The translations under genes were made by a program, and so were the position numbers. Source: Alphaproteobacteria bacterium (lineage in GTDB: Bacteria; Pseudomonadota; Alphaproteobacteria; JAEULC01). Taken from it: a stretch of 64,000 nt of DNA. The stretch covers positions 74,907 to 138,906 of the forward strand of contig JAKLKW010000001.1 in NCBI GenBank assembly GCA_023150455.1, given 5' to 3'. The notes under the pieces are model-generated. The model was not told the DNA's origin, did not search any database, and saw nothing but the letters and a program-made list of their open reading frames with translations. This document shows positions 1 to 64,000 of the stretch, in pieces. Every line of letters starts with the position of its first letter. Positions within the stretch are counted from its first letter, which is position 1.

Positions 1-61
1 CGGAACGCGCCGTCGCGGCGCGCGGGCGATGGCTGCGCGCCGCCGTCCGGAACCGGCATGA
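1..61 (+). CDS. 3' end of an upstream gene (5'-partial at window edge), ending TGA at 59-61 and overlapping the next start by ATGA
   Basis: Open frame from position 2 to TGA 59-61 (..RRRGARAMAARRRPEPA*); ATGA overlap with the permease start at 58. The product cannot be determined from 20 codons. Confidence 0.2.
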   Translation, partial: GTRRRGARAMAARRRPEPA

Positions 62-885
62 CCTCGCATAGCATCGTGGACAGCCGCAGGCTCGGGCGCT
101 GGGCGCTCAACGGCGCTGCCGGCGCCGTGCTCGGCTTCGTCCTGCTGCCGCTGTTCTTCGTCACCTGGCTCGCCTTCTTCCGCCAGGAGATTCCGTCGTT
201 TCCGCCCGACGGCTACAGCCTGCGCTGGTTCGCCTCCATCTGGAACAACCCGAAGTTCTTCGACGGCTTCCTGCTCAGCCTGCAGGTCGCGGTCACGGCC
301 ATGGTGGTCGGGCTGGTGATCGGTGTGCCGGCGGCGCTGTGCATCGCCCGCTTCCGCTTCGTCGGGCGCGAGGCGCTGAACAGCCTGCTGCTGCTGCCGC
401 TGGTCGTGCCGGGGATCGTGCTCGGCACCTCGATCTACGTGTTCCATGTCGAGGTGACGATCTGGACCGAGCTGCCGATCCTGGGCTCGATCGCCGGCCT
501 CGTCGCCGGCCACATCCTGATCGTGATCCCGTGGTGCGTCAGGCTGGTGACGGCGAGCCTCGCCGGTTTCGACCGCAGCATCGAGGAGGCGGCGCAGAAT
601 CTCGGCGCCACGCCGGTCCGGACCTTCTTCCGCGTGACGCTGCCGACCATCCGCCCGGGCATCGTCGCGGCGGCGCTGTTCGGCTTCGTCGTCTCGTTCG
701 GCAATCTCGAGATGACGCTGTTCCTGGTCGGCGCCGGCCGCACCACGCTGCCGATCGCCATCCTGCAGTACCTGGAATGGAAGATCGACCCGACCATCGC
801 CGCGGTCTCGGTGCTGCAGATCGGGCTGATCGCGGGCGCGATGATCGTCACCGACCGCTTCGTCAAGCTCTCGCGCGTGGTGTAG
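58..885 (+). CDS. ABC transporter permease (spermidine/putrescine-type, PotC-like inner-membrane subunit)
   Basis: 275-aa hydrophobic ORF with the ABC permease EAA loop (DRSIEEAAQNLGATPVRTFFRVTLP); immediately followed by an ABC ATPase. Confidence 0.85.
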   Translation: MTSHSIVDSRRLGRWALNGAAGAVLGFVLLPLFFVTWLAFFRQEIPSFPPDGYSLRWFASIWNNPKFFDGFLLSLQVAVTAMVVGLVIGVPAALCIARFRFVGREALNSLLLLPLVVPGIVLGTSIYVFHVEVTIWTELPILGSIAGLVAGHILIVIPWCVRLVTASLAGFDRSIEEAAQNLGATPVRTFFRVTLPTIRPGIVAAALFGFVVSFGNLEMTLFLVGAGRTTLPIAILQYLEWKIDPTIAAVSVLQIGLIAGAMIVTDRFVKLSRVV

Positions 886-889
886 GGAA

Positions 890-1960
890 ATGGCGCGACT
901 CGAACTGCATCATCTCTCCAAGCATTTCGGCCCCACGGTCGCGGTCAGCGACGTCACGCTCGACATCGCCGACGGCGAGTTCGTCGTGCTGCTGGGGCCG
1001 AGCGGCTGCGGCAAGACGACGACGCTGCGCATGATCGCCGGCTTCGTCGCGCCCACCGCCGGGCGCGTGCGCCTGGGCGGGCGCGAAGTGACGACGCTGC
1101 CGCCGTGGAAGCGCAACGCCGGCATGGTGTTCCAGAGCTACGCCTTGTTCCCACATCTGAGCGTGGCCGAGAACGTCGCCTTCGGCCTGGAGATGCGCAA
1201 GATCGCGCCGGCCGAGATCAAGCCGCGCGTCACCGAGGCGCTGCGCATGGTCCGGCTCGAGGGCTTCGCCGAGCGCCTGCCGCGCCAGCTCTCGGGCGGG
1301 CAGCAGCAGCGGGTGGCGCTGGCGCGCGCGCTCGCGATCCGGCCCGACGTGCTGCTGCTGGACGAGCCGCTGTCGAACCTCGACGCCAAGCTGCGCGAGA
1401 CGGTGCGCGTGGAGATCCGCGAGCTGCAGCGCCAGCTCGGCATCACCACGGTGATGGTGACGCACGACCAGGAAGAGGCGCTGATCATGGCCGACCGGCT
1501 GGTGGTCATGTCCGAGGGCGAGGTGCGCCAGGTCGGCTCGCAGCGCGACCTCTACGAGCGCCCGGCCGACCGCTTCGTCGCCGGCGTCGTCGGCCGCAGC
1601 AACATCCTGCCGGGCAAGGTGGTCGAGCCCGGCCGGTTCGAGACCCAAGGCGGCATCCGGATCGCCTGCGCCGGCGGCCAGGCCGGCCCGGCGGTGATCG
1701 CGCTCCGGCCCGAGCGGCTGGCGCTCGGGCCCGCGGCCCAGGGCCTCACCAACCGCCTGCACGGCACGGTCGAGTTCGTCTCCTATCTCGGCGCCAACAT
1801 CGACGTGCACGTGCGCGTCTCGGCGGCCGACCGCGTCGTGGTAAGCCAGCCGAACCGCGCGGACGGGAGACTGCCGAGCGAGGGCGACAAGGTCGAGGTC
1901 GGCTGGCCGGCCGAGGCCGGGGTCGTGTTTGCGGAGGAGGCCGGCAGGCCGCAGGCCTGA
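890..1960 (+). CDS. ABC transporter ATP-binding protein (PotA/MalK-like, with C-terminal TOBE-like domain)
   Basis: Walker A GPSGCGKTT, ABC signature LSGGQQQRVALARAL, Walker B LLLDEP, H-loop VTHD; 356 aa. Confidence 0.9.
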   Translation: MARLELHHLSKHFGPTVAVSDVTLDIADGEFVVLLGPSGCGKTTTLRMIAGFVAPTAGRVRLGGREVTTLPPWKRNAGMVFQSYALFPHLSVAENVAFGLEMRKIAPAEIKPRVTEALRMVRLEGFAERLPRQLSGGQQQRVALARALAIRPDVLLLDEPLSNLDAKLRETVRVEIRELQRQLGITTVMVTHDQEEALIMADRLVVMSEGEVRQVGSQRDLYERPADRFVAGVVGRSNILPGKVVEPGRFETQGGIRIACAGGQAGPAVIALRPERLALGPAAQGLTNRLHGTVEFVSYLGANIDVHVRVSAADRVVVSQPNRADGRLPSEGDKVEVGWPAEAGVVFAEEAGRPQA

Positions 1961-2006
1961 CGCGCCGGAGACGTTCGACAACGGATTCAACAGGAGGAGA
2001 GACAGG

Positions 2007-3092
2007 ATGACCAAACGTCTGGGGACACCCACCATCATCACCCGCCGCGACGCGCTGAAGGGCGGCGCCGCGGCCGTGGCCGGTGCGAGCGCGCTCGGCA
2101 TCTTCGGGCCGACGGGCCAGGCCCTTGCGCAGAACAAGAAGGTCGTGCTCGGCACCTGGGGCGGCGACTACTCCAAGCTGCTGGCCAAGAACATCTCCAC
2201 CCCGCTGATGGCGCCCAAGGGCTGGGAGATGGTGCACGACGACCTCGGCAGCCAGCAGCGCAAGACCAAGGTGCAGGCCGAGGCGCGCCTGCCCAAGGGC
2301 ACCTCCGACATACAGGCGCTCGCCGACACCGACATCGGAGAGCTGACGCAGCTCGGCCTGCTGGAGAAGCTCGACCCGTCGAAGTTCCCGAACTCCAAGA
2401 ACATCCTGAAGAACTTCAGCGTCGACAAGGGCTCGTACATCTCGCCGCACATCTACAGCGGCAAGGTCGTGCTCTACAACCCGAAGATGATCCCGACGCC
2501 GCCGACCAAGATCGCCGACCTGTGGGATCCCAAGCACCAGGGCAAGGTCGGCGTGATCGACATCCAGTTCAACTACACGACCATGGCCGCGGCGCTGGCG
2601 GGCGGCGGCAAGACCGGCGACTTCGAGACCGCCAAGAAGATGCTGCTGGAGCTGAAGAAGCTGAAGCCGCGGATCTATCCGACCAACGAGGCGCTGGCGC
2701 AAGGCCTCAAGACCGAGGAGATCGGCCTCTGCATCATGTGGAAGGCGCGCGCGGTGCAGTGGCAGAACGCCGGCATCCCGGTGCAGACCGTCGCGCCGAA
2801 GGACGGCATCATCACCTACATGTCGGGTTTCACCATCCCGAAGAACGCGCCGAACAAGGAAGGCGCCTATGCCTTCCTCAACGCCGCGCTCGAGCCGTCG
2901 GCGCAGGAGGCCTTCGCGGTCGACATGGGCTACAACCCTGTCGTCAGCAACGCCAAGGTCGCGCCGGACCTCAGGAAGCGCATCGGCTTCTCCGAGGAAG
3001 AGGCGGCGCTGCTGGTCAACCCCGACCTCGAGTTCCTGACCAAGAAGGGCCCGGACCTGCGCGACTTCTGGGACAAGCAGTTCAAGGCCTGA
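2007..3092 (+). CDS. Periplasmic substrate-binding protein of the ABC transporter (PotD/PotF-like, family 1 SBP) with a Tat-type signal
   Basis: Internal ATG at 2007 gives MTKRLGTPTIITRRDALKGGAAAVAGASALG (twin-arginine signal) and then a typical polyamine-type SBP body; the upstream part of ORF 1929 overlaps the ATPase gene. Confidence 0.8.
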   Translation: MTKRLGTPTIITRRDALKGGAAAVAGASALGIFGPTGQALAQNKKVVLGTWGGDYSKLLAKNISTPLMAPKGWEMVHDDLGSQQRKTKVQAEARLPKGTSDIQALADTDIGELTQLGLLEKLDPSKFPNSKNILKNFSVDKGSYISPHIYSGKVVLYNPKMIPTPPTKIADLWDPKHQGKVGVIDIQFNYTTMAAALAGGGKTGDFETAKKMLLELKKLKPRIYPTNEALAQGLKTEEIGLCIMWKARAVQWQNAGIPVQTVAPKDGIITYMSGFTIPKNAPNKEGAYAFLNAALEPSAQEAFAVDMGYNPVVSNAKVAPDLRKRIGFSEEEAALLVNPDLEFLTKKGPDLRDFWDKQFKA

Positions 3093-3117
3093 GCATCGAG
3101 ACGCCGCGGATACGGAC

Positions 3118-4020
3118 ATGACCGCGTCCGCCACGGCCGGCACGCTGCAGTCGCTCGCCGCGCGCGAAATGCGCGGCGGGCGGCTGTCGACCGCCGGGTT
3201 CCTCATCGGTCCGGCGACGATCTTCGTCACCGTCGGCCTGCTGTTCCCGATCCTGTTCCTGTTCCGCTACAGCCTGAACGACTTCAAGCCCGGCGTGCTG
3301 ATGATCGATGCGTTCACGATCAAGCAGTACGTCCTGTTCTTCACCGACCCCTATTTCACCGCCGCGTTCTACCGCACGCTGCGCGTCGCCGTGGTCGTCA
3401 CCGCGATCTGCGTGGTCCTGGCGTTTCCGCTCGCCTACGTGATCGCGCGCACGCAGAGCCGCTGGAAGCACCTGCTGATCATGCTGGTCGTCCTGCCGCT
3501 GTTCGTCGGCAACGCGGTGCGCGCGGCGGGCTGGATGACGCTGTTCGGCAACAAGGGCTTCCTCAACGTCAGCCTGCAGTGGCTTGGTCTGATCGACGAG
3601 CCGCTGCGCATCATGTTCACCGAGACCGCCGTGATCGTCGGCATCCTGGCGGTGAACCTGCCCTATGTCGTGCTGACCCTGCAGAGCGTGATCGAAGGCA
3701 TCGACCGCGCGGTCGAGGAGGCCGCCTTCAGCCTGGGCGCGGGGCCCATGACCATGTTCCGGCGCGTGCTGCTGCCGCTGGCGCTGCCGGGCTTCGTCGC
3801 CGGCGGCATCTTCTGCTTCATCCTGACGATGAACGCCTATGCCACGCCGGTGCTGCTGGGCGGGCCGCAATTCGTCATGATGGGGCCGCTCGTCTACATC
3901 CAGTTCGCGATCAAGAGCAACTGGCCGCTGGGCAGCGCGGTGGCCTTCATCCTGATGGCGGCGACCCTCGTCCTGACGGCCGCCGCCAATCTCGTCGTGC
4001 AGCGTCGCTATCGACGGTAA
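3118..4020 (+). CDS. ABC transporter permease (PotB-like second inner-membrane subunit)
   Basis: 300-aa multi-TM ORF with EAA loop (DRAVEEAAFSLGAGPMTMFRRVLLP). Confidence 0.85.
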   Translation: MTASATAGTLQSLAAREMRGGRLSTAGFLIGPATIFVTVGLLFPILFLFRYSLNDFKPGVLMIDAFTIKQYVLFFTDPYFTAAFYRTLRVAVVVTAICVVLAFPLAYVIARTQSRWKHLLIMLVVLPLFVGNAVRAAGWMTLFGNKGFLNVSLQWLGLIDEPLRIMFTETAVIVGILAVNLPYVVLTLQSVIEGIDRAVEEAAFSLGAGPMTMFRRVLLPLALPGFVAGGIFCFILTMNAYATPVLLGGPQFVMMGPLVYIQFAIKSNWPLGSAVAFILMAATLVLTAAANLVVQRRYRR

Positions 4021-4046
4021 TTCCGACGCGGCGCGGTTTCGGATCG

Positions 4047-7000
4047 ATGCGGCGCGCCTTCCGGCGCGCCCGTGAAGGGGAGAGAACGGCCTTGGCGACC
4101 AGCGTAGAGGGGATCCAGGCGAGCCTGCTCGGCAGCCTGGACTGGCGTCTCATCGGCCCGCATCGCGGCGGGCGCGTGGTGGCCGTCGCCGGTTGCCCGG
4201 CGGACCCCGCCACGTTCTATTTCGGCGCCTGCGCCGGCGGCGTGTGGAAAACGACCGATGCCGGCCAGACCTGGCTTTGCACGACCGACGGTTTCTTCCG
4301 CACCGCCGCGGTCGGCGCGATCGCCGTGGCGCCTTCGGCGCCCAACGTCATCTATGCCGGCACCGGCGAGGCCTGCATCCGCAACGACGTCTCGCATGGC
4401 GACGGCATCTACAAGTCGGTCGACGCGGGCAAGACCTGGACCCATCTCGGCCTCGACGACACGCGCCACATCGGCCGCATCGTCGTGCATCCGGCCAACC
4501 CGGAACTGGTCTATGTCGCAGCGCTCGGCCATGCCTGGGGCCGCAACAGGCAGCGCGGCGTGTTCCGCTCCAAGGACGGCGGCAGGACCTGGGAGAACGT
4601 GCTCTACAAGAGCGACCGCGCCGGCTCGCACGACATCGCGCTCGATCCGGTCAACCCCAACGTCCTCTATGCGCCGATCTGGCAGGCGCAGCGCTACCCG
4701 CATGCGCTGATCAGCGGCGGCGAGGAGTGCGGCCTGTGGCGGTCGGCCGACGGCGGCGATACCTGGACCGACATCTCGCGCAGCGCCGGCCTGCCCAAGG
4801 GCATGCTCGGCAAGATCGGCGTCGCCGTCTCGCCCGAGCCGGTCGGCGGACGCGGCTACGGCCGCGTCTGGGCGCTGGTCGAGGCCGAGGACGGCGCCAT
4901 GTTCCGCTCCGACGACGGCGGCCGGAGCTTCGAGCGCGCGTCCGAGTTCTCGGGGCTGCGCACGCGGCCCTGGTACTACATGCACGTGACCGCCGATCCG
5001 CAGGATCCCGACACGGTCTACGTGCAGAACTACCGGCTGTGGAAGTCGATCGACGCCGGCAGGACCTTCCTGCAGGTGCCCACGCCGCACGGCGACGACC
5101 ATGCGCTGTGGATCGACCCGAAGAACCCGAAGCGCATGATCGAGGGCAACGACGGCGGCGCCTGCGTTTCGTTCACCGGCGGCCAGTCCTGGTCGTCGAT
5201 CTACAACCAGCCGACCGCGCAGCTCTACCACGTCACGACCGACGACCGCTTTCCCTATCGCGTCTATGCCTCGCAGCAGGACAACACCGCGATCAGCATC
5301 CCCAGCGCCTCGCCGATCGGGGCCATCACCGAGCGCGACTGGATCAAGCCGGGCGGCGGCGAGAGCGGCTACATCGCCATCAAGCACGACAACCCCGACC
5401 TGGTGGTCGCCTCCGGCCCGATCGGACGGCGCTCGCCCAACGACGTCATGTACCTGTTCGACCACAAGACCGGGCAGGACTGGCAGAACACCGTCTGGCC
5501 CGAGCTCTACGGCTGGGGCGTCGGCGCCGAGACCCTCCGGTACCGCTTCAACTGGACCTTCCCGATCCACTACAGCCGGCACGATCCCGACGTGCTGTGG
5601 GTATGCTCGCAGCACCTGCACCGCTCGCGCGACAACGGCGCGAGCTGGGAAGTGGTCAGCCCCGACCTGACGCGCAACGACAAGTCCAGGCTCAAGCCCT
5701 CGGGCGGCCCGGTCACGCGCGACAACACCGGCGCCGAAGTCTATTGCACGATCTTCGCGCTGGCCGAGTCGCCGCAGCGCCGCAACTGGCTGTGGTGCGG
5801 CACCGATGACGGCCTCGTGCACCGCTCCAGGGACGGCGGCAAGCGCTGGGACAACATCACGCCCGACGGCCGGAACGCGAAGGTCGATGGCGCCAAGGCG
5901 AACGCCCTGCCGGAGTGGGCGCTGATCAGCATCGTCGAGGCCTCGCCGCATCACCAGGACGCCTGCTACGTCGCGGCGACGCGCTACAAGCTCGACGACA
6001 CCAGGCCCTATCTCTACAAGACCGCGGACGGCGGCAAGAGCTGGACCAAGATCACGGGCGACATCCCCGACGGCGAGTTCACGCGCACGATCCGCGAGGA
6101 TCCCAGCCGCCGCGGCCTGCTCTATTGCGGCACCGAGACCGGCATCTACGTCTCGTTCGACGACGGCGGCCAGTGGCATCGCCTGGGCGGCAACCTGCCC
6201 GTGGCGCCGATCTACGACCTCGTCGTCAAGGGCGTCGAGATGGTGGTGGCGACCCATGGCCGGTCGATCTGGATCCTCGACGACCTCACGCCGTTCCATC
6301 AGCTCTACGACCTGCTCAGGGAAAAGAAGGGCGGCAAGCCGGCGGCGCACCTGTTCCAGCCGCGCTCGCGCGTGCGCATGCGGGTGATCGGCGGGTTCGG
6401 CGGGATCGCCGCGCAGGCGACCGCGTCGCGCGGGCCCGCCTGGCCGGGGATGATCTCCTATCCGCGCACCGGCACCAACGTGATCCGCGTCCTGCCGCTG
6501 AAGCAGCCGGACGGCAGCTACGACAACCTGCTGCTCGATTCGGGCAGGAACCCGCCCTACGGCGTGGTCGTGCAGTACTACCTGCCCGATAAGCCGAAGG
6601 GCGGCGCAAGCCTGACCTTCCTCGACGAGAAGGGCAGGGAACTCCGGCACTATGCCGGCGTGCCGGCCGAGCCGGGCGTCAACCGGTTCCTGTGGAACCG
6701 GCGTCTCGACGGCGCGCCCAACGTGCTGGCGAAGGACCTGGAGCCATGGAACCGCCCCGACGGCGCCATGGTCGTACCCGGCCGCTATGCGGTGCGCCTG
6801 ACCGTCGACGGCGACAGCCGGACGCAGCCCTTCGAGATCGAGCGCGACCCGCGCGTGAAGACGCGGCTTTCCGACCTCAAGGCGCAGTTCGTCTTCCTCG
6901 GCGAGATCATCGCCAGGCTCACGGCGGTCAACACGATGATCAACGACGTCGACGCGCTGCTGGCGCAGCTCGCCTTGCTCGATCGCCGCGCGGGCGGGCG

Positions 7001-7304
7001 CGCCGCCGTGCGCGACGGTGCGGCGAAGCTTGCAGCAGAGCTGCGCGCGATCCGCGGCGCGCTGATCGACGTGCATTATCCCGGCGCCCAGCTCTACGCG
7101 AGCGGCCTGCACGAAAAGCTCAACGGCTTGTTCGACACGGTCGACAGCGGCGATTTCGCCCCCGCGCAGCAGACGCGCGACGTCTATGCCGTGCTCAGCG
7201 CCGAGCTGGACGCGCTAACGACGCGCTGGCAGCGCGTGCGCGACAAGTCGCTGCCCGCGCTCAACGCCGCCATGGCCCAGTCCGGCTTGGCGGCGATCGG
7301 ATGA
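4047..7304 (+). CDS. Large BNR/Asp-box repeat beta-propeller protein (sortilin/VPS10-like or GH74-like glycosyl hydrolase fold), about 1085 aa
   Basis: At least 10 Asp-box motifs S-x-D-x-G-x-T/S-W/F (SVDAGKTW, SKDGGRTW, SADGGDTW, SDDGGRSF, SIDAGRTF, SRDNGASW, SRDGGKRW, TADGGKSW, FDDGGQW...). Start set at the first in-frame ATG after the preceding gene's stop (4047); the 5' part of ORF 3579 overlaps the permease in another frame. Confidence 0.7.
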   Translation: MRRAFRRAREGERTALATSVEGIQASLLGSLDWRLIGPHRGGRVVAVAGCPADPATFYFGACAGGVWKTTDAGQTWLCTTDGFFRTAAVGAIAVAPSAPNVIYAGTGEACIRNDVSHGDGIYKSVDAGKTWTHLGLDDTRHIGRIVVHPANPELVYVAALGHAWGRNRQRGVFRSKDGGRTWENVLYKSDRAGSHDIALDPVNPNVLYAPIWQAQRYPHALISGGEECGLWRSADGGDTWTDISRSAGLPKGMLGKIGVAVSPEPVGGRGYGRVWALVEAEDGAMFRSDDGGRSFERASEFSGLRTRPWYYMHVTADPQDPDTVYVQNYRLWKSIDAGRTFLQVPTPHGDDHALWIDPKNPKRMIEGNDGGACVSFTGGQSWSSIYNQPTAQLYHVTTDDRFPYRVYASQQDNTAISIPSASPIGAITERDWIKPGGGESGYIAIKHDNPDLVVASGPIGRRSPNDVMYLFDHKTGQDWQNTVWPELYGWGVGAETLRYRFNWTFPIHYSRHDPDVLWVCSQHLHRSRDNGASWEVVSPDLTRNDKSRLKPSGGPVTRDNTGAEVYCTIFALAESPQRRNWLWCGTDDGLVHRSRDGGKRWDNITPDGRNAKVDGAKANALPEWALISIVEASPHHQDACYVAATRYKLDDTRPYLYKTADGGKSWTKITGDIPDGEFTRTIREDPSRRGLLYCGTETGIYVSFDDGGQWHRLGGNLPVAPIYDLVVKGVEMVVATHGRSIWILDDLTPFHQLYDLLREKKGGKPAAHLFQPRSRVRMRVIGGFGGIAAQATASRGPAWPGMISYPRTGTNVIRVLPLKQPDGSYDNLLLDSGRNPPYGVVVQYYLPDKPKGGASLTFLDEKGRELRHYAGVPAEPGVNRFLWNRRLDGAPNVLAKDLEPWNRPDGAMVVPGRYAVRLTVDGDSRTQPFEIERDPRVKTRLSDLKAQFVFLGEIIARLTAVNTMINDVDALLAQLALLDRRAGGRAAVRDGAAKLAAELRAIRGALIDVHYPGAQLYASGLHEKLNGLFDTVDSGDFAPAQQTRDVYAVLSAELDALTTRWQRVRDKSLPALNAAMAQSGLAAIG

Positions 7305-7326
7305 TCGCGATATTTGACTCGTCATG

Positions 7327-7356
7327 CCCCTCGCCCGCGCGCAGCGCGGGAGAGGG
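7327..7356 (+). terminator. GC-rich hairpin downstream of the BNR gene (possible intrinsic terminator)
   Basis: CCCCTCGCCCGCGC-GCAG-CGCGGGAGAGGG imperfect inverted repeat 22 nt after the stop, followed by TTGAAAAC (weak T tract). Confidence 0.3.
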
Positions 7357-7378
7357 TTGAAAACGAAGGAGGTCAGCC

Positions 7379-7588
7379 ATGTTCACGCTGCTGAAGTCGC
7401 TCAAGGACCGCCAGGTCTGGCTCAGCGAACCGGTCAGCTTCGTCGCCGCGCTGGTGATCGCGGAGCTGTTCTACAAGTTCAAGAGCTTCCTGCTCGAGAC
7501 CGGCGCCTTCCTGGTGACCTGGTTCGTGCTGGGCGCCATCATCCACATGGTGGCGAAGCTGGTCCTGCCGAACCCGAGCCGCCGCTAG
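7379..7588 (+). CDS. Small hydrophobic protein (69 aa, two predicted TM segments), hypothetical
   Basis: Strong SD (GAAGGAGG) 6 nt upstream of ATG 7379; GC3-rich codon usage like its neighbours; hydrophobic sequence FVAALVIAELFY...LVTWFVLGAIIHMVAKLV. Confidence 0.45.
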   Translation: MFTLLKSLKDRQVWLSEPVSFVAALVIAELFYKFKSFLLETGAFLVTWFVLGAIIHMVAKLVLPNPSRR

Positions 7589-7595
7589 GCGATCC

Positions 7596-9230
7596 ATGTC
7601 CAGGCCCGCGCGGCGGCTGCCGGCCGCCCGCTCGATGATCACCGCGCCTCAGCCGGAAGCGGTCGAGGCGGGCGCGGACATGCTGCGCGCCGGCGGCAAC
7701 GCGCTCGACGCGGCGCTCGCCTGCGCCTTCACGCAAGGCGTGGTCGATCCGCTGATGAGCGGCGTCGGCGGGCTCGGCAGCCTGCAGATCTACGATCCGA
7801 AGACAGGCGCCAATCTCGTGCTCGACGGGCTGTCCACCTGTCCCGGCAGCTCGACGCCCGGGATGTGGGCGCATCTGTTCGAGCGCGAATGCGCCGACGG
7901 CTATGGCTTCGTGCTCAAGGGCGGCGTCAACGAGCTGGGACATGCTTCCGTCACCACGCCGGGCATCCTGCGCGTCTTCGGCCTCGCCCATGGCCGGTTC
8001 GGCCGCAAGCCCTGGGAGCAACTCTTCGAGTCCGCCATCGCCGCGGCCGAAGAGGGCTGGATCGTGCGGGCGCATGTCTACACCATGTTTTCGCTCGACG
8101 AGGCGTGGCTCGGGCGGCTGCCCTATCGCACGAAGCTCGCCTTCACACCTGACGGGGCGCGGCTCTACCTGCGGCCGGACGGCACGCCGAAGCGCGTCGG
8201 CGACGCGGTGCGCAACCCGGAGCTGGCCGGGACCTTGCGCGGGATCGCGCGCGACGGCGCGGAGAGCTTCTACACCGGCGCGATCGCCCGGCGCATCGTC
8301 GCGGACATGGAGGCGCATGCCGGCCCGTTGACGCATGACGACCTCAAGAACTTCAAGCCGCGCGCCGAGGAGCCGCTGAAGGTCGCCTATCGGGGCCGCG
8401 TCCTCGCCCTGCCGCCGCCGCCTGCGGGCGGCATCGTCGTGGCCGAGATGCTGCGCATCCTCGAGCATTTCGACCTCGTGTCGCTCGGCCACAACGGCGC
8501 CGAGTACATCCGCGTGGTCGCCGAGGCGATGAAGATCGCCGGGCGCGACAAGGAGAGCCATATCGGCGACCCCGACTTCCAGGCGGCGCCGCTCGACCGC
8601 CTGCTGTCGGACGACTATGCGGCGCAATGCGCCGCCGGCATCAGGCGCGGCGACAAGGTCGACTTCGCGCGCATGACCGGCGATGCCAAGGGCACGACGA
8701 CGGTAAGCTGCGTCGATGCCGACGGCATGGTCGTTTCCCTCACGCACACGCTCGGCACGCCGTCCGGCGTGATCGTGCCCGGCACCGGCTTCATGCTGAA
8801 CGGCGCCATGAACTGGTACGACCCGCGGCCCGGCCGGGCCGGCTCGATCGCGCCGGGCAAGCGGCGCTTCTCGTCGCTGACGCCGACCATCGTGTTCGAG
8901 GGCGGCAAGCCGGTCGCGACCGTGGCCTCGCCCGGCGGCGCCTGGATCGGCGTCGCCATCCTGCAGGTCATCCTCAACGTGTTCGACTGGGGCATGACGA
9001 TGCAGGAGGCCGTGCAGGCGCCGCGCTTCTCGGCCACGACCAACACGATCGACATCGGCAACCGCATCCCGCGCCGCGTGGAGCGCGAGCTTCAGGCGAT
9101 GGGCTACGCGGTCAAGCGCTGGCCCGCGACCTTCCCGTTCGCCGCGCCGCACGGCATCACCATGTTCGACGGCATTCTCGAAGGCGGCGCCGACCCGCAG
9201 CGCGACGGGTATGTCGCGGGCGTGGCGTAG
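7596..9230 (+). CDS. ggt: Gamma-glutamyltransferase family protein (GGT/Ntn-hydrolase), no obvious signal peptide
   Basis: N-terminal GGT block (APQPEAVEAGADMLRAGGNALDAALA...SGVGG) and the autoprocessing region TTTVSCVDADGMVVSLTHTLG..SGVIVPGTGFMLNG. Confidence 0.85.
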   Translation: MSRPARRLPAARSMITAPQPEAVEAGADMLRAGGNALDAALACAFTQGVVDPLMSGVGGLGSLQIYDPKTGANLVLDGLSTCPGSSTPGMWAHLFERECADGYGFVLKGGVNELGHASVTTPGILRVFGLAHGRFGRKPWEQLFESAIAAAEEGWIVRAHVYTMFSLDEAWLGRLPYRTKLAFTPDGARLYLRPDGTPKRVGDAVRNPELAGTLRGIARDGAESFYTGAIARRIVADMEAHAGPLTHDDLKNFKPRAEEPLKVAYRGRVLALPPPPAGGIVVAEMLRILEHFDLVSLGHNGAEYIRVVAEAMKIAGRDKESHIGDPDFQAAPLDRLLSDDYAAQCAAGIRRGDKVDFARMTGDAKGTTTVSCVDADGMVVSLTHTLGTPSGVIVPGTGFMLNGAMNWYDPRPGRAGSIAPGKRRFSSLTPTIVFEGGKPVATVASPGGAWIGVAILQVILNVFDWGMTMQEAVQAPRFSATTNTIDIGNRIPRRVERELQAMGYAVKRWPATFPFAAPHGITMFDGILEGGADPQRDGYVAGVA

Positions 9231-9233
9231 GGA

Positions 9234-11234
9234 TCAGTCCAGCCTGACCGCGTGCCTCGGCCGGCCCCAGTCGGCGGCGCGGGCGGCGGCGCGCTCGACG
9301 TCTTCCTGCAGCATCAGCCCGTCGGCGACGAGCCGCTGCGCGGCCTGGGTGATCGCGCGCACATAGCCTTCCTTGCTGGCGTAGCGCTCGAGCACCGAGC
9401 GGCGCGGGTCGCCGGTGCGGTCGCGCTCCTCGGGCGTGTCGGCGAAGGCGATCGTGCTTCCCACGATCGGGCCCATGGTGCCGTAGCCCAGGCCCGGAGC
9501 ACGCATGTTCCAGCCGGCATAGGTCGCGAGCGGTGCGGCGACCATCGGCGCGCGCACGCCGGCGATGTCGTTGCCGTCCTGGTCGACCGCCGGCACCAGC
9601 ACGGCATAGCGCTTGCCGGCGATCACGTCCGGTGGCTCCTTCGTGATCACGCCGCGGTCGATGTCGGGGCCGAAATCCAGCAGGTCGAGCTTGCTGGGGC
9701 CACGCGGGATCACGGCGCCGGGGATGGCGGGGAACTGCTGGCGCCATTCCGCGGCGGGTACGAGCGAGCCGTCGGCGCGGCGCGGGTGGCGGCTCGGCGG
9801 CGGCGCCTTGCCGGTCGTGGCCCAGCGGTCGAGGTTGTCGAGCGCGGCACGGAACAGCATCGAGGTCACGACCACGTTGGCCGGGTAGAGGCAGATGCCG
9901 CGCGGCGGCTCTTTCATCTGCGGATCGGCGTAGTGCTGCGAGCTCGCCCACATGTAGACGCGCACCGTGTCGGGCAGGGCGATGTCGTTGCCTTGCGTGT
10001 CGGTCACGACCAGCGAGCCGCGCCGCATCCAGTACTCGGTCGCCGTGTCGGTGTGGATGACCAGCGGGTCGGTGTCCGGACGCTTGAGGATCGCGTCGGT
10101 GCGGCCGGTCAGGTGGTCGGTCGTGCGCGCATAGGAGAAGGGGAAGCGGTCGACCGGCGTGAAGTGGTTCTCGTATTCCTGGCCCGGCAGCGGCATGATG
10201 GCGGCGAAGCGGTGGTTCATCCACATCCGGCCGCCGCCGGCCACGTGCGGCATCACGCCGTCGAATACGCGCCGCCCGGCCGCGTCGGCGTTGAACCCCA
10301 GGTAGACGAAGTCGCGGATGCATCTTCCGGTCTGCGAGCGGCCCCAGGCATAGGCCTTCTCGATGCCCTTGCCCAACGGATTGCCGCCCTCGGCGTGCTT
10401 CAGGAAGCTGACGAACTCGCGTACCGCGACGTGACCCAGGCCGAGGATGACCGGATCGCGCGCGGTGTAGACCAGCTCGTAGATCCAGCCGGGTTCGAAG
10501 CCCTTCTCGACGTAGATGTAGTCGTCCGCCGGGATGACGGCGCGCTCGCGTCCGCCGCCGTCGACCGTCGTCCCCTGCTCCAGCCGGGCGAAGGACCAGG
10601 CGCCGGGCGCGACCGGCTCGCGCCGGCTGTCCGCGTAGCGGCGGCGCGTGAGCTGCGCCTTGGTCGTATCGCGCGACACGGTCGGATAGCAGCGCGCCGC
10701 CGCCTGGCCGCTCAGGGGCAGGGAGAAGACGTTCGGCTCGCTGACGATGTACTCGACGCGCACCGGGCCGGTGATGGACTTGCCCTTGTCGGTGGCGACC
10801 GGCAGGTCGATCAGCACGCGCCCTTCGCCCGGCTGCAGGTCGCCCTGCCAGCCGAGCCAGGCGACAGTGTAGCCGCGGCGCATCAGGAAGCCGTTGCCGG
10901 CATGCTCCGGCGCGCTCGGCGCGTTCGAGCCGATCGCGTCGTTGAAGAACTGCAGGCAGCGCTTGTTGCCGCGGTTGCCGTAGTCGAAGAACACCCGGCG
11001 GTTGCCGCGCGCCATGTCCACCGGCTTCAGCAGCGCGAAGTCGGCGGCGAAGCGCAACTTGCCGTCGCCGCCGACCGGCGCGAAGGCGATGTCGGTCACC
11101 GCCTGCAGGTCGGGCGATTTCGGGTCGAGCGCGAACTCGGCGCGGCCGGTCAGGTACTCGTAGGCACCGGCGTCGGCGAAGGCCTGGCCGCCGGCGAAGG
11201 CGGCGCGGGAAGTGATGGTGAGGGTGAGGAGCAT
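9234..11234 (-). CDS. Conserved hypothetical protein of about 665 aa (alpha/beta-hydrolase-domain-like family)
   Basis: Long GC3-rich ORF not attributable to a partner-strand gene; start placed at the second in-frame ATG (MLLTLTIT...) because 11288 would be longer; no detectable signal peptide; family assignment from memory only. Confidence 0.55.
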   Translation of the reverse strand: MLLTLTITSRAAFAGGQAFADAGAYEYLTGRAEFALDPKSPDLQAVTDIAFAPVGGDGKLRFAADFALLKPVDMARGNRRVFFDYGNRGNKRCLQFFNDAIGSNAPSAPEHAGNGFLMRRGYTVAWLGWQGDLQPGEGRVLIDLPVATDKGKSITGPVRVEYIVSEPNVFSLPLSGQAAARCYPTVSRDTTKAQLTRRRYADSRREPVAPGAWSFARLEQGTTVDGGGRERAVIPADDYIYVEKGFEPGWIYELVYTARDPVILGLGHVAVREFVSFLKHAEGGNPLGKGIEKAYAWGRSQTGRCIRDFVYLGFNADAAGRRVFDGVMPHVAGGGRMWMNHRFAAIMPLPGQEYENHFTPVDRFPFSYARTTDHLTGRTDAILKRPDTDPLVIHTDTATEYWMRRGSLVVTDTQGNDIALPDTVRVYMWASSQHYADPQMKEPPRGICLYPANVVVTSMLFRAALDNLDRWATTGKAPPPSRHPRRADGSLVPAAEWRQQFPAIPGAVIPRGPSKLDLLDFGPDIDRGVITKEPPDVIAGKRYAVLVPAVDQDGNDIAGVRAPMVAAPLATYAGWNMRAPGLGYGTMGPIVGSTIAFADTPEERDRTGDPRRSVLERYASKEGYVRAITQAAQRLVADGLMLQEDVERAAARAADWGRPRHAVRLD

Positions 11235-11288
11235 AGGACGTCCGAGAAGATGGGGCCTTATTGTGCGGAATCGTTCCCCCTCACCCAA

Positions 11289-11440
11289 CTCCGGCTAAGC
11301 GCGCCCTTCGCTTCGCTGCGGACGCGCTAAGCCTTCGTATCCCTCTCCCCCCGCTTCGCGGGTGGCGAGGGCAGGACCTTTGAACCCTCGCCCGCCGGAG
11401 GCGGGAGGGTGGGGGCCGGCGCAGAACAAAAGTGTCTGCG
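11289..11440. repeat. REP-like G/C-rich palindromic intergenic element (two short hairpins CCCGC-TTC-GCGGG and CCCGCC-GGA-GGCGGG flanked by CCCTC/GAGGG arms)
   Basis: Seen directly: ccctcaccc...ccctctccccccgcttcgcgggtggcgagggcagg...ccctcgcccgccggaggcgggagggtggggg between two convergent/tandem minus-strand genes. Confidence 0.4.
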
Positions 11441-11459
11441 ACGAACTGCAAGCCAAGGA

Positions 11460-12389
11460 CTACGCCGACTTCGCGCGCTTCGGCTTCTCGAGTTTCGGCC
11501 GGTTGGCGAGGGCCTTCTTGACGACGGCCTCGACGCGCGCGCGCTCTTCGCCGGCCAAGGGCAGGCGCGGGGGGCGGCAGCGGTCGTTGCTGTCGATCAC
11601 CAGCGCCTCGACCAGCTTGATGTTCTGCACGAGCTTGGTGGAGACGTCGAGGTCGAGCAGCGGCTGGAACCAGCGATAGACGGCGAGCGCCTCGTCCATG
11701 CGGCCGGCGCGCGCCAGGTTCCACACCGCCATGGTCTCGTCGGGGAAGGCGCACACCAGGCCCGCGACCCAGCCGACCGCGCCCATGGCGAGGCTCTCCA
11801 GCGCCAGGTTGTCGACGCCGGTGAAGATGCGATAGCGGTCGCCCGTGAGGTTGATGATCTTGGTCACGCGCCGCACGTCGTCGGACGATTCCTTGACCGC
11901 GACGAACAGCGGATCGGCGGCGAGCTCGGCCAGCACCGGCGGCGTCAGGTCGACGCCGTAGGCGACCGGGTTGTTGTAGATCATGACCGGCAGGCCGCCG
12001 GCCTTCGCCACGGCGCGGAAATGCGCCACGGTCTCGCGCGGGTCAGACTTGTAGGGCAGGCCGGGCAGCACCATGAACCCGGCCGCTCCCGCCTTGGCAC
12101 CGGCCTCGGCCATCGCCTGGGCGCGCCGTGTCGAGCCGTCGCACACCGTCAGCAGCACCGGGACGCGGCCCTTGGCGACGCGCAGCGCCGTCTTCAGCAC
12201 CTCGAGCTTCTCCTCGGAGTCGAGCGTCGAGGCCTCGCCCAGCGAGCCGCAGACGATCAGCCCGTGCACGCCGGCGTCGACCTGCAGCGCGAAGCAGCGC
12301 TCCATCTCGGCGACGTCCAAGCGATCGGCTGTCGTGAACTTGGTCGTCACGGCAGGGAACACGCCCTGCCAGGTGCTCTTCGATGCCAC
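11460..12389 (-). CDS. Dihydrodipicolinate synthase family lyase (DapA/NAL-family class I aldolase)
   Basis: 309 aa; DHDPS-family layout (..GLIVCGSLGE..; K-containing strand VAVKESS), typical size and composition. Confidence 0.8.
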   Translation of the reverse strand: MASKSTWQGVFPAVTTKFTTADRLDVAEMERCFALQVDAGVHGLIVCGSLGEASTLDSEEKLEVLKTALRVAKGRVPVLLTVCDGSTRRAQAMAEAGAKAGAAGFMVLPGLPYKSDPRETVAHFRAVAKAGGLPVMIYNNPVAYGVDLTPPVLAELAADPLFVAVKESSDDVRRVTKIINLTGDRYRIFTGVDNLALESLAMGAVGWVAGLVCAFPDETMAVWNLARAGRMDEALAVYRWFQPLLDLDVSTKLVQNIKLVEALVIDSNDRCRPPRLPLAGEERARVEAVVKKALANRPKLEKPKRAKSA

Positions 12390-12541
12390 GTTTCACCCCC
12401 TTGGGACGGCTAACTGGGACAATTCTTAGCAAGATTGTCGATTTTATACAATATGCAATCCAGCGGTCCGACGTCCGGACGAGCGGTGCGTGGGGCTTGC
12501 ATGCTGGTTCCGACTAGAATCGCGGCAACGATCGGGAGAAA

Positions 12542-12978
12542 GCCATCAGCACGCGCACCGAGCCCCCGTTTCGCGCCGACCATGTCGGCAGTCTGCTGCG
12601 CCCGCAGAAGCTGCTGGACGCGCGCGAGCGGCGCAAGCGTGGCGAGATTACCGCCGAGGCGCTCGCCAAAGTCGAGGACACGGCGATCCGCGACGCCGTC
12701 CGGCTTCAGGAGGACATCGGTCTCGACTCCGTCACCGACGGCGAGTTCCGCCGCACCTGGTGGCATCTCGACTTCCTGGAGAAGTTCGACAACGTCACGG
12801 TCATCCCGCCGCGCGTCAAGGTGAAGTTCCACACGCACGAGGGCGACATCGAGCTGGAGCCGCCGGGACTGCGAGTCGACGGCAAGCTCGACCGCGGCAA
12901 GCCGATCTTCGTCGACCACTTCCGCTTCGTGAAGACGGCCACGCGGAAGACGCCCAAGCAGACCATTCCGTCGCCCAG
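12542..12978 (+). pseudogene. Remnant of a cobalamin-independent methionine synthase II family (MetE-like, about 370 aa when intact) gene: N-terminal roughly 145 codons only
   Basis: Frame translates to TRTEPPFRADHVGSLLRPQKLLDARERRKRGEITAEAL..IRDAVRLQEDIGLDSVTDGEFRRTWWHLDFLEKFDNV...KPIFVDHFRFVKTATRKTPKQTIPSPS, matching the conserved N-terminus of this family. Similarity stops after IPSPS and the frame runs into unrelated sequence. No ATG/GTG/TTG at the expected start (GGGAGAAAGCC-ATC-AGC, ATC where ATG is expected). Confidence 0.6.
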
Positions 12979-13026
12979 CTCAGGCTCGTGGTCGAGACCG
13001 CGCGCGAGGTCTGGGGCGGCTGACAG

Positions 13027-13326
13027 TCAGAACGTCTGCCCGGCCAGGCTTGCCGGCAGCGAGATCGGAGCGTCACCGGCCGCCAGCTGGCAGGTACGGC
13101 CGCTCGGGTGCCTCAGGATGAGCGACCAGTGCCCGTCCTCCGCGCGCACGGCCTCGACGGTGGCGCCGTGCGCCGTCATGGCGATGGCACCGGGCTTGTC
13201 GAGATGCCGCTCCTTGATCTGCGCCAGGAGGTCGCCGCGTTCGATGCAGGGTGCGGGTTGAGCCAGGACCGGCGCCGCGAGCGACATCGCCATGGCCAGC
13301 AGCATGGCGGCGAATCGACACGTCAT
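13027..13326 (-). CDS. Small secreted hypothetical protein (99 aa, Sec signal peptide MTCRFAAMLLAMAMSLAAPVLAQ)
   Basis: Clear N-terminal signal peptide with AxA-like cleavage site; no recognisable family. Confidence 0.4.
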   Translation of the reverse strand: MTCRFAAMLLAMAMSLAAPVLAQPAPCIERGDLLAQIKERHLDKPGAIAMTAHGATVEAVRAEDGHWSLILRHPSGRTCQLAAGDAPISLPASLAGQTF

Positions 13327-13798
13327 GGGGTCCTCCTGCTTGATGGGCCGTCAACCGGCGATCCGGTTCCGGATGTCGGATATCGTTGTTCCACGGCCGT
13401 GATTTCACCCTGAAACGCGTGGCTTCCCCGGCGGTTCCGGCGATGCCACGGGCGGTGCGGTGCAACGCCGCGGCGAGTCGTGCGTTTGCGATGCAGCAAT
13501 GACGGGAGAACACGCATGCACGGCAGGGCGAAATCGGGAGCGCAACGGATCGAAGAAGACAACGAGGCCGCCGATGGCCGCGGCAAGGCGCCTCGCGTCG
13601 AGGCCTTCGTCATCGGCCAGGTGGCCGGCCGGCCGCTTTATCTCGTGATCGGCGAGGACGCCGAGCATCGCCTCGCCGCTGGTCTGCCCTTCAACGACGG
13701 CTGAGGCCGGCGGCGCTGAAACCAATCTGTGTCCGGACCGTTTGCCGACCGCGCGGCGCCCGGGGCGGTGGCGCGCCGATCATGTGAGGAGCGACGCA

Positions 13799-14119
13799 AT
13801 GGCGACAGCAACACGACGCACGCGCGGCAAGACGAAGGCGCGGTCCAGGGCAAAGGCCCGTTCGGCCAGCCGGCGCGGGACCGCCGCGCCAACCGCGCGC
13901 GGCGCAGCGCAGGTCGGGCGCGTCACCAAGCAGGCGAAGCGGCGCGCGGCTCGCCGACGGGCGGCAAAGAAGGCCTCGCCGCGGCGCGCGACCAGGGCGG
14001 CCGCGACCCGGCGAGCATCGAAGTGCAAGCCGGGCCGCAAGCGCGACAGCGCGGTCTCCAGCCTGATGAGGACCCTGTTCGGCCCGGCCATCGGCTCGAA
14101 CCGCGACCGCGCCGAATAG
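13799..14119 (+). CDS. Small highly basic Ala/Arg/Lys-rich protein (about 106 aa), histone-H1-like or nucleoid-associated-like low-complexity protein
   Basis: GAGGAG SD 8 nt upstream of ATG 13799; sequence MATATRRTRGKTKARSRAKARSASRRGTAAPTARGAA...KRRAARRRAAKKASPRRATRAAATRRASK; GC3-rich codons. Could also be a GC-driven artefact. Confidence 0.4.
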   Translation: MATATRRTRGKTKARSRAKARSASRRGTAAPTARGAAQVGRVTKQAKRRAARRRAAKKASPRRATRAAATRRASKCKPGRKRDSAVSSLMRTLFGPAIGSNRDRAE

Positions 14120-14217
14120 AGGCCGGCTCCCGGCGCGCAGCTTTCAGCGGTCCGGCTGATGCCTGACCGCCGATGGCCGGGCGCTGGTATTGTAGGGGCC
14201 GCACCAAGGGGGACCGG

Positions 14218-15216
14218 ATGCGGCGCAAGGCGGCGTTCTTCTACAACTACCCGGCGGCGGACGGGGACGTGTACGGGCAAGGCCGGCGCGAGCGCGTGGC
14301 GGCGCTGGCCGAGCTCTATCCGCACGTCGTCTATGCCGGGAATTTCGACCAGCATGCGGCCGGCCTCGACGAGGTCGAGGCGATCTTCGCCACCTGGGGC
14401 ATGATCCGCTTCGAGGAGCGGCATTTCCGCGCCATGCCCAGGCTGAAGGCCGTGTTCTACGCCGCCGGCAACGTCAAGGCCTTCGCCGAGCCGCTGGTGG
14501 CCCGCGGCGTCGTGCTGGTCAGCGCCTGGGAGGTCAACGCGATCCCGGTCGCCGAGATGTGCCTGTCGCAGATCCTGCTGTCGCTGCGCGGCTATTTCCG
14601 CGCCGTGCGCCGCTATCGCGAACTGAGGACGTTCGCGGCGAAGGATTTCCGCCGCGCCGGTGTCAACGGCGAGACCGTCGGCATGATCGGCATGGGCAGG
14701 ATCGGCACGCGCCTGACGCGCCTATTGTCGGCCTATCCGCTGCGGGTGATTGCGCATGACCCGTTCCTGACCGAGGAGCGGGCAGCGGCGCTCGGGGTCG
14801 AGCGCGTGTCGCTCGATCAGGTGTTCCAGCGCTCGGGCGTCGTCTGCAACCACATCCCCGATCTTCTGTCGACGCGCGGCGTGCTGACGGCGCGGCATTT
14901 CCGCTCGATGTGCGAGGGCGCGAGCTTCGTCAACACCGGCCGCGGCGCGCAGGTCGTGGAGAGCGATCTTGCCGCCGTGCTCGGCGAGCGCCCCGACCTG
15001 ACCGCGCTGGTCGACGTCACCTGGCCGGAGCCGCCGCCGCCGGACTCGCCGCTCTGGACGCTGCCCAACCTCGTCATCAGCCCGCATGTCGGGGGCACGA
15101 TCGGCGACGAGGTCGTGCGACTGGCCGACTGCGTCATCGACGAATACGAGGCGTGGTCCGCCGGTCGGCCGCTCGAGCACCAGGTCACGGCCGAGGTGCT
15201 GGCGACGATGGGCTAG
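14218..15216 (+). CDS. D-isomer-specific 2-hydroxyacid dehydrogenase family NAD-binding oxidoreductase
   Basis: Rossmann motif GMIGMGRIGTRL; typical 2-HADH layout and length (332 aa); SD AAGGGGGA upstream of ATG 14218. Confidence 0.8.
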   Translation: MRRKAAFFYNYPAADGDVYGQGRRERVAALAELYPHVVYAGNFDQHAAGLDEVEAIFATWGMIRFEERHFRAMPRLKAVFYAAGNVKAFAEPLVARGVVLVSAWEVNAIPVAEMCLSQILLSLRGYFRAVRRYRELRTFAAKDFRRAGVNGETVGMIGMGRIGTRLTRLLSAYPLRVIAHDPFLTEERAAALGVERVSLDQVFQRSGVVCNHIPDLLSTRGVLTARHFRSMCEGASFVNTGRGAQVVESDLAAVLGERPDLTALVDVTWPEPPPPDSPLWTLPNLVISPHVGGTIGDEVVRLADCVIDEYEAWSAGRPLEHQVTAEVLATMG

Positions 15217-15232
15217 ACCAAAAGAAAGACCG

Positions 15233-15649
15233 CTATCGCGAATTCCGCAGCGCGCGCTTGAGGCCGCGCAGCTGGCCGCCCACGGCGGCGCGGGCGGTCC
15301 GCTCGATCGCGCGGTAGCGCTGCACGATCTCGCGGCCGATCGGCGTCAGGCCCGACCCGCCGCCCTGGGCGCCGCCGTGCTGCGTCGCGACGACCGGGTC
15401 GCGGAAGGCCTGCTTCATGCCTTCGACCAGCAGCCAGGCGCGCCGGTACGAGATGCCCATCGCCTTGGCCGCCGCGGTGATCGAGCCGTGCCGCTCGATC
15501 AGCTCGAGCAACCGGATCTTGCCGGGTCCGAGCGCGCCGTGCTCGCCGAAGGCGACGCGCACCATCAGCCGTAGGTCGTCTCCCGGAATGACAAGCTCGT
15601 CCGCGCCATCATCGAGCTGCGGCTTCCCGGCGGAACGTCTTGCGGCCAT
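15233..15649 (-). CDS. ModE-N-terminal-domain-like winged-helix transcriptional regulator (molybdate-regulator/LysR-type HTH family, about 138 aa)
   Basis: HTH segment LLELIERHGSITAAAKAMGISYRRAWLLVEGM characteristic of the ModE N-domain; start taken at internal ATG (MAARRSAGK...). Confidence 0.65.
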   Translation of the reverse strand: MAARRSAGKPQLDDGADELVIPGDDLRLMVRVAFGEHGALGPGKIRLLELIERHGSITAAAKAMGISYRRAWLLVEGMKQAFRDPVVATQHGGAQGGGSGLTPIGREIVQRYRAIERTARAAVGGQLRGLKRALRNSR

Positions 15650-15786
15650 GCTCTCTCCATTGCGGCGCGGAATCCTACACCGCGTGCGACGGTTCTGGAA
15701 CACGGCCACCCTTTCGTACCACCGGGCTTGCTCCCCGCAACCGGCTGAGCCACTGTGCGCGGCCCTCGAGAAGAAAAGGCCGCACG

Positions 15787-16788
15787 ATGCCGGTCCCGGC
15801 GAGCAAGCGCGACCCCGATCCCATCCAGGAGATGCGCATCAGCCATGGCACGATGGCAGCGTCGGTGCTGACCTTCGGCGCGGCCATTCGCGACCTGATC
15901 GTTCCCCTGCGCCGCGGTACGCGGCGCGTCGTGCTGGGCTTCGACGACCCCGAGAGCTATCGCGGCAATCCCGCCAATCTCGGCGTCGTGGTCGGACGCT
16001 GCGCCAACCGGATCGCCGACGGTCGCTTCGTGCTGGACGGCCGCGAATACCGCCTGCCCATGAACGAAAAGGGGCGCACGCATCTGCACGGCGGCTCGCC
16101 CGGGTTCGGCCATCGCTCCTGGCGGCTGATCGAGTCCGGAACGGCGCATGTGCTGCTCGCCCTCGACTCGCGCAACGGCGAGCAGGGCTATCCCGGCGAG
16201 GTCGAGGCGACCTGCCGCTACAGCCTGGAGGCGCCGGCGACGTTGCGGGTGGAGCTGCGCGCGCGCACGACGGCGCCGAGCCCGGTCAACCTGGCGCAGC
16301 ATTCCTATTTCACCCTGGTCGAGACGGGCGACATCCGCGCTCACGTGCTGACGCTCGACGCCGACCACTACACGCCGACGGACGACCGGCTGATCCCGAC
16401 CGGCACGATCGCGCCCGTCGCCGGCACGCCCTACGATTTCCGCGCGGCGCGCGCGATCGGCGCGTCGGGGCACCGCTACGACATCAACATGGTCCTGCGT
16501 GGCGCAGCGGGCGTGCTCCGGCACGCGGCACGCGTGGAAGCGCCGGCGCGCGACCTCACGATGGAGCTGTGGACCACCGAGCCGGGCCTGCAGCTCTACG
16601 ACAGTGCCAATCTGGCGCCGGGCGCGCGCGGCATCGGCGGCCAGCGCCATTTCCCGCATGCCGGCCTGTGCCTGGAACCCCAGCGCTTTCCCGACTCCGT
16701 CAACCACCCGAACTTCCCGCCAGTCGTGCTGCGTCCGGGCGAGGAGTATCGCCAGTTCACCGAGTACCGGTTCTCCGTGCCGGAGTGA
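15787..16788 (+). CDS. Aldose 1-epimerase (galactose mutarotase family)
   Basis: Mutarotase-family blocks (..NEKGRTHLHGG.., ..QGYPGEVEA.., ..VNLAQHSYF.., C-terminal ..PQRFPDSVN..); start at the ATG (MPVPASK) within ORF 15640. Confidence 0.8.
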   Translation: MPVPASKRDPDPIQEMRISHGTMAASVLTFGAAIRDLIVPLRRGTRRVVLGFDDPESYRGNPANLGVVVGRCANRIADGRFVLDGREYRLPMNEKGRTHLHGGSPGFGHRSWRLIESGTAHVLLALDSRNGEQGYPGEVEATCRYSLEAPATLRVELRARTTAPSPVNLAQHSYFTLVETGDIRAHVLTLDADHYTPTDDRLIPTGTIAPVAGTPYDFRAARAIGASGHRYDINMVLRGAAGVLRHAARVEAPARDLTMELWTTEPGLQLYDSANLAPGARGIGGQRHFPHAGLCLEPQRFPDSVNHPNFPPVVLRPGEEYRQFTEYRFSVPE

Positions 16789-16868
16789 AGGCGCGGGCGG
16801 TGCCATACGCTTGACGCCTGCCGTCCGCCTGTGGCCGAGTGCCGGGGTCAAGGCGGGGGACAGTGTCC

Positions 16869-19304
16869 ATGAAAACGCATGCGCAGGTCGTGGTCATCGG
16901 CGGCGGCGTGGTCGGCTGCAGCGTTCTTTATCACCTGACCAAGGCCGGCTGGCGCGACGTGGTGCTGGTGGAGCGCGACCAGCTGACTTCGGGCTCGACC
17001 TGGCACGCGGCCGGCGGCTTCCACACGCTGAACGGCGATCCCAACGTCGCCAAGCTGCAGGGCTACACGATCGGTCTCTACGACGAGCTGGAAAAGATCT
17101 CCGGCCAGTCCTGCGGCCTGCACCGCTCGGGCGGGCTGATGCTGGCCGACACGCCCGAGCGCATGGAATGGCTCAAGATGGCGCACGCGCGCGCCCGCTA
17201 CCTGGGCCTCGAGACCGAGCTGATGAGCGCGGCGGAAGCGCGCAAGCTGATGCCGCTGCTCGACGACAGGTATTTCGTCGGCGCCATGCTCGACGCCGCC
17301 GACGGCAACCTCGACCCGGCCGGCACGACGCACGCCTATGCCAAGTCGGCGCGCATCAACGGCGCCGAGATCTACCTGCAGACTCGCGTGACCGAGCTGA
17401 ATCCGCGCAAGGACGGCGGGTGGGACGTCGTCACGACCAAGGGCACGATCCGGGGCGAGCACGTCGTCAACTGCGGCGGCCTGTGGGCGCGCGAGATCGG
17501 CCGCATGGTGGGCCTGGAACTGCCCGTGCTCGCCATGGAGCACATGTACCTCGTGACCGAGGACATGCCCGAGGTCGTCTCTTTCAACAACGAGAACGGG
17601 CGCGAGCTGCCGCACGCCATCGACTTCAAGGCCGAGATCTACATGCGGCAGGAGCGCAGCGGCATGGTGCTCGGCACCTACGAGAAGGCCTGCGTCCCCT
17701 GGCAGCCGAAGGCCACGCCGTGGGATTTCGGCACCGAGCTGCTGCCGCCCGACCTCGACCGCATCGCGCCCTCGCTCGAGCTGGGATTCAAGCATTTCCC
17801 CGCCATGGCGAAGGCCGGCATCAAGCGCGTGATCAACGGGCCCTTCACCTTCTCGCCCGACGGCAATCCGCTGGTCGGCCCGGTGCAGGGCCTCAGGAAC
17901 TTCTGGTGCGCCTGCGCCGTCATGGCCGGGTTCAGCCAGGGCGGCGGCGTGGGCCTCGCGCTGTCGCAATGGATGGTGACCGGCGACCCGGGCTTCGACG
18001 TCTGGGCCATGGACGTCGCCCGCTTCGGCGAATGGGCGACGCGGCCCTACACCAACGCCAAGGTGCGCGAGAACTATTCGCGCCGCTTCTCCATCCGCTT
18101 CCCCAACGAAGAGCTGCCGGCCGCACGTCCGCAGCAGACCACGCCGCTCTACGACGTCTTGGTCGCCCAGGGCGCGGTCATGGGCGACAGCTGGGGCCTC
18201 GAAACGGCGCTGTGGTTCGCGCCGCCGGGGGTCGAGGCCGCCGATGCCGTCTCGTTCCACCGCTCGAACGACTTCCCGCACGTCAAGGCGGAATGCCTGG
18301 GCGTGCGCAACGGCGTCGGCGTCACCGAGATCGCCAACTTCGCCAAGTACGAGTTCACCGGGCCGGGCGCCGAAGCCTTCCTGTCGCGCCTGATGACCAA
18401 CCGCATGCCGCGCCCGGGTCGCATCGTCCTGACGCCGATGCTGAACCCGCAGGGCAAGCTGATCGGCGATTTCACCATCGCCAAAGCCGGCGACGAGCGC
18501 TTCGTGGTCTGGGGCTCATCCCAGGCGCAGAAGCACCACATGCGCTGGTTCGAGCGGCATCTGCCGACGGACGGCTGCGTCCGCATCCGGCGCTACGACA
18601 TGAGCCTGATCGGCTTGTCCATCGCCGGGCCGAAGTCGCGCGACCTGTTGCAGAAGCTGACCGACGCGGACGTGTCGAACGCCGCGTTCAAGTTCCTCGA
18701 CCACCGCGCGATGGATGTCGCCAGCGTGCCGGCCATGATCAATCGGGTGACCTACACCGGCGATCTCGGCTACGAGATCTGGGTGGCGCCGGAATACCAG
18801 CGTCGCCTCTACCAGGCGATCATGGTGACGGGCCGGGAGCTGGGCGTCATCAATTTCGGCATGCGGGCGCTGCTGTCGCTGCGGCTCGAGAAGAATTTCC
18901 CGACCTGGTACCGCGAGTTGCGCTCCATCTACGGGCCGTTCGAGGCCGGGCTCGACCGCTTCGTCGACCTGGGCAAGAACGACTTCATCGGCCGCGAGGC
19001 GGCCATGAAGGAAAAGCAGAGCGGCGGCACGCTCAGCCGCGTCAGCATGGTGGTCGACGCCGCCGATGCCGACGTGCTGGGCGACGAGCCGATCTGGCAC
19101 GGCGGCAAGGTGGTCGGCTGGGTCACGTCCGGCGGCTACGGCCACTATGTCGACCGGTCGCTCGCCCAGGGCTATGTGCCGAAGGCGCTGGCCGGGGACC
19201 TGGCGCAGGGCGCGTTCGAGATCGAGATCATCGGCGACCGCCGCCGGGCGACCGTCATCGCCGAGCCGTTGTTCGACCCGGAGGCGCAGCGGATGCGGAT
19301 GTAG
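16869..19304 (+). CDS. Dimethylglycine/sarcosine dehydrogenase family protein (FAD-dependent oxidoreductase fused to a GcvT-like folate-binding aminomethyltransferase domain)
   Basis: N-terminal FAD motif VVVIGGGVVGCSVLYHL; C-terminal GcvT-like part (..YTGDLGYEIWV..); about 811 aa, typical of DMGDH/SarDH. Confidence 0.85.
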   Translation: MKTHAQVVVIGGGVVGCSVLYHLTKAGWRDVVLVERDQLTSGSTWHAAGGFHTLNGDPNVAKLQGYTIGLYDELEKISGQSCGLHRSGGLMLADTPERMEWLKMAHARARYLGLETELMSAAEARKLMPLLDDRYFVGAMLDAADGNLDPAGTTHAYAKSARINGAEIYLQTRVTELNPRKDGGWDVVTTKGTIRGEHVVNCGGLWAREIGRMVGLELPVLAMEHMYLVTEDMPEVVSFNNENGRELPHAIDFKAEIYMRQERSGMVLGTYEKACVPWQPKATPWDFGTELLPPDLDRIAPSLELGFKHFPAMAKAGIKRVINGPFTFSPDGNPLVGPVQGLRNFWCACAVMAGFSQGGGVGLALSQWMVTGDPGFDVWAMDVARFGEWATRPYTNAKVRENYSRRFSIRFPNEELPAARPQQTTPLYDVLVAQGAVMGDSWGLETALWFAPPGVEAADAVSFHRSNDFPHVKAECLGVRNGVGVTEIANFAKYEFTGPGAEAFLSRLMTNRMPRPGRIVLTPMLNPQGKLIGDFTIAKAGDERFVVWGSSQAQKHHMRWFERHLPTDGCVRIRRYDMSLIGLSIAGPKSRDLLQKLTDADVSNAAFKFLDHRAMDVASVPAMINRVTYTGDLGYEIWVAPEYQRRLYQAIMVTGRELGVINFGMRALLSLRLEKNFPTWYRELRSIYGPFEAGLDRFVDLGKNDFIGREAAMKEKQSGGTLSRVSMVVDAADADVLGDEPIWHGGKVVGWVTSGGYGHYVDRSLAQGYVPKALAGDLAQGAFEIEIIGDRRRATVIAEPLFDPEAQRMRM

Positions 19305-19425
19305 CTGCGGGCGCCGACCGGAGACCCAATTCGAATCGCAGCCGGCTGCAACATAGGTCTTGTGGCCCCGACGCCGGACCGCCATACTGGTTGCTGGTTT
19401 CAATAACGTGAAAGGAGGTGATCCA

Positions 19426-19494
19426 GTGTCTCATTGTCATGTTCGGTTGACGGCCGGGACCTGGGTTATCACCGCCTTGGACAGGGCGAGCTAA
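19426..19494 (+). other. Mini-ORF (22 codons, GTG start) preceded by a 15-17 nt perfect complement of the 16S rRNA 3' end (GAAAGGAGGTGATCCAG)
   Basis: Seen in sequence: gaaaggaggtgatccaGTGtctcattgtcatgttcgg...gcgagcTAA. Function unknown (leader peptide, sRNA or regulatory element). Confidence 0.25.
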
Positions 19495-19533
19495 CCCGAC
19501 GTTTTGGTCCTCGGCACCGACCGAGGGACAATG

Positions 19534-19563
19534 GAAGGGCCGCTTCGAAAGAAGCGGCCCTTC
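19534..19563. terminator. Perfect 13-bp stem hairpin GAAGGGCCGCTTC-GAAA-GAAGCGGCCCTTC (GNRA-type tetraloop) in the 500-nt intergenic region; no U-tract on either strand
   Basis: Seen directly; preceded by a second imperfect hairpin GTCCTCGG-cacc-gac-CGAGGGAC at about 19508-19530. Confidence 0.3.
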
Positions 19564-19803
19564 TTCGTTCCGGCGCCGGCGCCGGGCCCCTTTCCGCCAG
19601 CCTGGCTGCGGTTTGGCGGCCTGCGTACCCGCCCAGGTGCCGTGGCGCGCGGTTTCTCTTGCGGCCGGGCGGCATGTTAGGGTTATGTGCAGCGGGGGAA
19701 GCCCGTGATTCTGATGGAATTTCATGATGCTGCCGGCGCCAGGTGAGATCGCCAACCGGGCCGCGGTCGCCGCCGCGGCGGATGGTGGGATGGCGCCCGC
19801 GCC

Positions 19804-20997
19804 ATGACCCTGCCGCAGCGCTACATCCTCGGCGCCCTCGTCAAGACCGTCGTCGCGGTTGTCGTGATCGTCGTCGCCGTCGCGTGCATCACGCGGTCGC
19901 TGGTGTTCCTGGACTACATCGTGAACCGCGGCATGTCGGTCTCCATCTACTTGTACATCATGCTGCTCACGATGCCGATGCTGCTGTTCGGCCTGTTGCC
20001 GCTCGCCGGGTTCGCGAGCGTGCTTTTCATCTATCACAAGCTCAGCATCGACAACGAGCTCGTGGTGCTGCGCTCGGCCGGGATGAGCAACGCCGCGCTG
20101 GCAACGCCCGCCATCATCGTCGCGGGCGCCACGACGATGCTTTGCCTGTCGATGTCGGCCTATTTCATGCCGAGGTCGTTCGGCGAGTTCAAGGACATCG
20201 AATTCTTCCTGAAGCACCGCGTTGCGAGCCTGATCGTCAAGGAGGGCGAGTTCAGCCGGCTCGGGGCGAAGGTCACGATCTACGTCCGCGAGCGCAAGCG
20301 AAGCGGCGAGCTGATCGGCGTGCTCGTCCAGGACGATCGCGATCCCGAGCGGTCGAAGACCGTCACCGCCGAAAGCGCCCTGTTGTCGCGCGTGGGCGAC
20401 GTCAACAAGGTCCTGCTCAAGCAAGGCAATATGCAGGAGTTCGAGCGGCGGACGGGAAGGCTTTCAGTGGTGTATTTCGACCAGCACGTCACGGAGATCG
20501 ACATGCGGGAGTCCGGGCCCGCCCGGATTCGCGAGCGCGGCATGGCCGAGCGCGGCATCCTCGAGCTGCTGAATCCTCCGACCGAGACGCCGCGCGACCG
20601 CGAGCTGGTCGGTCGGTCCCTGGCGGAAGGCAATCAGCGCATCGCCTTGCCGCTGCTGTGCCTGACCTATGTTGCGATCGCCCTGGCCACGCTGCTGATC
20701 GGACCGTACGACCGCCGTGGCGCGCGCGTGCGCATCCTGGTTGCCTGCGGCGTGGTCGTGATCGTGCAAGCGCTGAACCTTCTCCTTGCCAGCGCGGCAT
20801 CGAAAGCCACGATCCTGCTGCCGGCCATTCATCTGAACACGCTCCTGCCGGGCCTTGCCTGCGCGGTCCTGCTCGCCTACTGCGACAGGCGGCTTCCGCG
20901 CGGCCAACTGCTTGGCCGGTTGCAGCGCCACGCAACCGTCTCCCTGCCTGGCTGGCGCGGGACCGCGCCATCGATGCGGGACGGCGGCGTTGGATAG
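19804..20997 (+). CDS. LptF/LptG family permease (YjgP/YjgQ)
   Basis: 397 aa, N-terminal TM helices, large central periplasmic domain, C-terminal TM helices; typical YjgP/YjgQ architecture. Confidence 0.75.
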   Translation: MTLPQRYILGALVKTVVAVVVIVVAVACITRSLVFLDYIVNRGMSVSIYLYIMLLTMPMLLFGLLPLAGFASVLFIYHKLSIDNELVVLRSAGMSNAALATPAIIVAGATTMLCLSMSAYFMPRSFGEFKDIEFFLKHRVASLIVKEGEFSRLGAKVTIYVRERKRSGELIGVLVQDDRDPERSKTVTAESALLSRVGDVNKVLLKQGNMQEFERRTGRLSVVYFDQHVTEIDMRESGPARIRERGMAERGILELLNPPTETPRDRELVGRSLAEGNQRIALPLLCLTYVAIALATLLIGPYDRRGARVRILVACGVVVIVQALNLLLASAASKATILLPAIHLNTLLPGLACAVLLAYCDRRLPRGQLLGRLQRHATVSLPGWRGTAPSMRDGGVG

Positions 20998-21070
20998 GTC
21001 CGCGGCCGGCGGTCCGCTTCGCGCCCTGGCGTCGTCCGCGACGGCAGCCCATGTCCTGTGCCTGCTGATC

Positions 21071-21823
21071 GTGATCAGCTTCTTCGGGTCGGTCGCGATC
21101 GCGGCGTCCTTGTTCCCGACCGGCTTCGACATGCGCTACCGCTGGGTTTCCTCGCTCGCCTCCTCGCGCGACAATCCGGGCGGCCATCACTATTTCGGTG
21201 CCGGCCTGATCCTCGTCGGCCTGCTGTCGATACCGGTTGTCCGCTACTTGTTCCTGACGCTCCCGCGCCATCGATCGCTGAACCGCCTGGGCCTGGCGCT
21301 GCTGTATATCGGCGCCGTGGCGCTGGTGACCCTGGGCATCGAGGCGGCATTCTTTCCCAATCCCGGAAAGGTGCGTTTCGTCCACGAAGTGGCGACTGGC
21401 GCCGGATTTGGCGGCTACGCCTTCGGGTTCGCCTGCTTCACGGCCATTGCGATCCGCCAGGCGCCGGGATCGCGCTATGCGCAGATGTATGGCGGTCTCA
21501 CAGCCGTCCTCATCGGGCTGCCGCTGATCGCGACCGGAATCTGCGAGCTCGTCTGGCTGGCGACGCACTCCCCGGATCTGTTCGGCTCGGACTTTCCGGA
21601 GAAGAAGCTGCCTTGGCTGGTTTTCAGCAAGGCTCTCTGGGAATGGATGCTGATCATCGACCTCATCCTCGTGCTGTGGATGACGGTCTGGCATGTATCG
21701 CGCAATTCGCGCCCGGTTGGAGAGCCCGCCCGCGGCCTTGGCGATCTCGTCGGCGTCCCGGTGCGAGGCGACGCGCCGGCTTCCCTGGTCGCCCGCGAGG
21801 CGAATATCGACCAGGGCGCATGA
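21071..21823 (+). CDS. Integral membrane hypothetical protein (about 250 aa, 6-7 TM)
   Basis: Hydrophobic ORF following the LptF-like gene; 5' part of ORF 20855 overlaps the preceding gene so start placed at in-frame GTG 21071 (uncertain). Confidence 0.4.
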   Translation: MISFFGSVAIAASLFPTGFDMRYRWVSSLASSRDNPGGHHYFGAGLILVGLLSIPVVRYLFLTLPRHRSLNRLGLALLYIGAVALVTLGIEAAFFPNPGKVRFVHEVATGAGFGGYAFGFACFTAIAIRQAPGSRYAQMYGGLTAVLIGLPLIATGICELVWLATHSPDLFGSDFPEKKLPWLVFSKALWEWMLIIDLILVLWMTVWHVSRNSRPVGEPARGLGDLVGVPVRGDAPASLVAREANIDQGA

Positions 21824-21856
21824 GCCCGCCGCACGCCTTTGGCGCACGCGGGAGCG

Positions 21857-23707
<1,851 letters not shown>

Positions 23708-23826
23708 GGGGGCGCAAACATAGCGCCGGGTGGGCAGGATGCACGCGAAAAGCGCCGCGGCGGGGCGTCCGCGCGGCGGTCGCTGCGATGCGCGCCGAAG
23801 CGGCGGCTCCGGCGCCCCGGCGAATA

Positions 23827-25500
23827 TCAGCGTGCGCCGTGTGGCACGTAGACTCCGACGCTCTCGCGACGGAGGCGGCCGATCGGCGTGCCCACGACGC
23901 GCTCGCGCAGTTCGGCGCCGATTTCCCGAGCCGCGATCTCGGCCTGAAAGACCCGTTCGTTCCGGGCGTCGATCAGCGCGATGCGGCAGCCGCCGGCTGC
24001 CAGAAAGCGCGCCGCATCCTCGGCAAAGGTGAGCCGGGTGCGGGTACCGACCATGAAGACCAGGCTCGGCTCGTGATAGCCGGCCGATGCGACCGCGGGG
24101 TCCGGGCAGGGCGCGTGGCGCGCGATGGCGGCGGCGAGACGCGGCGTCATCCACACGCTGTCGAGGCGCGGGAATACCAGCCCGAACGTGCTGAACTGCA
24201 GCAACACCGTGGCGGTCGCCAGCCCCGCCGCCATGCCGGTGGGCCGTTCGCGCAGCCGGTGCATCGTCAGCACCGCGGCGACCAAGCCGGCGAGCGAGAC
24301 CACCGCGGCCGTCGGCGCAAGCTCGCCTTCGATCGCGTAGAGCAGCATGGGCCCGGCGGCCGCGACGCCAGGGGCGGCGGCCATCGCAAGGCCGGCGAGA
24401 ATCCTACCGGGTTGCCGTCCGTCCAGCAGCGCCATGGCGGTCAGTACGGCGATCGCCGGATAGGTGGGAAGCACGTAGTGCGGCAGCTTGGTGACGACCA
24501 GCTCGAACACGACCCAGGTCGGGATGATCCAGGCCAGGCAGAAGCGGACGCGTCGATCGGACCCGTGCTGCCAGGTCCAACGCGCCGCGACGGGGGCCAG
24601 CACGGCGGCGGGAAGGAAGGTCATCCAGAACAGCGCGAGGTAGTATCCGGGCGGCGCGCCGTGACCTTCCGCGCCGGCCGCGACTTTCCCGAGCAGGTTC
24701 CTGCCCACCGCCCTCGCGAAGAAGTCGCCGCCGCTTTGCACGCCGATGACGATGAACCACGGCATGACCAGGAGCAGCGTCAGGACGATGCCCGGCGCGG
24801 GATGCAGCGCCTTGAGCCATGCCGCGGAGCGGTCCCATATGCAGAGCGCCAGCGCGGTCGATCCGACGACGAGCAGGATGATCGGCCCTTTGACCATCAC
24901 GCCCGCCGCCAAGGCGACCCAGAACAGCATTGCTCTGCCAAGGCCCACGCGTTGGCCCAGATAGGCGCGCGCCAGCAGGCCGATGGCCCCGAGCGTGGCC
25001 GCCAGCAGCACCGCATCGGTCTTGGCCAGCCGCGCCTCGACCCCGAGCAGCACGGACGTCGCGATGAACAGGCCGGCCATGAACGCGCCGGGTGGGCTCG
25101 TGAAGGCAAGCGCCACCCAATAGGTCAGGACGACGGCCCCGACCGCGCCGAGCAGGGACGGAATGCGATAGACCCAGATCGGCGCCCTGTCGCCATAGCC
25201 CGCAAGCTGAAGGGCGGCGTTTTGCAGCCAATAGATGCCGATCGGCTGGTGATGACGGGGCTCGTTCTGGAAGCGGATGTCCAGATAATCGCCGCTTTCG
25301 CGCATCTGGCTGGTCGCTTGCGCGTAGCGGGGCTCGTCCCGGTCGATCGGCGGGAGCTGGAAGAAGCCGGGGAGGAAGGCGAGCAGCGCCACGGCGACCA
25401 GGACCGCGACGGCGCGCCGGTGCGTGAGCGTCGCCCGCTGCACGATCGAGACGAAGCCGTCCGCCGGAATCGCCCTTGGCCCTTGCGTCGACTCGGTCAC
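23827..25500 (-). CDS. ArnT-like GT-C glycosyltransferase (GT83/GT39 family; 4-amino-4-deoxy-L-arabinose or dolichyl-phosphate-mannose transferase-like)
   Basis: 557-aa polytopic membrane protein with the DEPRY motif in the first periplasmic loop (IDRDEPRYAQATSQM) typical of ArnT/PMT enzymes. Confidence 0.8.
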   Translation of the reverse strand: MTESTQGPRAIPADGFVSIVQRATLTHRRAVAVLVAVALLAFLPGFFQLPPIDRDEPRYAQATSQMRESGDYLDIRFQNEPRHHQPIGIYWLQNAALQLAGYGDRAPIWVYRIPSLLGAVGAVVLTYWVALAFTSPPGAFMAGLFIATSVLLGVEARLAKTDAVLLAATLGAIGLLARAYLGQRVGLGRAMLFWVALAAGVMVKGPIILLVVGSTALALCIWDRSAAWLKALHPAPGIVLTLLLVMPWFIVIGVQSGGDFFARAVGRNLLGKVAAGAEGHGAPPGYYLALFWMTFLPAAVLAPVAARWTWQHGSDRRVRFCLAWIIPTWVVFELVVTKLPHYVLPTYPAIAVLTAMALLDGRQPGRILAGLAMAAAPGVAAAGPMLLYAIEGELAPTAAVVSLAGLVAAVLTMHRLRERPTGMAAGLATATVLLQFSTFGLVFPRLDSVWMTPRLAAAIARHAPCPDPAVASAGYHEPSLVFMVGTRTRLTFAEDAARFLAAGGCRIALIDARNERVFQAEIAAREIGAELRERVVGTPIGRLRRESVGVYVPHGAR

Positions 25501-25791
25501 GGAATCGGCCCCGCATTGGAAGCGCAGACGGTCTGTCGGCGCCGGGCTGTCCCCGGGTCTGCCGTCGGGCTGGGTCTTATATCATTCCCGCTTGGAGTGC
25601 ATCGGCCAATCGAGCGCGAGCCGCAACTTGAGGCGCGTATCGCCCGCTTCTCCCGCGCGAGTCGGACGGCGATCGGATCGAGATGGAACGGCAGGCCGAC
25701 GCGCGGCGTGGCGTGCCGGGCCGAACAGGGCCTGTCGGCTTGCCCAATTGGCGCCGATCGGCGAAAACGACACGAACCTGGAGGATGATGC

Positions 25792-26694
25792 GTGACCCTC
25801 GATCGACGCATGGTCGGCCCCGTCTTCGGCGCGCTCGCCCTGGCAGCCGTCTGCACGCACGCGTCGCGGGCCGAGGAAACAACGGTGGCCGCCCTCGCCC
25901 GAACGACGCATTTCCATGGCATCGCGGTCGACCGCGCCGATCCCTCGCGCCTGTTCCTGGCGACGCATCACGGTTTTTATGTGGTCGCCTCTGACGGCAA
26001 GCCGACCCGCGTTTCGCAGGGACGCGACGACTACATGGGGTTCACGCCGCATCCTTCGGATCCCCGGCTCCTGTACGCGAGCGGCCACCCGGCGGGCGGC
26101 GGAAACCTCGGCTTCATGGCGTCGAACGACGGGGGACGCACCTGGACCAAGCTGTCCGATGGAGTCGGCGGGCCGGTGGATTTCCACCAAATGGATGTAA
26201 GCAAGGCCGAGCCCAGCGTCATTTACGGTGCCTACGGCGAGTTGCAGCGCAGCCTGGACGGCGGAAGGACATGGGTACGCGTCGCGCCCGTGCCGGAAGG
26301 GCTCATTGCGCTCGCCGCCTCGGCCCGGAACCGCGACACCGTCTATGCCGCCACGCAGCGCGGACTGCTGATAAGCCGCGATGCCGGGCGCGGCTGGATG
26401 CCGGCGCATCCGGCGCGGCAGCCGGCCACGAGCGTCTACACGGCCGCGGATGGAACGATCCTCGCGTTCATCCTGGGCGCCGGTCTGATGCGGGCCGCGG
26501 AGGATCGTCTGGACTGGCAAGTCGTGACCGGACCAGTCGGGCGACTGGCGATGCTGCACCTGGCAGGCTCTCCCGCGGACCCGAACCTGCTCTACGCGGT
26601 GACGATGCACACCGATACGCGCGTCCAGTCCGTTCAGGTCAGCCGCGACGGCGGCCGGAGCTGGAATGTGCTCGGCGGCAAAGGCCCTCAATAG
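25792..26694 (+). CDS. Secreted BNR/Ycf48-like beta-propeller protein (300 aa)
   Basis: Signal peptide (GPVFGALALAAVCTHASRA) and Asp-box-like motifs (SNDGGRTW, SLDGGRTW, SRDAGRGW, SRDGGRSW). Confidence 0.7.
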   Translation: MTLDRRMVGPVFGALALAAVCTHASRAEETTVAALARTTHFHGIAVDRADPSRLFLATHHGFYVVASDGKPTRVSQGRDDYMGFTPHPSDPRLLYASGHPAGGGNLGFMASNDGGRTWTKLSDGVGGPVDFHQMDVSKAEPSVIYGAYGELQRSLDGGRTWVRVAPVPEGLIALAASARNRDTVYAATQRGLLISRDAGRGWMPAHPARQPATSVYTAADGTILAFILGAGLMRAAEDRLDWQVVTGPVGRLAMLHLAGSPADPNLLYAVTMHTDTRVQSVQVSRDGGRSWNVLGGKGPQ

Positions 26695-27203
26695 GCCGGG
26701 AATCGCGCGCGCATCGCGCGTTCCTCCAGCCGGATGCGGACGACGAGTGGAACCAGGTAGAGCGGCAGCCCCAGCAGCAGCGTGCCGTAGGCATTGAGGG
26801 CCAGCGCGAATCCGACAAGCTCGGGCAGGATGTTCAGGTAGTAGTTCGGATGCCGAAGCCGGCGGAACAGCGGCCCGGTCACGAGCACATGGTCGGGCGA
26901 CAGGAGCAGCTTGACGGTCCACAGGCGGCGCAGCGAGCGGACCACGACCAGCAGCATGGCCATGCCGAACAGGTACAGCGCCATGCCCGCGAGCGCGGCG
27001 GTATCGAGCCTCTGGTCGCGGAGGGTGAATCCCTCGGCGACCGCGGCGGCGTAGAACGCAACATGCGCCGCCGCCAGCACGGCGCTGTTGCGCGCGCCGA
27101 TCTCGACGGCGCCTCGCCTCTTCAATCGGGCTTCGTTGCGAAGCGAAACCGCGAGCATCGCCAGCCTGACGGCGATGGCGAACAGAACGAAAGCGACGAG
27201 CAA
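26688..27203 (-). CDS. Isoprenylcysteine carboxyl methyltransferase (ICMT/PEMT) family membrane methyltransferase
   Basis: C-terminal ICMT motif ..GPLFRRLRHPNYYLNI...VRIRLEERAM..; start uncertain (TTG 27203 or ATG 27158); the long 5' extension of ORF 26688..27668 is antisense to the CBS gene and is rejected. Confidence 0.6.
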   Translation of the reverse strand: MLVAFVLFAIAVRLAMLAVSLRNEARLKRRGAVEIGARNSAVLAAAHVAFYAAAVAEGFTLRDQRLDTAALAGMALYLFGMAMLLVVVRSLRRLWTVKLLLSPDHVLVTGPLFRRLRHPNYYLNILPELVGFALALNAYGTLLLGLPLYLVPLVVRIRLEERAMRARFPAY

Positions 27204-27330
27204 GACGCACTCCCCGGGGCGCGGTCCCCGTGCCACGCGGACCGGGCTATTGTATACTTGCCTGTCTGGGGCAGGGGACCGCGCTGCAACGCGCAACGCG
27301 TGCAGGCAATTCCAGCAATGGAGGTCCGCC

Positions 27331-27750
27331 ATGAAAGTCAAGGAAGCGATGCACAAAGGGGTCGAGTGGGTCGATCCGGACACCCCGGTCATCGAGCTCG
27401 CCAAGCTGATGCGCAAGCACGACATCGGCGCCATCCCGATCGGCGAGAACGATCGGCTCGTCGGCATGGTGACCGACCGCGACATCGTCTGCAAGGGCCT
27501 GGCGCAGAACGGCGCCGAGGCCGGGCGCATGAAGGCGCGCGACGTGATGACGCCCGGCATCCACTGCTGCCGCGAGGACGACGACCTCGCCCGTGCGGTC
27601 AGGCACATGGAGCAGCTCAAGGTCCGCCGGCTGCCGGTCATCAACAAGAGCAAGCGGATGGTCGGCATGCTGAGCCTGGGCGACCTGGGCCAGACGGCGC
27701 CCGGCGAGCTGGTCAGCGAATGCGTGCGGAACGTCGCCGCGCATCATTGA
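27331..27750 (+). CDS. CBS-pair domain protein (139 aa)
   Basis: Two CBS motifs (..DTPVIELAKLMRKHDIGAIPIGENDRLVGMVTDRDIV.. and ..DDDLARAVRHMEQLKVRRLPVINKSKRMVGMLSLGDL..); GGAGG SD upstream of ATG 27331. Confidence 0.8.
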   Translation: MKVKEAMHKGVEWVDPDTPVIELAKLMRKHDIGAIPIGENDRLVGMVTDRDIVCKGLAQNGAEAGRMKARDVMTPGIHCCREDDDLARAVRHMEQLKVRRLPVINKSKRMVGMLSLGDLGQTAPGELVSECVRNVAAHH

Positions 27751-27870
27751 GCCCGGGCTAATGTCGCTGCCCGGCGGGTACCGTCCCGCCGGGCGCGGCC
27801 GGCTTCGGGTTGACGCCGCGCGCCGGCTGGTCTTGCATCCGGCCGGACGGATCACGCGCGGAGAGGAAGC

Positions 27871-28824
27871 ATGACGGCCAAGGTATTCGCGTCGCAGGGC
27901 GACCTCGCGGCGAAGCAGGAGAAATTCGTCAAGCTGGCGGACAACGCCTACTGCCTGACGGCCGAAGGCGACCCGAATACGGGCATCATCATCGGCAACG
28001 ACGGCGTCATGGTGATCGACACGCGCGCCACGCCGGCCATGGCCGAGGACGTCATCCGCCATGTCCGCGCCGTCACCGACAAGCCGTTCAAGTACGTGCT
28101 GCTCACGCACTACCACGCCGTCCGGGTCATGGGCGCCTCGGCCTACAAGGCCGACTACGTCATCGCGAGCCAGGGCACCTACGAGCTGATCAAGGAGCGC
28201 GGCAAGCAGGACTTCGACAGCGAGGTGCAGCGCTTCCCGCGCCTGTTCCGCTCGGTCGAGTCGGTGCCGGGCCTCACCCGGCCGAACCTGGTGTTCGAGA
28301 ACGCGCTGACCCTGTGGATGGGCAAGACCGAGGTGCAGATCAGGCATATCGGCAAGGGCCACTCCAAGGGCGACACGATCGCCTGGCTGCCGCAGGAGCG
28401 CGTGATGTTCGCCGGCGACCTGGTGGAGGAAGGCACGACGCCCTATTGCGGCGATGCCTATCTCAAGGAATGGCCGGCGACGCTGGAGAAGCTGCGCGGC
28501 TTCAAGCCGGAGATGCTGGTGCCCGGCCGCGGCGATGCGATGATGACCGCCGAGGCCAGCGACAGGGCGATCGCCGCTACCGCCGGCTTCCTGCGCGACA
28601 TGCGCAGCGCGGTGGAGGCCGGCGTCAAGGCGGGCAAGGACCTGAAGGCGGTGTTCGAGGAGACGTCGCGCAGGCTGCAGCCGAGATACGGCCGGTGGGT
28701 CATTTTCGAGCACTGCCTGCCGTTCAACATCTCGCGCTGCTACGACGAGGTTTCCGGCATCACCGACCCGCGCATCTGGACGGCCGAGCGCGACATCGAG
28801 ATGTGGAAGGCGCTGCAGGGGTAG
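27871..28824 (+). CDS. MBL-fold metallo-hydrolase
   Basis: Metallo-beta-lactamase-like motif LLTHYHAVRVMG and downstream His/Asp ligand candidates (GKGHSKGDT); 317 aa. Confidence 0.75.
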   Translation: MTAKVFASQGDLAAKQEKFVKLADNAYCLTAEGDPNTGIIIGNDGVMVIDTRATPAMAEDVIRHVRAVTDKPFKYVLLTHYHAVRVMGASAYKADYVIASQGTYELIKERGKQDFDSEVQRFPRLFRSVESVPGLTRPNLVFENALTLWMGKTEVQIRHIGKGHSKGDTIAWLPQERVMFAGDLVEEGTTPYCGDAYLKEWPATLEKLRGFKPEMLVPGRGDAMMTAEASDRAIAATAGFLRDMRSAVEAGVKAGKDLKAVFEETSRRLQPRYGRWVIFEHCLPFNISRCYDEVSGITDPRIWTAERDIEMWKALQG

Positions 28825-28841
28825 GGCGCGTGGCCGACCTG

Positions 28842-30032
28842 ATGCGGGGCCTGCGGGTCCTCGACCTCACCAACGTGCTGGCCGGTCCGTTCTGCTGCTT
28901 CCAGCTCGCGCAGCTGGGGGCCGAGGTGATCAAGGTCGAGGTGCCCGAGACGGGCGACCTCGCGCGTGAGCTGGGCGCGGCGCCCGAGCTCAACCGACGC
29001 AGGATGGGCGCATCGTTCCTGGCGCAGAATGCCGGCAAGCGCTCGATCACCATCAACCTGAAGGACGGGAAGGGGAAGGAGATCTTCCGCCGTCTGGCCG
29101 CAACGGCCGACGCGGTGGTGGAGAATTTCCGTCCCGGCGTGATGGAGCGGCTCGGCCTCGGCTACGATGCGCTGGCGCGCATCAAGCCCGACCTGGTCTA
29201 TTGCGCCATCTCCGGCTTCGGGCAGGACGGGCCCTTGCGCGACAACCCGGCCTACGACCAGATCATCCAGGGCTTCTCCGGCGTCATGAGCGTCACGGGC
29301 GACGCCCGGAGCGCGCCGTTGCGCGTGGGCTATCCGGTCGCCGACACGATGGGCGGCATCACGGCGGCCTTCGCCATCGCCGCCGCGCTGCTGAAGCGCG
29401 AGCGCACCGGAAAGGGCGAGTTCATCGACGTGTCGATGCTCGAGGCCACGCTGGTGGCGATGGGCTGGGCGGTGTCGAACTGGCTGATCGCCGGCGTGAA
29501 GGGCGAGCCGATGGGTAACGAGAACGTGACGGCAAGCCCGTCCGGCACCTTCGCGACCGGCCATGGCCCCCTGAACATCGCCGCCAACAAGCAGGCGCAG
29601 TTCGAGAGGCTGTGCAACGTCATCGGCCGGCCCGAGCTGATCGCGGATCCGCGCTTCGCCCATCGCGAGGATCGCCTCGTCAACCGCGCGGCGCTGAAGG
29701 CGGAGATCGAGAATGGCCTCCAGCGCGATTCCGCGCGCAACTGGGCCGAGCTCCTGAACCGCCACGACGTGCCGGCGGGCGAGGTGCTCTCGGTGCCGGA
29801 GGTGCTGGAGCACGCGCAGGTGCGCGAGCGTGGTTTCATCAAGCGCTTCGACACGGTTACGGGCGTCGACCGGCCCGTCGCCATGGTGCGCGCCGGCTTC
29901 AAGCTTGGGAGCGGCGATCCCGCGCCCGAGCTGCCGCCGCCGCCGCTCGGCGCCGATACCGACGCCATCCTCGGTTCGCTCGGCTACTCGGGCGACGAGA
30001 TCGCCGCCTTCAGGGCCGACAAGACCATCTGA
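28842..30032 (+). CDS. Family III CoA-transferase (CaiB/BaiF/Frc family)
   Basis: N-terminal LRVLDLTNVLAGPFCCFQLAQLGAEVIKVE, and NFRPGVMERLGLGYD with catalytic-Asp region; 396 aa. Start ATG 28842 (GTG 28830 is an alternative). Confidence 0.85.
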   Translation: MRGLRVLDLTNVLAGPFCCFQLAQLGAEVIKVEVPETGDLARELGAAPELNRRRMGASFLAQNAGKRSITINLKDGKGKEIFRRLAATADAVVENFRPGVMERLGLGYDALARIKPDLVYCAISGFGQDGPLRDNPAYDQIIQGFSGVMSVTGDARSAPLRVGYPVADTMGGITAAFAIAAALLKRERTGKGEFIDVSMLEATLVAMGWAVSNWLIAGVKGEPMGNENVTASPSGTFATGHGPLNIAANKQAQFERLCNVIGRPELIADPRFAHREDRLVNRAALKAEIENGLQRDSARNWAELLNRHDVPAGEVLSVPEVLEHAQVRERGFIKRFDTVTGVDRPVAMVRAGFKLGSGDPAPELPPPPLGADTDAILGSLGYSGDEIAAFRADKTI

Positions 30033-30070
30033 CGTCTCGCCCGGCTGCCTCGCCACGAAAGGGCTCTGCC

Positions 30071-30883
30071 ATGGACACGCGCAACGCCGCCGAGGACTGG
30101 TGGCGCACCTCGATCATCGAGATGCGCCCGAACGTCATCCGCTTCCGCGGCTACCCGATCGAGGAGCTGATCGGCAATGTCGGCTTCCCCGGCATGATCT
30201 GGCTGATGCTGAGGGGCGAGCTGCCGACCCAGGCGCAGGCAGACCTGCTGGGCGCGGCGATGGTCGCGGGCGTCGATCACGGACCGCAGGCGCCGTCGAT
30301 CGCCATCGCCCGCATGGCGATCACCTGCGGCGTCGGCATCAACGGCGCCATGGCCTCGGCCGCCAACGTGCTGGGCGACGTGCACGGCGGCGCCGGCGAG
30401 CAGGCGCTCGCGCTCTACGAGCGGGTGCTGCGGCGCCAGGCCGAAGGGGCGTCGCTCGAGGATGCCGCCGCGGCGGAGCTCGATGCGCTGGCCGCGCGCG
30501 GGGTCGCGCACGTGCCCGGCTTCGGCCATCGCTTCCACACCGAGGACCCGCGGCCGCCGCGCATGTTCGAGCTGATCGACCGCGCCGTCGCCGCAGGCGC
30601 CGTTTCCGGCAAGGTCGCTGCCGCCGCGCGGGCGATCGACGCCGCGCTGGCGCGCAAGAAAGGCAGGCGCATCACCATGAACATCGACGGCGCGACGGCG
30701 GCGGTCTATGGCGAGCTGGGCTTCCCCGCGCCGCTCGCGCGCGGCCTGTTCGTTCTGTCGCGCTCGGTCGGCATCCTGGCGCATGCCTGGGAACAGTCGC
30801 AGCAGGGCGGCCGCAACAAGGGCCCGATCCCGCGCGAGTGCCTATGGACCTATGACGGGCCCACGTTGCGCCACGTGGAGTAG
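30071..30883 (+). CDS. Citryl-CoA lyase-like / citrate-synthase-fold small protein (about 270 aa)
   Basis: Citrate-synthase-like C-terminal domain residues (..VPGFGHRFHTEDPR.., ..MNIDGATAAVY..). Confidence 0.65.
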   Translation: MDTRNAAEDWWRTSIIEMRPNVIRFRGYPIEELIGNVGFPGMIWLMLRGELPTQAQADLLGAAMVAGVDHGPQAPSIAIARMAITCGVGINGAMASAANVLGDVHGGAGEQALALYERVLRRQAEGASLEDAAAAELDALAARGVAHVPGFGHRFHTEDPRPPRMFELIDRAVAAGAVSGKVAAAARAIDAALARKKGRRITMNIDGATAAVYGELGFPAPLARGLFVLSRSVGILAHAWEQSQQGGRNKGPIPRECLWTYDGPTLRHVE

Positions 30884-30918
30884 CGACCCTCGCCCGCCTG
30901 CGACGAGCACGGGGAAAA

Positions 30919-33090
30919 TCACGCCGGCTTCATCACCCTGAACCGCGCATCCCCGTCGCGCTCGATCTGCGGGACGAGCGCGACCTCCCAGGTCAGGTAC
31001 TCGCGCATCTTCTGCTCGGGCGCGCCGCGGTTCTCGTAGGGCTTGTACCAGACGTCCTCCGGCGGGTCGGCCCATTGCTCGTCGCCGGCCTCGAGCCGGT
31101 GGCCGGCGGCGCGCCAGGCCTCGGTGCCGCCGTCGAGCACCAGCACCTTGCGCGCCGTCCTGGGCGCGAGGTCGCGCGCGGCGAACCGCGCGAGCGTGCC
31201 GTCGGGCGAGGCCAGCACGATCGGGCCGTCGCCCGGCAGGCTGGCGACGGTGTCGCCGAGCCGCGCGCGAATTACGAACCAGGCGCCGGGAATATGCGCC
31301 GCGCGGTACCTGAGGCTCGTGTCCAGGTCGACGACGGTCACGCGGCCGAGCTGCCGGTCGAGATCGTCGGCCGCGATCGTCGCGACCGCGGCGTCGTCGC
31401 CCAGCACGGTCGCCTTCTCCGGACCCTTCTCGAGCTTCTGCCCGTCCAGCGCCTTGTCTAGCACGTAGACCTCGCGCCAGCCCATCTGGATCAGCCAGGA
31501 CGCCGTCATGACGGCGCGCACCGCCTCGCCGTCGATCAACACGAGTCGCGCGTTCAGCGTGCCGACATACTGGTCGGTCGCCTGCACCAGCTGGCCGCCC
31601 GGCGCCGAGCGGCTGCCCGGCAGGTGGCCGGCCTCGTACTCGGCCGGGCTGCGCACGTCGAGCACGTAGAGGGAATGCCTGTCCGCCTCGGCGCGGAAGC
31701 GCGCGAGGGCGGCATGGTCGATGCGTCGCACGCCGAAGCGCCCGGCCACGCTCCGGGCCGCTGCCTGCGCGCGCTCGAGGCCCTCGGGTCCCGGCGCCGG
31801 GGCGTGCTGCGTCTTGCCGTGGTCCAGCTTCAGCCCGGCGAGGTGCCAGCCCATCGTGCCGTTCTTCAGCGCCATGACCTTGTTGGGCAGCCCGGCGTTG
31901 ACCAGCGACTGCGTGCCGATGATGCTGCGTGTCCTGCCGGCGCAGTTCACCACGACCAGCGTCTCGGGCGACTTCACCAGGTCGAAAGCGCGGTAGACCA
32001 GCTCGGCGCCCGGGCAGTCGATGCCGCCGGGGATGCTCATGCGCCGGTACTCCTCCAGCGGCCGGCTGTCGAGGATGACGATGTCCTCGCCGCGGTCGAG
32101 CCGCGCCTTGAGCTCGGTCGGCTCGATGCGCGGTGTGCCGCATTTGTGCTCGACGATCTCGCCGAAGGCCTTGCTCGGCACGTTGACGCCGCTGAACAGC
32201 TCGTAGCCCGCCTTCTGCCAGCCGCGCACGCCGCCCTTGAGAACGGCGATGTTCTTGTAGCCGAGGTCGAACAGGCGATAGGCGGCGCGCTGCGCCAGGG
32301 CGCCGCCGTCCTCGTCGACCACGACCACGCGCGTCGCTCGCCGCGGCACCAGCGCGTCGGCGCGCAGCTCCAGGTGGCTCACCGGCAGCGGCACGGCGAA
32401 CAGCAGGTGCTCGCTCGCGAATACGCCCTCCTCGCGCACGTCCAGGATCGCAAGCTCCCCGCCGTCGCGGATCATGGCCTTGAGGGCCTGTGGCGTGACC
32501 TCGGGCGTCGAGATGTTGGGGCTGGCCGGGAAGATCTTGTAGGCGCCGCCCTCGGACGTCGCGAAGCTGATGCGCTCGGGCAGGTGCTCCAGGCTGCGGC
32601 CATAGAGATGCAGGTGCAGCGCCTTCTCGTTTCCCAGCACCTCGATCGTGTGAAAGTCGTCGGGCAGGAACGACACGGCGTTGCCCTTGACCACGGTCAG
32701 CTCGCCGGTCTTGCGGAGGCGGCCCTCGCCCGGCACCGAGCGGTTGTCGATGCGCTCGTAGAAGACGTTGTGCTCCTTGCCGTAGACGCCGGCGATCACG
32801 GCCCAGGTCGTGTGGTTGTGCGGCGGCTGCGCCTTGCCCGGCAATCCCGCCGACGCGTAGAGGGCGAAGCGGTGATCGGCGTCCTCGGCCAGGCGGAAGA
32901 TGCGGCCATGGCTGCCGTCGAACACCTGGAACTGCTCGGGCGGGAACAGCTCGGTGCGCGAGGCGAGATCGATCAGCACGGGCTTGATCCGCGCCAGTGC
33001 CGCCTGCGTGACGCCGTCCTCCTGCTCGATGCGGCGCACCTTGGCGATCGTGTCGGCGACGGCCTGATGGCGGGCATCCATGGTCGACAT
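30919..33090 (-). CDS. Fusion protein: cysteine-dioxygenase-type (3-His) cupin thiol dioxygenase domain followed by four tandem rhodanese modules (only the second has the catalytic Cys loop)
   Basis: N-terminal cupin with PHNHTTWAVIAGVYG...H in FLPDDFHTIEV (CDO/3-mercaptopropionate-dioxygenase-like H-x-H...H triad). Four rhodanese-like modules: LDVREEGVFASEHL (loop VVVDEDGG, Asp), LDSRPLEEYRRMSIPGG (loop VVVNCAGRTRS, Cys), LDVRSPAEYEAGHLPGS (loop LVLIDGEAV, no Cys), VVDLDTSLRYRAAHIPG (loop IVLASPDGT, no Cys). Start at ATG 33090 (33081 also possible; 33189 would overlap tctA). Confidence 0.8.
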   Translation of the reverse strand: MSTMDARHQAVADTIAKVRRIEQEDGVTQAALARIKPVLIDLASRTELFPPEQFQVFDGSHGRIFRLAEDADHRFALYASAGLPGKAQPPHNHTTWAVIAGVYGKEHNVFYERIDNRSVPGEGRLRKTGELTVVKGNAVSFLPDDFHTIEVLGNEKALHLHLYGRSLEHLPERISFATSEGGAYKIFPASPNISTPEVTPQALKAMIRDGGELAILDVREEGVFASEHLLFAVPLPVSHLELRADALVPRRATRVVVVDEDGGALAQRAAYRLFDLGYKNIAVLKGGVRGWQKAGYELFSGVNVPSKAFGEIVEHKCGTPRIEPTELKARLDRGEDIVILDSRPLEEYRRMSIPGGIDCPGAELVYRAFDLVKSPETLVVVNCAGRTRSIIGTQSLVNAGLPNKVMALKNGTMGWHLAGLKLDHGKTQHAPAPGPEGLERAQAAARSVAGRFGVRRIDHAALARFRAEADRHSLYVLDVRSPAEYEAGHLPGSRSAPGGQLVQATDQYVGTLNARLVLIDGEAVRAVMTASWLIQMGWREVYVLDKALDGQKLEKGPEKATVLGDDAAVATIAADDLDRQLGRVTVVDLDTSLRYRAAHIPGAWFVIRARLGDTVASLPGDGPIVLASPDGTLARFAARDLAPRTARKVLVLDGGTEAWRAAGHRLEAGDEQWADPPEDVWYKPYENRGAPEQKMREYLTWEVALVPQIERDGDARFRVMKPA

Positions 33091-33160
33091 GGCCGGTATT
33101 CCTGCGGCTGGAAGTGGAGACCGAAGTGTGGCGCAAATCGGCCGGGGTGGCAAAGAGGGC

Positions 33161-34642
33161 CTAGCGTGCCCGCAGCCGCCGCCAACCATGCGCCAGGGCC
33201 GGCGCGCTGAGGCCCAAGATCGTCAGCGCGAACAGCAGCACCACGATCGGGCGCGACAGGAACAGCAGCCAGTTCTGGTCGAAGATCAGCAGCGACTGCT
33301 TGAACGTCTCCTCGACCATGCGTCCCAGCACCAGGCCCATGATCAGCGGCGCGGGCGAGAAGCCGAAGCGGCGGAACAGCAGGCCGAGCACGCCGAAGAC
33401 CAGCATCGTGCCGACGTCGAACATCGACTGGTTCGGCGCATAGGCGCCGACGACCGACAGCACGAACACGCCGGGCCACAGATAGGCCGGCGGGATCAGC
33501 GTCACGCGCGCGAACAGCTTGGCGGCGCCGAGGCCGAGCACGAGATAGAGCAGGTTGGCCGCCAGCATCGAGGCGAACACGACATAGAGCAGGGTCGGCT
33601 GCTCGTTGAACAGGTGGGGGCCTGGGCGCACGCCCTGCACGATCAGCCCGACCAGGATGATGGCGGTCGTGGCGCTGCCGGGGATGCCGAGCGCCAGCGT
33701 CGGCACCATGGCGCCGCCGACCGCGGCGTTGTTGGCGGCCTCGGGGCCCGCGACGCCCTCGATCGCGCCGCGGCCGAACTCGAGCTTGTGCTTCGACCAG
33801 CGCCGGCTCTCGTTGTAGCAGATCATGGCGGCCGTGGTGGCGCCCAGCGCCGGCAGCGTGCCGATGAAGGTACCGATGCCGCTCGACAGGATGATCGCCT
33901 TTGCGCATTTGCGGAAATCGGCCAGGCTCGGCAGTTTCACCGCGCTCAGCTTGATGTATTCCTTCACCACGTTGCCGTGCGCGGCCTGCTCCAGCAACTC
34001 GGCCATGGCGAACAGGCCGATCAGCACGGGGATGAACTCGATCCCGTCGCTCAAGGCGTAGATGCCGAAGGTGAAGCGCTCGACGCCCGTGGTCAGGTCG
34101 AGTCCGACGGTGGCCAGCAGCACGCCGAAGGCGGCCGACAGCAGGTTCCTGGTCGGCGAGTCGCCGCCGATCGCCGCCACCATCGACAGGCCGAACACGG
34201 CGAGCGCGAAGTATTCGGGCGGGCCGAAATTATAGGCGGCGCGCGCCAGCAGCGGCGCGGCGACGATCAGCACGAACACGCTGAAGATCCCGCCGATGGC
34301 GCTGGAGATCGCGGAAATGCCGAGCGCCTTGCCCGCTTCGCCGCGCGCTGCCATCGGGTAGCCGTCGAATGCGGTGGCGGAGGCCGACGGGTCGCCCGGG
34401 GCGTTGATCAGGATCGCCGTGATCGAGCCGCCGAAATTGGCCGCGCAGTAGATCGATCCGAGGAAGGCGAGCGCGCCGGTCGGCGGCATGGTGATCGTAA
34501 GGGGCAGCAGGAGCGCCGTCGTGGTGCTGCCGCTGATTCCGGGCAGCGCGCCGACGATGATGCCGAGCAGCGTGCCGGCGAACACGAGGAACAGCATGTA
34601 GGGATCGACGAGGATCCCCATGCCGGCGAGGAAGGCGTCCAT
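33161..34642 (-). CDS. tctA: Tripartite tricarboxylate transporter (TTT) large permease TctA
   Basis: 493-aa polytopic protein with typical TctA N-terminus (..VFAGTLLGIIVGALPGISGSTTTALLLPLT..) and duplicated structure. Confidence 0.9.
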   Translation of the reverse strand: MDAFLAGMGILVDPYMLFLVFAGTLLGIIVGALPGISGSTTTALLLPLTITMPPTGALAFLGSIYCAANFGGSITAILINAPGDPSASATAFDGYPMAARGEAGKALGISAISSAIGGIFSVFVLIVAAPLLARAAYNFGPPEYFALAVFGLSMVAAIGGDSPTRNLLSAAFGVLLATVGLDLTTGVERFTFGIYALSDGIEFIPVLIGLFAMAELLEQAAHGNVVKEYIKLSAVKLPSLADFRKCAKAIILSSGIGTFIGTLPALGATTAAMICYNESRRWSKHKLEFGRGAIEGVAGPEAANNAAVGGAMVPTLALGIPGSATTAIILVGLIVQGVRPGPHLFNEQPTLLYVVFASMLAANLLYLVLGLGAAKLFARVTLIPPAYLWPGVFVLSVVGAYAPNQSMFDVGTMLVFGVLGLLFRRFGFSPAPLIMGLVLGRMVEETFKQSLLIFDQNWLLFLSRPIVVLLFALTILGLSAPALAHGWRRLRAR

Positions 34643-34655
34643 CAGCCCGGCCTTT

Positions 34656-35153
34656 TCACGACCACAGCGCGCCGAGCATGCTGCGCGGGAAGCTCACGCC
34701 CACGAAGCGGACGAACAGCAGGTAGATCGCGGTGCACAAGGCTCCGGCGCTGAGCACGAGCGGCAGCAGCCGGCGCTCGCCCCACATCCGGCCCAGCCCG
34801 ACCAGGAGCAGGAACGAGGACGGGAACATGCCGATCAGCTCGACCGCGCCCATGAAGGCGAACAGCACGGCGCCGGTCGCCCACACGCGCGCCGGCAGCG
34901 GCGGCATCGGACCGAGCGGCGCGACGCCGACGCCGAGCGCGATCAGCAGCGACAGGATCGCCATGACGACGAGGACGAGTCGCGGAAACAGCTCGGCACC
35001 CAGCCCGCTCATCAGTGCCTCGGGCACGCTGTCGAAGGTGTAGGTCAGGCCATAGACGAGTGCCGAGAACGCCAGCGCCGAGAAGGCGACGACGCGGTCG
35101 ATCGCGCCCGGCGAGGGCGAGCCCCCGCCGGGCCGGCCGGACGATCCCGACAT
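34656..35153 (-). CDS. tctB: TTT small membrane subunit TctB
   Basis: 165 aa, 4 TM, located between tctC and tctA with 3- and 13-nt spacers. Confidence 0.75.
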   Translation of the reverse strand: MSGSSGRPGGGSPSPGAIDRVVAFSALAFSALVYGLTYTFDSVPEALMSGLGAELFPRLVLVVMAILSLLIALGVGVAPLGPMPPLPARVWATGAVLFAFMGAVELIGMFPSSFLLLVGLGRMWGERRLLPLVLSAGALCTAIYLLFVRFVGVSFPRSMLGALWS

Positions 35154-35156
35154 CGC

Positions 35157-36152
35157 CTACTTCAGGAGGCCGATCGACTTCAGCGCCTCGGCACCTTCGT
35201 TGTAGAAGGCGTCGAGCTGCGCCTGCCATTCCTTGCGCCCGACCACGCTGTCCGGCGACTGGCCGGAGCTCTCGATGTAGGACGCGTACATCTTGCCCTT
35301 CATCGCCTTGACCAGCCCTTCTTCCAGGGCCTTGAGGTTCTCTTCCGGCACGCCCTTCAGCGTCACGAAGCCGCGCACGGTCGAATAGCTGGCGTCGAGG
35401 CCGAGGTCCTTCGAGCACGGTACGTCGGGCAGGGGCCCCAGGCGCTTCGGCGCCAGCACCAGCAGCGGGCGCACGTCGCCCGACTTGATCTGTGAATCGG
35501 CCTCGGCGTAGTTCAGGATGCCGACGTCGACGTTGCCGCCGACGACGTTGATCACGATGTCGCCGCCGCCGCGGAACGGCACGACGGTCGGCTTCTCCTG
35601 ACCGGCCTTCTTGGCGAAACCCAGCACGGCCAGGTGGTCGACGCCGCCAAGCTGCGTGGCGCCGTATTTCATCGACTTCTTCTTGCCCGCCTCCAGGAAG
35701 TCCTTCGCCGTCTTGTACGGGCTGTTCTTGCCCGCCATCAGCACCTGCGGGTCGTCGGTCGCGCGCGCCAGGGCCACGATCTCGGCGTACTTCACCGGCG
35801 CCTTGCCCTGGATCATGGTCAACAGATGCGTCTGCGTGATCAGCATGATCGTGTAGCCGTCGCGCGGGCGGCTGTTGGCGTAGGCAAGCGCCGCGCCGCC
35901 GCTGCCGCCCACCTTGTTGACCACGGCCAGCTCGGTCTTGAACACGCCCGGCGCATGCACCATCATCATGCGCGCCGTGATGTCCGTGCCGCCGCCGACC
36001 CCGGCATGCGTCACCACCTCGATCGTCTTGGACGGGAACTTCTCCTGTGCCCGCAACGGGCTCCAGGCCAGCGCCGTCGTGGCTGCGGCGCCTGCGGCGA
36101 AGGCGCGGCGCGTGAGCGCGAGGCTGCGGTGGTCGGTGATCTTCCTGGTCAT
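35157..36152 (-). CDS. tctC: TTT periplasmic substrate-binding protein TctC (Tat signal RRAFAAGAAATTALA)
   Basis: Bug/TctC-family body (..VVNKVGGSGGAALAYA.., ..PFRGGGDIV..); perfect SD AAGGAGG 7 nt upstream of ATG 36152; the upstream part of the 610-aa ORF is read-through. Confidence 0.9.
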   Translation of the reverse strand: MTRKITDHRSLALTRRAFAAGAAATTALAWSPLRAQEKFPSKTIEVVTHAGVGGGTDITARMMMVHAPGVFKTELAVVNKVGGSGGAALAYANSRPRDGYTIMLITQTHLLTMIQGKAPVKYAEIVALARATDDPQVLMAGKNSPYKTAKDFLEAGKKKSMKYGATQLGGVDHLAVLGFAKKAGQEKPTVVPFRGGGDIVINVVGGNVDVGILNYAEADSQIKSGDVRPLLVLAPKRLGPLPDVPCSKDLGLDASYSTVRGFVTLKGVPEENLKALEEGLVKAMKGKMYASYIESSGQSPDSVVGRKEWQAQLDAFYNEGAEALKSIGLLK

Positions 36153-36193
36153 GGTCGTCTCCTCCTTGCTTTGTCTGTCTTGCCTGCGCCGGG

Positions 36194-36952
36194 TCACGCG
36201 CCGGCGGCAGCCTTGCGGCGGCGCGGCGCGGGTTGCGCCGGAGCCTGCTTGTCGTTGTCCAGGGTCTTCAAGAGCCGCGCCTTGCCCGCGAGGATATGCG
36301 CCTCCATCAGCGCCGCGGCGCGCTGCGGGTCGCGCGCGGCAAGCGCGTCCAGAATGGCGCGATGCTCGCGGTTGGAGATCCGCATGACGCCTTCCGACAC
36401 CAGGCCGCGGCGGCGGAACAGGTGCAGCTCCTTCGCCAGATTGCGGTAGGTCGCGGTCAGGTGCGCGTTGCCACAGAATTCCACCAGCGTGGAATGGTAT
36501 TCGACGTTGAGGGGGTAATAGGCGTCGATGTCTTCGACCGCCTTCTCCATCGCCTCGACCAGCGCGGTCAGGCGGGTAAGCTGCGCCGGGGTGATGCGCG
36601 CGGCCAGCGTGCGGCCGGCGAAGCCGAACAGCGCGCCGCGCAGGTCGTAGATGTCGAGCGCCTGCTGCAGGCCGATCTGGCGCACGAAGGTGCCGCGATT
36701 GACCTGCACCTCGACCAGCCCGCTCTGCTCCAGCCCGCGGCAGGCCTCGCGGATCGGTCCGCGGCTGACGCCCAGCCGCTCGGCCAGGGCGTTCTCGTTC
36801 AGGCGGTCGCCGGCCTGGAGCTCGCCCGTCACGATCATGCGCTCGAGCTCCTTGCGCACGAGCGAGGCGAGCGATTCCGTGCGCCTGATCTTCAGCGCCA
36901 GCGCGGTGTCGCCCCCCTCGTCCTTGGGCGTGCGATCGGCCTGCTCGTCCAT
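36194..36952 (-). CDS. GntR family transcriptional regulator (FadR/FCD subfamily)
   Basis: N-terminal wHTH (..LNENALAERLGVSRGPIREACRGLEQSGLVE..) plus C-terminal FCD-type helical domain; 252 aa. Confidence 0.85.
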   Translation of the reverse strand: MDEQADRTPKDEGGDTALALKIRRTESLASLVRKELERMIVTGELQAGDRLNENALAERLGVSRGPIREACRGLEQSGLVEVQVNRGTFVRQIGLQQALDIYDLRGALFGFAGRTLAARITPAQLTRLTALVEAMEKAVEDIDAYYPLNVEYHSTLVEFCGNAHLTATYRNLAKELHLFRRRGLVSEGVMRISNREHRAILDALAARDPQRAAALMEAHILAGKARLLKTLDNDKQAPAQPAPRRRKAAAGA

Positions 36953-37088
36953 CGAACCCTATCAGGCCGACGCGGTTGTGAATTGTCAACAGTTTTCACT
37001 TTGTCCAAACTCTGCTATCCGTCGCTGCTGCGCGCGCCCGCGCCTGAAGCTGCGGCGGGCCTACGCTTGGCTTAAGGTCCAGGGGTCC

Positions 37089-38288
37089 ATGATGCCGTTC
37101 CGTCCCGCCTCGTCCGCGCTCAAACGCTTCACCGTGCTCGACCTCACGCGCGTGCGGTCCGGCCCGACGGCGGTGCGGCAGCTGGCCGACTGGGGCGCCA
37201 ACGTCATCAAGATCGAGATGCCGGAAGGGCTCGAGCCGGGCGACGCGCCGGGCGGGCCGCGCCACGGCTCGGACTTCCAGAACCTGCACCGCAACAAGCG
37301 CAGCATGACGCTGAACCTGAAGTCGCCCGAGGGCGTCGAGATACTCAAGGCGATGGCCGGGAAGGCGGACGCGATCGTCGAGAACTTCCGCCCCGACGTG
37401 AAGACGCGGCTCGGCATCGACTACGAGGCGATGCGCGCGGTCAACCCGCGCATCGTCTACGGCAGCATCTCGGGCTTCGGCCAGGACGGGCCGTATCGCG
37501 ACCGGCCGGGCTTCGACCAGATCGCCCAGGGCATGGGCGGGCTGATGTGGATCACCGGCATGCCGGGGCAGGGACCGGTGCGCGTCGGCATCCCGATCGC
37601 CGACCTCACCGCCGGCATCTTCTGCGCCTACGGCATCGTCGTGGCGCTGCTCGAGCGCGAGGTGTCGGGCCAGGGCCAGTGGGTGCACACCTCGCTGCTG
37701 CAGGCGCAGATCTTCATGCTCGACTTCCAGGCCTCGCGCTGGCTGATGGACGGCGAGGTGCCGCCGCAGGCGGGCAACAACCATCCGACCAGCATCCCGA
37801 CCGGCGTGTTCAAGACCGCGGACGGCCACATCAACATCGCCGTCACCGGCCGCAAGATCTGGGAGCGGTTCTGCCACGCGATCGGCGCCGCCGACCTGAT
37901 CGACCACAAGGACTATGCGACTGCCGCCGACCGGTCGAAGAACCGCAACGCGCTCAATGCCGAGATCGAGAAGCGGCTCCAGGGCATGGGCAGCGACGCG
38001 GTGATCGAGAAGCTCAACGCCGCGGGCGTGCCCTGCGGACAGATCTACAAGATGGACCAGGTCTTCGCCGATCCGCAGGTCGAGCACCTGAAGACCTATG
38101 TCGAGATCGACTCGCCCGCCCGCGGCCCGGCCACCAGGTTCGTGGCCCAGCCGGTCCGGCTCGAGCGCACGCCGAGCTCGGGCCAGCTGCCGCCGCCCGG
38201 GATCGGCCAGCACACGGACGAGATCCTGCGCGAGTTCGGCTACGACGACGCGGCGATCGCCGGCTTCCGCCAGCGCCGCGTCGTCTGA
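37089..38288 (+). CDS. Family III CoA-transferase (second copy; CaiB/BaiF/Frc family)
   Basis: FTVLDLTRVRSGPTAVRQLADWGANVIKIE, ENFRPDVKTRLGIDYE; 399 aa; divergent from gntR. Confidence 0.85.
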   Translation: MMPFRPASSALKRFTVLDLTRVRSGPTAVRQLADWGANVIKIEMPEGLEPGDAPGGPRHGSDFQNLHRNKRSMTLNLKSPEGVEILKAMAGKADAIVENFRPDVKTRLGIDYEAMRAVNPRIVYGSISGFGQDGPYRDRPGFDQIAQGMGGLMWITGMPGQGPVRVGIPIADLTAGIFCAYGIVVALLEREVSGQGQWVHTSLLQAQIFMLDFQASRWLMDGEVPPQAGNNHPTSIPTGVFKTADGHINIAVTGRKIWERFCHAIGAADLIDHKDYATAADRSKNRNALNAEIEKRLQGMGSDAVIEKLNAAGVPCGQIYKMDQVFADPQVEHLKTYVEIDSPARGPATRFVAQPVRLERTPSSGQLPPPGIGQHTDEILREFGYDDAAIAGFRQRRVV

Positions 38289-38310
38289 CACGCTCAAAGG
38301 AGATAGGGAC

Positions 38311-39099
38311 ATGACGACGGAAAAGATGCTGGCGCGCAAGGACGGCGCCGTCGGCTGGATGAAGTTCAACAACCCCGAGCGGCACAATGCCGTGTCCCTC
38401 GAGATGTGGCGCGCGGCGGAGAAGATACTGTCCGACTTCGCCGAGGATCCGGCGGTGCGCGTCATCGCCATCACCGGCGCCGGCGGCAAGGCCTTCGTGT
38501 CGGGCGCCGACATCTCGAAGTTCGAGAGCGAGCGCGCCTCGATGGAGGCGGTCGAGCACTACAACAGGACGACCGCCCGCGTGTACAGCATGCTGAACGA
38601 CATCGGCAAGCCGACCATCGCCATGATCCGCGGCTACTGCATCGGCGGCGGTGTGGCGCTGGCCGTGTGCTGCGACCTGCGCATCTGCTCGGACAACTCG
38701 AAGTTCGGCGTGCCGGCGGCCAAGCTCGGGCTCGGCTATGCCCTGCCGGGCATCAAGCGGCTGGTCGACCTGGTCGGTCCTTCCTTCGCCAAGGAGATCT
38801 TCTTCACCGCCCGCCAGTTCTCGGCCGCGGAAGCGGCGGTGATGGGCCTCGTCAACCGGGTCGTGCCCGAGGCCGAGCTGCAGGACTACGTGCAGAACTA
38901 CGCCGACACGATCGCCGGCAACGCGCCGCTCACCGTATGCTCGGTCAAACGGATCGTCGGCGAGGCGCTGAAGGACGCCGAGCAGCGCGACGTCGCCCTG
39001 TGTGAGCGCCTGGTCAAGGAATGCTTCGGCAGCCAGGACTACATCGAGGGCCGCCGCGCCTTCATGGAGAAGCGCAAGCCTGCATTCGTCGGGCGGTAG
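38311..39099 (+). CDS. Enoyl-CoA hydratase/isomerase (crotonase) family protein
   Basis: Crotonase fold blocks (..ITGAGGKAFVSGADISKF.., ..IAMIRGYCIGGGVALAVCCDLRI..); 262 aa. Confidence 0.85.
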   Translation: MTTEKMLARKDGAVGWMKFNNPERHNAVSLEMWRAAEKILSDFAEDPAVRVIAITGAGGKAFVSGADISKFESERASMEAVEHYNRTTARVYSMLNDIGKPTIAMIRGYCIGGGVALAVCCDLRICSDNSKFGVPAAKLGLGYALPGIKRLVDLVGPSFAKEIFFTARQFSAAEAAVMGLVNRVVPEAELQDYVQNYADTIAGNAPLTVCSVKRIVGEALKDAEQRDVALCERLVKECFGSQDYIEGRRAFMEKRKPAFVGR

Positions 39100-39119
39100 G
39101 TCAGCGCGTCGCATGGGCG

Positions 39120-39230
39120 GCGAGCCAGCGTCCTTCGACAAGCTCAGGACGAGGTAATAGTCTTACCGGCGGAAACAACAGTCCTCATCCTGAGCTTGTC
39201 GCCCTTCGGCCAGCCCAGGAGACGCTGGCG
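39120..39230. repeat. Palindromic intergenic repeat, copy A (hairpin GCCAGCGTCCTTCGACAAGCTCAGGACGAGG...CCTCATCCTGAGCTTGTCGCCCTTCGGCCAGCCCAGGAGACGCTGGC)
   Basis: Seen directly; related copies at about 45006-45094 and about 60560-60705. Confidence 0.5.
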
Positions 39231-41015
39231 ATGTCTGCCCCCGGAGGAACCATGCCCGTGCTTTCCACCGACACGACGACCGCGGCGCCGCAGGGGATCG
39301 CCTCGCTGAGGCCGACCATCGCGGCGCATGACCACATGGCGGTGGCCGGGCATTACGGCGCGGCGCATGCGGCCTTCCGCGTGCTCGAGGCAGGCGGCAA
39401 CGCGGTCGATGCCGGCGTCGCCGGCGGCATCGCGCTCGGGGTGCTGCAGAGCGACATCGTGAACGTGGCCGGCGTGGCGCCGATCCTGATCTACCTGGCC
39501 GAACGCGACGAGGTGGTGTCGATCGCCGGGCTCGGCACCTGGCCCGCCGCGGCCGATGTCGAGCGCTTCCGGCGCGAGTTCGGCGGCCATGTCCCGAGCG
39601 GCATCCTGCGCACCGTCGTGCCGGCGGCACCCGCCGCCTGGATCGCCGCGCTCGAGCGCTTCGGCACGATGAGCTTCGGCGAGGTCGCCGCGGCCGCGAT
39701 CCGCTTCGCGCGCGACGGCTTCGCGCTGCACCAGCTGATGGCCGAGATCATCGCCGAGCACGAGGCCGACTACCGCAAGCAGCCGGAGAAGGCGGCGATC
39801 TACCTGCCGGGCGGCCGTCCGCCCAGGGCCGGCGACAAGTTCGTGCAGGCCGACCTCGCGCGCACACTGCAGTTCATGGCCGACGAGGAGAGGAAGGCGG
39901 CCGGCAGGGGGCGCGCGGCGGGGCTCCAGGCCGCGCGCGACGCCTTCTACAAGGGAGACATCGCCCGGGCGATCGTCAAGCATCACCGCGCCAACGGCGG
40001 CTGGATGGAAGCGGCGGACCTCGCCGGCTTCGCTGCCGAGATCGAGCCGGCGGTGCGCGTGCGCTACAAGCAGTACGACGTCTTCACCTGCCCGGCCTGG
40101 TGCCAGGGCCCGGCCATGGCCCAGGCCTTCAAGCTGGTCGACGGCATCGACCTGCGCGGCCTCGGGCACAACTCGCCGGCCTACCTGCACGTCGTGGCCG
40201 AGGCGCTGAAGCTCGCCTTCGCCGACCGCGAGCGCTATTTCGGCGATCCGCGCTTCGTCGACGTGCCGGTCGCGCGCCTGCTGTCGGACGACTACATCCG
40301 CGCGCGGCGTGCCCTGATCCGTCCCGACCGCGCCTTCCCGGGCCTGCCGCCCGCGGGCGAGCTCGGCGGGCGTGGCGGCGCCGAGCCGCGGCCCTCGGCG
40401 GCGGCATCGCGGCCGGCGCTCGACACGTCCTATGTCTGCGTCGTCGACAAAGAGGGCAACGCCTTCTCGGCGACGCCGAGCGACAGCTCCTATGACGGCG
40501 AGGTGATCCCCGGCACCGGCCTGGTGCCGTCGACGCGCGGCAGCCAGAACTGGTGCGAGCCTTCGCATCCCTCGGTGGTGGCGCCCGGCAAGCGCCCGCG
40601 CCTGACGCCGAGCCCGGCGCTGGCGCTGGGCCGGCGCGGCCGCAAGGGCAGGGAGGTGCTTCCCTTCGGCACGCCGGGCGGCGACGTGCAGATCCAGGCC
40701 ATGCTGCAAACCTTCCTCAACCGCGTCGAGTTCGCCATGGAGCCGCAGCGCGCGGTCGAGCAGCCGCGCATCGCCACCTACAGCTTCCCGGACTCGTTCG
40801 AGCCGCACGGCTACCAGCCCGGAAGGCTCAACCTCGAGGCCCGCCTGCCGCGCGCCACAGGCGAGGCGCTCGCCGCCCTCGGCCACGACGTGCAGTGGTG
40901 GCCGCAGTGGATCTGGCGCGCCGGCGCCACCTGCCTGATCCACAGCGACCCCGACACCGGGCTGCTGTCCGCCGGCGCCGACCCGCGCCGCGCCTGCTAC
41001 GCGCTGGGGTGGTGA
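39231..41015 (+). CDS. Gamma-glutamyltransferase family protein (second GGT paralog, no signal peptide)
   Basis: N-terminal GGT block (..AGHYGAAHAAFRVLEAGGNAVDAGVAGG..) and nucleophile region RPALDTSYVCVVDKEGNAFSATPSD; 594 aa from ATG 39231. Confidence 0.8.
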   Translation: MSAPGGTMPVLSTDTTTAAPQGIASLRPTIAAHDHMAVAGHYGAAHAAFRVLEAGGNAVDAGVAGGIALGVLQSDIVNVAGVAPILIYLAERDEVVSIAGLGTWPAAADVERFRREFGGHVPSGILRTVVPAAPAAWIAALERFGTMSFGEVAAAAIRFARDGFALHQLMAEIIAEHEADYRKQPEKAAIYLPGGRPPRAGDKFVQADLARTLQFMADEERKAAGRGRAAGLQAARDAFYKGDIARAIVKHHRANGGWMEAADLAGFAAEIEPAVRVRYKQYDVFTCPAWCQGPAMAQAFKLVDGIDLRGLGHNSPAYLHVVAEALKLAFADRERYFGDPRFVDVPVARLLSDDYIRARRALIRPDRAFPGLPPAGELGGRGGAEPRPSAAASRPALDTSYVCVVDKEGNAFSATPSDSSYDGEVIPGTGLVPSTRGSQNWCEPSHPSVVAPGKRPRLTPSPALALGRRGRKGREVLPFGTPGGDVQIQAMLQTFLNRVEFAMEPQRAVEQPRIATYSFPDSFEPHGYQPGRLNLEARLPRATGEALAALGHDVQWWPQWIWRAGATCLIHSDPDTGLLSAGADPRRACYALGW

Positions 41016-41139
41016 AAGCAGCCTCGCGCCTGCCTGCGGCGGGCCAGGGTTGAACGGTTGAGCCGCCCGCCTTCCTCACCTAGGATGCGGCGGCGAGAAG
41101 CAACAACCGCCGGGGCAGGCGGGAGCAGGGGGCCTTTCC

Positions 41140-42081
41140 ATGTACGCCTTCATGGCGCGACGCCTGTTGGCATCGATCCCGGTGATCGTCGTGGTGGCGG
41201 CGTTCGTCTTCCTGCTGCTGCACATCGCGCCCGGCGATCCGGCCGCGATCATCGCCGGCGACATCGCCACCGAGGCGCAGATCCAGAGCATCCGCGTCCG
41301 GCTCGGCCTCGACCAGCCGCTCCACGTGCAGTTCTTCCAGTGGGCGGCGCATCTCGTCCGCGGCGACCTGGGCACGTCGATCTTCTCCAACCTGCCGGTC
41401 AGCCGGCTGATTGGCCAGCGCCTGGAGCCGACCATCGCGCTCACCGTGCTGACGATGATCTTCGCCATCGTCGTGGCCGTGCCGATCGGCGTGATCGCCG
41501 CCTGGCGCGCCGGCACCTGGATCGACCGCTCGATCATGGGTTTCGCCGTGCTGGGCTTCTCGGTGCCGGTCTTCGCCCTCGGCTATTTCCTGATCTGGGT
41601 GTTCGCGGTCCGGCTCGAGGTCCTGCCGGTGCAGGGCTACCAGCCGCTCAGCGCCGGGCTCGGCAAGTTCCTCGAGAGCATCCTGCTGCCGTCGCTGGCG
41701 CTGGGCATCGTCTACATCGCGCTGATCGCGCGCATGACGCGCGCCAGCATGATCGAGGTCTTGAGCCAGGACTACGTGCGCACCGCGCACGCCAAGGGCC
41801 TGTCGCAGCTGCCGATCCTGCTCATCCATGCGCTCAAGCCCGCCTCGGTGCCGATCGTCACCACGATCGGCATCGGCGTCGCGCTGCTGCTCGGCGGCGT
41901 GGTGGTGACGGAGAGCGTGTTCAACATCCCCGGCCTCGGCCGGCTGACGGTCGACGCGATCCTGCATCGCGACTACCCCGTGATCCAGGGTGTGATCCTG
42001 GTCTTCGCCGTCATCTACCTCGCCATCAACCTGGCCGTGGACCTGATCTACACGGTCCTCGATCCGCGCATCCGGTACTGA
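41140..42081 (+). CDS. ABC transporter permease, DppB/OppB-type
   Basis: 313 aa, conserved N-terminus MARRLLASIPVIVVVAAFVFLLLHIAPGDP and EAA-loop region (..MTRASMIEVLSQDYVRTAHAKGLS..). Confidence 0.9.
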   Translation: MYAFMARRLLASIPVIVVVAAFVFLLLHIAPGDPAAIIAGDIATEAQIQSIRVRLGLDQPLHVQFFQWAAHLVRGDLGTSIFSNLPVSRLIGQRLEPTIALTVLTMIFAIVVAVPIGVIAAWRAGTWIDRSIMGFAVLGFSVPVFALGYFLIWVFAVRLEVLPVQGYQPLSAGLGKFLESILLPSLALGIVYIALIARMTRASMIEVLSQDYVRTAHAKGLSQLPILLIHALKPASVPIVTTIGIGVALLLGGVVVTESVFNIPGLGRLTVDAILHRDYPVIQGVILVFAVIYLAINLAVDLIYTVLDPRIRY

Positions 42082-42085
42082 CGCC

Positions 42086-42957
42086 GTGACCGTCGCCGCA
42101 CTTCCGGAAACCACGGCACGGCGCCGCCGTTCGCCGCTGACGGAGGCGATCCGCCGCCATCCCACGGTCACCGCGGGCCTCGCGATCATGGCGGTGCTGG
42201 TGGCGATGGCGGTGCTGGCGCCCTATCTCTGGACCATCGACCCGATGAAGCTCGACCCGCGCTTCCGCCTCAAGCCGCCGTCGGAGCGCAACTGGTTCGG
42301 CACCGACCATCTCGGCCGCGACCTCTACAGCCGCGTGATCTACGGCAGCCGCGTGTCGCTGCAGGTCGGCCTCGCCGTGGCCGTGGTGGCGACGCTGATC
42401 GGCACGGCGATCGGGCTCGTCGCCGGGTTCCTGCGCTGGGTCGACGCCCTGGTGATGCGCGTCATGGACGGGCTGATGGCGGTGCCGGGCGTGCTGCTGG
42501 CGATCGCGCTGATGGCGCTGACGCGCGCCAGCCTCGAGACCGTCGTGATCGCGATCGTCATCCCCGAGGTGCCGCGCGTGGTGCGCCTGGTGCGCTCGGT
42601 GGTCCTGACCCTGCGCGAGCAGGCCTTCGTCGAGGCCGCCGAGGCGATCGGCACCCGCTTCCACCGCGTGCTGGCGAAGCACATCCTGCCAAACGCCGTG
42701 GCGCCGCTGATCGTGCAGGCGACCTACATCTGCGCCTCGGCCATGATCCTCGAGGCGATCCTGAGCTTCCTCGGCGCCGGCACGCCGCCGACCATCCCGA
42801 GCTGGGGCAACATCATGGCCGAGGGAAGGCAGTACGTGCGCGTCGCCTTCTGGCTGCTGGGCTTCCCCGGCCTGTTCCTGACGCTGACCGTGCTGGCGGT
42901 GAACCTGCTCGGCGACGGCCTGCGCGACATGCTCGATCCCCGCATGCGGCGGCGGCT

Positions 42958-42961
<4 letters not shown>
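42086..42961 (+). CDS. ABC transporter permease, DppC/OppC-type
   Basis: 291 aa; GTG start; typical DppC body (..NWFGTDHLGRDLYSRVIYGSRVSL.., EAA region). Confidence 0.9.
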
Positions 42962-44018
<1,057 letters not shown>

Positions 44019-44022
<4 letters not shown>

Positions 44023-45005
44023 CCGCGAGCATGGCCCAGGCGGCATCGCCGCTGCTCGATGTCCGCGGCCTGGTGAAGCATTTCGTCATCGGCGGCGGCT
44101 TCCTCGGCAAGCCCAAGGCCACGGTGCGCGCCGTCGACGGCATCGACTTCAGCCTGAACGCGGGCGAGACGCTGGGCCTGGTCGGTGAGAGCGGCTGCGG
44201 CAAGTCGACCGCGGGCAAGACGATCCTGCGCCTGCTGGCGCCGACGTCCGGCACGATCCACCTGCGCGGCGCGGACATCTCGGGCCTCAGCAAGGCCGAG
44301 ATGCGCCCCTACCGGCGCGACATGCAGGTGATCTTCCAGGACCCGTATTCCTCGCTCAACCCGCGCATGAACGCCGGCGAGATCGTCGGCGAGCCGATGC
44401 TGAACTACGGGCTCGCCACCGCGTCCGAGCGGCGCGGGAAGGTGGCCGAGCTGTTCCAGCGCGTCGGCCTGCGCGCCGACTCGATGGTGAAGTACCCGCA
44501 TGAGTTCTCCGGCGGCCAGCGCCAGCGCCTGGGCATCGCGCGCGCGCTCGCGCTCCAGCCCGGCCTGATCATCTGCGACGAGCCGGTTTCCGCGCTCGAC
44601 GTCTCGGTGCAGGCGCAGATCATCAACCTCCTGATCGACCTGCAGCAGTCCTTCGGTCTGTCCTACCTGTTCATCGCGCACGACCTCGCCGTCGTGCAGC
44701 ACATCAGCCAGCGCGTCGCCGTGATGTATCTCGGCAAGATCGTCGAGCTGGCGCCGACCGGCGAGCTCTTCGCCAACCCGCTTCATCCCTACACCGAGGC
44801 GCTGCTCGCCGCCGTGCCCGCGGCGAACCCGAAGGAGCGCAGGACGCGCGCGCTCTTGACCGGCGACGTGCCGAGCCCGATCAGCCCGCCCCCCGGCTGC
44901 CGCTTCCACACCCGCTGCCCCCACGCCGAGGCCCGCTGCAAGCTCGAGGAGCCGGCGCTGAAGCAGACGGCCGCTGGGCACAGCGTCGCGTGCCATCTGC
45001 GGTAA
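44019..45005 (+). CDS. ABC transporter ATP-binding protein, DppF/OppF-type
   Basis: Walker [10 protein letters not shown], signature [12 protein letters not shown], Walker B IICDEP; ATGA overlap with the upstream gene. Confidence 0.9.
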
Positions 45006-45094
45006 TGCGGACTCATCCTTCGACAAGCTCAGGATGAGGACTCTTCTTTCGGCACAACCTCGTCCTGAGCCTGCCGAAGGACGCCTGCTCGGTA
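45006..45094. repeat. Palindromic intergenic repeat, copy B (..CTCATCCTTCGACAAGCTCAGGATGAGG...CCTCGTCCTGAGCCTGCCGAAGGA..) between convergent genes
   Basis: Seen directly; same family as 39120-39230 and 60560-60705. Confidence 0.5.
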
Positions 45095-45886
45095 CTACAA
45101 CCCGATCACCATCGGCTGCGTCAGCTGGCGCACGGCCTTGACCACGGCCATGGCGACGATCTTGCCGGTCTTCGGGTTGTCCGCGGTCGGCAGCACGTCC
45201 TCGACGAAATCGAAGCGGCCGAAGGCGCCGCGCGCGTGGATCTCGACCACGTGCGTGCGGATGCCGGGGTCGGCGATGACGGTGAGGCGCGTGCGGTCGA
45301 AGCCGATGCCGGCCAGCGCGGTGGCCGCCGAGATGTTGACGTTCTGCGGGTAGCGCCTGGCGCCCTCGCGCACCGGGCCGTCGTAGAGCACGGCGGGCGC
45401 GGTCAGCCTCGCCAGGTCGAACCGGCCTTCCGCCTCGGTGCCGAGCCAGGCCTCGGGCTGCTTGCGCACGACGATGGTGACCTCGTCCAGCCCGCCGACG
45501 GCGGCGCCGGCGAGGATGTCGAGCGCGCCGATGCCGGCGGACGGCAGGATCAGGCGCTTGCCCGACCGGCGCGCCGCCTCGATCAGGCGCTCGCGCAGGG
45601 CGTCGTCGGTCAACGCGCCGACCGAAGTCACCAGCAGGTCGGCGCCGTTGCGCAGCACATGCTCGCCGTGGTCGCGCACCGCCTGGTGGCCGGCGCCTTC
45701 GATGACGGCGTCGAAGCGGCGCCCGAAAAAGCGGTCGGAATCCGTCATGACCACGGGATCGGCGTCCGGGCGCGGCCGGCGCACCAGGATCGCCTCGATC
45801 GCGACGCCGGGCAGGATGCCGCCGGCGATGGCGTTCGCGACCTCGCGGCCGATCGCGCCGAGGCCGATCAGCCCGAGACGGAACAT
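45095..45886 (-). CDS. Aspartate dehydrogenase-domain protein (NadX-like L-aspartate dehydrogenase family)
   Basis: 263 aa; N-terminal Rossmann LGLIGLGAIGREVA and AspDH-type C-terminal domain. Confidence 0.75.
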   Translation of the reverse strand: MFRLGLIGLGAIGREVANAIAGGILPGVAIEAILVRRPRPDADPVVMTDSDRFFGRRFDAVIEGAGHQAVRDHGEHVLRNGADLLVTSVGALTDDALRERLIEAARRSGKRLILPSAGIGALDILAGAAVGGLDEVTIVVRKQPEAWLGTEAEGRFDLARLTAPAVLYDGPVREGARRYPQNVNISAATALAGIGFDRTRLTVIADPGIRTHVVEIHARGAFGRFDFVEDVLPTADNPKTGKIVAMAVVKAVRQLTQPMVIGL

Positions 45887-45890
45887 GGGC

Positions 45891-46478
45891 TCACGGATAC
45901 ATTCCCATGCGGTCCTGCATGACGCGCCCGAACGCGCGCCGCACCATCGGCTCGAACTCCGCGAGCGGCAGGCGCTCGGCCGTGGGATCGAAGCAGCTCT
46001 GGTCGTAGAGGTCGCAGAACCGCATCGTGTGCTCGAAGAAGGGATGGCCGCGGAACTTCTCGCAGGCCTTGGTGTCGAACTTCGAGTGGGTGCGGAAGCT
46101 GAGCTGGAACACCTGGTGGTTGGCGACCATCCAGTGGTTCGCGGGCTCGAGGAACGGCTTCAAGAGCGTGCCGGCGATGCGGTCGTGGCGCATCGGGTCG
46201 AGGTCCTGCGCCAGGTCGTGCAGCAGGACGGCGACGATGTATTCCTCGTCCTCGCCGTTGCGCAGCGCCTTGGTCGCGGCCGAGAGCGAGTGCTGATAGT
46301 TGTTGACCTGCCAGCCGGTGCTCGGCTCGTCCTTCTGGCTTTCCAGCAGCTTCAGCGCGGCGACCCCGGCGTCGGCGATGTACTTGCGCCGGCCGTTCTC
46401 GACCGCGAACGCCCATTCCTCGGCCGTGGTCTCGGTGAAGCTGGTGGCCGCAACGGTCTTCATGGCGACGGTCCTCAT
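45891..46478 (-). CDS. HD-domain metal-dependent phosphohydrolase/oxygenase-superfamily protein (195 aa)
   Basis: HD motif (..YIVAVLLHDLAQDL..), additional His-rich segments; start overlaps the amidase stop (ATGA). Confidence 0.6.
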   Translation of the reverse strand: MRTVAMKTVAATSFTETTAEEWAFAVENGRRKYIADAGVAALKLLESQKDEPSTGWQVNNYQHSLSAATKALRNGEDEEYIVAVLLHDLAQDLDPMRHDRIAGTLLKPFLEPANHWMVANHQVFQLSFRTHSKFDTKACEKFRGHPFFEHTMRFCDLYDQSCFDPTAERLPLAEFEPMVRRAFGRVMQDRMGMYP

Positions 46479-47914
46479 TGCCTTCTCCCCTTCCTGGCCG
46501 CCTTGGCCCGGCCCAGGTGCCGCACGCCGGGCATCGGGAAGGGGCAGGCCGATTCATACGCCCGCGCGATGCGGAACGCCAAATCCTCGCGGTAGCGCGC
46601 GGTGACCACCTGCAACGCCGCCGGCAGGCCGCCGCGCGTCAGGCCGCAGGGCACCGTCGCCGCCGGCTGCATCGTGAAGTTGAACGGGAAGCAGAACGGG
46701 CTCCAGTCGAACCAGGACTTCATGCCGCGCCCCTTGGGGAACTCGATGCCGGCGTCGAACGCGACCAGCGCGTTCTGCGGCGTGATCAGCGCGTCGTATC
46801 TCTGGTGGAACAGGTTCATGTGCCGGCCGAGATTGTGGCGCGCGTCCCAGGCCAGCAGCAGGTCTCTGGCGGTGACGCGCTTGCCGTCCTCGGCCATGCG
46901 CAGGAAGCCCGGGTCGGCCTCCTTCAGCGCCCTCGGCCCCAGCCGTTCCAGGTTCACCGCCATCGCGCCGGCGTAGTGCGCGTAGAATGGTTCGAACGGA
47001 TCGGCGAATCCCGGGTCCTTCTCCTCGACGATGGCGCCGAGATCGGCCAGCACCTTCACCGCTTTGTCGACCAGCGCCACGAGCTCGCGGTCGACCTTGG
47101 CGTAGCCGAGGTCGCGGCTGTAGGCGATGCGCAGGCCCTTGATGCCGTCCTCGAGCCCGATGCGGTAGTCGCGCCCGTCATAGGGCGGCGCCAGCCAGTC
47201 GCGCGCGTCGGGCTCGGTCATCACGTTGTACATGAGCGCGCCGTCCGGGACCGTGCGCGTGATCGGCCCGACATGCGAGCACATCGGCAGCGTGGCGTAG
47301 GGATGCGACGGCACGCGGCCGAACGTGCCCTTGAAGCCGAACACGCCGCAGAACGCGGCCGGCATGCGGATCGAGCCCGCGCCGTCGGAGCCGAGGTTGA
47401 AGGCGCCGAACCCGGAAGCGGCGGCGATGGCCGCGCCGCCGCTCGACCCGCCGCAGGTCTTGTCCACGTTCCACGGGTTGCGGCTGATGCCCGTGAGCTT
47501 GCAGTCGGTCACGCCCTTCCAGCCGAACTCGGGCATGGTGGTCTTGCCGAGCAGCACCGCGCCATGCTCGCGCAGGCGCGCGACCGGCGGCGAATCCTCG
47601 TTCCATGGCCCCCTGGTGGACGACAGCGTCGAGCCGCGCAGCGTCGACCAGCCCTTGGTCAGCCACTGGTCCTTGATCGTGGTCGGCACGCCGTCGACCA
47701 AGCCCTTGGGCGCGCCCCTCATCCAGCGCCGCTCGGATTCGCGCGCTGCCTTCAGCGCCTGGTCGGGCGCGAACAGGCGAAAGGCCACAACGTGGCGGTC
47801 GTAGCGCCGGATGCGGTCGATCGTCGCCTTGGCCACCTCGACCGGCGACAGCTTGCGCCGGCGAAAGAGGCGCAGCATCTCGGTCGCGGTCATCATCGCG
47901 AGATCGTCGGACAT
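46475..47914 (-). CDS. Amidase (amidase-signature family, GatA-like)
   Basis: AS-family signature GGSSGGAAIAAASGFGAFNLGSDGAGSIRMPAAFCGVFGFKGTFGRV with the Ser-cisSer-Lys region; 479 aa. Confidence 0.85.
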   Translation of the reverse strand: MSDDLAMMTATEMLRLFRRRKLSPVEVAKATIDRIRRYDRHVVAFRLFAPDQALKAARESERRWMRGAPKGLVDGVPTTIKDQWLTKGWSTLRGSTLSSTRGPWNEDSPPVARLREHGAVLLGKTTMPEFGWKGVTDCKLTGISRNPWNVDKTCGGSSGGAAIAAASGFGAFNLGSDGAGSIRMPAAFCGVFGFKGTFGRVPSHPYATLPMCSHVGPITRTVPDGALMYNVMTEPDARDWLAPPYDGRDYRIGLEDGIKGLRIAYSRDLGYAKVDRELVALVDKAVKVLADLGAIVEEKDPGFADPFEPFYAHYAGAMAVNLERLGPRALKEADPGFLRMAEDGKRVTARDLLLAWDARHNLGRHMNLFHQRYDALITPQNALVAFDAGIEFPKGRGMKSWFDWSPFCFPFNFTMQPAATVPCGLTRGGLPAALQVVTARYREDLAFRIARAYESACPFPMPGVRHLGRAKAARKGRRQ

Positions 47915-47983
47915 GGCGTTTCCCCGGGTCGAAGAGAAAGGGCGGCGCCGGAGGCGCCGCCCTGCAGAGGTCTCAAATCGCGG

Positions 47984-49552
47984 TCACTTCGTCTTTTCGA
48001 TGTTCCAGGCCACCAGAAGCAGCGCGTTCGGCACGCCCTTCAGGTTGTTGCGATAGGCGACCGGCGCGGTGAACTGCCCCGTGTTGATGTAGGGGAAGGT
48101 CTCAAAGTAGCGCTTCTGCATCGCCTCGGCGGCGGCCTTCTGCTCGGCCAGCGTGCCCGCCTTGACGTAGTCGGCGCGCAGCTTCTCCATCTGCTCGTCG
48201 CACGGCCATCCGAACCAGTTCTTCTTGTCGCAGGTCGTCACCAGCGGCGCGTTGGTGATCGGGTTCGACATCGGGATTCCGGTCCACCAGGTCGGGAAGA
48301 TGTTCCAGCCCGGCGAGCCCTGACCCGGCGCGTCCTGCTTGGTGCGGCGCGTGATGAGCGTGCCCCAGTCCATCGCCTGCAGGTCCACGTTGATGCCGGC
48401 CTCGCGCAGCTTCTGCGCCATGACGACCGCGATGGTGCCGATCAGCTGCTGGTCGGTCGGCTGCATGATGACGATCTTCTCGCCCTTGTAGCCGGCTTCC
48501 TTGAACAGCTGCTTGGCCTTCTCGACATTGGGCTTGCGGTGGTTCTCGCTGTGCTTGGTCGTCTCCAGCGGCGAGCCGCACATGAAGATGGCGTAGCATT
48601 CCTTCTCGTACTCGGGATTGCCCACCATCGCCGCCAGGAACTCCTTCTGGTCGACCAGGAGCTGCAGCGCCTCGCGCGCCTTCACGTTGTTGAACGGCGG
48701 GTGCAGGTGGTTCGGCCGGATATGGCCCATCTTGCCGAGCGGGTCGAGGACGCGAACCGTGATGTTCTTGTCCTTCTTCATCGCCGGCAGCAGGTCATAG
48801 GGCGGCTGCTCGATGGCATCGACCTCGCCGGCCAGCAGCGCCTGCGCCGCCGTGTTGGTGTCGGGGATGTAGATCCACTCTACCCGGTCGAGCTTCGCGA
48901 CCTTGCCGCCGGCGAAGCCGTCGGACGGCTCGTTGCGCGGCACGTAGTTCGGGTTCTTCTTGTAGACGACCTTGCTGCCGGGAACCCATTCCTCCTTCAC
49001 GAACAGGAACGGCCCCGAGCCGACGGACTCGGTGACCGCCTGGAACGGGTCGGTCATCGCGTCCTTCTCGCGCATGATGAAGACCGGCAGCGACGGGTCG
49101 GCCAGCATCTCGCGCACCGGCCCGAACTTCTCCTTGAAGGTCAGCTCGACCGTCTTGTCGTCCTTCGCCACCAGCGATTGGGCGCGCTGCATCATGGCGA
49201 AGCCGCCGCGCGCGGTGTGCTTGCTCCAGCGGTTGATCGACGCCGCCACGTCCTTGGCCGTCACCGGCGTGCCGTCGTGCCACTTCAGGCCCGGGCGCAG
49301 CGTGAAGGTCCACTTCATGCCGTCGGGCGAGGTGGTGTAGCTCTCCACCATCTGCGGCTTCGGCTCGAGCTTGCTGTTCAGCGCGAACAGCGTGTCGTAG
49401 ACCATGAGGCCGTGGTTCTGCGTGATCGCCGCCGTGGTCGAGATCGGGTCGAAAATCTTCAGGTCGGCCTGCGGCACGAGCTTCATCGTGCTCTGGGCCA
49501 TGGCCGGAACCGGTCCGGCCAAGAGCCAGGCGGCAGTGGCGGCCATGGCCAT
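47984..49552 (-). CDS. ABC transporter substrate-binding protein, family 5 (DppA/OppA-like), Sec signal peptide
   Basis: Start at ATG 49552 gives MAMAATAAWLLAGPVPAMAQ; family-5 SBP body; the upstream extension of ORF 49759 has no signal and is rejected. Confidence 0.8.
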   Translation of the reverse strand: MAMAATAAWLLAGPVPAMAQSTMKLVPQADLKIFDPISTTAAITQNHGLMVYDTLFALNSKLEPKPQMVESYTTSPDGMKWTFTLRPGLKWHDGTPVTAKDVAASINRWSKHTARGGFAMMQRAQSLVAKDDKTVELTFKEKFGPVREMLADPSLPVFIMREKDAMTDPFQAVTESVGSGPFLFVKEEWVPGSKVVYKKNPNYVPRNEPSDGFAGGKVAKLDRVEWIYIPDTNTAAQALLAGEVDAIEQPPYDLLPAMKKDKNITVRVLDPLGKMGHIRPNHLHPPFNNVKAREALQLLVDQKEFLAAMVGNPEYEKECYAIFMCGSPLETTKHSENHRKPNVEKAKQLFKEAGYKGEKIVIMQPTDQQLIGTIAVVMAQKLREAGINVDLQAMDWGTLITRRTKQDAPGQGSPGWNIFPTWWTGIPMSNPITNAPLVTTCDKKNWFGWPCDEQMEKLRADYVKAGTLAEQKAAAEAMQKRYFETFPYINTGQFTAPVAYRNNLKGVPNALLLVAWNIEKTK

Positions 49553-49771
49553 GCGGCCAAGCCATCGCTGTGCAGTTGGCGCCACGTTTCGTCTCCTTGC
49601 GAGTGGTGATCCCCCGATCCGGGCCGCACGGGTTGGCCCCGGGGACGCGGATCGCCCACGATCTTGCTCTCTCCCGGCAGCGTCCGCAACTCGCGGAGCA
49701 GCCATCGGATCAGGCAGTGGCTGCCCGATTGTTGGCCGGGCCGGCGGCCCGGTCTGCAACCCTTCGGCCGC

Positions 49772-52093
49772 CTAGGCGGAGCGCGCCTTCATGTCGTCGA
49801 CGGCCGCGAGGATGCGCTCGGGCGTCATCGGCGCGTCGAGCTTCGGCGCAAGGCGATGATCGCCGAGGCTCGCGACCGCGTCGCGTGCCGCAAGCCAGAC
49901 GGCGATCGCCAGCATCAGCGGCGGCTCGCCGATCGCCTTGGACCGGAACACGGTGTCCTCGCGGTTGGGCGCGTCGGGCAGCAGGCGCACGTTGAACACC
50001 GGCGGCACGTCGCGGCTGCCCGGGATCTTGTAGGTCGACGGTCCGTGCGTCCCAAGCCGTCCCGCCCGGTCCCACCACAGCTCCTCCGTGGTGAGCCAGC
50101 CCAGCCCTTGAACGAAGGCGCCTTCGGTCTGGCCGAGGTCGATCGCCGGATTGATCGAGCGGCCGCAGTCCTGCACCAGCTCGGCGCGCAAGGTCCGCAT
50201 CTCGCCGGTCAGCGTGTCGATGGCGACCTCGCAGGCCGCGGCGCCGTAGACGAAGTAGTAGAAGGGGCGGCCCTTGCCGGCCTGGCCGTCCCAATGGATC
50301 TTCGGCGTGCGGTAGTATCCGGTCGACGACAGCGACACGCGCCGGCGCCAGCACATCTCGGCCAGCTCGGCGAAGGCGAGGCTCTTGTTGCCGGCGAAGA
50401 CGCGGTTGTCGGCGAAGACGATCTCGCCGGCCGGCACGCCGAAATGCGCGGCGGCGACCTCGGCCATGCGCGCCTTGATCCGGCCGGCCGCATCGAGCGC
50501 GGCCATGCCGTTCATGTCGGTGCCGGACGATGCCGCGGTCGCCGAGGTGTTCGGCACCTTGCCGGTGCTGGTCGCCGAGACGCGCACATGCTCGACGTCG
50601 ATCTGGAACGCCTCGGCCACCACTTGCGCGATCTTGACGAAGAGGCCCTGGCCCATCTCGGTCCCGCCGTGGTTCAGGTGCACCGAACCGTCGGTGTAGA
50701 CATGCACCAGCGCGCCGGCCTGGTTCAGCGTGGTCAGGTTGAACGAGATACCGAACTTGACCGGCATCGTCGCCAGGCCCTTCTTCACCACGGGGTTCGC
50801 GCGGTTGAAGGCATCGATCTCGCTTCGCCACCGCGCGAGGTCGACGGCGCCGTCCAGCTCGGCCATGACGCGCTCGATGATGTTGTCCTCGACTTTCATG
50901 CCGTAGGGCGTCGTGTCGTTGCGGCCGATGCCGTAGAAGTTCCGCTGCCGCACGGTCTCGAGCGGCAGGCGCAGGTGCCGCGCGACCGCGTCGATCACCG
51001 CCTCGATGCCGAACATGCCCTGCGGCCCGCCGAAACCGCGGAAGGCGGTGTTCGACACGGTGTTGGTCTTGCACGCGAGGCCGCGCAACCGCACGTTCGG
51101 CAGAAAGTAGCAGTTGTCGGCGTGGCACAGCGCGCGCGCGATCACGGCGGGCGACAGGTCGGCAACGTTGCCGGCATTGGCGGCGTAGAGCATGTCCAGC
51201 GCCTGGATGCGCCCCTCGGGGTCGAAGCCGACCTCGTAGCGGATCAGGAAGGGATGGCGCTTGCCGGTCGCCTGCATGTCGTCGTCGCGGGCCAGGCGCA
51301 GCTTCACCGGACGGCGCGTCTTCCAGGCCAGCAGCGCGGCGATGCCGGCGATGATCGTCGCCTGGCTCTCCTTGCCGCCGAAGGCGCCGCCCATGCGGCG
51401 CACGTCGACCGTCACCGCGTTGAACGGCAGGCCGAGCAGGTGCGCGACGCCGTGCTGCACCTCGGTCGGATGCTGGGTCGAGCTGAAGACCTGCATGTCG
51501 CGCTCTTCGCCCGGCACCGCCAGCGCGATCTGTCCCTCGAGGTAGAAATGGTCCTGCCCGCCGCAGCGCGCCTCGCCGGCCAGGCGCAAGGGCGCGGCGT
51601 CGAGCGCCGGGCCCACGTCGCCGCGCTCGATCTTCTGCTCGGGCGCGACGAGCAGGCCGCGTTCCAGCGCCTCTTCGATCGTCAGCACCGGCGGCAGCAC
51701 CTCGTAGGCGATCTCGACCCGCTTGGCCGCCGCGCGCGCCTGGTCGAGCGTGTCGGCGGCGATGGCGGCGACCGGATGGCCGACATACTCGGCGACGCCA
51801 TCCGCCAGTGCCGGCTCGCCCTTCAGGATCGGCGCGATGTCGTTCCTGCCCGGTATGTCGCCGGCGGCGATCGCGGCCCGCACACCGGGCGCGGCAAGCG
51901 CGCGGGCGAAATCGACACTGGCGATGCGCGCATGCGCATGCGGGCTCAACACCAGGGCGGCTTCGAGCGTGCCGGGCACGGTCGGCACATCGTCCAGGTA
52001 CAGGGCGCTTCCGGTGACATGGCCGATGGCGCTCTCATGGCGCACCGGGCTTTGCACGCCGCCCTTGATGCGGTGCGCCGGCGCCGCGGTCAC
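49772..52093 (-). CDS. xdhB: Xanthine dehydrogenase molybdopterin-binding subunit XdhB
   Basis: Aldehyde-oxidase/xanthine-DH a/b-hammerhead and MoCo domains (..VGHVTGSALYLDD.., ..GGAFGGKE..); GTG start overlapping the xdhA stop (GTGA); about 773 aa. Confidence 0.85.
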   Translation of the reverse strand: MTAAPAHRIKGGVQSPVRHESAIGHVTGSALYLDDVPTVPGTLEAALVLSPHAHARIASVDFARALAAPGVRAAIAAGDIPGRNDIAPILKGEPALADGVAEYVGHPVAAIAADTLDQARAAAKRVEIAYEVLPPVLTIEEALERGLLVAPEQKIERGDVGPALDAAPLRLAGEARCGGQDHFYLEGQIALAVPGEERDMQVFSSTQHPTEVQHGVAHLLGLPFNAVTVDVRRMGGAFGGKESQATIIAGIAALLAWKTRRPVKLRLARDDDMQATGKRHPFLIRYEVGFDPEGRIQALDMLYAANAGNVADLSPAVIARALCHADNCYFLPNVRLRGLACKTNTVSNTAFRGFGGPQGMFGIEAVIDAVARHLRLPLETVRQRNFYGIGRNDTTPYGMKVEDNIIERVMAELDGAVDLARWRSEIDAFNRANPVVKKGLATMPVKFGISFNLTTLNQAGALVHVYTDGSVHLNHGGTEMGQGLFVKIAQVVAEAFQIDVEHVRVSATSTGKVPNTSATAASSGTDMNGMAALDAAGRIKARMAEVAAAHFGVPAGEIVFADNRVFAGNKSLAFAELAEMCWRRRVSLSSTGYYRTPKIHWDGQAGKGRPFYYFVYGAAACEVAIDTLTGEMRTLRAELVQDCGRSINPAIDLGQTEGAFVQGLGWLTTEELWWDRAGRLGTHGPSTYKIPGSRDVPPVFNVRLLPDAPNREDTVFRSKAIGEPPLMLAIAVWLAARDAVASLGDHRLAPKLDAPMTPERILAAVDDMKARSA

Positions 52094-53520
52094 AGCGCGT
52101 CCAACCCGGCCGGCGCCGGCCCCGCGCCGGTCTCGAGCTGCAGGCGCCGCACGAGATTGGCCGCGGCGCGCAGCCGGTACGCGGCCGTCGCGCGGACATC
52201 GTCGATCGGCTGGAAATCGCGGGCGACCAGCGCGTCGACATCGACCAGCGATTCCCGCCGCCACATGCGCCCGGTCAACGCCGCTTCCAGCGCCGACGCG
52301 CGCCTTGGCGTCGCCGCCATGCCGCCAAAGGCGGCGCGGAACTCGGCCAGCCGTCCCCGGTCCAGCTCGAGTCGGAACGCGGCGATCACCGCCGAGATGT
52401 CCTGGTCGAAGCGCTTGGACAGCTTGTAGGCGACGAAGCGCTGCCCGTTCCCGAGGCGCGGAATCTCGATGGCGTCGATGAACTCGCCGGGACGGAGATC
52501 GGTCTTGCGATAGCCCGTGATGAAGGATTCGACCTCGAGCCGGCGCGTGCCCTCCGCCGAGCGCAGGACGACCGAGGCGCCGAGCGCGATGAGGCAGGGC
52601 AGCGTGTCGCCGATCGGCGACGCGGTGGCGATGTTGCCGGCCAGCGTGCCGAGATTGCGGATCTGGCGCGAGCCGATGCGCCGCACCAGCGCGGCGAAGC
52701 TCGGGAAGTCCGAGTCGAGACAGGGCAGCGCCTCGGCATAGGTCACCGCGCCGCCGAAGGTCTGCACGTCCGGCCCGCGGAGGATCCGCTTCAATTCGGG
52801 CACCGACTGGGTCGAGATCACGACCGGCGGCCCCCGTCGCTCCTTGCTTGCAAGGAGTCCCAGGTCGGTGCCGCCGCCAAGCAGCGGTGCCTCGGGATTC
52901 TGGCGAAGCAGCTGATGCAGATCATCGATGCTGCGCGGCGCGTAGAAGCTTCGCCCGTGTCGGGTATAGCCGATGCCGGGCGGAACGTCGGACAGCCTGG
53001 CGAGGTCCTCCGCCGCGCGCGCCGCCAGCGGATCGGGCGCCGCGGCGGCGCGCTTGCAGGCGTCGACGATCGGGCGATAGCCGGTGCAGCGGCAGAGGTT
53101 GCCGGCCAGCGCGTCGTGGATCGCCGCGTCGTCGGCCGTCTCGCCGCCCTGGCGGAAGGCGAGCATGGCCATGACGAAACCGGGCGTGCAGAAGCCGCAC
53201 TGCGTGCCGTCGGTCTCGACCAGCGCCTGCTGCACCGGATGGAGCGCGCCGTCGGGCGCGGCGAGGCCCTCGACCGTCAGCACCGCGGCGCCGTCGATCT
53301 GCGGCAGCAGCATCAGGCAGGAATTGACCGCCCGGTAGCGCGCCCCGCCGTGCGGCCACGCGACGGCGATCGTGCAGGCGCCGCAATCGCCCTCGGCGCA
53401 TCCTTCCTTGGCGCCGGTCAGGCGCCGGACCCCGCGCAGGTAGTCCAGCACGGTCATCGTCGGGGAAGCGCTGTCCTCGACGACGCGCTGCCCGTTCAGG
53501 AGGAACCGCAGCGCCGCCAT
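52090..53520 (-). CDS. xdhA: Xanthine dehydrogenase small subunit XdhA (2Fe-2S plus FAD-binding domains)
   Basis: Ferredoxin-like cysteines (CAEGDCGACT.., CGFCTPGFV.., CRCTGY) then FAD-binding CO-dehydrogenase-flavoprotein domain; 476 aa. Confidence 0.85.
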   Translation of the reverse strand: MAALRFLLNGQRVVEDSASPTMTVLDYLRGVRRLTGAKEGCAEGDCGACTIAVAWPHGGARYRAVNSCLMLLPQIDGAAVLTVEGLAAPDGALHPVQQALVETDGTQCGFCTPGFVMAMLAFRQGGETADDAAIHDALAGNLCRCTGYRPIVDACKRAAAAPDPLAARAAEDLARLSDVPPGIGYTRHGRSFYAPRSIDDLHQLLRQNPEAPLLGGGTDLGLLASKERRGPPVVISTQSVPELKRILRGPDVQTFGGAVTYAEALPCLDSDFPSFAALVRRIGSRQIRNLGTLAGNIATASPIGDTLPCLIALGASVVLRSAEGTRRLEVESFITGYRKTDLRPGEFIDAIEIPRLGNGQRFVAYKLSKRFDQDISAVIAAFRLELDRGRLAEFRAAFGGMAATPRRASALEAALTGRMWRRESLVDVDALVARDFQPIDDVRATAAYRLRAAANLVRRLQLETGAGPAPAGLDAL

Positions 53521-53528
53521 GGCGGACC

Positions 53529-54299
53529 TCAGGTGCCCGCGCTCATCGAGGAGCGGAAGGCCCAGCGCGTCATGCGGCGCTCGATCGCGGCGAACACCGC
53601 GTACATGGCGATGCCCTCGACCGCGAGGCCCAGCAGGCCGGCGAAGACCAGCGGCATCTGGAAGTTCGAGCCCGCCTGCACCATCAGGAAGCCGAGGCCC
53701 GCATTGGCCGCGATGGTCTCTGACACGACCGCGCCGACGAAGGCGAGCGTGATCGCCACCTTCAGCGAGCCGAACAGATAGGGCTGCGCGCGCGGGATGC
53801 CGACCTTCAGCATGATGTCCATCTTACGCGCTCCGAGCGCCCGGAGCACGTCCTCGAGCTCCGGCTCCATCGTCGCCAGGCCCGTCGCCACGTTGACGAC
53901 GATCGGGAAGAACGAGATCAGGAACGCCGTCAGGATCGCCGGTATCTCGCCGATGCCGAACCACACCACCAGGATCGGCACCACCGCGACCTTGGGGATC
54001 GAGTTGAACCCGATCATGACGGGGTAGATGCCGCGATAGATGGCGCGCGACCAGCCCACCACCAGCCCCAAGGCCACGCCGAAGGCGACCGCGAGCGCGA
54101 ACCCCGCCATCGTCGTCCACAACGTCACGCCCGAATGCCGGAGCAGCGGACGCCAGTACTGGCCGACGGCCAGGAACACCTGCGACGGCGCCGGCATGAT
54201 GAACGGATCGACCTTGGCCAGGCGACAGACCAGCTCCCATGCGACGAACAGGCCGATGGTGAACAGCCAGGGCGACAGGCGCTCGAGCGTCGAGGTCAT
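53529..54299 (-). CDS. ABC transporter permease, NitT/TauT (SsuC/TauC-like) family
   Basis: 256 aa from ATG 54299 (MTSTLERLSPWLF...), overlapping the ATPase stop by ATGA; 6 TM with EAA-like loop. Confidence 0.85.
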   Translation of the reverse strand: MTSTLERLSPWLFTIGLFVAWELVCRLAKVDPFIMPAPSQVFLAVGQYWRPLLRHSGVTLWTTMAGFALAVAFGVALGLVVGWSRAIYRGIYPVMIGFNSIPKVAVVPILVVWFGIGEIPAILTAFLISFFPIVVNVATGLATMEPELEDVLRALGARKMDIMLKVGIPRAQPYLFGSLKVAITLAFVGAVVSETIAANAGLGFLMVQAGSNFQMPLVFAGLLGLAVEGIAMYAVFAAIERRMTRWAFRSSMSAGT

Positions 54300-55084
54300 C
54301 CCTGCCTTACCTCCGCGATCCTGCCGCGCAGGTCGTGCACGATGTCGACGAAGGCGGGTTCGAAGCACACGGAGAGGTCGCGCGGGCGCGCGAGATCGAC
54401 CCGACGCGTCGCGACGATGCGGCCGGGCCGCGCGCTCATCACGTGGATCGTGTCGGCGAGGAAGGCGGCCTCGCGCAGGTCGTGCGTCACCAGGATCACC
54501 GTGAAGCCGATCTTCTGCCACAGGTCGCGCAGCACGCACCACAGCTCCTCGCGCGTGAAGGCGTCGAGCGCGGCGAAGGGCTCGTCCAGCATCAGCAGCG
54601 CCGGCTCATGGATCAACGCGCGGCACAGCGACACGCGCTGCTGCATGCCGCCGGACAGCTCCCACGGGAAGCGGTGGCCGAAGCCGTCGAGCCCGACCGT
54701 GCCGAGCAGGGCCCCGGCCGCGGCGGCGTAGCGCTTGCGCTCGGCGCGGAAGCGGCCGCGATGCGGTTCCACGATCTCGAGCGGCAGCAGGACGTTGTCG
54801 ATGACGCTGCGCCAGGGCAGGAGACTCGGGTTCTGGAACGCCATGCCGGCGAGCTTGACCGGCCCGGTCACCCTGGCGCCAGCCACGCCGACGGTGCCGG
54901 CCGTGGGCGCGACCAGTCCTGTCACCAGCTTCATCAAGGTCGACTTGCCGCAGCCGGACGGGCCGACCACGGCGGCGAACTCGCCCTTGGCCACCTTCAG
55001 GCTGGTGTCGCGGAGCGCCAGGACCTCGCCCGACGCGCCGCGATAGGCCAGCGAGACCTTGTCGAGCTCGACGAACGCGCTCAC
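54296..55084 (-). CDS. ABC transporter ATP-binding protein, NitT/TauT (SsuB/TauB-like) family
   Basis: Walker A GPSGCGKST, signature LSGGMQQRVSL, Walker B LMLDEP. Confidence 0.9.
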   Translation of the reverse strand: MSAFVELDKVSLAYRGASGEVLALRDTSLKVAKGEFAAVVGPSGCGKSTLMKLVTGLVAPTAGTVGVAGARVTGPVKLAGMAFQNPSLLPWRSVIDNVLLPLEIVEPHRGRFRAERKRYAAAAGALLGTVGLDGFGHRFPWELSGGMQQRVSLCRALIHEPALLMLDEPFAALDAFTREELWCVLRDLWQKIGFTVILVTHDLREAAFLADTIHVMSARPGRIVATRRVDLARPRDLSVCFEPAFVDIVHDLRGRIAEVRQG

Positions 55085-55091
55085 TCCCCGG

Positions 55092-56099
55092 TCACAGCTT
55101 GCGCTCGCCCGCCGGCGGCAGGTATTGCGCGTCGAACACGTCCTCGGGCTTCGGCCTGTTCTTGAACTCGTAGGTCACGGCGATCTGCTCGATCGACGCG
55201 GCCAGCCGCTTCATGTCGACGCCGCCGAAGCCGTTGGCCTTGACCCAGGACGTGACCATGTTGTCGCGCAGGCACATCTCGAGGCGTGCCAGCTCGATCT
55301 TCTCGTCGCCGGTCTCGTTGCGCTTCATCACCGACTTGATGGCGGCGGCCGGATCCTTGACCGTGTCCTGCACGCCCTTGATCGTGGCGCGCACGAAGCC
55401 GGCGACGACCTTCGGGTTGGCCTTGGCGAAGCCGGGGTTGACCATCACCGCGTTGCCGTACAGCACCAGCCCGTAGTTCGACATCAGCATGACCTTGATG
55501 TCCTCGGCCTTCACCCCCTTCTGCAGCAGGTTGAAGTAGGACGAGAACGAGAAGCCGGTGATCGCGTGCACCGCGCCCGACGCCAGCATCGGCTCGCGCA
55601 CCGGGAAGCCGATGTTGTTGATGGTAACCTTCGACGCGTCGATGCCGTTCTCCTTCACGAAGGCCTTCCACTGCGCGAAGGCGCCGTCCGGCGCCGGCGC
55701 GCCCAGGATCTTGCCTTCCAGGTCCTTGGGCTTCGCGATGCCGGTCTTGGACAGGGTCACGATCGAGAAGGGCGGCTGGTCGTAGACCATCAGCACCGCG
55801 GCCACCTTCTTGTCCGGATTCTGGTCCTGGAACTTGACCAGCGAGTTGATGTCGAAGAAGCCCATCGGGTAGGTGCCGGCGGCGACCCGCGCGATGCCGG
55901 CGACCGAGCCCGGCCCGGTGTCGATCGTGACGTCCAGCCCCTCGGCCTTGTAGTAGCCTTTGTCGATGGCGACGAAATAGGGCGCCGCCGGCCCCTCGAA
56001 CTTCCAGTCGAGCGCGAACTTGAGCGGCGTCTGCGCCGCGGCCCCGCCGCCGGCCAGCAACGCCGCGCCCAGCACGCCCGACATCCCGATTCGCCGCAT
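55092..56099 (-). CDS. ABC transporter substrate-binding protein, NMT1/THI5-like (NitT/TauT family), signal peptide
   Basis: Signal MRRIGMSGVLGAALLAGGGAAAQ; SsuA/TauA/ThiY-like body. Confidence 0.85.
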   Translation of the reverse strand: MRRIGMSGVLGAALLAGGGAAAQTPLKFALDWKFEGPAAPYFVAIDKGYYKAEGLDVTIDTGPGSVAGIARVAAGTYPMGFFDINSLVKFQDQNPDKKVAAVLMVYDQPPFSIVTLSKTGIAKPKDLEGKILGAPAPDGAFAQWKAFVKENGIDASKVTINNIGFPVREPMLASGAVHAITGFSFSSYFNLLQKGVKAEDIKVMLMSNYGLVLYGNAVMVNPGFAKANPKVVAGFVRATIKGVQDTVKDPAAAIKSVMKRNETGDEKIELARLEMCLRDNMVTSWVKANGFGGVDMKRLAASIEQIAVTYEFKNRPKPEDVFDAQYLPPAGERKL

Positions 56100-56183
56100 G
56101 GTCTTTCTCCCCTTGTCTCGGCGGTTGCCATTGTGACGATCCTAGGTTGAGAGCAAGCGCCGTGCCAGCGGATCAGCGCGCAG

Positions 56184-57062
56184 CTAGCTTCCGCGATATG
56201 TCGCGTAGCTCCAGGGCGTGACCAGCAGAGGCACGTGGTAATGCTCCTCCGGCTCGGCCACGGCGAAGCGCAGCGGCACGACGTCGAGGAACGGCGGGTC
56301 GGCGAGATCGATCCTGCGCCCGGCGAAATAGGCCCCCACTTGAAAGCGCAGCTCGTAGCGCGCGATCGGCACGGGCCGGCCGCCGATCAGCGGCTGGTCG
56401 GTGCGGCCGTCGGCATTGGTGACGGCGCGGACGATCAGGCGCTCGCCGCCGGCGTCGAGCTCGTAGAGCTCGATCGCCACGCCGGCGGCCGGTCGGCCGG
56501 CGTGATTGTCGAGCACATGCGTGCTGAGCCGGCCATGCACCTTGAGCCGGTCGGCCGCCTCGACCCGCTGGTCCAGGCGCAGGGCCGTGATGCGCGCGAT
56601 TTCCGCCAGGGCCGCTTCGACCTCCGTCGCCGTGTCGTGCGTCAGCCGTCGCTGGTAGGCCCGCAGGATCGATTCCTTGCCGTGCCGTCGCACGCAGATG
56701 ACGAACGGGAAGCCGAACTTCGCGCGGTAGGCGTCGTTCCGGCGATGGAACTCGGCGAGCTCGGCCGCGCTCAGGCGATCGAGCCCGGCGCTGCCCTGCT
56801 CGGCGACGGAATCGGCCGTCATCTGGCCGGCGCGCGCCGCCTTGCCCGCGAGGTCGGGATGCGCCTTGATGAGCGCGAGGCGCGGACCCGCCGGCGCTGC
56901 GCGCACGATCCCCACCGTCGCCGCGTGCAGCGCGGCCAGCGAGGCGAACGGGCGCTGCCCGAATGCGGCCTCGGCGACCCAGGGCGAATGCTCGAAGAGG
57001 TCGCCGAGCGCGGCGACGAACGCATCCTTGCCGCAGCAGTTGAGCTCGTCGAGCGCGATCAT
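56184..57062 (-). CDS. Bifunctional OHCU decarboxylase / 5-hydroxyisourate hydrolase (UraD-UraH fusion)
   Basis: N-terminal OHCU-decarboxylase domain (..LNCCGKDAFVAALGDLFEHSPWVAE..) and C-terminal transthyretin-like HIU hydrolase ending in the diagnostic YRGS. Start ATG 57062 (GGGGAAG SD), 1 nt after the puuD stop; 57110 would overlap puuD. Confidence 0.75.
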   Translation of the reverse strand: MIALDELNCCGKDAFVAALGDLFEHSPWVAEAAFGQRPFASLAALHAATVGIVRAAPAGPRLALIKAHPDLAGKAARAGQMTADSVAEQGSAGLDRLSAAELAEFHRRNDAYRAKFGFPFVICVRRHGKESILRAYQRRLTHDTATEVEAALAEIARITALRLDQRVEAADRLKVHGRLSTHVLDNHAGRPAAGVAIELYELDAGGERLIVRAVTNADGRTDQPLIGGRPVPIARYELRFQVGAYFAGRRIDLADPPFLDVVPLRFAVAEPEEHYHVPLLVTPWSYATYRGS

Positions 57063-57063
57063 G

Positions 57064-58272
57064 CTACTTCCCCGGCGCGCCGGCGGCGATCCAGGCGCCA
57101 AGCGCCGCACGCTCCGCGCCGGTCATCTCGGTCAGGTTGCCGGGCGGCATGGCATCGGAGCGCACGGCGGCGAGCGCGATCAGCGTCGCTTGGCCGCGGA
57201 TGCGCTCCGGCGTGTCGAGCAACACGCCCTTGGGCGCCGTCGCGATGCCGGGCCAGGCGACGGCCTCGCCATGGCACATCGAGCAGCGCGAGACCACGAT
57301 CTCCGCGACCTGGTCGAAGCCGGGCACGGTCGCGGCGGCACCGGTTTGCGTGCGCGGGCCGGCGGCCGAGAGATACAGCACCAGCGCCATGCCGGCCGCG
57401 GCGACGGCCCAGGTCCACCACGGGCTGCCCTTGCCGGCGTGGCGGCTGTTGAAGAAGTGCCGGATCACCGGGCCGATCAGCAGCACGATGGCGACGATCA
57501 GCCAGTTCCAGCGCGTGGCGTAGAGCAGCGGGTAATGGCCGCCCAGCATCAGGAACACGACCGGCAGGGTCAGGTAGTTGTTGTGGACGGAGCGCTGCTT
57601 GGCTTGGCGGCCCAGGGCCGGGTCGGGCGCGCGGCCGGCGACCAGCGCGGCCACGGTCTTCTTCTGGTTCGGGATGATGACGACGAACACGTTCGCCACC
57701 ATGATCGTCCCGATCAGCGCACCGATCTGCACGAAGGCGCCGCGCCCGCTGAACAGGTGCGTGAAGCCCCAGGTCAGAACGACCAGGAAGGCGAAGCCCA
57801 CCAGCGACAGCGGCGTCTCGTTGTCGCCCAGCTTCGAGCGGCACAGCGCCTCGTAGGCGGCCCAGGCCAGCACCAGCCCGCCCAGGCTCAGCAGCACCGC
57901 GGCCCATGGCGCCAGGTCCAGCACGGTCCTGTCGATCAAATAGAGCTCGGCGCCGAGATAGTAGACTACGACCAGCAGCGCGAAGCCGCTGAGCCAGGTC
58001 GTGTAGGCCTCCCACTTGAACCAAGTCAGCTCGTCCGGCATGCGCGCGGGCGCTACGAGGTACTTGACCATCTGGTAGAAGCCGCCGCCGTGCACCTGCC
58101 AGGCCTCGCCCTGCACGCCGGCCGGCTGGCCCCCATTGGCCTGATCCGGGCGCGCGCGCAGGCTCAGGTCGAGATGAATGAAGTAGAACGAACTGCCGAT
58201 CCACGCGATCCCGGCCACGACGTGCAGCCAGCGGATCAGCGCGCTGACGCCCTCGACGAGGATGAGGTCCAT
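57064..58272 (-). CDS. puuD: Urate hydroxylase PuuD (membrane cytochrome c-type urate oxidase)
   Basis: 402 aa, multiple TM helices followed by a C-terminal cytochrome c domain with CSMCH heme-binding motif. Confidence 0.8.
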   Translation of the reverse strand: MDLILVEGVSALIRWLHVVAGIAWIGSSFYFIHLDLSLRARPDQANGGQPAGVQGEAWQVHGGGFYQMVKYLVAPARMPDELTWFKWEAYTTWLSGFALLVVVYYLGAELYLIDRTVLDLAPWAAVLLSLGGLVLAWAAYEALCRSKLGDNETPLSLVGFAFLVVLTWGFTHLFSGRGAFVQIGALIGTIMVANVFVVIIPNQKKTVAALVAGRAPDPALGRQAKQRSVHNNYLTLPVVFLMLGGHYPLLYATRWNWLIVAIVLLIGPVIRHFFNSRHAGKGSPWWTWAVAAAGMALVLYLSAAGPRTQTGAAATVPGFDQVAEIVVSRCSMCHGEAVAWPGIATAPKGVLLDTPERIRGQATLIALAAVRSDAMPPGNLTEMTGAERAALGAWIAAGAPGK

Positions 58273-58281
58273 CGGCGCGGC

Positions 58282-59652
58282 TTAAGCCGCCCGCGCGCCG
58301 ATCAGCGACAGGGCCTCGACCGAGGGCGCCGTCTCCAGGCTCATGATGGCGGCGAAGGCGCGGCTGCGGCCGGCTTGCGGCAGGGTCTGCGCGACGCAGT
58401 CGTCGAACTTGCTTTGCAGCTCGTCGGCGCTCAAGGGCCGCTCGTGGCTGCCCTTGGCGTGCGCGACCTCGGCGCTCTCGAGCTTGCGCCCGTCCGTCAG
58501 CGTCACCTGGACCTGGTCGAACGGCGCGAAGGGGATCGCGCCCACCACCGTGTCGCCGGTCTCGTAGGTCACGCGCGCCATCGCCTGCTGCAGCTCGGGC
58601 CGCCGCACGAAGGCGTCGGTCAGCTCACCCAGGCCCACGCGCCGGGCGATCAGGGCCGAGGCCATGGCGAACTCCATGCTGAACTTCGCCTCGAGCCCGG
58701 TCTGCGGCCGGTGGTTGCGCAGCATCAGCATCTGCGTTCGTCCGGTCTTGACGTGCACGTTCGCTACGTCGGCGGACTTGAGGTCGTTTGCCTGGAGGAC
58801 GTCCAGCGCCGCGTCGATCGAGCGGTGCGTCGCATAGCAGATCGGGTAGCGTTTCACGTTGAGGCCCTGCTTGACGATCTGCCACGCGCGCTTCTGGTCG
58901 AGCGGCCGCAGCGCTTCCTTCCGTTCTGCCGGGGCGAAGGCGAACAGGAACCCGATCTGGTGCTCGAACACGTCGGGCGAGGCGGTGAAGCCGCCGGCCG
59001 CGAGCCTGGCGGCGACGACGCCGGACTGGCAGGCGCGGCCGACCTGGAACGACTTGGTCATGGTGCCGAAATTTGCGACCAGCCCGGCCGACATCGAAGC
59101 CGCGGCGGCGATCGCCATCGCCGTGCGCTCGGCATCGAGCCGGCGCAGCCGCGCGCAGGCCGCCGCGGCGGCGACGGCGCCGAGCACCGCCGTCGGATGC
59201 CAGCCCTTCTCGTGCAGGTGCCCGGGCAGGCGCGCCAGCAGCTCGGCCCAGATCTCGTAGCCGGCGACATAGGCCGCCAGCATGTCGGCGCCGCTCGCCT
59301 GGCTCGCCTCGGCCTGCGCCAGGATCGCCGGCACCAGCGCCGCGCTCGGGTGCCCGTCCAGCGCCACGTCGTCGTAGTCCAGCACATGCGCCGCCACGCC
59401 GTTGACCAGCGCCGCGTCCTGCACGCCGCGCCGCACGCCGGTCGGGATCAGCGATGCCTTGCCCTGGCCGGCCTCGCCGCCCAGCTCGCGGTCGACCAGC
59501 CCGACCACCGGCTCGCGCGCGCCCGCGATCATGCAGGCGATGCAGTCGGCGAAGCCCATCTTGGCGATGCGGCGCCCTTCCTCGGGGATGGCCGCGAGGG
59601 TCATGCCGGCCGCCAGCTCGGCCAGCTGCCTGGTCAGGGACGGTGTCGTCAT
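58282..59652 (-). CDS. MmgE/PrpD family protein (2-methylcitrate dehydratase / cis-aconitate decarboxylase superfamily)
   Basis: 456 aa with MmgE/PrpD-family N-terminus (..ADCIACMIAGAREPVV.., ..AALVNGVAAHVLDYDD..). Confidence 0.85.
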   Translation of the reverse strand: MTTPSLTRQLAELAAGMTLAAIPEEGRRIAKMGFADCIACMIAGAREPVVGLVDRELGGEAGQGKASLIPTGVRRGVQDAALVNGVAAHVLDYDDVALDGHPSAALVPAILAQAEASQASGADMLAAYVAGYEIWAELLARLPGHLHEKGWHPTAVLGAVAAAAACARLRRLDAERTAMAIAAAASMSAGLVANFGTMTKSFQVGRACQSGVVAARLAAGGFTASPDVFEHQIGFLFAFAPAERKEALRPLDQKRAWQIVKQGLNVKRYPICYATHRSIDAALDVLQANDLKSADVANVHVKTGRTQMLMLRNHRPQTGLEAKFSMEFAMASALIARRVGLGELTDAFVRRPELQQAMARVTYETGDTVVGAIPFAPFDQVQVTLTDGRKLESAEVAHAKGSHERPLSADELQSKFDDCVAQTLPQAGRSRAFAAIMSLETAPSVEALSLIGARAA

Positions 59653-59762
59653 AGCTGCTATCGCTCCATGCCCGCTTATCCGGACGCGATTCCAGCATTA
59701 TTCTACGGCGACGGCAAAGGAAAGCGGGGCGTGCTAGGGTCCGGCGCCCCAAGGTTGATGGA

Positions 59763-60557
59763 ATGCAGGAAACCTACGAGACATTGGCGCTGAGCCGCCC
59801 GGCCGAGCACGTGCTGCAGGTGACGCTGAACCGGCCCGAGGCGGCCAACGCGTTCAACACGTTGATGGGGCGCGAGGTGCTGGCCCTGTTCTCGGACCTG
59901 GTGGCCGAGCCCGACTATTGCCGCTGCGTGATCGTGACCGGGGCGGGCGAACGCGCCTTCTGCGCCGGTGGCGACCTGAAAGAGCGCAACGGCATGACCG
60001 ACGAGCAATGGCAGGCGCAGCACCTGGTGTTCGAGCGCATGATCCGCGCCGTGATCGACTGCCCGATGCCGTCGATCGCCGCCGTCAACGGCGCCGCCTT
60101 CGCCGGGGGCCTCGAGATCGCGCTGGGTTGCGATTTCGTCTATGCGTCGCGCACGGCGCGCTTCGCCTTGACCGAGGTCACGCTCGGCATCATGCCGGGC
60201 GCCGGCGGCACGCAAACCCTGCCGCGCGCGGTCGGCGAGCGCCGCGCCAAGGAGATCATCCTGACCGGCAAGCCCTTCACGGCCGAAGAGGCCTTCGACT
60301 GGGGCATGGTCAACCGGCTGTGCGAGCCAGGGGCGACCTTAAGCGAGGCGATCGAGACGGCCAAGGCCATCGCCGCCAACGCGCCCATCTCGGTGCGCCA
60401 GGCGAAGAAGTCGATCCATTACGGGCTGGGCATGACGCTCCGCGACGGCATGGACTTCGAGGTCGAGGTCTACAATCGAACGGTGCCGACCGAGGACCGC
60501 CGCGAGGGCATCCGCGCCTTCAACGAGAAGCGCAAGCCGGCGTTCAAGGGGCGGTGA
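59763..60557 (+). CDS. Enoyl-CoA hydratase/isomerase (crotonase) family protein
   Basis: Crotonase blocks (..VIVTGAGERAFCAGGDLKE.., ..IAAVNGAAFAGGLEIALGCDFVYA..); 264 aa. Confidence 0.85.
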   Translation: MQETYETLALSRPAEHVLQVTLNRPEAANAFNTLMGREVLALFSDLVAEPDYCRCVIVTGAGERAFCAGGDLKERNGMTDEQWQAQHLVFERMIRAVIDCPMPSIAAVNGAAFAGGLEIALGCDFVYASRTARFALTEVTLGIMPGAGGTQTLPRAVGERRAKEIILTGKPFTAEEAFDWGMVNRLCEPGATLSEAIETAKAIAANAPISVRQAKKSIHYGLGMTLRDGMDFEVEVYNRTVPTEDRREGIRAFNEKRKPAFKGR

Positions 60558-60559
60558 GG

Positions 60560-60705
60560 CGCATGAAAGGCCAGCGGCATTCATCCTTCGAGACGCTCGC
60601 TGCGCTCGCTCCTCAGGATGACGCGGATGGTTGGTGGCCGACATCCTATCGCGTCATCCTGAGGAGGGCCGAAGGCCCGTCTCGAAGGATGATGGACTCG
60701 CTCTT
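60560..60705. repeat. Palindromic intergenic repeat, copy C (nested palindromes CATCCTTCGAGACG...CGTCTCGAAGGATG and CCTCAGGATGACGCG...CGCGTCATCCTGAGG)
   Basis: Seen directly; one frame reads ...VILRRAEGPSRRMMDS..., the hallmark spurious peptide of this alphaproteobacterial repeat family. Confidence 0.5.
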
Positions 60706-60738
60706 GGCCGCGACTTGGAAGGAACAGGAGCCAGCACC

Positions 60739-61680
60739 ATGACCGAGACAGTCGCCCTGCGCGAAGTGGGCATGCGCGACGGGCTGCAGAACATCCGGCA
60801 GTTCATGCCGACCGAGCGCAAGCAGGCCTGGTGCGCGGCCGAGGTCGCCGCCGGCATGCGCGAGATGGAAGTGGGCTCGCTCGTGCCGCCCAAGCTGATC
60901 CCGCAATTCGCCGACGCGGAGCAGGTGATCGGTTTCGCGCTGAAGCAGCCTGGGCTCAAGGTCAACGCGCTGATCCCGAACCTGAAGGGCGCGGAACGCG
61001 GGGTGGCGCTCGGCGTGCACCAGCTCAACTACGTGCTGTCGGTCAGCGAGGGCCACAACCGCTCCAACGTCCGCCGCTCGACCCAGGAATCGATCGACGA
61101 CTTCAAGCGCATCGTCGCCCTGCGCGACGCCCAGCCGAAGGAGAGAAGGCCGACGCTCGGCTGCGGCCTGGCGACGTCGTTCGGCTGCACGATCGAAGGC
61201 GCGGTCGACGAGAAGCGTGTCTTGGCGATCGCCGAGCAGATACTCTCCGCCGGGGTCGACGAGCTGATGGTGGCCGACACGGTCGGCTACGCCGATCCGG
61301 CGCAGGTCAGGCGCGTCTTCACCCAGGTGCTGCGGCTGGCGGGCAAGGTCCCGGTCGCGGCACATTTCCACAACACGCGCGGGCTCGGCCTTGCCAATGT
61401 GCTGGCCGCGCTCGAGGTCGGCGTGCGCCGGTTCGACGCCTGCCTCGGCGGCATGGGCGGCTGCCCCTACGCACCGGGCGCCACCGGCAACGTGGTCATG
61501 GAAGACACGGTCTTCATGCTGCAGCAGATGGGGTTCTCGACGGGCGTCGACCTGCCGGCGCTGCTCCTGGTGCGCAAGCAGGTCGAGGCCGACCTGCCCG
61601 GCGTCGCCTTCCACGGCGATGTCGCCCGCGCCGGCCTGCCCAAGACCTGGCGCGGCAACCTCGCCGCGGCGGCGGAGTAG
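60739..61680 (+). CDS. Hydroxymethylglutaryl-CoA lyase family protein (HMGL-like / DRE-TIM metallolyase)
   Basis: ..VALREVGMRDGLQN.., ..HFHNTRGLGLANVLAALEVGVRRFDACLGGMGGCPYAPGATGN..; AGGAG SD upstream of ATG 60739. Confidence 0.85.
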   Translation: MTETVALREVGMRDGLQNIRQFMPTERKQAWCAAEVAAGMREMEVGSLVPPKLIPQFADAEQVIGFALKQPGLKVNALIPNLKGAERGVALGVHQLNYVLSVSEGHNRSNVRRSTQESIDDFKRIVALRDAQPKERRPTLGCGLATSFGCTIEGAVDEKRVLAIAEQILSAGVDELMVADTVGYADPAQVRRVFTQVLRLAGKVPVAAHFHNTRGLGLANVLAALEVGVRRFDACLGGMGGCPYAPGATGNVVMEDTVFMLQQMGFSTGVDLPALLLVRKQVEADLPGVAFHGDVARAGLPKTWRGNLAAAAE

Positions 61681-61776
61681 GGATTCAGCTGTCAGCAATC
61701 AGCTGTCAGCGGTGAGCCGCATAACCTTTGCCTGGCTGACGGCTGATCGCTGAAAGCTGATCGCCTCGATTGGGGA

Positions 61777-62979
61777 GTGAATGACGTGGACACCGTGAGC
61801 GGAACGACCGATCTGGTGACGATGGAGATCGGCGAGGACTATCCGGAGTTGCGCGAGGCGGTGCGGCGGGTCTGCGCGCGTTTTCCCGGCGAGTACTGGC
61901 GCGAGCTGGACGAGAAATCGCAATACCCGACCGAGTTCGTGCGCGCGCTGACCGAGGCGGGCTTCCTCGGCGCCCTGATCCCGGAGGAATACGGCGGCAC
62001 CGGCCTGCCCCTGCGCGCCGCGGCGGTGATCCTGGAAGAGGTCTGCGCCAGCGGCGGCAGCGCCAGCCCGGCGCATGCGCAGATGTACATCATGGGCACG
62101 CTGCTGCGGCACGGCAACGAGGAGCAGAAGAACCGCTACCTGCCGAAGATCGCCTCGGGCGAGCTCCGGCTGCAGGCGTTCGGCGTCACCGAGCCGACCA
62201 CCGGCTCGGACACGACCAGGCTCAAGACCCGCGCCGAGAAGAAAGGCGACAGCTACGTCGTCACGGGCCAGAAGGTGTGGACCTCGCGCGCGCTGCATTC
62301 CGACCTGATGCTGCTGCTCGCGCGCACCACGCCGGTCGACCAGGTGAAGAAGCGCACCGAGGGACTCTCGGTCTTCCTGGTCGACATCAAGGCGAATCTC
62401 GGCAAGGGACTCGAGATCCGGCCGATCAAGGCGATGATCAACCACAACTCGACCGAGGTGTTCATGGACGGCATGGAAGTGCCGGCCGGGAACCTTATCG
62501 GCGAGGAAGGCAAGGGCTTCCGCTACATCCTCGACGGCATGAACGCCGAGCGCATCCTGATCGCCTCGGAGTCGATCGGCGACGGGCGCTGGCTGTTGAA
62601 GAAGGCGGTCGACTACGCCAAGGAGCGCCGCGTGTTCGACCGGCCGATCGGCCAGAACCAGGGCGTGCAGTTCCCGTTGGCCCGCGCCCATGCCGAGCTC
62701 GAGGCCGCCGACATGCTGGCGCGCCGCGCCGCCGCGCTGTTCGCCGCCGGCCGCGACTGCGGCCCCGACGCCAACATGGCCAAGATGCTGGCCGCCGAAG
62801 CGGCCTGGCACGCCGGCGAGGCGGCGATGCAGACGCATGGCGGCTTCGCCTTCGCCAAGGAATACGACATCGAGCGCAAGTGGCGCGAGACGCGCCTGTT
62901 CCAGATCGCGCCGATCTCGACCAACATGATCCTGGCCTACATCGCACAGCACGTGCTCGGCCTGCCGCGGTCGTACTAG
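61777..62979 (+). CDS. Acyl-CoA dehydrogenase family protein
   Basis: ACAD fold blocks (..AFGVTEPTTGSD.., ..YVVTGQKVWTS.., C-terminal ..QTHGGFAFAKEYDIERKWRETRLFQI..); start GTG 61777 after GGGGAG (ATG 61822, MEIGEDYPEL, is an alternative). Confidence 0.8.
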   Translation: MNDVDTVSGTTDLVTMEIGEDYPELREAVRRVCARFPGEYWRELDEKSQYPTEFVRALTEAGFLGALIPEEYGGTGLPLRAAAVILEEVCASGGSASPAHAQMYIMGTLLRHGNEEQKNRYLPKIASGELRLQAFGVTEPTTGSDTTRLKTRAEKKGDSYVVTGQKVWTSRALHSDLMLLLARTTPVDQVKKRTEGLSVFLVDIKANLGKGLEIRPIKAMINHNSTEVFMDGMEVPAGNLIGEEGKGFRYILDGMNAERILIASESIGDGRWLLKKAVDYAKERRVFDRPIGQNQGVQFPLARAHAELEAADMLARRAAALFAAGRDCGPDANMAKMLAAEAAWHAGEAAMQTHGGFAFAKEYDIERKWRETRLFQIAPISTNMILAYIAQHVLGLPRSY

Positions 62980-63056
62980 ACGAAGGGCGAGAGGCACAGA
63001 GAGAAAGAGGAAGACAGGATTCCGCCCGCCGCGAAATCGAGGCGACACAAGTCATC

Positions 63057-63527
63057 ATGCGAAAATTCTTCTACGTCCTTGGCGTGCTGACGACGATCGT
63101 CCTCATGGCGGCCGCGATCGGCATCGGCGTGCTGATCATGCGCGGCGCCGCCGGTGACCCGGAGAGCAAGGCGTATGCGGAGGCCGCCGTGCGCGCGATC
63201 GCCGCGGACTGGAAGAAGGCGGAACTGCTCGATCGCGCCACGCCGGAGCTGGCGGCAACGGCGAAGCCGGCCGAGCTGGACGCCTGGTTCGCGAATCTCT
63301 CGCGACTGGGCCGGCCGCTCGAATTCGCGGAGGCGAAAGCACAGGGCTGGAAGTCCCTCCATACCCTCGGCGGCAGCACCGTGCAGGCGGACTACGCCAT
63401 CGATGCGCGGTTCCAGAACGGCGACGCCACGTTTCGCATCGGGTTGCTGAAGCGAGACGGCGTCTGGCGCATCCGGGGCTTCTTCGTTGATCTCCGTCCG
63501 GGCCCCCGCAAGGAGCAGACGACCTGA
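63057..63527 (+). CDS. Hypothetical membrane-anchored protein (156 aa, single N-terminal TM)
   Basis: ATG 63057 within the long run-on ORF 62277..63527; N-terminus MRKFFYVLGVLTTIVLMAAAIGIGVLIM then soluble domain; no family recognised. Confidence 0.4.
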   Translation: MRKFFYVLGVLTTIVLMAAAIGIGVLIMRGAAGDPESKAYAEAAVRAIAADWKKAELLDRATPELAATAKPAELDAWFANLSRLGRPLEFAEAKAQGWKSLHTLGGSTVQADYAIDARFQNGDATFRIGLLKRDGVWRIRGFFVDLRPGPRKEQTT

Positions 63528-63786
63528 GGCGGCACTGGCGATCAGCCGGTCGGAATACCGAGAAACGCGGTTCGTCGAGGACGGCGCCGCGCTCAAGCGT
63601 TACTGGGACACCGAGCCGCTCCATACGCAGGTGCATGTGTGCCGTCGCGACCTGGGCCGCCGCATGCGCGAATTGACGATGGCGGCGGGCTGACTGCGAC
63701 GCCGGCGTTCCGCGCGTCCGGCGGGATCGGTATGCCGATCAGCGCGCTGCGCGGGCGAAAGGACGACAAGCAGCACCCCGGATCGC

Positions 63787-63978
63787 TCAGCCGGTCTTCG
63801 CATCGTCGCCGCGCAACCCCCTGAGCCAGGTCAGCCGCAGGATCGCGCGCCTGGCGAGCGACTGGACCGCGGTGACGATCGCCTCGTCGCGCGAGCGGTC
63901 GCCGATGTCGAGGTAATCCTCGGCAAGGCGCTCGGCCGCGGCGGGCGCGTTCAATTCGGCGACGGCGGATTCCGCCAC
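63787..63978 (-). CDS. Short hypothetical ORF near the window edge (63 aa; could be the start of a longer gene whose true start lies beyond the window)
   Basis: GC3-rich minus-strand frame; cannot be verified with 22 nt of upstream sequence. Confidence 0.2.
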   Translation of the reverse strand: MAESAVAELNAPAAAERLAEDYLDIGDRSRDEAIVTAVQSLARRAILRLTWLRGLRGDDAKTG

Positions 63979-64000
63979 GCGCGGCGCGAGACGGGCGACC

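Follow-up and report, generated by a model that had tools for sequence, protein, structure and literature searches.

A probable rre-type small mRNA gene of the CC2171 family, headed by an extended Shine-Dalgarno sequence, in an alphaproteobacterial intergenic region

Results

The intergenic gap at 19305-19803 of the window (i.e., the whole 64,000-nt stretch of alphaproteobacterial DNA analyzed here) very probably harbors a stand-alone small-mRNA gene of the rre type, belonging to the CC2171 family and related to rreB of Bradyrhizobium. The gap lies between a DAO/FAO_M/GCV_T dehydrogenase gene and a LptF_LptG gene, the latter having the same orientation as the small gene and starting 240 nt downstream of it. 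The gene type is not new, since the CC2171/rre family has already been described in Alphaproteobacteria. An Rfam covariance-model search and a survey of relatives were among the checks proposed in the preliminary description of this DNA, and both gave a positive answer. In the former, RF01867 (Caulobacter sRNA CC2171) matched 19402-19561 over model positions 1-159 of 159 (E-value = 1.7e-15) at 76.3 bits, only 1.3 bits more than its gathering score of 75, and this places the region within the family. The Rfam consensus of RF01867 contains GAAAGGAGGUGAUCCAGUGUCUCAU, and its consensus structure is present in the window, namely the CAUUGUC/GACAAUG closing stem and the 14-bp terminal hairpin, with covariation in 79 homologues.

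The probe used in Caulobacter to detect CC2171_CC2172 (R0051) on Northern blots runs antisense to the 3' portion of sequences of the Caulobacter type, and the R0051 entry is annotated as "Translated CCNA_03965" in a supplementary table (Schrader 2014, PMC4117421). Translation is supported there by ribosome profiling, and the CCNA_03965::YFP strain represents one of four small CDSs confirmed by western blot (PMC4117421). The CC2171 RNA has also been validated by Northern blot in Methylorubrum. Concerning Bradyrhizobium, rreB-type loci match RF01867 significantly, though below the threshold, and the rreB and CC2171 groups are therefore related; RF01867, CCNA_R0051/CCNA_03965 and rre are a single superfamily. 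From the homologues of Caulobacter, Methylorubrum and Bradyrhizobium we infer transcription, translation and 30S binding in the present organism. In the literature searched, bacterial "rreB" or "ribosome-regulated expression" was found in Hahn et al. alone, and text searches returned noise only with the peptide strings and oligonucleotide tables only with GGAGGUGAUCC. Hahn et al. do not mention CC2171, and Rfam and most later papers treat the CC2171 RNA as non-coding.

The 17-mer GAAAGGAGGTGATCCAG at 19410-19426 (+) is the sole copy in the window when both strands are searched with up to two mismatches tolerated. Reverse-complemented, it reads CUGGAUCACCUCCUUUC and is identical to the 16S 3' region of Alphaproteobacteria, GGCUGGAUCACCUCCUUUCU, as printed for S. 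meliloti (PMC6943124), and the B. japonicum 16S 3' tail given by Hahn et al. agrees with it (PMC5711450), so that the 17-nt complement initially reported does exist. The organism's own 16S gene lies outside the window, and we infer that its rRNA is matched likewise. Pairing with the tail is limited to exactly 17 nt, as there is a T at 19409, where an A would extend it, and a T at 19427, where a C would. With its final G the 17-mer opens the GTG at 19426-19428, which had been noticed directly after the complement. A duplex of -32.4 kcal/mol is predicted for the 17-mer and the 16S tail, compared with -9.2 kcal/mol for AGGAGG alone, making tight 30S binding of the RNA plausible. The preliminary description considered such a 17-mer too specific to arise by chance in 64 kb, in line with the 0.01 chance matches expected from shuffled sequence, and took it to exceed by far a normal Shine-Dalgarno (SD) sequence; its conservation in homologues marks it as a functional, selected super-Shine-Dalgarno element.

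Conservation in relatives is extensive. A genome scan returned at least 120 loci, spread over the Alphaproteobacteria, and the homologues amount in all to more than 200, in which the 17-mer is nearly invariant. The GAAA extension of the 17-mer, although outside the scan pattern, is present in 112/121 loci among the matches listed, and a perfect 17-mer was found in 100 of 116 metagenome hits that had been selected without reference to it. A module of the 17-mer and GUGUCUCAU recurs at more than 200 unrelated loci. These data bear directly on the idea that the sequence is what remains of the end of a deleted rRNA operon, or matches by chance. Its identity to the complement of the 16S terminus would suit such an origin, but the chance expectation is negligible, no rRNA family has a match here or nearby, rRNA similarity ends with the 17 nt, the sequence past them does not run on into helix 45, and the module is conserved with the same flanks at more than 200 loci of different orders. 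The operon relic, suggested at first, is thus scarcely credible.

Synteny is absent, the biggest cluster of shared neighbors comprising 12/121 loci among the matches listed, and Hahn et al. likewise found the genomic neighbors of rre not to be conserved (PMC5711450). This bears on a cis-acting role, a leader or attenuator having been among the early candidates: the element would control the downstream lptF-like gene through translation of a leader peptide. Such a role would agree with the shared orientation of the LptF_LptG gene at a short distance downstream and with an attenuator-like architecture of short ORF, hairpins and terminator. However, almost every genome has different neighbors: in Caulobacter the homologue is followed by a convergent gene, and rreB of B. 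japonicum (L061 in our set) is located between a tRNA gene and a sensor gene (PMC5711450). Moreover, the terminator does not vary, and the homologue alignments showed no conserved alternative in the form of an anti-terminator, which renders a leader function very improbable. The small gene is stand-alone, being neither a leader, an attenuator nor an rRNA relic.

A putative housekeeping-type promoter is located at 19360-19388 (+), with TTGTGG as the -35 box (19360-19365), a spacer of 17 nt and CATACT as the -10 box (19383-19388). A simple consensus promoter scan of the window made no call at this position, but among the matches listed the 119 homologues anchored at GGAGG show information peaks upstream of it at -54..-51 (TTG-like) and -31..-25 (A/T-rich), and the rreB promoter is described as RpoD-like (PMC5711450). 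The predicted transcript, an rre/CC2171-type small mRNA of ~170-176 nt, would occupy 19395-19570 (+), with its 5' end somewhere in 19395-19402 and its 3' end just past the terminator. For comparison, rreB is 165 nt long with a transcription start 8 nt upstream of the 17-mer (PMC5711450), and Caulobacter CCNA_R0051 is listed with 193 nt and its own 5'-PPP start, the Northern-verified RNA having 193-209 nt. The A/C-rich 5' leader CAAUAACG at 19402-19409 (+) corresponds to the family consensus CAACAAC[CU]; the leader is conserved though outside the search pattern, with an A at -11 in 107/120 loci among the matches listed and CAACAAC overall. The fold of the window transcript has a z-score of -5.9. 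Taken as a pattern in the DNA, these features support a discrete small transcript that is headed by the 17-mer and ends at the GNRA hairpin. Among the candidates first put forward, an sRNA and a ribosome-sequestering super-Shine-Dalgarno come closest, considering that among the homologues rreB is bound to 30S and the Caulobacter RNA is Northern-verified.

The closing stem P1a is formed by CAUUGUC at 19432-19438 (+), within codons 3-5, and GACAAUG at 19527-19533 (+), which directly abuts the terminator. In the alignment 97.8% of its cells are paired and three of its seven pairs have changes on both sides. Straight after P1a, essentially every homologue carries the terminator hairpin, with 95% of cells paired and 9/10 pairs changed on both sides. 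In the window it is an intrinsic-terminator-like element at 19533-19570 (+), where the 13-bp hairpin originally placed at 19534-19563 proved to be a perfect 14-bp, GAAA-looped stem at 19533-19564. Its weak U-containing tail, CGUUCC following the stem's own CUUCU, is U-poor, consistent with the lack of a U-tract remarked on earlier, and the family consensus tail CUUCUUUGUUUU is more U-rich. The imperfect hairpin described earlier is present as well, at ~19508-19527 (+), pairing CCUCGG (19509-19514) with CCGAGG (19521-19526), as read from the sequence and the minimum-free-energy fold. This hairpin region is variable across the family.

Within the ORF, the segment CUGG-guu-AUCACC-g-CCUU at 19461-19478 (+), which begins at the Trp13 codon, resembles the 16S tail (cf. 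CUGGAUCACCUCCUU), and among internal segments in the window it pairs best with the 17-mer (-18.1 kcal/mol, z = -2.8). In nearly all homologues the strongest partner lies at this position too (mean -16.8 kcal/mol, median z -1.9), and the two half-helices of the 17-mer with this mimic have 89.5% and 77.9% of cells paired. For the whole structure, on which the slid-partner control was run, 86.3% are paired compared to 34-50% in the control. Where the 17-mer varies, the mimic shows compensatory changes, in three lineages (L143; L129/L196; L149). Judged from these changes, the SD-sequestering partner is an imitation of the 16S tail. Since the helix of 17-mer and mimic crosses the closing stem, the two would belong to one pseudoknot or else to alternative folds. 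When a MAFFT alignment was given to RNAalifold, nothing but the closing stem, the terminator and a local hairpin of 3 bp came out, the variable middle being poorly aligned. Single-sequence folds, which cannot represent the crossing helix, gave a mean unpaired probability of 0.29 for GGAGG, largely owing to a small GGA/UCC hairpin, and thus a mixed picture of SD accessibility; the minimum-free-energy fold of the window copy comes without the family closing stem.

A strongly structured 3' half, together with a predicted promoter and terminator of its own, could also belong to a trans-acting base-pairing sRNA, whose CCUC loops or 17-mer would pair with other RNAs, leaving translation as a by-product or a further function. 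The RNA is catalogued as an sRNA in Rfam, CCUC motifs are frequent in the variable region and R0051 is induced 4.4-fold upon mitomycin C treatment in Caulobacter. Nevertheless, we consider this explanation unlikely, given that it lacks a known target, that the supplementary files searched from a Caulobacter Hfq-binding study do not list R0051, and that the conserved frame, start and stop of the ORF are unexpected for a purely non-coding RNA. Furthermore, the sole invariant single-stranded candidate seed is the 17-mer, whose perfect partner is 16S rRNA.

The small ORF at 19426-19494 (+) encodes MSHCHVRLTAGTWVITALDRAS in 22 codons, from the GTG to a TAA stop at 19492-19494, as was initially reported. 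Among the matches listed, frame 0 reaches a stop in 119/119 homologues with a median of 24 codons (IQR 22-25), whereas the other frames scatter. The ORF measures 20-26 codons in 201 of 217 unique sequences (93%) compared with 10% of shuffles; homologues end with any of the three stop codons, and the only start-codon variants are ATG or TTG. Beyond codon 5, pN/pS is 0.94 and equal to that of shifted frames; the figure is based on 168 non-independent pairs, and the ORFs compared are very short and overlap with RNA structure. Substitutions are distributed over the codon positions as 32/35/33%, while position 2 receives 18% in the flanking ORFs, a control contaminated by shadow frames of GC-rich DNA and used only for the drop at position 2 in real coding DNA. 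On these counts, the peptide of CC2171-type members appears to be under no detectable amino-acid constraint, though frame and length are kept; the counts leave room for weak selection on a few residues (Cys4, Trp).

It could still be argued that the 22-residue peptide is the functional product and that the super-Shine-Dalgarno merely serves, in an unusual manner, to express a small protein that is conserved. The open frame of conserved length, the nearly invariant N-terminal MSHC with one Trp, and translation demonstrated in two species (Caulobacter, B. japonicum) fit such a reading, and Hahn et al. hold RreB and RreR to be conserved within their own clades (PMC5711450). On the other hand, changes past codon 5 fall evenly over the codon positions, and the conserved "residues" coincide with RNA elements (CAUUGUC of the closing stem, CCGCGG of P1b, CUGGAU of the mimic), the Trp being lost in L035 and L113 where GGAUC is kept. 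In addition, the sORFs of the clades (14, 18 and 21-25 codons) are dissimilar past the first 3-4 codons, synthetic RreB and RreR were unstructured and overproduction had no phenotype (PMC5711450), and searches of Pfam and NCBIfam with five representative peptides gave no family match. A functional peptide is therefore improbable in our opinion, and an rre-type RNA whose translation matters more than its product is preferred. The peptide was annotated in one of ten cases looked up. A TnaC-like arrest peptide, with Trp at a fixed distance from the stop, was also considered and rejected: the Trp codon falls on CUGG in the pairing element of the RNA, the Trp-to-stop spacing ranges over 7-12 residues and the C-terminal residues are not conserved.

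Discussion

The closest described system is rreB of Bradyrhizobium, for which analogues were reported across the Alphaproteobacteria (Hahn et al., 2016, RNA Biol 14:1353, PMC5711450). The window copy shares with it an identical 17-nt 16S complement whose last base begins a GTG codon, a short A/C-rich leader, an RpoD-type promoter and a terminator of its own (both predicted here), a total length of ~165-175 nt, a 17-mer that is by prediction mostly paired within the RNA, and a context that is not conserved outside the family. It differs in that the rreB peptide has 14 residues (e.g., MSQSKRCHLAGIAR in L061) instead of 22, only MSH being common to both, and in that the ORF body and 3' structure cannot be aligned. 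Furthermore, rreB proper, in the Bradyrhizobiaceae, adjoins a tRNA-Gly gene, whereas the window copy adjoins the dehydrogenase gene and lptF, and co-sedimentation with 30S, weak translation and start-codon-dependent decay are experimental facts for rreB only. Compared by published description only, rreR of the Rhodobacter/Roseobacter clade has a similar extended complement of 16-17 nt ending in the GTG of a small ORF, but this sORF has 18 codons and an unrelated sequence (PMC5711450). As for CC2171, i.e., CCNA_R0051/CCNA_03965 (Landt 2008; Schrader 2014, PMC4117421), the match is full-length and above the gathering score, and the 5' module, the ORF type of 21-25 codons (MSHC...W...), the closing stem and the terminator are all common to the window copy. 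The latter is divergent, with its 76.3 bits against 88-97 in typical members, and its internal mimic is more 16S-like (AUCACC).

Small RNAs of dual function that also encode a small peptide include SgrS/SgrT and RNAIII/hld, which have known mRNA targets and ordinary ribosome-binding sites. They resemble the present RNA in being short, independent or liberated transcripts that are both structured and translated, but the rre/CC2171 RNA is defined by its full-tail SD and has no known target. The rnTrpL/peTrpL pair of Sinorhizobium (PMC6614838) is likewise a short transcript both structured and peptide-coding. A comparison can also be drawn with hairpins that hide an SD sequence. Translational riboswitches and RNA thermometers pair the SD with an internal strand that resembles the anti-SD and has to be displaced for initiation. 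Here, in contrast, an invariant SD strand of 17 nt faces a competitor that copies the 16S tail itself and is part of the ORF it would control, and neither a ligand nor a temperature trigger is indicated. For the annotation of the window the matter is settled, as the 500-nt gap carries a known small-gene type missed by protein-gene callers. More generally, rre/CC2171 is an unusual natural case of an RNA that pairs with the entire 16S tail and is conserved over a bacterial class, with no known function ten years on.

The data suggest that a constitutive-type promoter would give rise to a ~175-nt transcript ending at a strong hairpin. At 8-15 bases from its 5' end, a 17-nt stretch would be able to pair with the whole single-stranded 16S 3' tail and two bases of helix 45, and would end on the G of the GUG start codon, much as the rreB 17c-region takes in the first base of its GTG (PMC5711450). 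This stretch may capture the 30S subunit very tightly, and the great length of the duplex, together with the GUG start, may keep translation of the 22-codon ORF weak; both are expected here by homology with rreB. The rreB RNA is recovered in P100 and sediments together with 30S subunits, its localization to ribosomes needs the 5' extension of the SD, and its translation in B. japonicum was demonstrated to be weak (PMC5711450). In the free RNA, conservation and covariation point to most of the 17-mer being held by the 16S-tail imitation inside the ORF, and to codons 3-5 being held in the closing stem adjoining the terminator, so the ribosome would have to force its way into a folded RNA, with the 5' GAAA end as its probable point of entry. 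What is selected, in this scheme, is the RNA fold together with the 17-mer and with the frame and length of the ORF, and not the peptide sequence, and ribosome loading and transit appear to be what matters. In rreB, loading and transit also trigger decay of the RNA, the change of GUG to UAG raising its half-life from 10 to 37 min (PMC5711450). Simple ribosome titration is not supported as a function, because a 20-fold overproduced ribosome-binding RNA had no effect on growth (Hahn et al., PMC5711450).

Speculatively, and with rather little confidence, the RNA could be viewed as a self-resetting ribosome trap or sensor for which the peptide is irrelevant. A 30S subunit whose 16S tail is free and intact would invade the folded RNA via the 17-mer. 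The ORF would be just long enough for the mimic to have left the mRNA exit by the time the ribosome stands on the stop codon, and the mimic would then displace the tail from the 17-mer, releasing the ribosome and either re-closing the RNA or exposing it for decay. If true, the RNA would serve as a readout or buffer of the 30S subunits competent for initiation, or as a check that the 16S 3' end is intact, and this would explain why frame, ORF length and mimic are conserved and the amino acids are not. In 65% of members, the stop codon is located 10 codons past the start of the mimic.

Identification of the Element and Its Family

The 17-mer GAAAGGAGGTGATCCAG, read at positions 19410-19426 (+), shares its last G with a GTG start codon (19426-19428, +), which opens a small ORF of 22 codons (19426-19494, +) ending in a TAA stop at 19492-19494. 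Downstream lie an imperfect hairpin at about 19508-19527 and, at 19533-19564, a hairpin with a 14-bp stem and a GAAA loop. The preliminary description of this arrangement was accurate. The 17-mer occurs only once in the window on both strands, even with up to two mismatches allowed, and dinucleotide-preserving shuffles gave 0.01 expected matches, which upholds the earlier view that it is not expected by chance in 64 kb. Its reverse complement corresponds to the alphaproteobacterial 16S rRNA 3′ region, the tail being taken from S. meliloti (printed as GGCUGGAUCACCUCCUUUCU; PMC6943124), and the complementarity ends at exactly 17 nt; the organism's own 16S gene lies outside the window.

The covariance-model search (Rfam) that had been proposed as a check identified RF01867 ("caulobacter sRNA CC2171") at 19402-19561, over the whole model and with 76.3 bits, only 1.3 bits above the gathering score of 75. 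No other family attains its gathering score anywhere in the 64 kb. Since the RF01867 consensus itself starts with cAAcaAucGAAAGGAGGUGAUCCAGUGUCUCAU, the 17-mer belongs to the features of the family. CC2171 was discovered in Caulobacter (Landt, 2008) and validated by Northern blot in Methylorubrum extorquens, its function being given as unknown. The CC2171_CC2172 probe belongs to CCNA_R0051 and is annotated as "Translated CCNA_03965," and western blotting confirmed four small CDSs, CCNA_03965::YFP among them (Schrader et al., 2014; PMC4117421). CCNA_R0051 has a 5′-PPP start and a length of 193-209 nt. The gene downstream of it is convergent, and its own level goes up 4.4-fold following mitomycin C.

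The 17-nt complement was described in 2016 as the "17c-region" of the rre small mRNAs (Hahn et al., 2016; PMC5711450). In Bradyrhizobium japonicum, rreB is a 165-nt mRNA with a 14-codon ORF, whose 17c-region takes in the GTG's initial base. Its RNA was recovered with the ribosomal pellet and sediments together with 30S subunits, ribosome localization requires the 5′ extension of the SD, and its half-life went up from 10 to 37 min once GUG was changed to UAG. Analogues that are complementary over 16-17 nt and lie in non-conserved contexts were reported from Caulobacterales, Rhizobiales, Rhodobacterales (rreR, 18 codons) and Rhodospirillales, and the function was termed elusive (PMC5711450). CC2171 is not mentioned in that paper, which was the only one found in a literature search for "rreB" in its bacterial sense or "ribosome-regulated expression." Typical RF01867 members score 88-97 bits. 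Three rreB-type loci, namely L061 (a Bradyrhizobium locus adjoining a tRNA gene), L040 and L082, score 36-52 bits (E ≤ 5e-4) and are thus related to them, although Rfam's threshold excludes them. A genuine relative from Acetobacteraceae (L003, 69 bits) also falls under the 75-bit cut-off, so that routine Rfam annotation overlooks a large share of the superfamily. The element had been on record before, as a curated RNA family on the one hand and as the rre class, with its 17c-region, on the other, and three literatures describe one superfamily.

Distribution and Genomic Context

Searching one genome from each species for the pattern GGAGGTGATCCAGTGTCTCA led to at least 120 loci, the matches listed belonging to Acetobacteraceae, Caulobacterales, many Hyphomicrobiales, Sphingomonadales, Rhizomicrobium, Stellaceae and Dongiaceae. 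Among these listed matches, GAAA stands directly 5′ of GGAGG in 112 of 121 sequences, four bases that the search pattern left unconstrained, while an A before it that would extend the pairing is found in only 15%. An independent metagenome scan relied on the closing-stem strands only (CATTGTC, N85-115, GACAATGGAAGGGC) and did not require the 17-mer. Out of its 116 matches, 100 bear a perfect 17-mer at the expected position, confirming the conservation in relatives for which the preliminary description had called; about 11 of the others have 1-3 changes and about five are chance matches. Start-codon variants in these 116 matches were ATG and TTG only. It is scarcely conceivable that the 17-mer is a chance match or the relic of an rRNA operon, the latter suggested earlier, given its recurrence in both scans, the shuffle expectation and the single Rfam family at its gathering score.

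Flanking genes show no conservation: among the matches listed, at most 12 of 121 loci share a cluster of neighbors. A cis-acting leader or attenuator, also put forward from the sequence and here concerning lptF, is therefore highly improbable. Upstream of the listed homologues, weak TTG-like and A/T-rich peaks with a 17-nt spacing suggest a housekeeping promoter, whose candidate elements in the window are TTGTGG (19360-19365) and CATACT (19383-19388).

Concerning the surroundings, the 230 nt from the rre terminator to the lptF start (19572-19803, +) are GC-rich and include a terminator-like site at 19639-19653, and the ORFs at 19434-19727 and 19504-19680 are probably spurious. The gene at 20990-21823 (+; L241 4187-5020) overlaps with the LptF_LptG gene at the latter's end, a place where an LptG partner might be expected; no Pfam match was recorded for its 277-residue product. 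ARAGORN called a 92-nt tRNA-Ala(CGC) at 6979-7070 (+), probably a false positive, since the Rfam tRNA model found nothing in the whole window at the gathering threshold or in 6850-7200 at E up to 1.

Selection on the Small ORF

In frame 0, all 119 sequences among the matches listed have a stop (median 24 codons, IQR 22-25), while the stops of the other two frames are widely scattered. The ORF measures 20-26 codons in 93% of 217 unique sequences against 10% of shuffles, with TGA (104), TAA (62) and TAG (51) interchanging as stop codons. From the kept frame, the ORF length and these exchanges we conclude that selection acts on translation through a set length. Past codon 5, substitutions in 168 close pairs spread evenly over the three codon positions (32/35/33%), and pN/pS is 0.94, indistinguishable from the 1.0 of shifted frames; in long flanking ORFs of the same genomes, a control that includes shadow frames, only 18% of changes fall on position 2. 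The seemingly conserved residues MSHC, P-R-S and T-W-I fall on RNA pairing strands. On these grounds we conclude that such comparisons detect no selection for the peptide's sequence, though a few residues may be weakly constrained. A functional small protein, to which the conserved reading frame might point, is unlikely, because pN/pS is near 1, the sORFs of sister clades are unrelated, and the peptides are unstructured and without phenotype.

RNA Structure and the Internal 16S-Tail Mimic

The best internal partner of the 17-mer is located at the same place in almost every member and starts at a Trp codon. Its sequence, CCUGGAU(C)-N3-5-(G)CCUC(C), imitates the 16S tail CUGGAUCACCUCC. Among the matches listed, the first CTGG is offset from the start by a multiple of three in 94/113, and in 92 of these 94 the in-frame TGG offset is 33, 36, 39, 42, 45 or 48 nt, a further indication that the reading frame is selected. 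The 17-mer:mimic duplex averages -16.8 kcal/mol in the family (median z -1.9 against dinucleotide shuffles), and the mimic in the window, CUGG-guu-AUCACC-g-CCUU at 19461-19478, reaches -18.1 kcal/mol (z = -2.8). In the alignment, the two half-helices of this duplex pair in 89.5% and 77.9% of cells; for the whole structure the value is 86.3%, compared to 34-50% with slid partners. Since so few members deviate in the 17-mer, covariation is rare here, yet matching partner changes accompany an altered 17-mer in three independent lineages: GAAACGAGG with CCUCGUUUC in L143, ..AUCUCG with CGAGGUC in L129 and L196, and GACCC with GGGUU in L149. In two Caulobacteraceae MAGs (L020, L030), a 3′-half insertion about 106 nt after the GUG holds GGGAUCACCUCCC, which is identical to the core of the 16S 3′ tail and, at -22.9 kcal/mol, makes a better partner for the 17-mer than the usual imperfect mimic.

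The closing stem joins CAUUGUC (codons 3-5) with GACAAUG directly 5′ of the terminator and is paired in 97.8% of alignment cells, with the compensatory variants CAUAGUU/GACUAUG and CAUGACC/GGUCAUG. Covariation is also strong in the terminator hairpin, and a second stem segment, P1b, has two-sided changes at 8/8 pairs, with only 66% of cells paired in what is a crude alignment. The SD:mimic helix and the closing stem cross, so that they form either a pseudoknot or alternative states. All but the five 5′-most bases of the rreB 17c-region are predicted to be paired, and these five were proposed as a seed (PMC5711450). The predicted duplex with the 16S tail amounts to -32.4 kcal/mol, against -9.2 for AGGAGG. 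Since the 17-mer is invariant while its internal partner is variable and imperfect, it would be held by an invariant external partner, a role that fits the 16S tail.

Putative Mode of Action

As judged from the compared homologues, selection is shown on the 17-mer, start and stop codons, ORF length, closing stem, terminator and 16S-tail mimic, and not on the peptide sequence or the genomic neighbors. By analogy to homologues, in which these steps were demonstrated, the window copy would be transcribed from its own promoter, bind 30S subunits through the 17-mer and be weakly translated from GUG, and initiation or translation would promote its decay. The free RNA would be auto-inhibited, with the ribosome invading it from the GAAA at its 5′ end, and the functional event would probably be the loading and passage of ribosomes. 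Simple titration of ribosomes is unlikely, as 20-fold overproduction of rreB left growth unaffected (PMC5711450). A trans-acting base-pairing sRNA is improbable as well, having no known target and leaving conserved start, stop and frame to be explained, although base pairing may be a second function of the RNA. The stop codon lies 10 codons past the mimic start in 65% of members, which led us to a speculative and rather doubtful idea: the mimic would just have emerged from the ribosome at termination, and by displacing the 16S tail it could return the system to its initial state. Neutral peptide evolution, a covarying mimic and fixed mimic-to-stop spacing provide testable hypotheses.

Variant Copies

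Some copies deviate from this plan. On one metagenome contig (L228) the ORF body, mimic, closing stem and terminator are normal, but the unrelated AGAAATGCGTTGGATCT stands in place of the 17-mer and the ORF opens with TTG; this copy may have decayed or been rearranged. Two others (L146, L209) have an ATG start and a complementary block one base further 5′ (AGAAAGGAGGTGATCCA) that reaches the terminal U of 16S instead, with the internal mimics GGAUCACCU and GGUCACCUC; ATG-start copies have been mentioned in Azospirillum (PMC5711450). Rre-type elements were also detected on contigs with the MAG labels Gemmatimonadales (L004, 1.47-Mb; a variant with CCGAGGAGGTGATCCAG, 14-codon ORF, stem CAUGACC/GGUCAUG), Hydrogenophaga (L047) and Parcubacteria (L051), which could reflect mis-binning, mislabeling or real spread beyond Alphaproteobacteria. 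Finally, L088 and L067 encode the same peptide, MSHCHTLRSPVAVTWILASAEIGA, with the terminator at +224 and +119, respectively. Between the stop codon and the closing stem's 3′ strand, L088 has an insertion of about 100 nt, and so has L021, there with a perfect 14-bp palindrome (GGATCCCAAAAGTGG...CCACTTTTGGGATCC); a small mobile repeat appears to have entered this variable region.

Follow-up and report, generated by a model that had tools for sequence, protein, structure and literature searches.

A juxtaposition, probably lineage-specific, of three separately conserved units around a dioxygenase-rhodanese fusion gene in an alphaproteobacterium

We analysed an 11-kb interval of CoA-transferase, transporter and thiol dioxygenase genes within a 64-kb window (the whole stretch of DNA under study). 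The interval is probably a lineage-specific juxtaposition of three units, each conserved separately elsewhere: a gntR-tctCBA operon divergent from a CoA-transferase and a crotonase (Unit A, 33161-39099), an operon for an MBL-fold hydrolase, a second CoA-transferase and a citryl-CoA lyase (Unit B, 27871-30883), and a dioxygenase-rhodanese fusion gene (Unit C, 30919-33090). Among about 200 related loci compared, the three modules sit together in one narrow bacterial lineage only. Because the units are conserved separately and Unit C would work without CoA activation, the CoA genes on its flanks are best explained as ordinary carboxylate catabolism genes and not as a dedicated sulfino-acid pathway.

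Gene content of the interval

Gene boundaries were obtained by GC3 frame analysis and from deposited gene calls (GCA_026647135.1, JAPKHE010000007.1), which agree exactly; domains were assigned with Pfam and equivalogs with NCBIfam. All ten genes described in the earlier note were confirmed in content, coordinates and orientation (Table 1). The interval runs from the MBL start codon to the crotonase stop codon. The Unit B genes converge on the fusion gene, with 35 bp between the facing stop codons. On the other side, 136 bp of intergenic sequence separate gntR from the divergently oriented transferase 2 and crotonase genes.

Table 1. Features of the interval (window coordinates)
Feature	Position	Strand	Assignment
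MBL-fold protein	27871-28824	+	PF00753; 317 aa
CoA-transferase III no. 1	28842-30032	+	PF02515, 407 bits; 396 aa
Citrate-synthase-fold lyase	30071-30883	+	PF00285; NCBIfam citryl-CoA lyase NF004864, 430 bits, cut-off 261; 270 aa
Cupin + four rhodanese domains fusion	30919-33090	-	four rhodanese Pfam matches; 723 aa
tctA	33161-34642	-	Pfam TctA
tctB	34656-35153	-	Pfam TctB
tctC	35157-36152	-	Pfam TctC
GntR/FCD regulator	36194-36952	-	PF00392 + PF07729
Operator-like motif TTGTCAACA	36983..36991	+	in gntR/transferase-2 intergenic region
CoA-transferase III no. 2	37089-38288	+	PF02515, 381 bits; 399 aa
Crotonase	38311-39099	+	PF00378; NF004781, 390 bits vs cut-off 291; 262 aa

The window has no family-III CoA-transferases besides these two, which share 40% identity. 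Their presence within 11 kb is unremarkable in itself because related genomes carry a greatly enlarged complement of this family: Cupriavidus chromids hold up to 10-12 matching places each, and large paralogous families have been described (PMC2864759). Neither transferase scores above any NCBIfam equivalog cut-off, including those of the formyl-CoA, carnitine and mesaconate models, so the clustering with formyl-CoA or carnitine clades that the earlier note had named as evidence against its reading was not seen. No paper characterising the transferase-1/lyase or the transferase-2/crotonase pair was found in the literature.

Co-occurrence of the modules in related loci

The comparison sample comprised about 200 related loci (80 fusion-homologue loci, 80 transferase-2 loci and others), with plasmid records and complete replicons. 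The 80 fusion-homologue loci, of which 51 extend 3 kb or more to each side, contained no lyase, no MBL gene and no TctCBA or GntR at the level of orthologues; a single one (L020) carries transferase 2 together with the crotonase. Among the 80 transferase-2 loci neither a lyase nor an MBL gene was found, and the fusion gene occurs in one (L123); a crotonase orthologue is present in 52 of these loci, of which 28 extend 2.5 kb or more downstream, and the upstream sequence reaches 5 kb or more in 27 transferase-2 loci. About 35 contexts of the transferase-1/lyase pair showed no fusion gene, and in roughly 200 other loci this pair was never found with the transferase-2/crotonase pair. Where both occur in complete replicons, the distance between them is 25 kb to 1.4 Mb, or they are placed on different replicons.

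The full arrangement was found only in L093 and L105 (fusion proteins 90% and 81% identical to that of the window). A further relative, L106 (fusion 82%), keeps the MBL gene and transferase 1 and has lost the lyase, and L007 (fusion 72%) has none of the flanking genes. In view of L106, transferase 1 may be independent of the lyase in the window clade. A second, different arrangement of fusion, transferase-2 and crotonase genes occurs in the Stellaceae-like loci L020 and L123, whose transferase genes share only 80% identity at the DNA level. This arrangement is more than we would expect of unrelated genes by chance, and is the one point favouring a sulfur link.

The earlier note had read the whole interval as compatible with one complete organosulfur-acid island. 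In such an island the TTT system would import a thiol acid, the fusion protein would oxidise it to a sulfinate, an Act-like transferase would activate the product, and the crotonase or lyase would finish the pathway. The genes are contiguous, their arrangement is retained in two relatives, tctCBA and the fusion gene probably share a transcript, and neither transferase falls within a characterised equivalog. The 3-mercaptopropionate route (Mdo, Act, AcdA) was described correctly (PMC6370202). Act belongs to the family-III transferases, and Variovorax and Advenella use TctC proteins and crotonases to break down thiodipropionate (PMC6370202, PMC5373536). Against these points stand the counts above, the loss of the lyase in L106, the occurrence of Unit A without the fusion gene, the lack of an operator copy upstream of the MBL gene and the chemistry of the dioxygenase (see below), and we consider a single island very unlikely. 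The part of the earlier claim that tied transferase 2 and the crotonase to gntR-tct is upheld by Roseomonas marmotae, locus L111 and the shared motif; the part that tied the lyase and MBL genes to the fusion gene finds no support in the fusion-homologue loci.

The fusion gene and the gntR-tctCBA unit

The fusion gene encodes an Msdo-like thiol dioxygenase domain and four rhodanese domains. Its N-terminal 196 residues score 134 bits against mercaptosuccinate dioxygenase (8VNI) versus 29 bits against Mdo. The protein would turn a thiol acid into a sulfinate, which would shed sulfite without a CoA step; the Msdo product sulfinosuccinate decomposes spontaneously to succinate and sulfite (PMC5373536), so CoA activation is not required. 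No desulfinase of the acyl-CoA-dehydrogenase (AcdA) type adjoins either transferase, and the only acyl-CoA dehydrogenase in the window lies 22 kb off within a separate module. Both results speak against the sulfinate activation that had been proposed by analogy with the 3-mercaptopropionate route. The fusion family is large (proteins of about 722 residues) and its neighbours vary over the 80 loci, with two neighbour clusters (c9 and c23) matching the content of known msdo clusters, which include rhodanese and cystathionine beta-lyase genes (PMC5373536).

In the window lineage only, the fusion gene (Unit C) is the last gene of the gntR-tctCBA operon, attached at its 3' end. The 70-bp gap between tctA and the fusion gene contains no stable hairpin or predicted terminator; the fusion gene is therefore probably co-transcribed with the tct operon, and GntR would control it together with transferase 2 and the crotonase. 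Such common control would fit a shared substrate.

By several comparisons, the tripartite tricarboxylate transporter (TTT) groups with transferase 2 and the crotonase. Their divergent layout, with gntR first in the tct operon, recurs without the fusion gene in Roseomonas marmotae (L098) and in metagenome locus L111 (identities to the window of 73/75% for TctA, 56/65% for TctC, 50/46% for GntR, 68/69% for transferase 2 and 54/66% for the crotonase, respectively). In L098, L099, L100 and L111, GntR orthologues (40-50% identity) are transcribed divergently from the transferase-2 orthologues, and L101 has an FCD regulator nearby. Six lineages carry the operator-like motif TTGTCAACA in the corresponding intergenic region; the motif has a single exact copy in the window, and none upstream of the MBL gene. 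Layout, proteins and motif all recur in distant lineages.

Transferase 2 has SUGCT as its nearest solved relative (235 bits). Its orthologues (59-71% identity) are directly followed by a crotonase orthologue in 43 of the 63 metagenome loci with room for one, and the adjacency recurs in many plasmids. The crotonase, which the earlier note called an enoyl-CoA hydratase, has Ala at both hydratase Glu positions; both glutamates are missing in 7/7 family members (Ala, Gly or Asn at the first position, always Ala at the second). A conserved Tyr, present in 7/7 orthologues, aligns with Tyr140 of methylmalonyl-CoA decarboxylase (MMCD), but the protein falls below the NCBIfam cut-off for that enzyme (162 bits vs 257). 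Because the Glu pair is absent and the Tyr140 equivalent is present, the crotonase appears decarboxylase-like, and a decarboxylase-type cycle seems more likely than hydration.

A narrower sulfur reading confines thiol- or sulfino-dicarboxylate metabolism to the GntR regulon (tctCBA-fusion, transferase 2 and crotonase), with the crotonase removing sulfite from an alpha-sulfino acyl-CoA, by a reaction analogous to decarboxylation, to regenerate succinyl-CoA and Unit B unrelated. We regard it as no more probable than the single island. It would account for the operator-bearing intergenic region common to transferase 2/crotonase and the fusion-ending operon, for the two distinct ways in which the fusion gene is joined to crotonase/transferase 2 among Stellaceae-like lineages (one in the window clade, one in L020/L123), and for a crotonase that is no canonical hydratase and has the MMCD-type Tyr. 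However, among the 80 transferase-2 loci the fusion gene is present in L123 only, and no thiol dioxygenase gene was found in the annotated plasmid contexts of transferase 2/crotonase that were examined; the usual partner is an ABC or TTT transporter. In Roseivivax and Octadecabacter, GntR and malonyl-CoA synthase genes are divergent from transferase, crotonase and PaaI thioesterase genes, which points to malonate-type chemistry. We also know of no crotonase-fold desulfinase. The decomposition of sulfinosuccinate reportedly requires no enzyme (PMC5373536).

As ordinary carboxylate catabolism, Unit A would work as follows. The TTT system would import a di- or tricarboxylate, transferase 2 would form its CoA ester, and the Glu-less crotonase would act on the ester, probably decarboxylating a malonate-type ester instead of hydrating it. 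The product acyl-CoA would then give its CoA to the next substrate molecule, a logic like that of ScpB/ScpC or Frc/Oxc.

The transferase-1/lyase operon

The MBL gene is the first of its operon and adjoins transferase 1 also in L093, L105 and L106. Its product has HYHAVR where the HxHxDH motif is expected and PGRG in place of the usual late His. It belongs to the family of an uncharacterised PDB entry (8D2Z, 401 bits), and persulfide dioxygenases, which the earlier note had raised as a possible identity, are absent from its best 60 solved relatives; our guess is a hydrolase, lactonase or thioesterase. Elsewhere its orthologues (57-62% identity) neighbour IclR/VOC or FAD-oxidoreductase/DUF2783 genes and no CoA-transferases.

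Transferase 1 has 10uh, 4ED9, SUGCT and YfdE as its nearest solved relatives. Its orthologues (54-72% identity) lie directly beside a lyase orthologue in 20/26 plasmid records, which span Alpha-, Beta- and Gammaproteobacteria and Actinobacteria, and also in L087, L089 and L090 and in Comamonas, Telmatospirillum and Geminicoccaceae. The lyase, from a family about 70% identical over Alpha- and Betaproteobacteria, keeps the citrate synthase catalytic motifs: it scores 125 bits against Hydrogenobacter thermophilus Ccl (PDB 6HXP), with the HGGA, GFGHR..DPR, NxD and SRxxGxxAH motifs aligned. The usual company of the pair is IclR, citrate-type transporters or aconitase. TctCBA and a two-component sensor kinase/response regulator (TctDE-like by position) accompany it in Ruegeria, a DASS transporter in Methylobacterium and citryl-CoA-synthetase-like genes in Geminicoccaceae; CitMHS stands beside transferase-1-type modules in Comamonas and Roseomonas mucosa, and aconitase beside that of Cupriavidus necator pBB2. 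In R. mucosa an HMG-CoA-lyase-like gene stands where the lyase would be. TctC proteins beside transferase-1/lyase modules are only 25-31% identical to the window TctC.

On paper, the two CoA modules could be joined in a single route for an unsaturated tricarboxylate, for example aconitate, with transferase 2 making aconityl-CoA, the crotonase hydrating it to citryl-CoA and the lyase cleaving that. A TTT transporter, transferase, crotonase and citryl-CoA lyase all lie inside 11 kb, and aconitase genes adjoin transferase-1-like genes in two other loci. Nevertheless, the crotonase lacks the glutamates for this hydration, the two pairs keep apart in the loci surveyed, each has its own transferase, and no operator common to both modules was found; this is the least probable of the readings considered here.

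Taken as a separate unit, Unit B is probably a CoA-recycling analogue of citrate lyase. With acetyl- or succinyl-CoA as donor, transferase 1 would load CoA onto citrate or another 3-hydroxy-3-carboxy acid like it (the substrate is a guess), and the lyase would cleave the acyl-CoA. Cleavage would yield acetyl-CoA together with oxaloacetate or a comparable 2-oxo acid, and the CoA donor of transferase 1 would be regenerated from what the lyase releases. The net reaction would match that of citrate lyase, run with free CoA. Because the hydrolases found alongside the transferase-1/lyase pair differ between genomes and represent three folds, the true substrate of the pair may be an acid derived from a lactone and not citrate.

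Gene layout of the interval and the wider window

We picked genes in the window, which has a G+C content of ~70%, by third-position GC and set the start codons by hand. The picks are identical to the deposited gene calls of JAPKHE010000007.1 (MAG GCA_026647135.1), and all family assignments in the interval were upheld by Pfam and NCBIfam. Gaps of 17 and 38 bp separate the genes of the MBL/transferase 1/lyase operon, 22 bp separate transferase 2 from the crotonase gene, and the internal gaps of gntR-tctCBA are 3–41 bp. These gene calls, family matches and short gaps bear out the layout described in the earlier note. The fusion gene, which encodes an Msdo-like thiol dioxygenase (cupin) domain joined to four rhodanese domains, lies 70 bp past tctA with no terminator predicted between them, and probably shares the GntR-controlled transcript of the tct operon. 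Neither scans for promoters and terminators nor RNA folding was informative for the two key gaps, as expected at 70% GC.

Features of the interval and of other parts of the window
Feature	Position	Strand	Family support
Second gamma-glutamyltranspeptidase (GGT) paralogue	7596–9230
FAD oxidoreductase/folate-binding fusion	16839–19304
MBL-fold protein	27871–28824	+
CoA-transferase 1	28842–30032	+	Pfam, NCBIfam
Citrate-synthase-fold lyase	30071–30883	+	Pfam, NCBIfam
Cupin/four-rhodanese fusion	30919–33090	-	Pfam, NCBIfam
tctA, tctB, tctC	33161–36152	-	Pfam, NCBIfam
gntR	36194–36952	-	Pfam, NCBIfam
Operator-like motif, exact copy	36983–36991
CoA-transferase 2	37089–38288	+	Pfam, NCBIfam
Crotonase	38311–39099	+	Pfam, NCBIfam
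GGT/Dpp-type transporter operon	39231–45005
Family-5 binding protein	47984–49759
Purine catabolism cluster	49772–58272	-
Third CoA-dependent module	58282–62979
Enoyl-CoA hydratase (ECH) of third module	59763–60557
Acyl-CoA dehydrogenase of third module	61777–62979

The interval is flanked on the left by unrelated genes (a CBS-domain protein, an ICMT-family protein, a glycosyltransferase and LptF/G) and on the right by GGT and a Dpp-type ABC transporter. In the closest relative (locus L093) the crotonase and GGT genes have a TRAP transporter between them, indicating that the unit ends at the crotonase.

Several other modules were seen in the window. The GGT gene is followed by two Dpp-type permeases and two ATPases in an operon without a substrate-binding protein; a family-5 binding protein is encoded on the opposite strand, and a second GGT paralogue is 29% identical. 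The purine catabolism cluster comprises xanthine-dehydrogenase-type molybdenum and FAD/2Fe-2S subunits, an NMT1-type ABC transporter, an OHCU decarboxylase-HIUase fusion and a PuuD-type urate oxidase. The third CoA-dependent module, which runs toward the end of the window, has an MmgE/PrpD gene (- strand) divergent from genes for a canonical ECH, an HMG-CoA-lyase-like protein and an acyl-CoA dehydrogenase, and resembles branched C5-dicarboxylate or leucine-type clusters. The 821-aa FAD oxidoreductase fused to a glycine-cleavage-T-like folate-binding domain is of the dimethylglycine/sarcosine dehydrogenase type.

Placement of the transferases and the transferase 1/lyase pair

Both transferases match PF02515 (CoA_transf_3) over profile positions 2–366 of 366, transferase 1 with 407 bits and transferase 2 with 381 bits. 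The active-site Asp of family III (Asp169 in Frc) forms an acyl-aspartyl intermediate; the candidate for this residue in transferase 2, Asp172 in the IPIADL motif, is invariant in seven orthologues, and the equivalent in transferase 1, compared at the level of the motif, is YPVADT. The two proteins were placed by bit scores, model cut-offs and synteny. Both fall far below the NCBIfam equivalog cut-offs for SUGCT-type, YfdE, mesaconate, Frc, CaiB and Mct enzymes, with scores of 285–290 for SucGlut (SUGCT-type; cut-off 750), 248–256 for mesaconate (700), 212–267 for YfdE (522), 216–228 for Frc (504) and 119–146 for CaiB (413). Their nearest solved relatives are 10uh, 4ED9, SUGCT and YfdE (190–253 bits). 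The earlier note had named firm grouping of the transferases with itaconate, formyl-CoA or carnitine enzymes, together with independent expression of the flanking genes, as grounds against its organosulfur proposal; both transferases lie outside the formyl-CoA, carnitine and mesaconate groups. Each forms its own orthologous group, with 52–72% identity and a fixed partner gene; cross-identity is 35–43%.

The partner of transferase 1 is the lyase, whose family is ~70% identical between Alpha- and Betaproteobacteria. In Comamonas, Telmatospirillum and a Geminicoccaceae genome, a transferase 1 orthologue (62–72%) is followed directly by a lyase orthologue (67–72%), in the company of an IclR regulator and a carboxylate transporter (CitMHS with TctC, TRAP, or TTT). 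Among 26 plasmid and chromid records with a transferase 1-level match, 20 have the lyase gene within 200 bp (Cupriavidus, Azoarcus, Photobacterium, Caballeronia, Ralstonia, Methylobacterium, Bradyrhizobium, Diaphorobacter, Ruegeria, Rhodococcus, Nonomuraea and Streptomyces). In Ruegeria the pair follows a sensor kinase/response regulator pair (TctDE-like by position) and TctCBA, a DASS symporter lies near the pair in Methylobacterium, and an aconitase gene lies near transferase 1-type genes on Cupriavidus necator pBB2. The Geminicoccaceae locus, the only one with Ccs-like genes nearby, has citryl-CoA-synthetase-like genes near the pair. The genes around the pair point repeatedly to citrate-type substrates.

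At a Roseomonas mucosa locus (L187; NZ_CP025064.1, 2039–8951) a transferase 1 orthologue (61%) stands beside an HMG-CoA-lyase-like gene, which looks like a non-orthologous replacement of the citrate-synthase-fold lyase. This locus also contains an IclR gene, two TctC genes and a citrate:proton symporter.

The lyase scores 430 bits against the NCBIfam citryl-CoA lyase model NF004864 (cut-off 261; profile positions 9–276 of 278) and 125 bits against Hydrogenobacter thermophilus Ccl (PDB 6HXP). It is ~270 aa long with no N-terminal citrate synthase domain, and matches the C-terminal part only of Pfam Citrate_synt. Its VHGGAGE, PGFGHR..DPR, MNIDGA and LSRSVGILAH segments line up with motifs of 6HXP and 1VGM that we take to be the catalytic His/His/Asp and the oxaloacetate-binding Arg of citrate synthase. 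The short citrate-synthase fold and these His/His/Asp and Arg motifs are shared with Ccl, and the fold also with the CCL module of ATP-citrate lyase (6HXP, 6HXJ). Unlike Ccl, the lyase is partnered by a family-III CoA-transferase and not by the ATP-dependent citryl-CoA synthetase CcsAB, both in the window and in the 20 plasmid and chromid records. Lyases of this type occur in heterotrophs beside uptake transporters, which argues for the catabolic direction; CoA would be recycled with no ATP spent.

We infer that the simplest mechanism for the pair is that of a CoA-recycling citrate-lyase analogue. Transferase 1 would move CoA from acetyl- or succinyl-CoA onto citrate or a similar 3-hydroxy-3-carboxy acid, and the lyase would split the resulting acyl-CoA into acetyl-CoA and a 2-oxo acid. 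The proposed net reaction (citrate to acetate and oxaloacetate) would be that of citrate lyase CitDEF, a citrate:acetyl-ACP transferase combined with a citryl-ACP lyase, in which acyl transfer likewise precedes cleavage, an acetyl thioester is regenerated and citrate transporters are found nearby. The likeness is one of inferred mechanism and not of family: a family-III transferase and a citrate synthase fold are unrelated to CitF and CitE, and free CoA would take the place of the ACP prosthetic group. Literature searches for a characterised CoA-transferase and citryl-CoA lyase pair, for "citrate CoA-transferase" and for PDB 8D2Z returned nothing relevant; matches on Brucella BaaR and Cupriavidus necator itaconate concern other CoA modules.

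The MBL gene does not count among the conserved partners of the pair. Its product is ~60% identical to the uncharacterised protein in PDB 8D2Z. HYHAVR stands in place of the HxHxDH motif and PGRG in place of the late His; the second metal site therefore seems to be missing. A hydrolytic first step in the pathway of the pair is plausible because hydrolases of other folds (Amidohydro_2, SMP-30) accompany it elsewhere. The possibility raised earlier that the MBL protein is a persulfide dioxygenase (ETHE1/PDO-type) was rejected on the HYHAVR motif and the nearest relatives: no PDO is among the 60 best solved ones, which are headed by 8D2Z, class B beta-lactamases and chlorothalonil dehalogenase, and the best NCBIfam matches are SoxH-related and under cut-off.

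Transferase 2, the crotonase and gntR-tctCBA

Plasmids of Roseomonas, Roseivivax, Octadecabacter, Sphingobium, Comamonadaceae, Bradyrhizobium, Cupriavidus and Azospirillum carry transferase 2 orthologues (52–68%) followed by crotonase orthologues. Roseomonas marmotae has the layout of the window, with gntR-tctC-tctB-tctA divergent from the transferase and crotonase genes (identities of 73% for TctA, 56% for TctC, 50% for GntR, 68% for the transferase and 54% for the crotonase), and has an unrelated hypothetical gene after tctA instead of the fusion gene. A metagenome locus (L111) is a second case of this gntR-tct/transferase 2 layout. In Roseivivax and Octadecabacter, GntR and malonyl-CoA synthase genes diverge from genes for the transferase, the crotonase and a PaaI thioesterase, with a TTT system near.

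Scanning metagenomes with a transferase 2 alignment gave rise to 80 loci. A crotonase orthologue lies directly downstream in 43 of the 63 loci with room for one, and the usual companion is an ABC transporter. The fusion gene is present at a single locus (L123), and neither the lyase nor the MBL gene was found at any of the 80. The window TctC is 56–65% identical to the TctC proteins of transferase 2 units versus 25–31% to those beside transferase 1/lyase pairs, which assigns the TTT transporter to the transferase 2/crotonase unit. Transferase 2 and the crotonase belong with gntR-tctCBA, whether the fusion gene is present or absent.

The gntR/transferase 2 intergenic regions of six lineages have in common the sequence TTGTCAACA, of the FadR/GntR operator type; besides the window, Roseomonas, Roseivivax, Octadecabacter and two close relatives keep it in the equivalent region. 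Within the 64 kb of the window it occurs as an exact copy just once, between gntR and transferase 2. The region ahead of the MBL gene has no copy, just a 6-of-9 partial match (GTTGAC) that we treat as chance. The putative GntR operator provides a handle on the inducer of the TTT system, and hence on its substrate.

We aligned the crotonase with Metallosphaera 3-hydroxypropionyl-CoA dehydratase (5ZAI) and with the other ECH of the window, both of which keep the two catalytic Glu residues of a canonical enoyl-CoA hydratase. The window crotonase has Ala at both positions (GGGxE and PE motifs), and all seven orthologues lack both Glu, with Ala, Gly or Asn at the first position and always Ala at the second. 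The protein is thus not a canonical hydratase, which speaks against the hydration step of the earlier proposal. Members of the transferase-linked subfamily (NCBIfam PRK06127 type) are everywhere labelled 'enoyl-CoA hydratase', which, judged from the residues, is probably wrong. Glu-less crotonases were seen in the window and at loci L020, L093 and L098–L101.

All seven orthologues conserve a Tyr that lines up, with no gap in the alignment, with Tyr140 of Escherichia coli methylmalonyl-CoA decarboxylase (MMCD; PDB 1EF8). Against the MMCD model NF008506 the crotonase scores 162 bits, below the cut-off of 257, and is not a member. It would, on our working model, decarboxylate a malonate-type CoA ester, with CoA returned to new substrate as in ScpB/ScpC or Frc/Oxc. 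This model draws on the malonyl-CoA synthase neighbours, on the GntR regulator (compare MatR of the rhizobial mat operon) and on two genes being enough; we hold it tentatively and consider this specific chemistry less likely than not. Like E. coli ScpB/YgfG with ScpC, and like Frc/Oxc, the window genes would pair a CoA-transferase with an acyl-CoA decarboxylase and cycle CoA, and the crotonase shares with ScpB its fold and the Tyr140 equivalent. The differences from ScpB/ScpC are the score under the MMCD cut-off and the transferase, which is of family III in the window whereas ScpC is not. The carnitine enzymes CaiB and CaiD likewise form a two-gene unit in which a family-III transferase is followed by a crotonase-fold enzyme and CoA is recycled. 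Of the solved relatives of the two transferases, however, CaiB is more distant than any save racemases and Mct (68–102 bits), and CaiD keeps the hydratase glutamates that the window crotonase lacks.

The fusion gene and the proposed organosulfur island

The earlier note read the interval as one organosulfur-acid island. The fusion family consists of ~722-aa proteins in Stellaceae, Reyranella, other Rhodospirillales and Burkholderiales. A contig scan with a 14-member fusion alignment gave 80 loci (46–72% identity), which we probed by tblastn with eleven window proteins. The lyase, the MBL gene, GGT and TctB were found at none of the 80, and the matches to GntR, TctA and TctC did not rise above paralogue level (≤40% identity). 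One locus, L020, has orthologues of both transferase 2 (66%) and the crotonase (71%). Both flanks extend for 3 kb or more at 51 of the loci, which makes the negative result meaningful. The commonest neighbours are lineage-specific housekeeping genes (Reyranella); recurrent sulfur-related neighbours are a CDO-like cupin, a TauD-like dioxygenase, a cystathionine-beta-lyase-like (MetC-like) gene and stand-alone cupins.

The complete window arrangement is limited to L093 (fusion 90% identical) and L105 (81%). At locus L106 (82%; ENA ERZ27256989 k141_2168051) the citryl-CoA lyase gene is missing at 3074–3161 without remnants; still present there are tctA, the fusion gene, transferase 1 and the MBL gene. 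Locus L007 (72%) has none of the other genes of the interval. Where complete replicons carry a fusion-like gene and a CoA pair, the two are separated by 25 kb to 1.4 Mb or lie on separate replicons. The proposed island therefore resolves into three separately conserved modules that are joined only in a narrow clade, and the single-island model was rejected on the scan of the 80 fusion loci, in which CoA genes are not conserved save at L020. A single aconitate pathway through both CoA modules was also rejected, because the crotonase lacks the hydratase residues and the modules never co-occur among the roughly 200 other loci compared.

Compared by its first 196 residues, the fusion protein matches mercaptosuccinate dioxygenase (8VNI) with 134 bits over residues 2–185, and 3-mercaptopropionate dioxygenase (Mdo) with only 29 bits. 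With this match and four rhodanese domains, one polypeptide holds both the Msdo-like cupin and the rhodanese partner that are found in the msdo clusters of Variovorax paradoxus B4 and Advenella mimigardefordensis, where rhodanese and cystathionine-beta-lyase genes accompany msdo (PMC5373536). Fusion homologues elsewhere adjoin stand-alone cupins and beta-lyase genes, as in those clusters. Unlike them, the window cupin is fused to its four rhodanese domains behind a TTT operon, with no beta-lyase gene within 10 kb. The Msdo product, sulfinosuccinate, breaks down non-enzymatically to succinate and sulfite (PMC5373536; bioRxiv 10.64898/2026.05.19.726356), and the published pathway has no CoA-dependent step after the dioxygenase.

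Plasmid hits in Azospirillum, Burkholderia, Paraburkholderia, Ralstonia and Aminobacter (H144, H145, H148, H155, H161, H164 and H171) have the thiol dioxygenase and the multi-rhodanese protein annotated as separate neighbouring genes, so the fusion in the window unites a pre-existing gene pair.

[quoted passage not shown] The window resembles it in having family-III CoA-transferases that would act on dicarboxylate-like acids in a region that also has a thiol dioxygenase, TctC genes and crotonases (PMC6370202, PMC5373536). The reference synteny, with the desulfinase adjacent and mdo close (PMC6370202, PMC5373536), is absent: no such desulfinase flanks either transferase, the dioxygenase is Msdo-like and not Mdo-like, and the conserved partners of the transferases (lyase and crotonase) play no part in that route. 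The sole acyl-CoA dehydrogenase of the window lies in the separate MmgE/PrpD, ECH and HMG-lyase module. [quoted passage not shown]

At L020 (7725–13675) and L123 (2306–6047) the fusion gene is convergent on crotonase, transferase 2 and ABC transporter genes, an arrangement unlike that of the window and thus a second layout joining these genes. The two are related yet distinct Stellaceae-like genomes (transferase gene 80% identical in DNA). Two independent arrangements in one family hint that the fusion, transferase 2 and the crotonase may cooperate there. On this reading the Msdo-like/rhodanese fusion would have been recruited, in a Stellaceae-like lineage, into the GntR-controlled TTT/CoA-transferase/crotonase regulon; transferase 2 would load a sulfino-dicarboxylate (e.g. 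sulfinosuccinate) onto CoA, and the Glu-less crotonase with its MMCD-type Tyr would expel sulfite by chemistry analogous to decarboxylation and so regenerate succinyl-CoA. We regard this scheme as very improbable, and the broader claim of a sulfino-dicarboxylate as the substrate of transferase 2 and the crotonase in this lineage as scarcely less so. If true, it would provide a crotonase-fold CoA-ester desulfinase, a chemistry that to our knowledge is so far confined to the acyl-CoA dehydrogenase fold.

The CoA genes of the interval are ordinary, uncharacterised members of two carboxylate-catabolic cassettes, not of a sulfur pathway, and the case corrects an over-reading of gene adjacency. The two cassettes are very widespread in soil and aquatic Proteobacteria. 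Worth pursuing are the mis-annotated Glu-less crotonase subfamily and the transferase 1/lyase pair as a possible citrate-lyase analogue; the pair would be a two-protein, ATP-independent and ACP-free means of splitting citrate or a similar acid, distributed from Alphaproteobacteria to Actinobacteria.

Follow-up and report, generated by a model that had tools for sequence, protein, structure and literature searches.

The window analysed here is a 64,000-nucleotide stretch of an alphaproteobacterial contig (JAKLKW010000001.1). At 30919-36952 it contains five co-directional genes on the minus strand. They encode a GntR-family regulator with an FCD effector domain (252 aa; 36194..36952), the periplasmic binding protein TctC (331 aa; 35157..36152), the small and large membrane subunits TctB (165 aa; 34656..35153) and TctA (493 aa; 33161..34642) of a TTT transporter, and a 723-aa fusion protein (30919..33090). 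The gaps between them, in the order gntR-tctC-tctB-tctA-fusion, are 41, 3, 13 and 70 nt. Pfam matches identify two further genes, divergent from this group on the plus strand, as a family-III CoA-transferase (37089-38288) and an enoyl-CoA hydratase (38311-39099). The regulator matches the Pfam models GntR (65.8 bits; N-terminal winged helix) and FCD (105.3 bits; C-terminal) and reaches 251 bits against the NCBIfam model phnR_burk, under its cut-off of 271.5. As in known TctCBA transporters, TctC, TctB and TctA all score over their Pfam cut-offs (80.1, 47.0 and 514.4 bits; E 2.6e-22, 3.8e-12 and 2.4e-154), but TctC, at 80 bits to its model, is a divergent member. It has a twin-arginine leader (LTRRAF) and matches TTT binding proteins in the PDB at E 1e-28 to 1e-30. 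Gene lengths are identical in independent gene calls on other assemblies. An earlier note on this DNA had named these five genes as a co-directional minus-strand set, and the ORF, Pfam and NCBIfam evidence bears out every identity.

The fusion protein joins an N-terminal thiol-dioxygenase domain to a C-terminal rhodanese body. The longest open reading frame begins at 33189; the start at 33090 is backed by the lengths (719-730 aa) of more than 100 homologues. Many assemblies made independently, some of them complete Stella genomes, encode full-length homologues of 55-90% identity, and the fused form is found in at least 363 species genomes. The architecture is therefore not unusual, and each half has a homologue of solved structure. 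The two halves are encoded separately in Variovorax and Pseudomonas, as they would be if the long ORF were two genes merged by an assembly error or a frameshift. That reading is extremely improbable and was rejected: the full-length homologues come from independent sources with complete genomes among them, the junction residues A189, P191 and I193 are invariant or nearly so, and the AF2 model of the whole protein is confident (pLDDT 92.6, pTM 0.92). The covalent fusion described in the earlier note is thus a single genuine ORF. It had also been described as uncharacterised, and our literature search likewise found no paper describing a fused dioxygenase-rhodanese form. The gene contexts of the fused form are very variable, with TauD at 14 loci and GST-like ORFs at seven.

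The N-terminal domain (residues 1-187; 32530..33090, minus strand) is, by sequence and predicted structure, a CDO-family thiol dioxygenase nearest to mercaptosuccinate dioxygenase (MSDO). It matches the structure of Variovorax paradoxus B4 Msdo (8VNI) at a phmmer E of 4.5e-38, with 3MDO and CDO structures scoring far lower. The AF2 model has the cupin beta-barrel fold and superposes on 8VNI with a Foldseek TM of 0.90 and an rmsd of 1.9 Å. The predicted iron ligands H91, H93 and H147, located within PHNHTTW and DDFHTIE, align with MSDO His93, His95 and His149. They are invariant in 54 homologues and also present in essentially all family representatives. This is the CDO-type 3-His cupin that had been claimed for the fusion. 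The second-sphere residues H159, H161 and Y163 (MSDO H161, H163 and Y165; the His-x-His-x-Tyr motif) and R173 (MSDO R175), the arginine for the iron-bound, proximal carboxylate, are also invariant in the 54 homologues.

The likeness to Variovorax Msdo has limits. Identity over the dioxygenase half is only 38-40%, and the MSDO residues of the distal-carboxylate pocket (Gln64, Arg66, Asn82), a feature specific to mercaptosuccinate, are replaced by Gly62, Ile64 and Ser80. An arginine does occur two residues past the place of the MSDO arginine: Arg66 of the fusion, which aligns with MSDO Leu68. The window cupin falls into a sister clade which carries this Gly/Ile/Ser and shifted-Arg signature. Because the distal-carboxylate residues are replaced, the thiol substrate is uncertain; it may be other than mercaptosuccinate itself. 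The cupin is detectable solely through comparison with solved structures. The earlier note had suggested profile searches for both halves; these recovered the rhodanese half (four Pfam stretches), but the cupin half went unmatched in Pfam, even at E = 10, and NCBIfam yielded no CDO model for it. The Variovorax Msdo orthologue is likewise without a precomputed Pfam match, so this result reflects a gap in the models and does not count against homology.

The alignment to 8VNI stops in a linker (residues 186-198; 32497..32535, minus strand) which includes the conserved A189, P191 and I193. The MSDO preprint describes a C-terminal lid over the active site, to which the linker probably corresponds. 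Beyond it lie four rhodanese stretches (Pfam, E 1.2e-47). Module 1 (32194..32499; best Pfam stretch 199-294), module 3 (31450..31728; Pfam) and module 4 (31087..31380; NCBIfam) lack the catalytic cysteine and have invariant Asp259, Asp520 and Ser628 in its place. Module 2 (31831..32133) is the only one with a catalytic cysteine, C383 (codon 31942-31944). The six-residue catalytic loop CAGRTR is present, C383 opening the segment CAGRTRS, and the surrounding N-C-A-G-R-T-R-S-I-I-G is invariant in the 54 aligned homologues. The same module contains a second invariant cysteine, C359. A conserved helical tail (30922..31086, minus strand) ends the protein; alignments and the model show it to be common to 1YT8 and the Variovorax rhodanese protein. 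Four rhodanese repeats had been claimed, and four there are, but they do not amount to four active sites.

The rhodanese half closely resembles the solved four-rhodanese protein of P. aeruginosa, 1YT8, which we take to be PA2603; a literature search found no paper on this structure. The C-terminal 530 residues align with it over its full length (phmmer E 8e-141, residues 10-526 against 15-529) at 49% identity, share the catalytic-loop segment VNCAGRTRSIIGTQSL, and superpose with a Foldseek TM of 0.96 (AF2 model). The module 2 loop VNCAGRTRSIIG is identical in the fusion, 1YT8 and the Variovorax partner protein. Two positions differ: module 4 of 1YT8 carries a cysteine in place of the fused family's invariant serine, and 1YT8 has a valine at the position of the invariant C359. 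On sequence and model, the C-terminal half (residues 198-723) is a four-module sulfurtransferase body of the 1YT8 type with a single predicted active site.

The fusion is a head-to-tail joining of a known gene pair, seen as Variovorax msdo plus its 548-aa rhodanese and as Pseudomonas 3mdo plus tst. The Variovorax order is msdo, 548-aa rhodanese, tctC, PLP lyase. The rhodanese, also a four-module protein, is encoded 27 nt downstream of msdo and is 43% identical over its full length to the rhodanese half of the window protein, the two functions being separate proteins there and one chain here. A separate rhodanese and a TctC had been placed by the earlier note near betaproteobacterial dioxygenases; the Variovorax cluster has both, and both have been reported beside msdo in the betaproteobacteria studied (PMC5373536). 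The Variovorax cluster has a LysR regulator, an orphan TctC and a PLP lyase, whereas the window has GntR, a complete TctCBA and no lyase nearby. In Pseudomonas, PA2602 (3MDO; 4TLF/3USS) and PA2603 have the same order, dioxygenase then four-rhodanese protein, but as two genes, and the dioxygenase is distant from the window cupin (E 5e-6, just 18-20% identity). The Pseudomonas genes 3mdo and tst are transcribed as a single unit. In P. protegens, deletion of tst did not significantly change the level of 3-mercaptopropionate, which counts against the product-trapping role proposed below. Other arrangements occur. One fused protein, P0222, bears the canonical MSDO signature. At locus L095 one protein combines a PatB-type C-S lyase with an MSDO-like cupin; the gene 8 nt further on encodes a separate four-rhodanese protein of 533 aa, whose identity to the rhodanese half of the window protein is 51%. 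The rhodanese half is thus 43-51% identical across partners with widely differing dioxygenases, which fits a role on a common sulfur species.

A different role has been suggested for the Variovorax rhodanese (PMC5373536): it would mobilise sulfur for the synthesis of molybdenum cofactor, or another thio-cofactor, for a sulfite-oxidising molybdoenzyme, leaving the dioxygenase product untouched. Some neighbours are suggestive of this. In three sister-clade loci (L003, L004, L089) the gene immediately upstream of the fusion is moaA, a molybdopterin oxidoreductase gene is convergent to the module at L095, and the top NCBIfam matches are the rhodanese domains of MoeB and MoeZ. However, these matches are far under their cut-offs (124.7 against 449 bits) and reflect the shared rhodanese fold only. 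That the covalent fusion to a dioxygenase recurs in several different topologies speaks for direct coupling, and a cofactor role leaves the same partner beside 3MDO unexplained. We consider it unlikely.

The thiol could be made inside the cell by a cysteine-S-conjugate beta-lyase; mercaptosuccinate, for instance, would come from S-(2-succino)cysteine. Lyase, dioxygenase and rhodanese would then form the functional module, to which the transporter is unrelated. A Cys/Met-metabolism PLP lyase is present in the msdo clusters of both Variovorax and Advenella, and in Advenella an amino-acid ABC transporter beside msdo is induced by mercaptosuccinate (PMC5373536). Eight loci have a lyase 44-48% identical to that of Variovorax immediately downstream of the fusion, and at L095 a lyase of the PatB type is itself fused to the cupin. 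Most fusion loci, however, have no nearby lyase, neither lyase type is present within the 64-kb window, and our literature search found no paper proposing such a lyase reaction. As an account of the window, a lyase-based module is conceivable but doubtful.

The earlier note instead read the five genes as one dedicated operon: a mercapto- or sulfino-dicarboxylate would enter through TctCBA, be sensed by GntR and lose its sulfur by the action of the fusion. The spacing and common direction of the genes fit this, as does a terminator scan of the window, which predicted no minus-strand terminator. TTT systems transport carboxylates. In four assemblies (the window, L001, L087 and L088) the fusion is co-directional with tctA and 70-128 nt behind it. 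A TctC gene also adjoins msdo in Variovorax, and 15-16 betaproteobacterial loci have TctC genes close to the fusion. However, the adjacency of tctA and the fusion is limited to these four, a clade of at least 81% identity, and is absent from all 79 other genome loci examined. The fusion and its transporter had been called hard-wired to each other and to the regulator; a survey of neighbourhoods, proposed as a check on whether such fusions travel with TTT genes, found variable contexts and so narrow a clade that the description is overstated. Nor is the window TctC any closer to the other dioxygenase-linked TctCs (24-31% identity) than those are to each other (32-41%).

The transporter genes have a conserved context of their own. 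Orthologues of TctC, TctA and GntR occur elsewhere in tctCBA(+gntR) units which have a family-III CoA-transferase and an enoyl-CoA hydratase but lack the fusion; identities are 61-83% (73-83% for TctA). The CoA-transferase/hydratase pair adjoins or shares an operon with the orthologous tctCBA in L084, L092, L093 and L094. CaiB and CaiD are a family-III CoA-transferase and crotonase pairing like the window's divergent genes, and it is such CaiB/CaiD-like pairs that recur with the orthologous units. At L086, Sox genes adjoin an orthologous tctCBA unit without the fusion. The 70-nt spacer between tctA and the fusion contains a promoter-like element, TTGCCA-17 nt-CACACT (33125..33153, minus strand), conserved in the four assemblies. 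A similar element precedes the fusion at L003, where moaA and not tctA is upstream; a consensus promoter scan did not call the 33125..33153 element.

These comparisons suggest that gntR-tctCBA and the divergent CoA-transferase/hydratase pair form an older unit for uptake and activation, conserved in its own right. The fusion was probably placed behind tctA recently, in a narrow clade, keeping its own promoter-like element. The narrow-clade adjacency, the independent unit and the separate promoter-like element make the link between transporter and fusion weak, and we regard the single dedicated operon as possible but rather improbable. Transporter and fusion enzyme could possibly share a substrate, and read-through co-transcription from tctA into the fusion is also possible. 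The divergent intergenic region between gntR and the CoA-transferase gene contains a near-palindrome, GTTGACAATTCACAAC (36975..36990), found by eye and also present in L001; it is a candidate operator.

The nearest analogy for the coupling of the two halves is S. aureus CstB. It too is a non-haem Fe(II) dioxygenase which yields a sulfite equivalent and is covalently joined to a rhodanese; the sulfite equivalent passes to a persulfidated rhodanese cysteine to give thiosulfate. In CstB the dioxygenase is of the metallo-beta-lactamase fold and its substrates are persulfides, whereas that of the window is a CDO-family cupin. The dioxygenase halves are non-homologous, so the analogy is one of logic only. 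Taken further, the parallel with CstB and related PDO-rhodanese fusions could make the fusion an equivalent of persulfide dioxygenase built on a cupin: the rhodanese would load sulfane sulfur onto a thiol acid or the protein's own cysteine, the cupin would oxidise the persulfide sulfur, and the thiol acid would be a carrier and not a growth substrate. This would suit a rhodanese partner conserved across dioxygenases of different thiol specificity, and the variable, often sulfur-related contexts (TauD, GST-like ORFs, the Sox genes of L086). But MSDO and 3MDO oxidise plain thiols, the fusion retains the carboxylate-binding R173 and a closed small-molecule pocket, and no CDO-family enzyme is known to turn over persulfides. 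We think oxidation of persulfides improbable.

The best explanation, which on balance we think somewhat likely, is an MSDO-type dioxygenase with a one-cysteine rhodanese that traps its product, the transporter unit being independent. The cupin would most likely bind a mercapto-carboxylate, by its thiolate and by the neighbouring carboxylate held by R173. It would then add O2 to the bound thiol to give a sulfinate. With a substrate like mercaptosuccinate, this product would break down to the carbon skeleton and sulfite, as sulfinosuccinate does to succinate and sulfite. Thiol binding, O2 addition and sulfinate decomposition have been shown for MSDO and by extension would apply to the fusion. 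The rhodanese body would be tethered to the segment that is the active-site lid in MSDO. By analogy with CstB, it would trap the dioxygenase's sulfur oxyanion, either sulfite or the sulfinate itself, which a persulfide on C383 would accept to form thiosulfate (or a thiosulfonate). The nature of the sulfinate matters here: 3-sulfinopropionate, for example, is stable, and from a stable product sulfite trapping would not follow directly. If the scheme is right, little free sulfite would be released.

The minus strand of the window at 30919-36952 holds five genes by ORF calling, matching the description in the earlier note. They encode a GntR regulator (36194-36952, 252 aa; Pfam GntR and FCD), the transporter proteins TctC (35157-36152, 331 aa), TctB (34656-35153, 165 aa) and TctA (33161-34642, 493 aa), each recognised by the Pfam family of its name, and a 723-aa fusion protein (30919-33090) in which Pfam finds four rhodanese stretches (E 1.2e-47). 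In that order, the genes are separated by 41, 3, 13 and 70 nt, and their lengths are identical in gene calls on other assemblies. TctC begins with a twin-arginine leader (MTRKITDHRSLALTRRAF...). At its longest, the fusion ORF starts at 33189 and overlaps tctA; the start was placed at 33090 because homologues of 719-730 aa cover 99-100% of the 723-aa version. Against NCBIfam TIGR03338 (phosphonate-utilisation-associated regulator, Burkholderia type), the GntR protein reaches 251 bits, slightly below the cut-off of 271.5.

Residues 1-197 of the fusion match no Pfam family even at E = 10, and nothing in NCBIfam. An HMM search thus recovers the rhodanese part of the protein but not the cupin, which was exposed only by a search against the sequences of solved structures. 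Residues 2-185 match mercaptosuccinate dioxygenase (MSDO) from Variovorax (PDB 8VNI, E 4.5e-38; 38-40% identity); 3-mercaptopropionate dioxygenase (3MDO) structures (E about 5e-6) and one cysteine dioxygenase (1e-4) are far weaker matches. The 2026 MSDO structure paper describes His93, His95 and His149 as iron ligands, His161, His163 and Tyr165 as the outer sphere, Arg175 as the salt bridge to the iron-bound carboxylate, and Gln64, Arg66 and Asn82 as the pocket for the distal carboxylate. The ligands, outer sphere and salt bridge correspond to H91/H93/H147, H159/H161/Y163 and R173 in the fusion, and none of the seven varies among 54 aligned homologues (61-90% identity). The three-histidine thiol dioxygenase signature proposed earlier is therefore genuine, and the cupin fold and iron chemistry are secure.

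It is likely that this half binds a thiolate and a neighbouring carboxylate. Mercaptosuccinate is not established as the exact substrate; as judged from the alignment, the distal pocket differs, with Gly62, Ile64 and Ser80 in place of Gln64, Arg66 and Asn82. R66 of the fusion (conserved in at least 90%) aligns with MSDO Leu68, two residues beyond Ile64 on the same strand. In a comparison of 131 cupin-family representatives, the clade that includes the window protein is distinguished by this 'Arg+2, Ser' signature; proteins with the MSDO signature Gln-x-Arg-x-Leu...Asn form another clade and are mostly free-standing. One protein relative (P0222, 725 aa) is fused and carries the canonical MSDO signature, so fusion is not restricted to one clade.

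Standard domain models overlook the dioxygenase half, hence the rhodanese-only names given to these proteins. NCBI names for the relatives P0001-P0120 are 'sulfurtransferase' or 'rhodanese-like domain-containing protein' only, missing the domain encoded at 32530-33090 in the window. Only JGI (IMG) names for the homologues hint at a double-stranded beta-helix enzyme.

The C-terminal 530 residues match 1YT8 over its whole length (E 8e-141). This is a solved 539-aa 'thiosulfate sulfurtransferase' of Pseudomonas aeruginosa, which we take to be PA2603. The fusion has just three cysteines: C317, C359 and C383. C383 lies in the module 2 loop VVVNCAGRTRSIIG, which does not vary within the fused family; the fusion, 1YT8 and the Variovorax rhodanese protein share the segment VNCAGRTRSIIG. 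C359 is likewise invariant in the fused family, whereas 1YT8 has Val at this position; C317 shows no conservation. The catalytic position is occupied by Asp259 in module 1, Asp520 in module 3 and Ser628 in module 4, each invariant. There is therefore one rhodanese active site, not four: the four repeats described previously are present as Pfam stretches, but only C383 in module 2 is a catalytic cysteine. At the position of Ser628 (codon 31207-31209), module 4 of 1YT8 has a Cys (LTCGSS). The 1YT8-type and fused lineages may rely on different cysteine sets (module 4 Cys/Ser; C359/Val).

An AlphaFold2 model of the fusion, built on the 54-sequence alignment, has a mean pLDDT of 92.6 and a pTM of 0.92. 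A Foldseek search of the PDB with this model returns 1YT8 first (TM 0.96 on target, rmsd 1.8 A, 526 columns) and 8VNI second (TM 0.90, rmsd 1.9 A); in essence, the predicted structure consists of these two solved proteins linked to each other. Residues 186-198, which link them, probably correspond to the C-terminal loop of MSDO, which is reported to shut over the active site when substrate binds. The rhodanese body would thus hang from the lid of the dioxygenase.

The two halves are also known as neighbouring genes. In Variovorax (locus L082) the order is a divergent LysR gene, msdo (196 aa), a 27-nt gap, a 548-aa rhodanese protein, tctC and a Cys/Met-metabolism PLP lyase, which agrees with the statement in the earlier note that a TctC and a separate rhodanese occur near the dioxygenase in betaproteobacteria. 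Residues 195-719 of the fusion are 43% identical to the full-length Variovorax rhodanese protein (E 2e-121). In Advenella, genes for Msdo, cystathionine beta-lyase and a rhodanese lie side by side. In P. protegens and P. aeruginosa, the 3MDO gene (PA2602) and the downstream 'tst' (PA2603) appear to be transcribed together as a unit. The rhodanese half is 43-51% identical across dioxygenase systems, compared with 18-40% among the dioxygenase halves. MSDO and 3MDO are well studied; the large rhodanese protein next to them has no assigned role, although cofactor synthesis has been guessed for that of Variovorax. The latest MSDO study is silent on rhodanese, a literature search on 1YT8 returned nothing relevant, and no description of a CDO-type cupin fused to a rhodanese was found in the papers searched, consistent with the earlier claim that the fused arrangement is uncharacterised.

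The fused enzyme is an uncharacterised yet widespread variant of this known gene pair. A protein-collection search with the fusion gave at least 8000 matches, the best 120 of which are all full-length (about 720 aa, 61-90% identity) and mainly from Alphaproteobacteria (Stellaceae, Rhodospirillales). Counting one genome per species, relatives occur in at least 363 genomes of Alphaproteobacteria, including complete Stella genomes, and Burkholderiales. Covalent fusion in hundreds of species argues that dioxygenase and rhodanese cooperate directly. Representatives of the cupin family fall into three length classes: free-standing proteins of about 200 aa, proteins of about 290 aa, and fused proteins of 600-780 aa. 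The middle class consists of the cupin plus one rhodanese-sized extension without Pfam recognition, and may be a minimal form of the dioxygenase and module 1 layout. In four of its members (P0153, P0196, P0239 and P0200, about 282-296 aa) the C-terminal extension has ~100 residues and no cysteine; P0153, the only one scanned, has no Pfam match.

A third enzyme recurs beside the pair. In Variovorax and Advenella, a C-S-cleaving PLP lyase is encoded by a separate gene in the msdo cluster. A Cys/Met-metabolism PLP lyase, 44-48% identical to that of Variovorax, lies directly downstream of the fusion in eight loci including Stella (L054, 12156-13364; also L005, L033, L052, L062, L072, L077 and L078). 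In L095 (6001-9410), one 599-aa protein combines a PatB-type cysteine-S-conjugate beta-lyase (E 4.7e-73 to 6QP3) with an MSDO-like cupin; 8 nt further on begins the gene for a separate four-rhodanese protein of 533 aa, which shares 51% identity with the rhodanese half of the fusion. Lyase, dioxygenase and rhodanese thus occur all separate (Variovorax, Advenella), with dioxygenase and rhodanese fused (window, Stella), or with lyase and dioxygenase fused and the rhodanese separate (L095). The recurrent lyase suggests that cells may often produce the thiol themselves by cleaving a cysteine S-conjugate; in the case of S-(2-succino)cysteine, the product would be mercaptosuccinate. A literature search for a link between these two compounds returned nothing relevant, and no beta-lyase of either PLP type was found in the 64-kb window. 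The L095 module is adjoined by a convergent molybdopterin oxidoreductase and a GST.

In MSDO, the substrate is held on the iron by its thiolate and neighbouring carboxylate; addition of O2 yields sulfinosuccinate, which breaks down to succinate and sulfite. The fusion would carry out chemistry of this type on a mercapto-carboxylate whose second anionic group is probably read by R66, replacing the Gln64/Arg66 pair. The sulfur oxyanion leaving the dioxygenase could then be trapped by the rhodanese half as thiosulfate or thiosulfonate. Both sulfite and sulfinates accept sulfur from rhodanese cysteine persulfides. Dioxygenase and rhodanese stay together as neighbouring genes, as a fusion, or with the rhodanese after a lyase-dioxygenase fusion, which argues for direct coupling, and conservation of the rhodanese half whichever the dioxygenase partner fits action on a common sulfur species. 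Against trapping, the product of 3-mercaptopropionate oxidation is a stable sulfinate. Deletion of tst in P. protegens, with 3-mercaptopropionate levels as the readout, likewise speaks against it, as these levels did not change significantly. A precedent is CstB, a persulfide dioxygenase-rhodanese fusion of S. aureus, which delivers a sulfite equivalent to its own persulfidated rhodanese cysteine and forms thiosulfate with no release of sulfite. The assignment of both halves, each with a solved homologue, is well supported; the best reading of the whole is a bifunctional enzyme that would oxidise a thiol acid and trap the sulfur oxyanion as thiosulfate or thiosulfonate. A broader and rather doubtful proposal is that the thiol dioxygenase and four-rhodanese unit, often with a beta-lyase, forms a widespread unrecognised three-step module: a thiol acid would be freed from a cysteine S-conjugate and dioxygenated, and the sulfite equivalent passed to the persulfidated rhodanese cysteine to yield thiosulfate, not free sulfite. 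If true, the module would be a cupin-based counterpart of CstB, and PA2603-type proteins accompanying 3MDO and MSDO would gain a function. The main value of the fusion is as evidence for direct coupling of thiol dioxygenase and rhodanese, and as a convenient object for testing it: a possible sulfur hand-over to the rhodanese cysteine can be looked for in a single polypeptide.

The five genes had also been read as a dedicated operon for uptake and desulfuration of a mercapto- or sulfino-carboxylate, with the fusion hard-wired to transporter and regulator. In 80 genome loci, covering up to 10 kb on each side and searched by tblastn with the GntR, TctC, TctB and TctA of the window, all four lie upstream of the fusion only in L001, a fully syntenic relative at 90% identity. 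In two further assemblies (L087 and L088, 81-82% identity) the fusion also lies behind tctA. Fusion homologues thus do not generally travel with the transporter genes, and the hard-wiring is not upheld. Three loci of the sister clade, with fusions of 69-73% identity, have a co-directional molybdenum-cofactor synthesis gene, moaA, directly upstream (L003, 8944-9927; L004, 352-1335; L089, 4088-5074) and a convergent MFS transporter downstream. When neighbouring ORFs were clustered all against all, even the commonest family was present in no more than about 15 of the 80 loci. Neighbours include orphan TctC genes (15-16 loci), TauD-family dioxygenases (14), GNAT acetyltransferases, zinc-type dehydrogenases and peptide-type binding proteins (12 each), and the downstream PLP lyase (8-9).

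The transporter has other conserved partners. The window TctC belongs to a well-populated orthologue set (61-92% identity), of which six were seen in context. In L084 and L093, a family-III CoA-transferase and an enoyl-CoA hydratase are encoded divergently from tctCBA; L092 has the same pair divergent from gntR-tctCBA, which is the window layout without the fusion; in L094 all are on one strand; and in L085 and L086 tctCBA is by itself or with gntR. The fusion is absent from all six. Identities to the window are 73-83% for TctA, 61-82% for the CoA-transferase, 49-75% for the hydratase and 51-66% for GntR. The CoA-transferase/hydratase pair lies 2-5 kb from the fusion in three Stellaceae loci; in the one mapped in detail (L017), unrelated genes separate them. 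The fusion-side and TctC-side surveys agree, so two independent units lie side by side in the window: gntR-tctCBA with its divergent CoA-transferase and hydratase, and the fusion gene. In the operon reading the enzyme assignment stands, but the dedicated operon is only partly supported, as the fusion joined the transporter genes recently and these have other conserved partners; the transporter is no guide for naming the substrate of the fusion. The window TctC is not an orthologue of the msdo-linked TctC of Variovorax (28-31% identity, no closer than TctCs generally).

Terminator prediction gave none on the minus strand between the five genes, and a consensus scan of 30700-37300 found no sigma-70-type promoter on either strand. 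The 70-nt spacer between tctA and the fusion holds a promoter-like TTGCCA-17 nt-CACACT (33153-33125, minus strand), conserved in all four assemblies with the tctA-fusion layout while the flanking bases vary. In L003, where the upstream gene is moaA and not tctA, the fusion is preceded by a closely similar element, CTTTAC...GCGCCACACT. Many other alphaproteobacterial relatives have their own promoter-like pairs of TTGAG(A/C) and TAGCAT-type hexamers upstream of the fusion. These elements suggest that transcription of the fusion gene need not depend on the genes upstream; transcripts reading through from tctA are also possible.

The CoA-transferase and hydratase divergent from (gntR-)tctCBA (36194-39099 in the window) recur in unrelated assemblies (L084, L092, L093 and, on one strand, L094). 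The unit resembles a CaiB/CaiD-style module for uptake and CoA activation of a carboxylate. After the hydratase lies a gamma-glutamyltranspeptidase-family protein (39231-41015) with no obvious signal peptide, outside the conserved unit in other assemblies. The pairs returned by a search for inverted repeats around gntR were all GC-rich chance matches. A near-palindrome, GTTGACAATTCACAAC (36975-36990), is symmetric at 12 of 16 positions; it sits between the starts of gntR (36952) and the divergent CoA-transferase (37089), is also present in L001, and may be a GntR operator. Convergent with the fusion, the plus strand at 27871-30883 encodes a metallo-beta-lactamase-fold protein, a second family-III CoA-transferase and a 270-aa citrate-synthase-family protein. 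The citrate-synthase-like gene is absent in L088, and the trio is kept in L001 and L087. The metallo-beta-lactamase-fold protein has the metal motif THYHAVR in place of HxHxDH.
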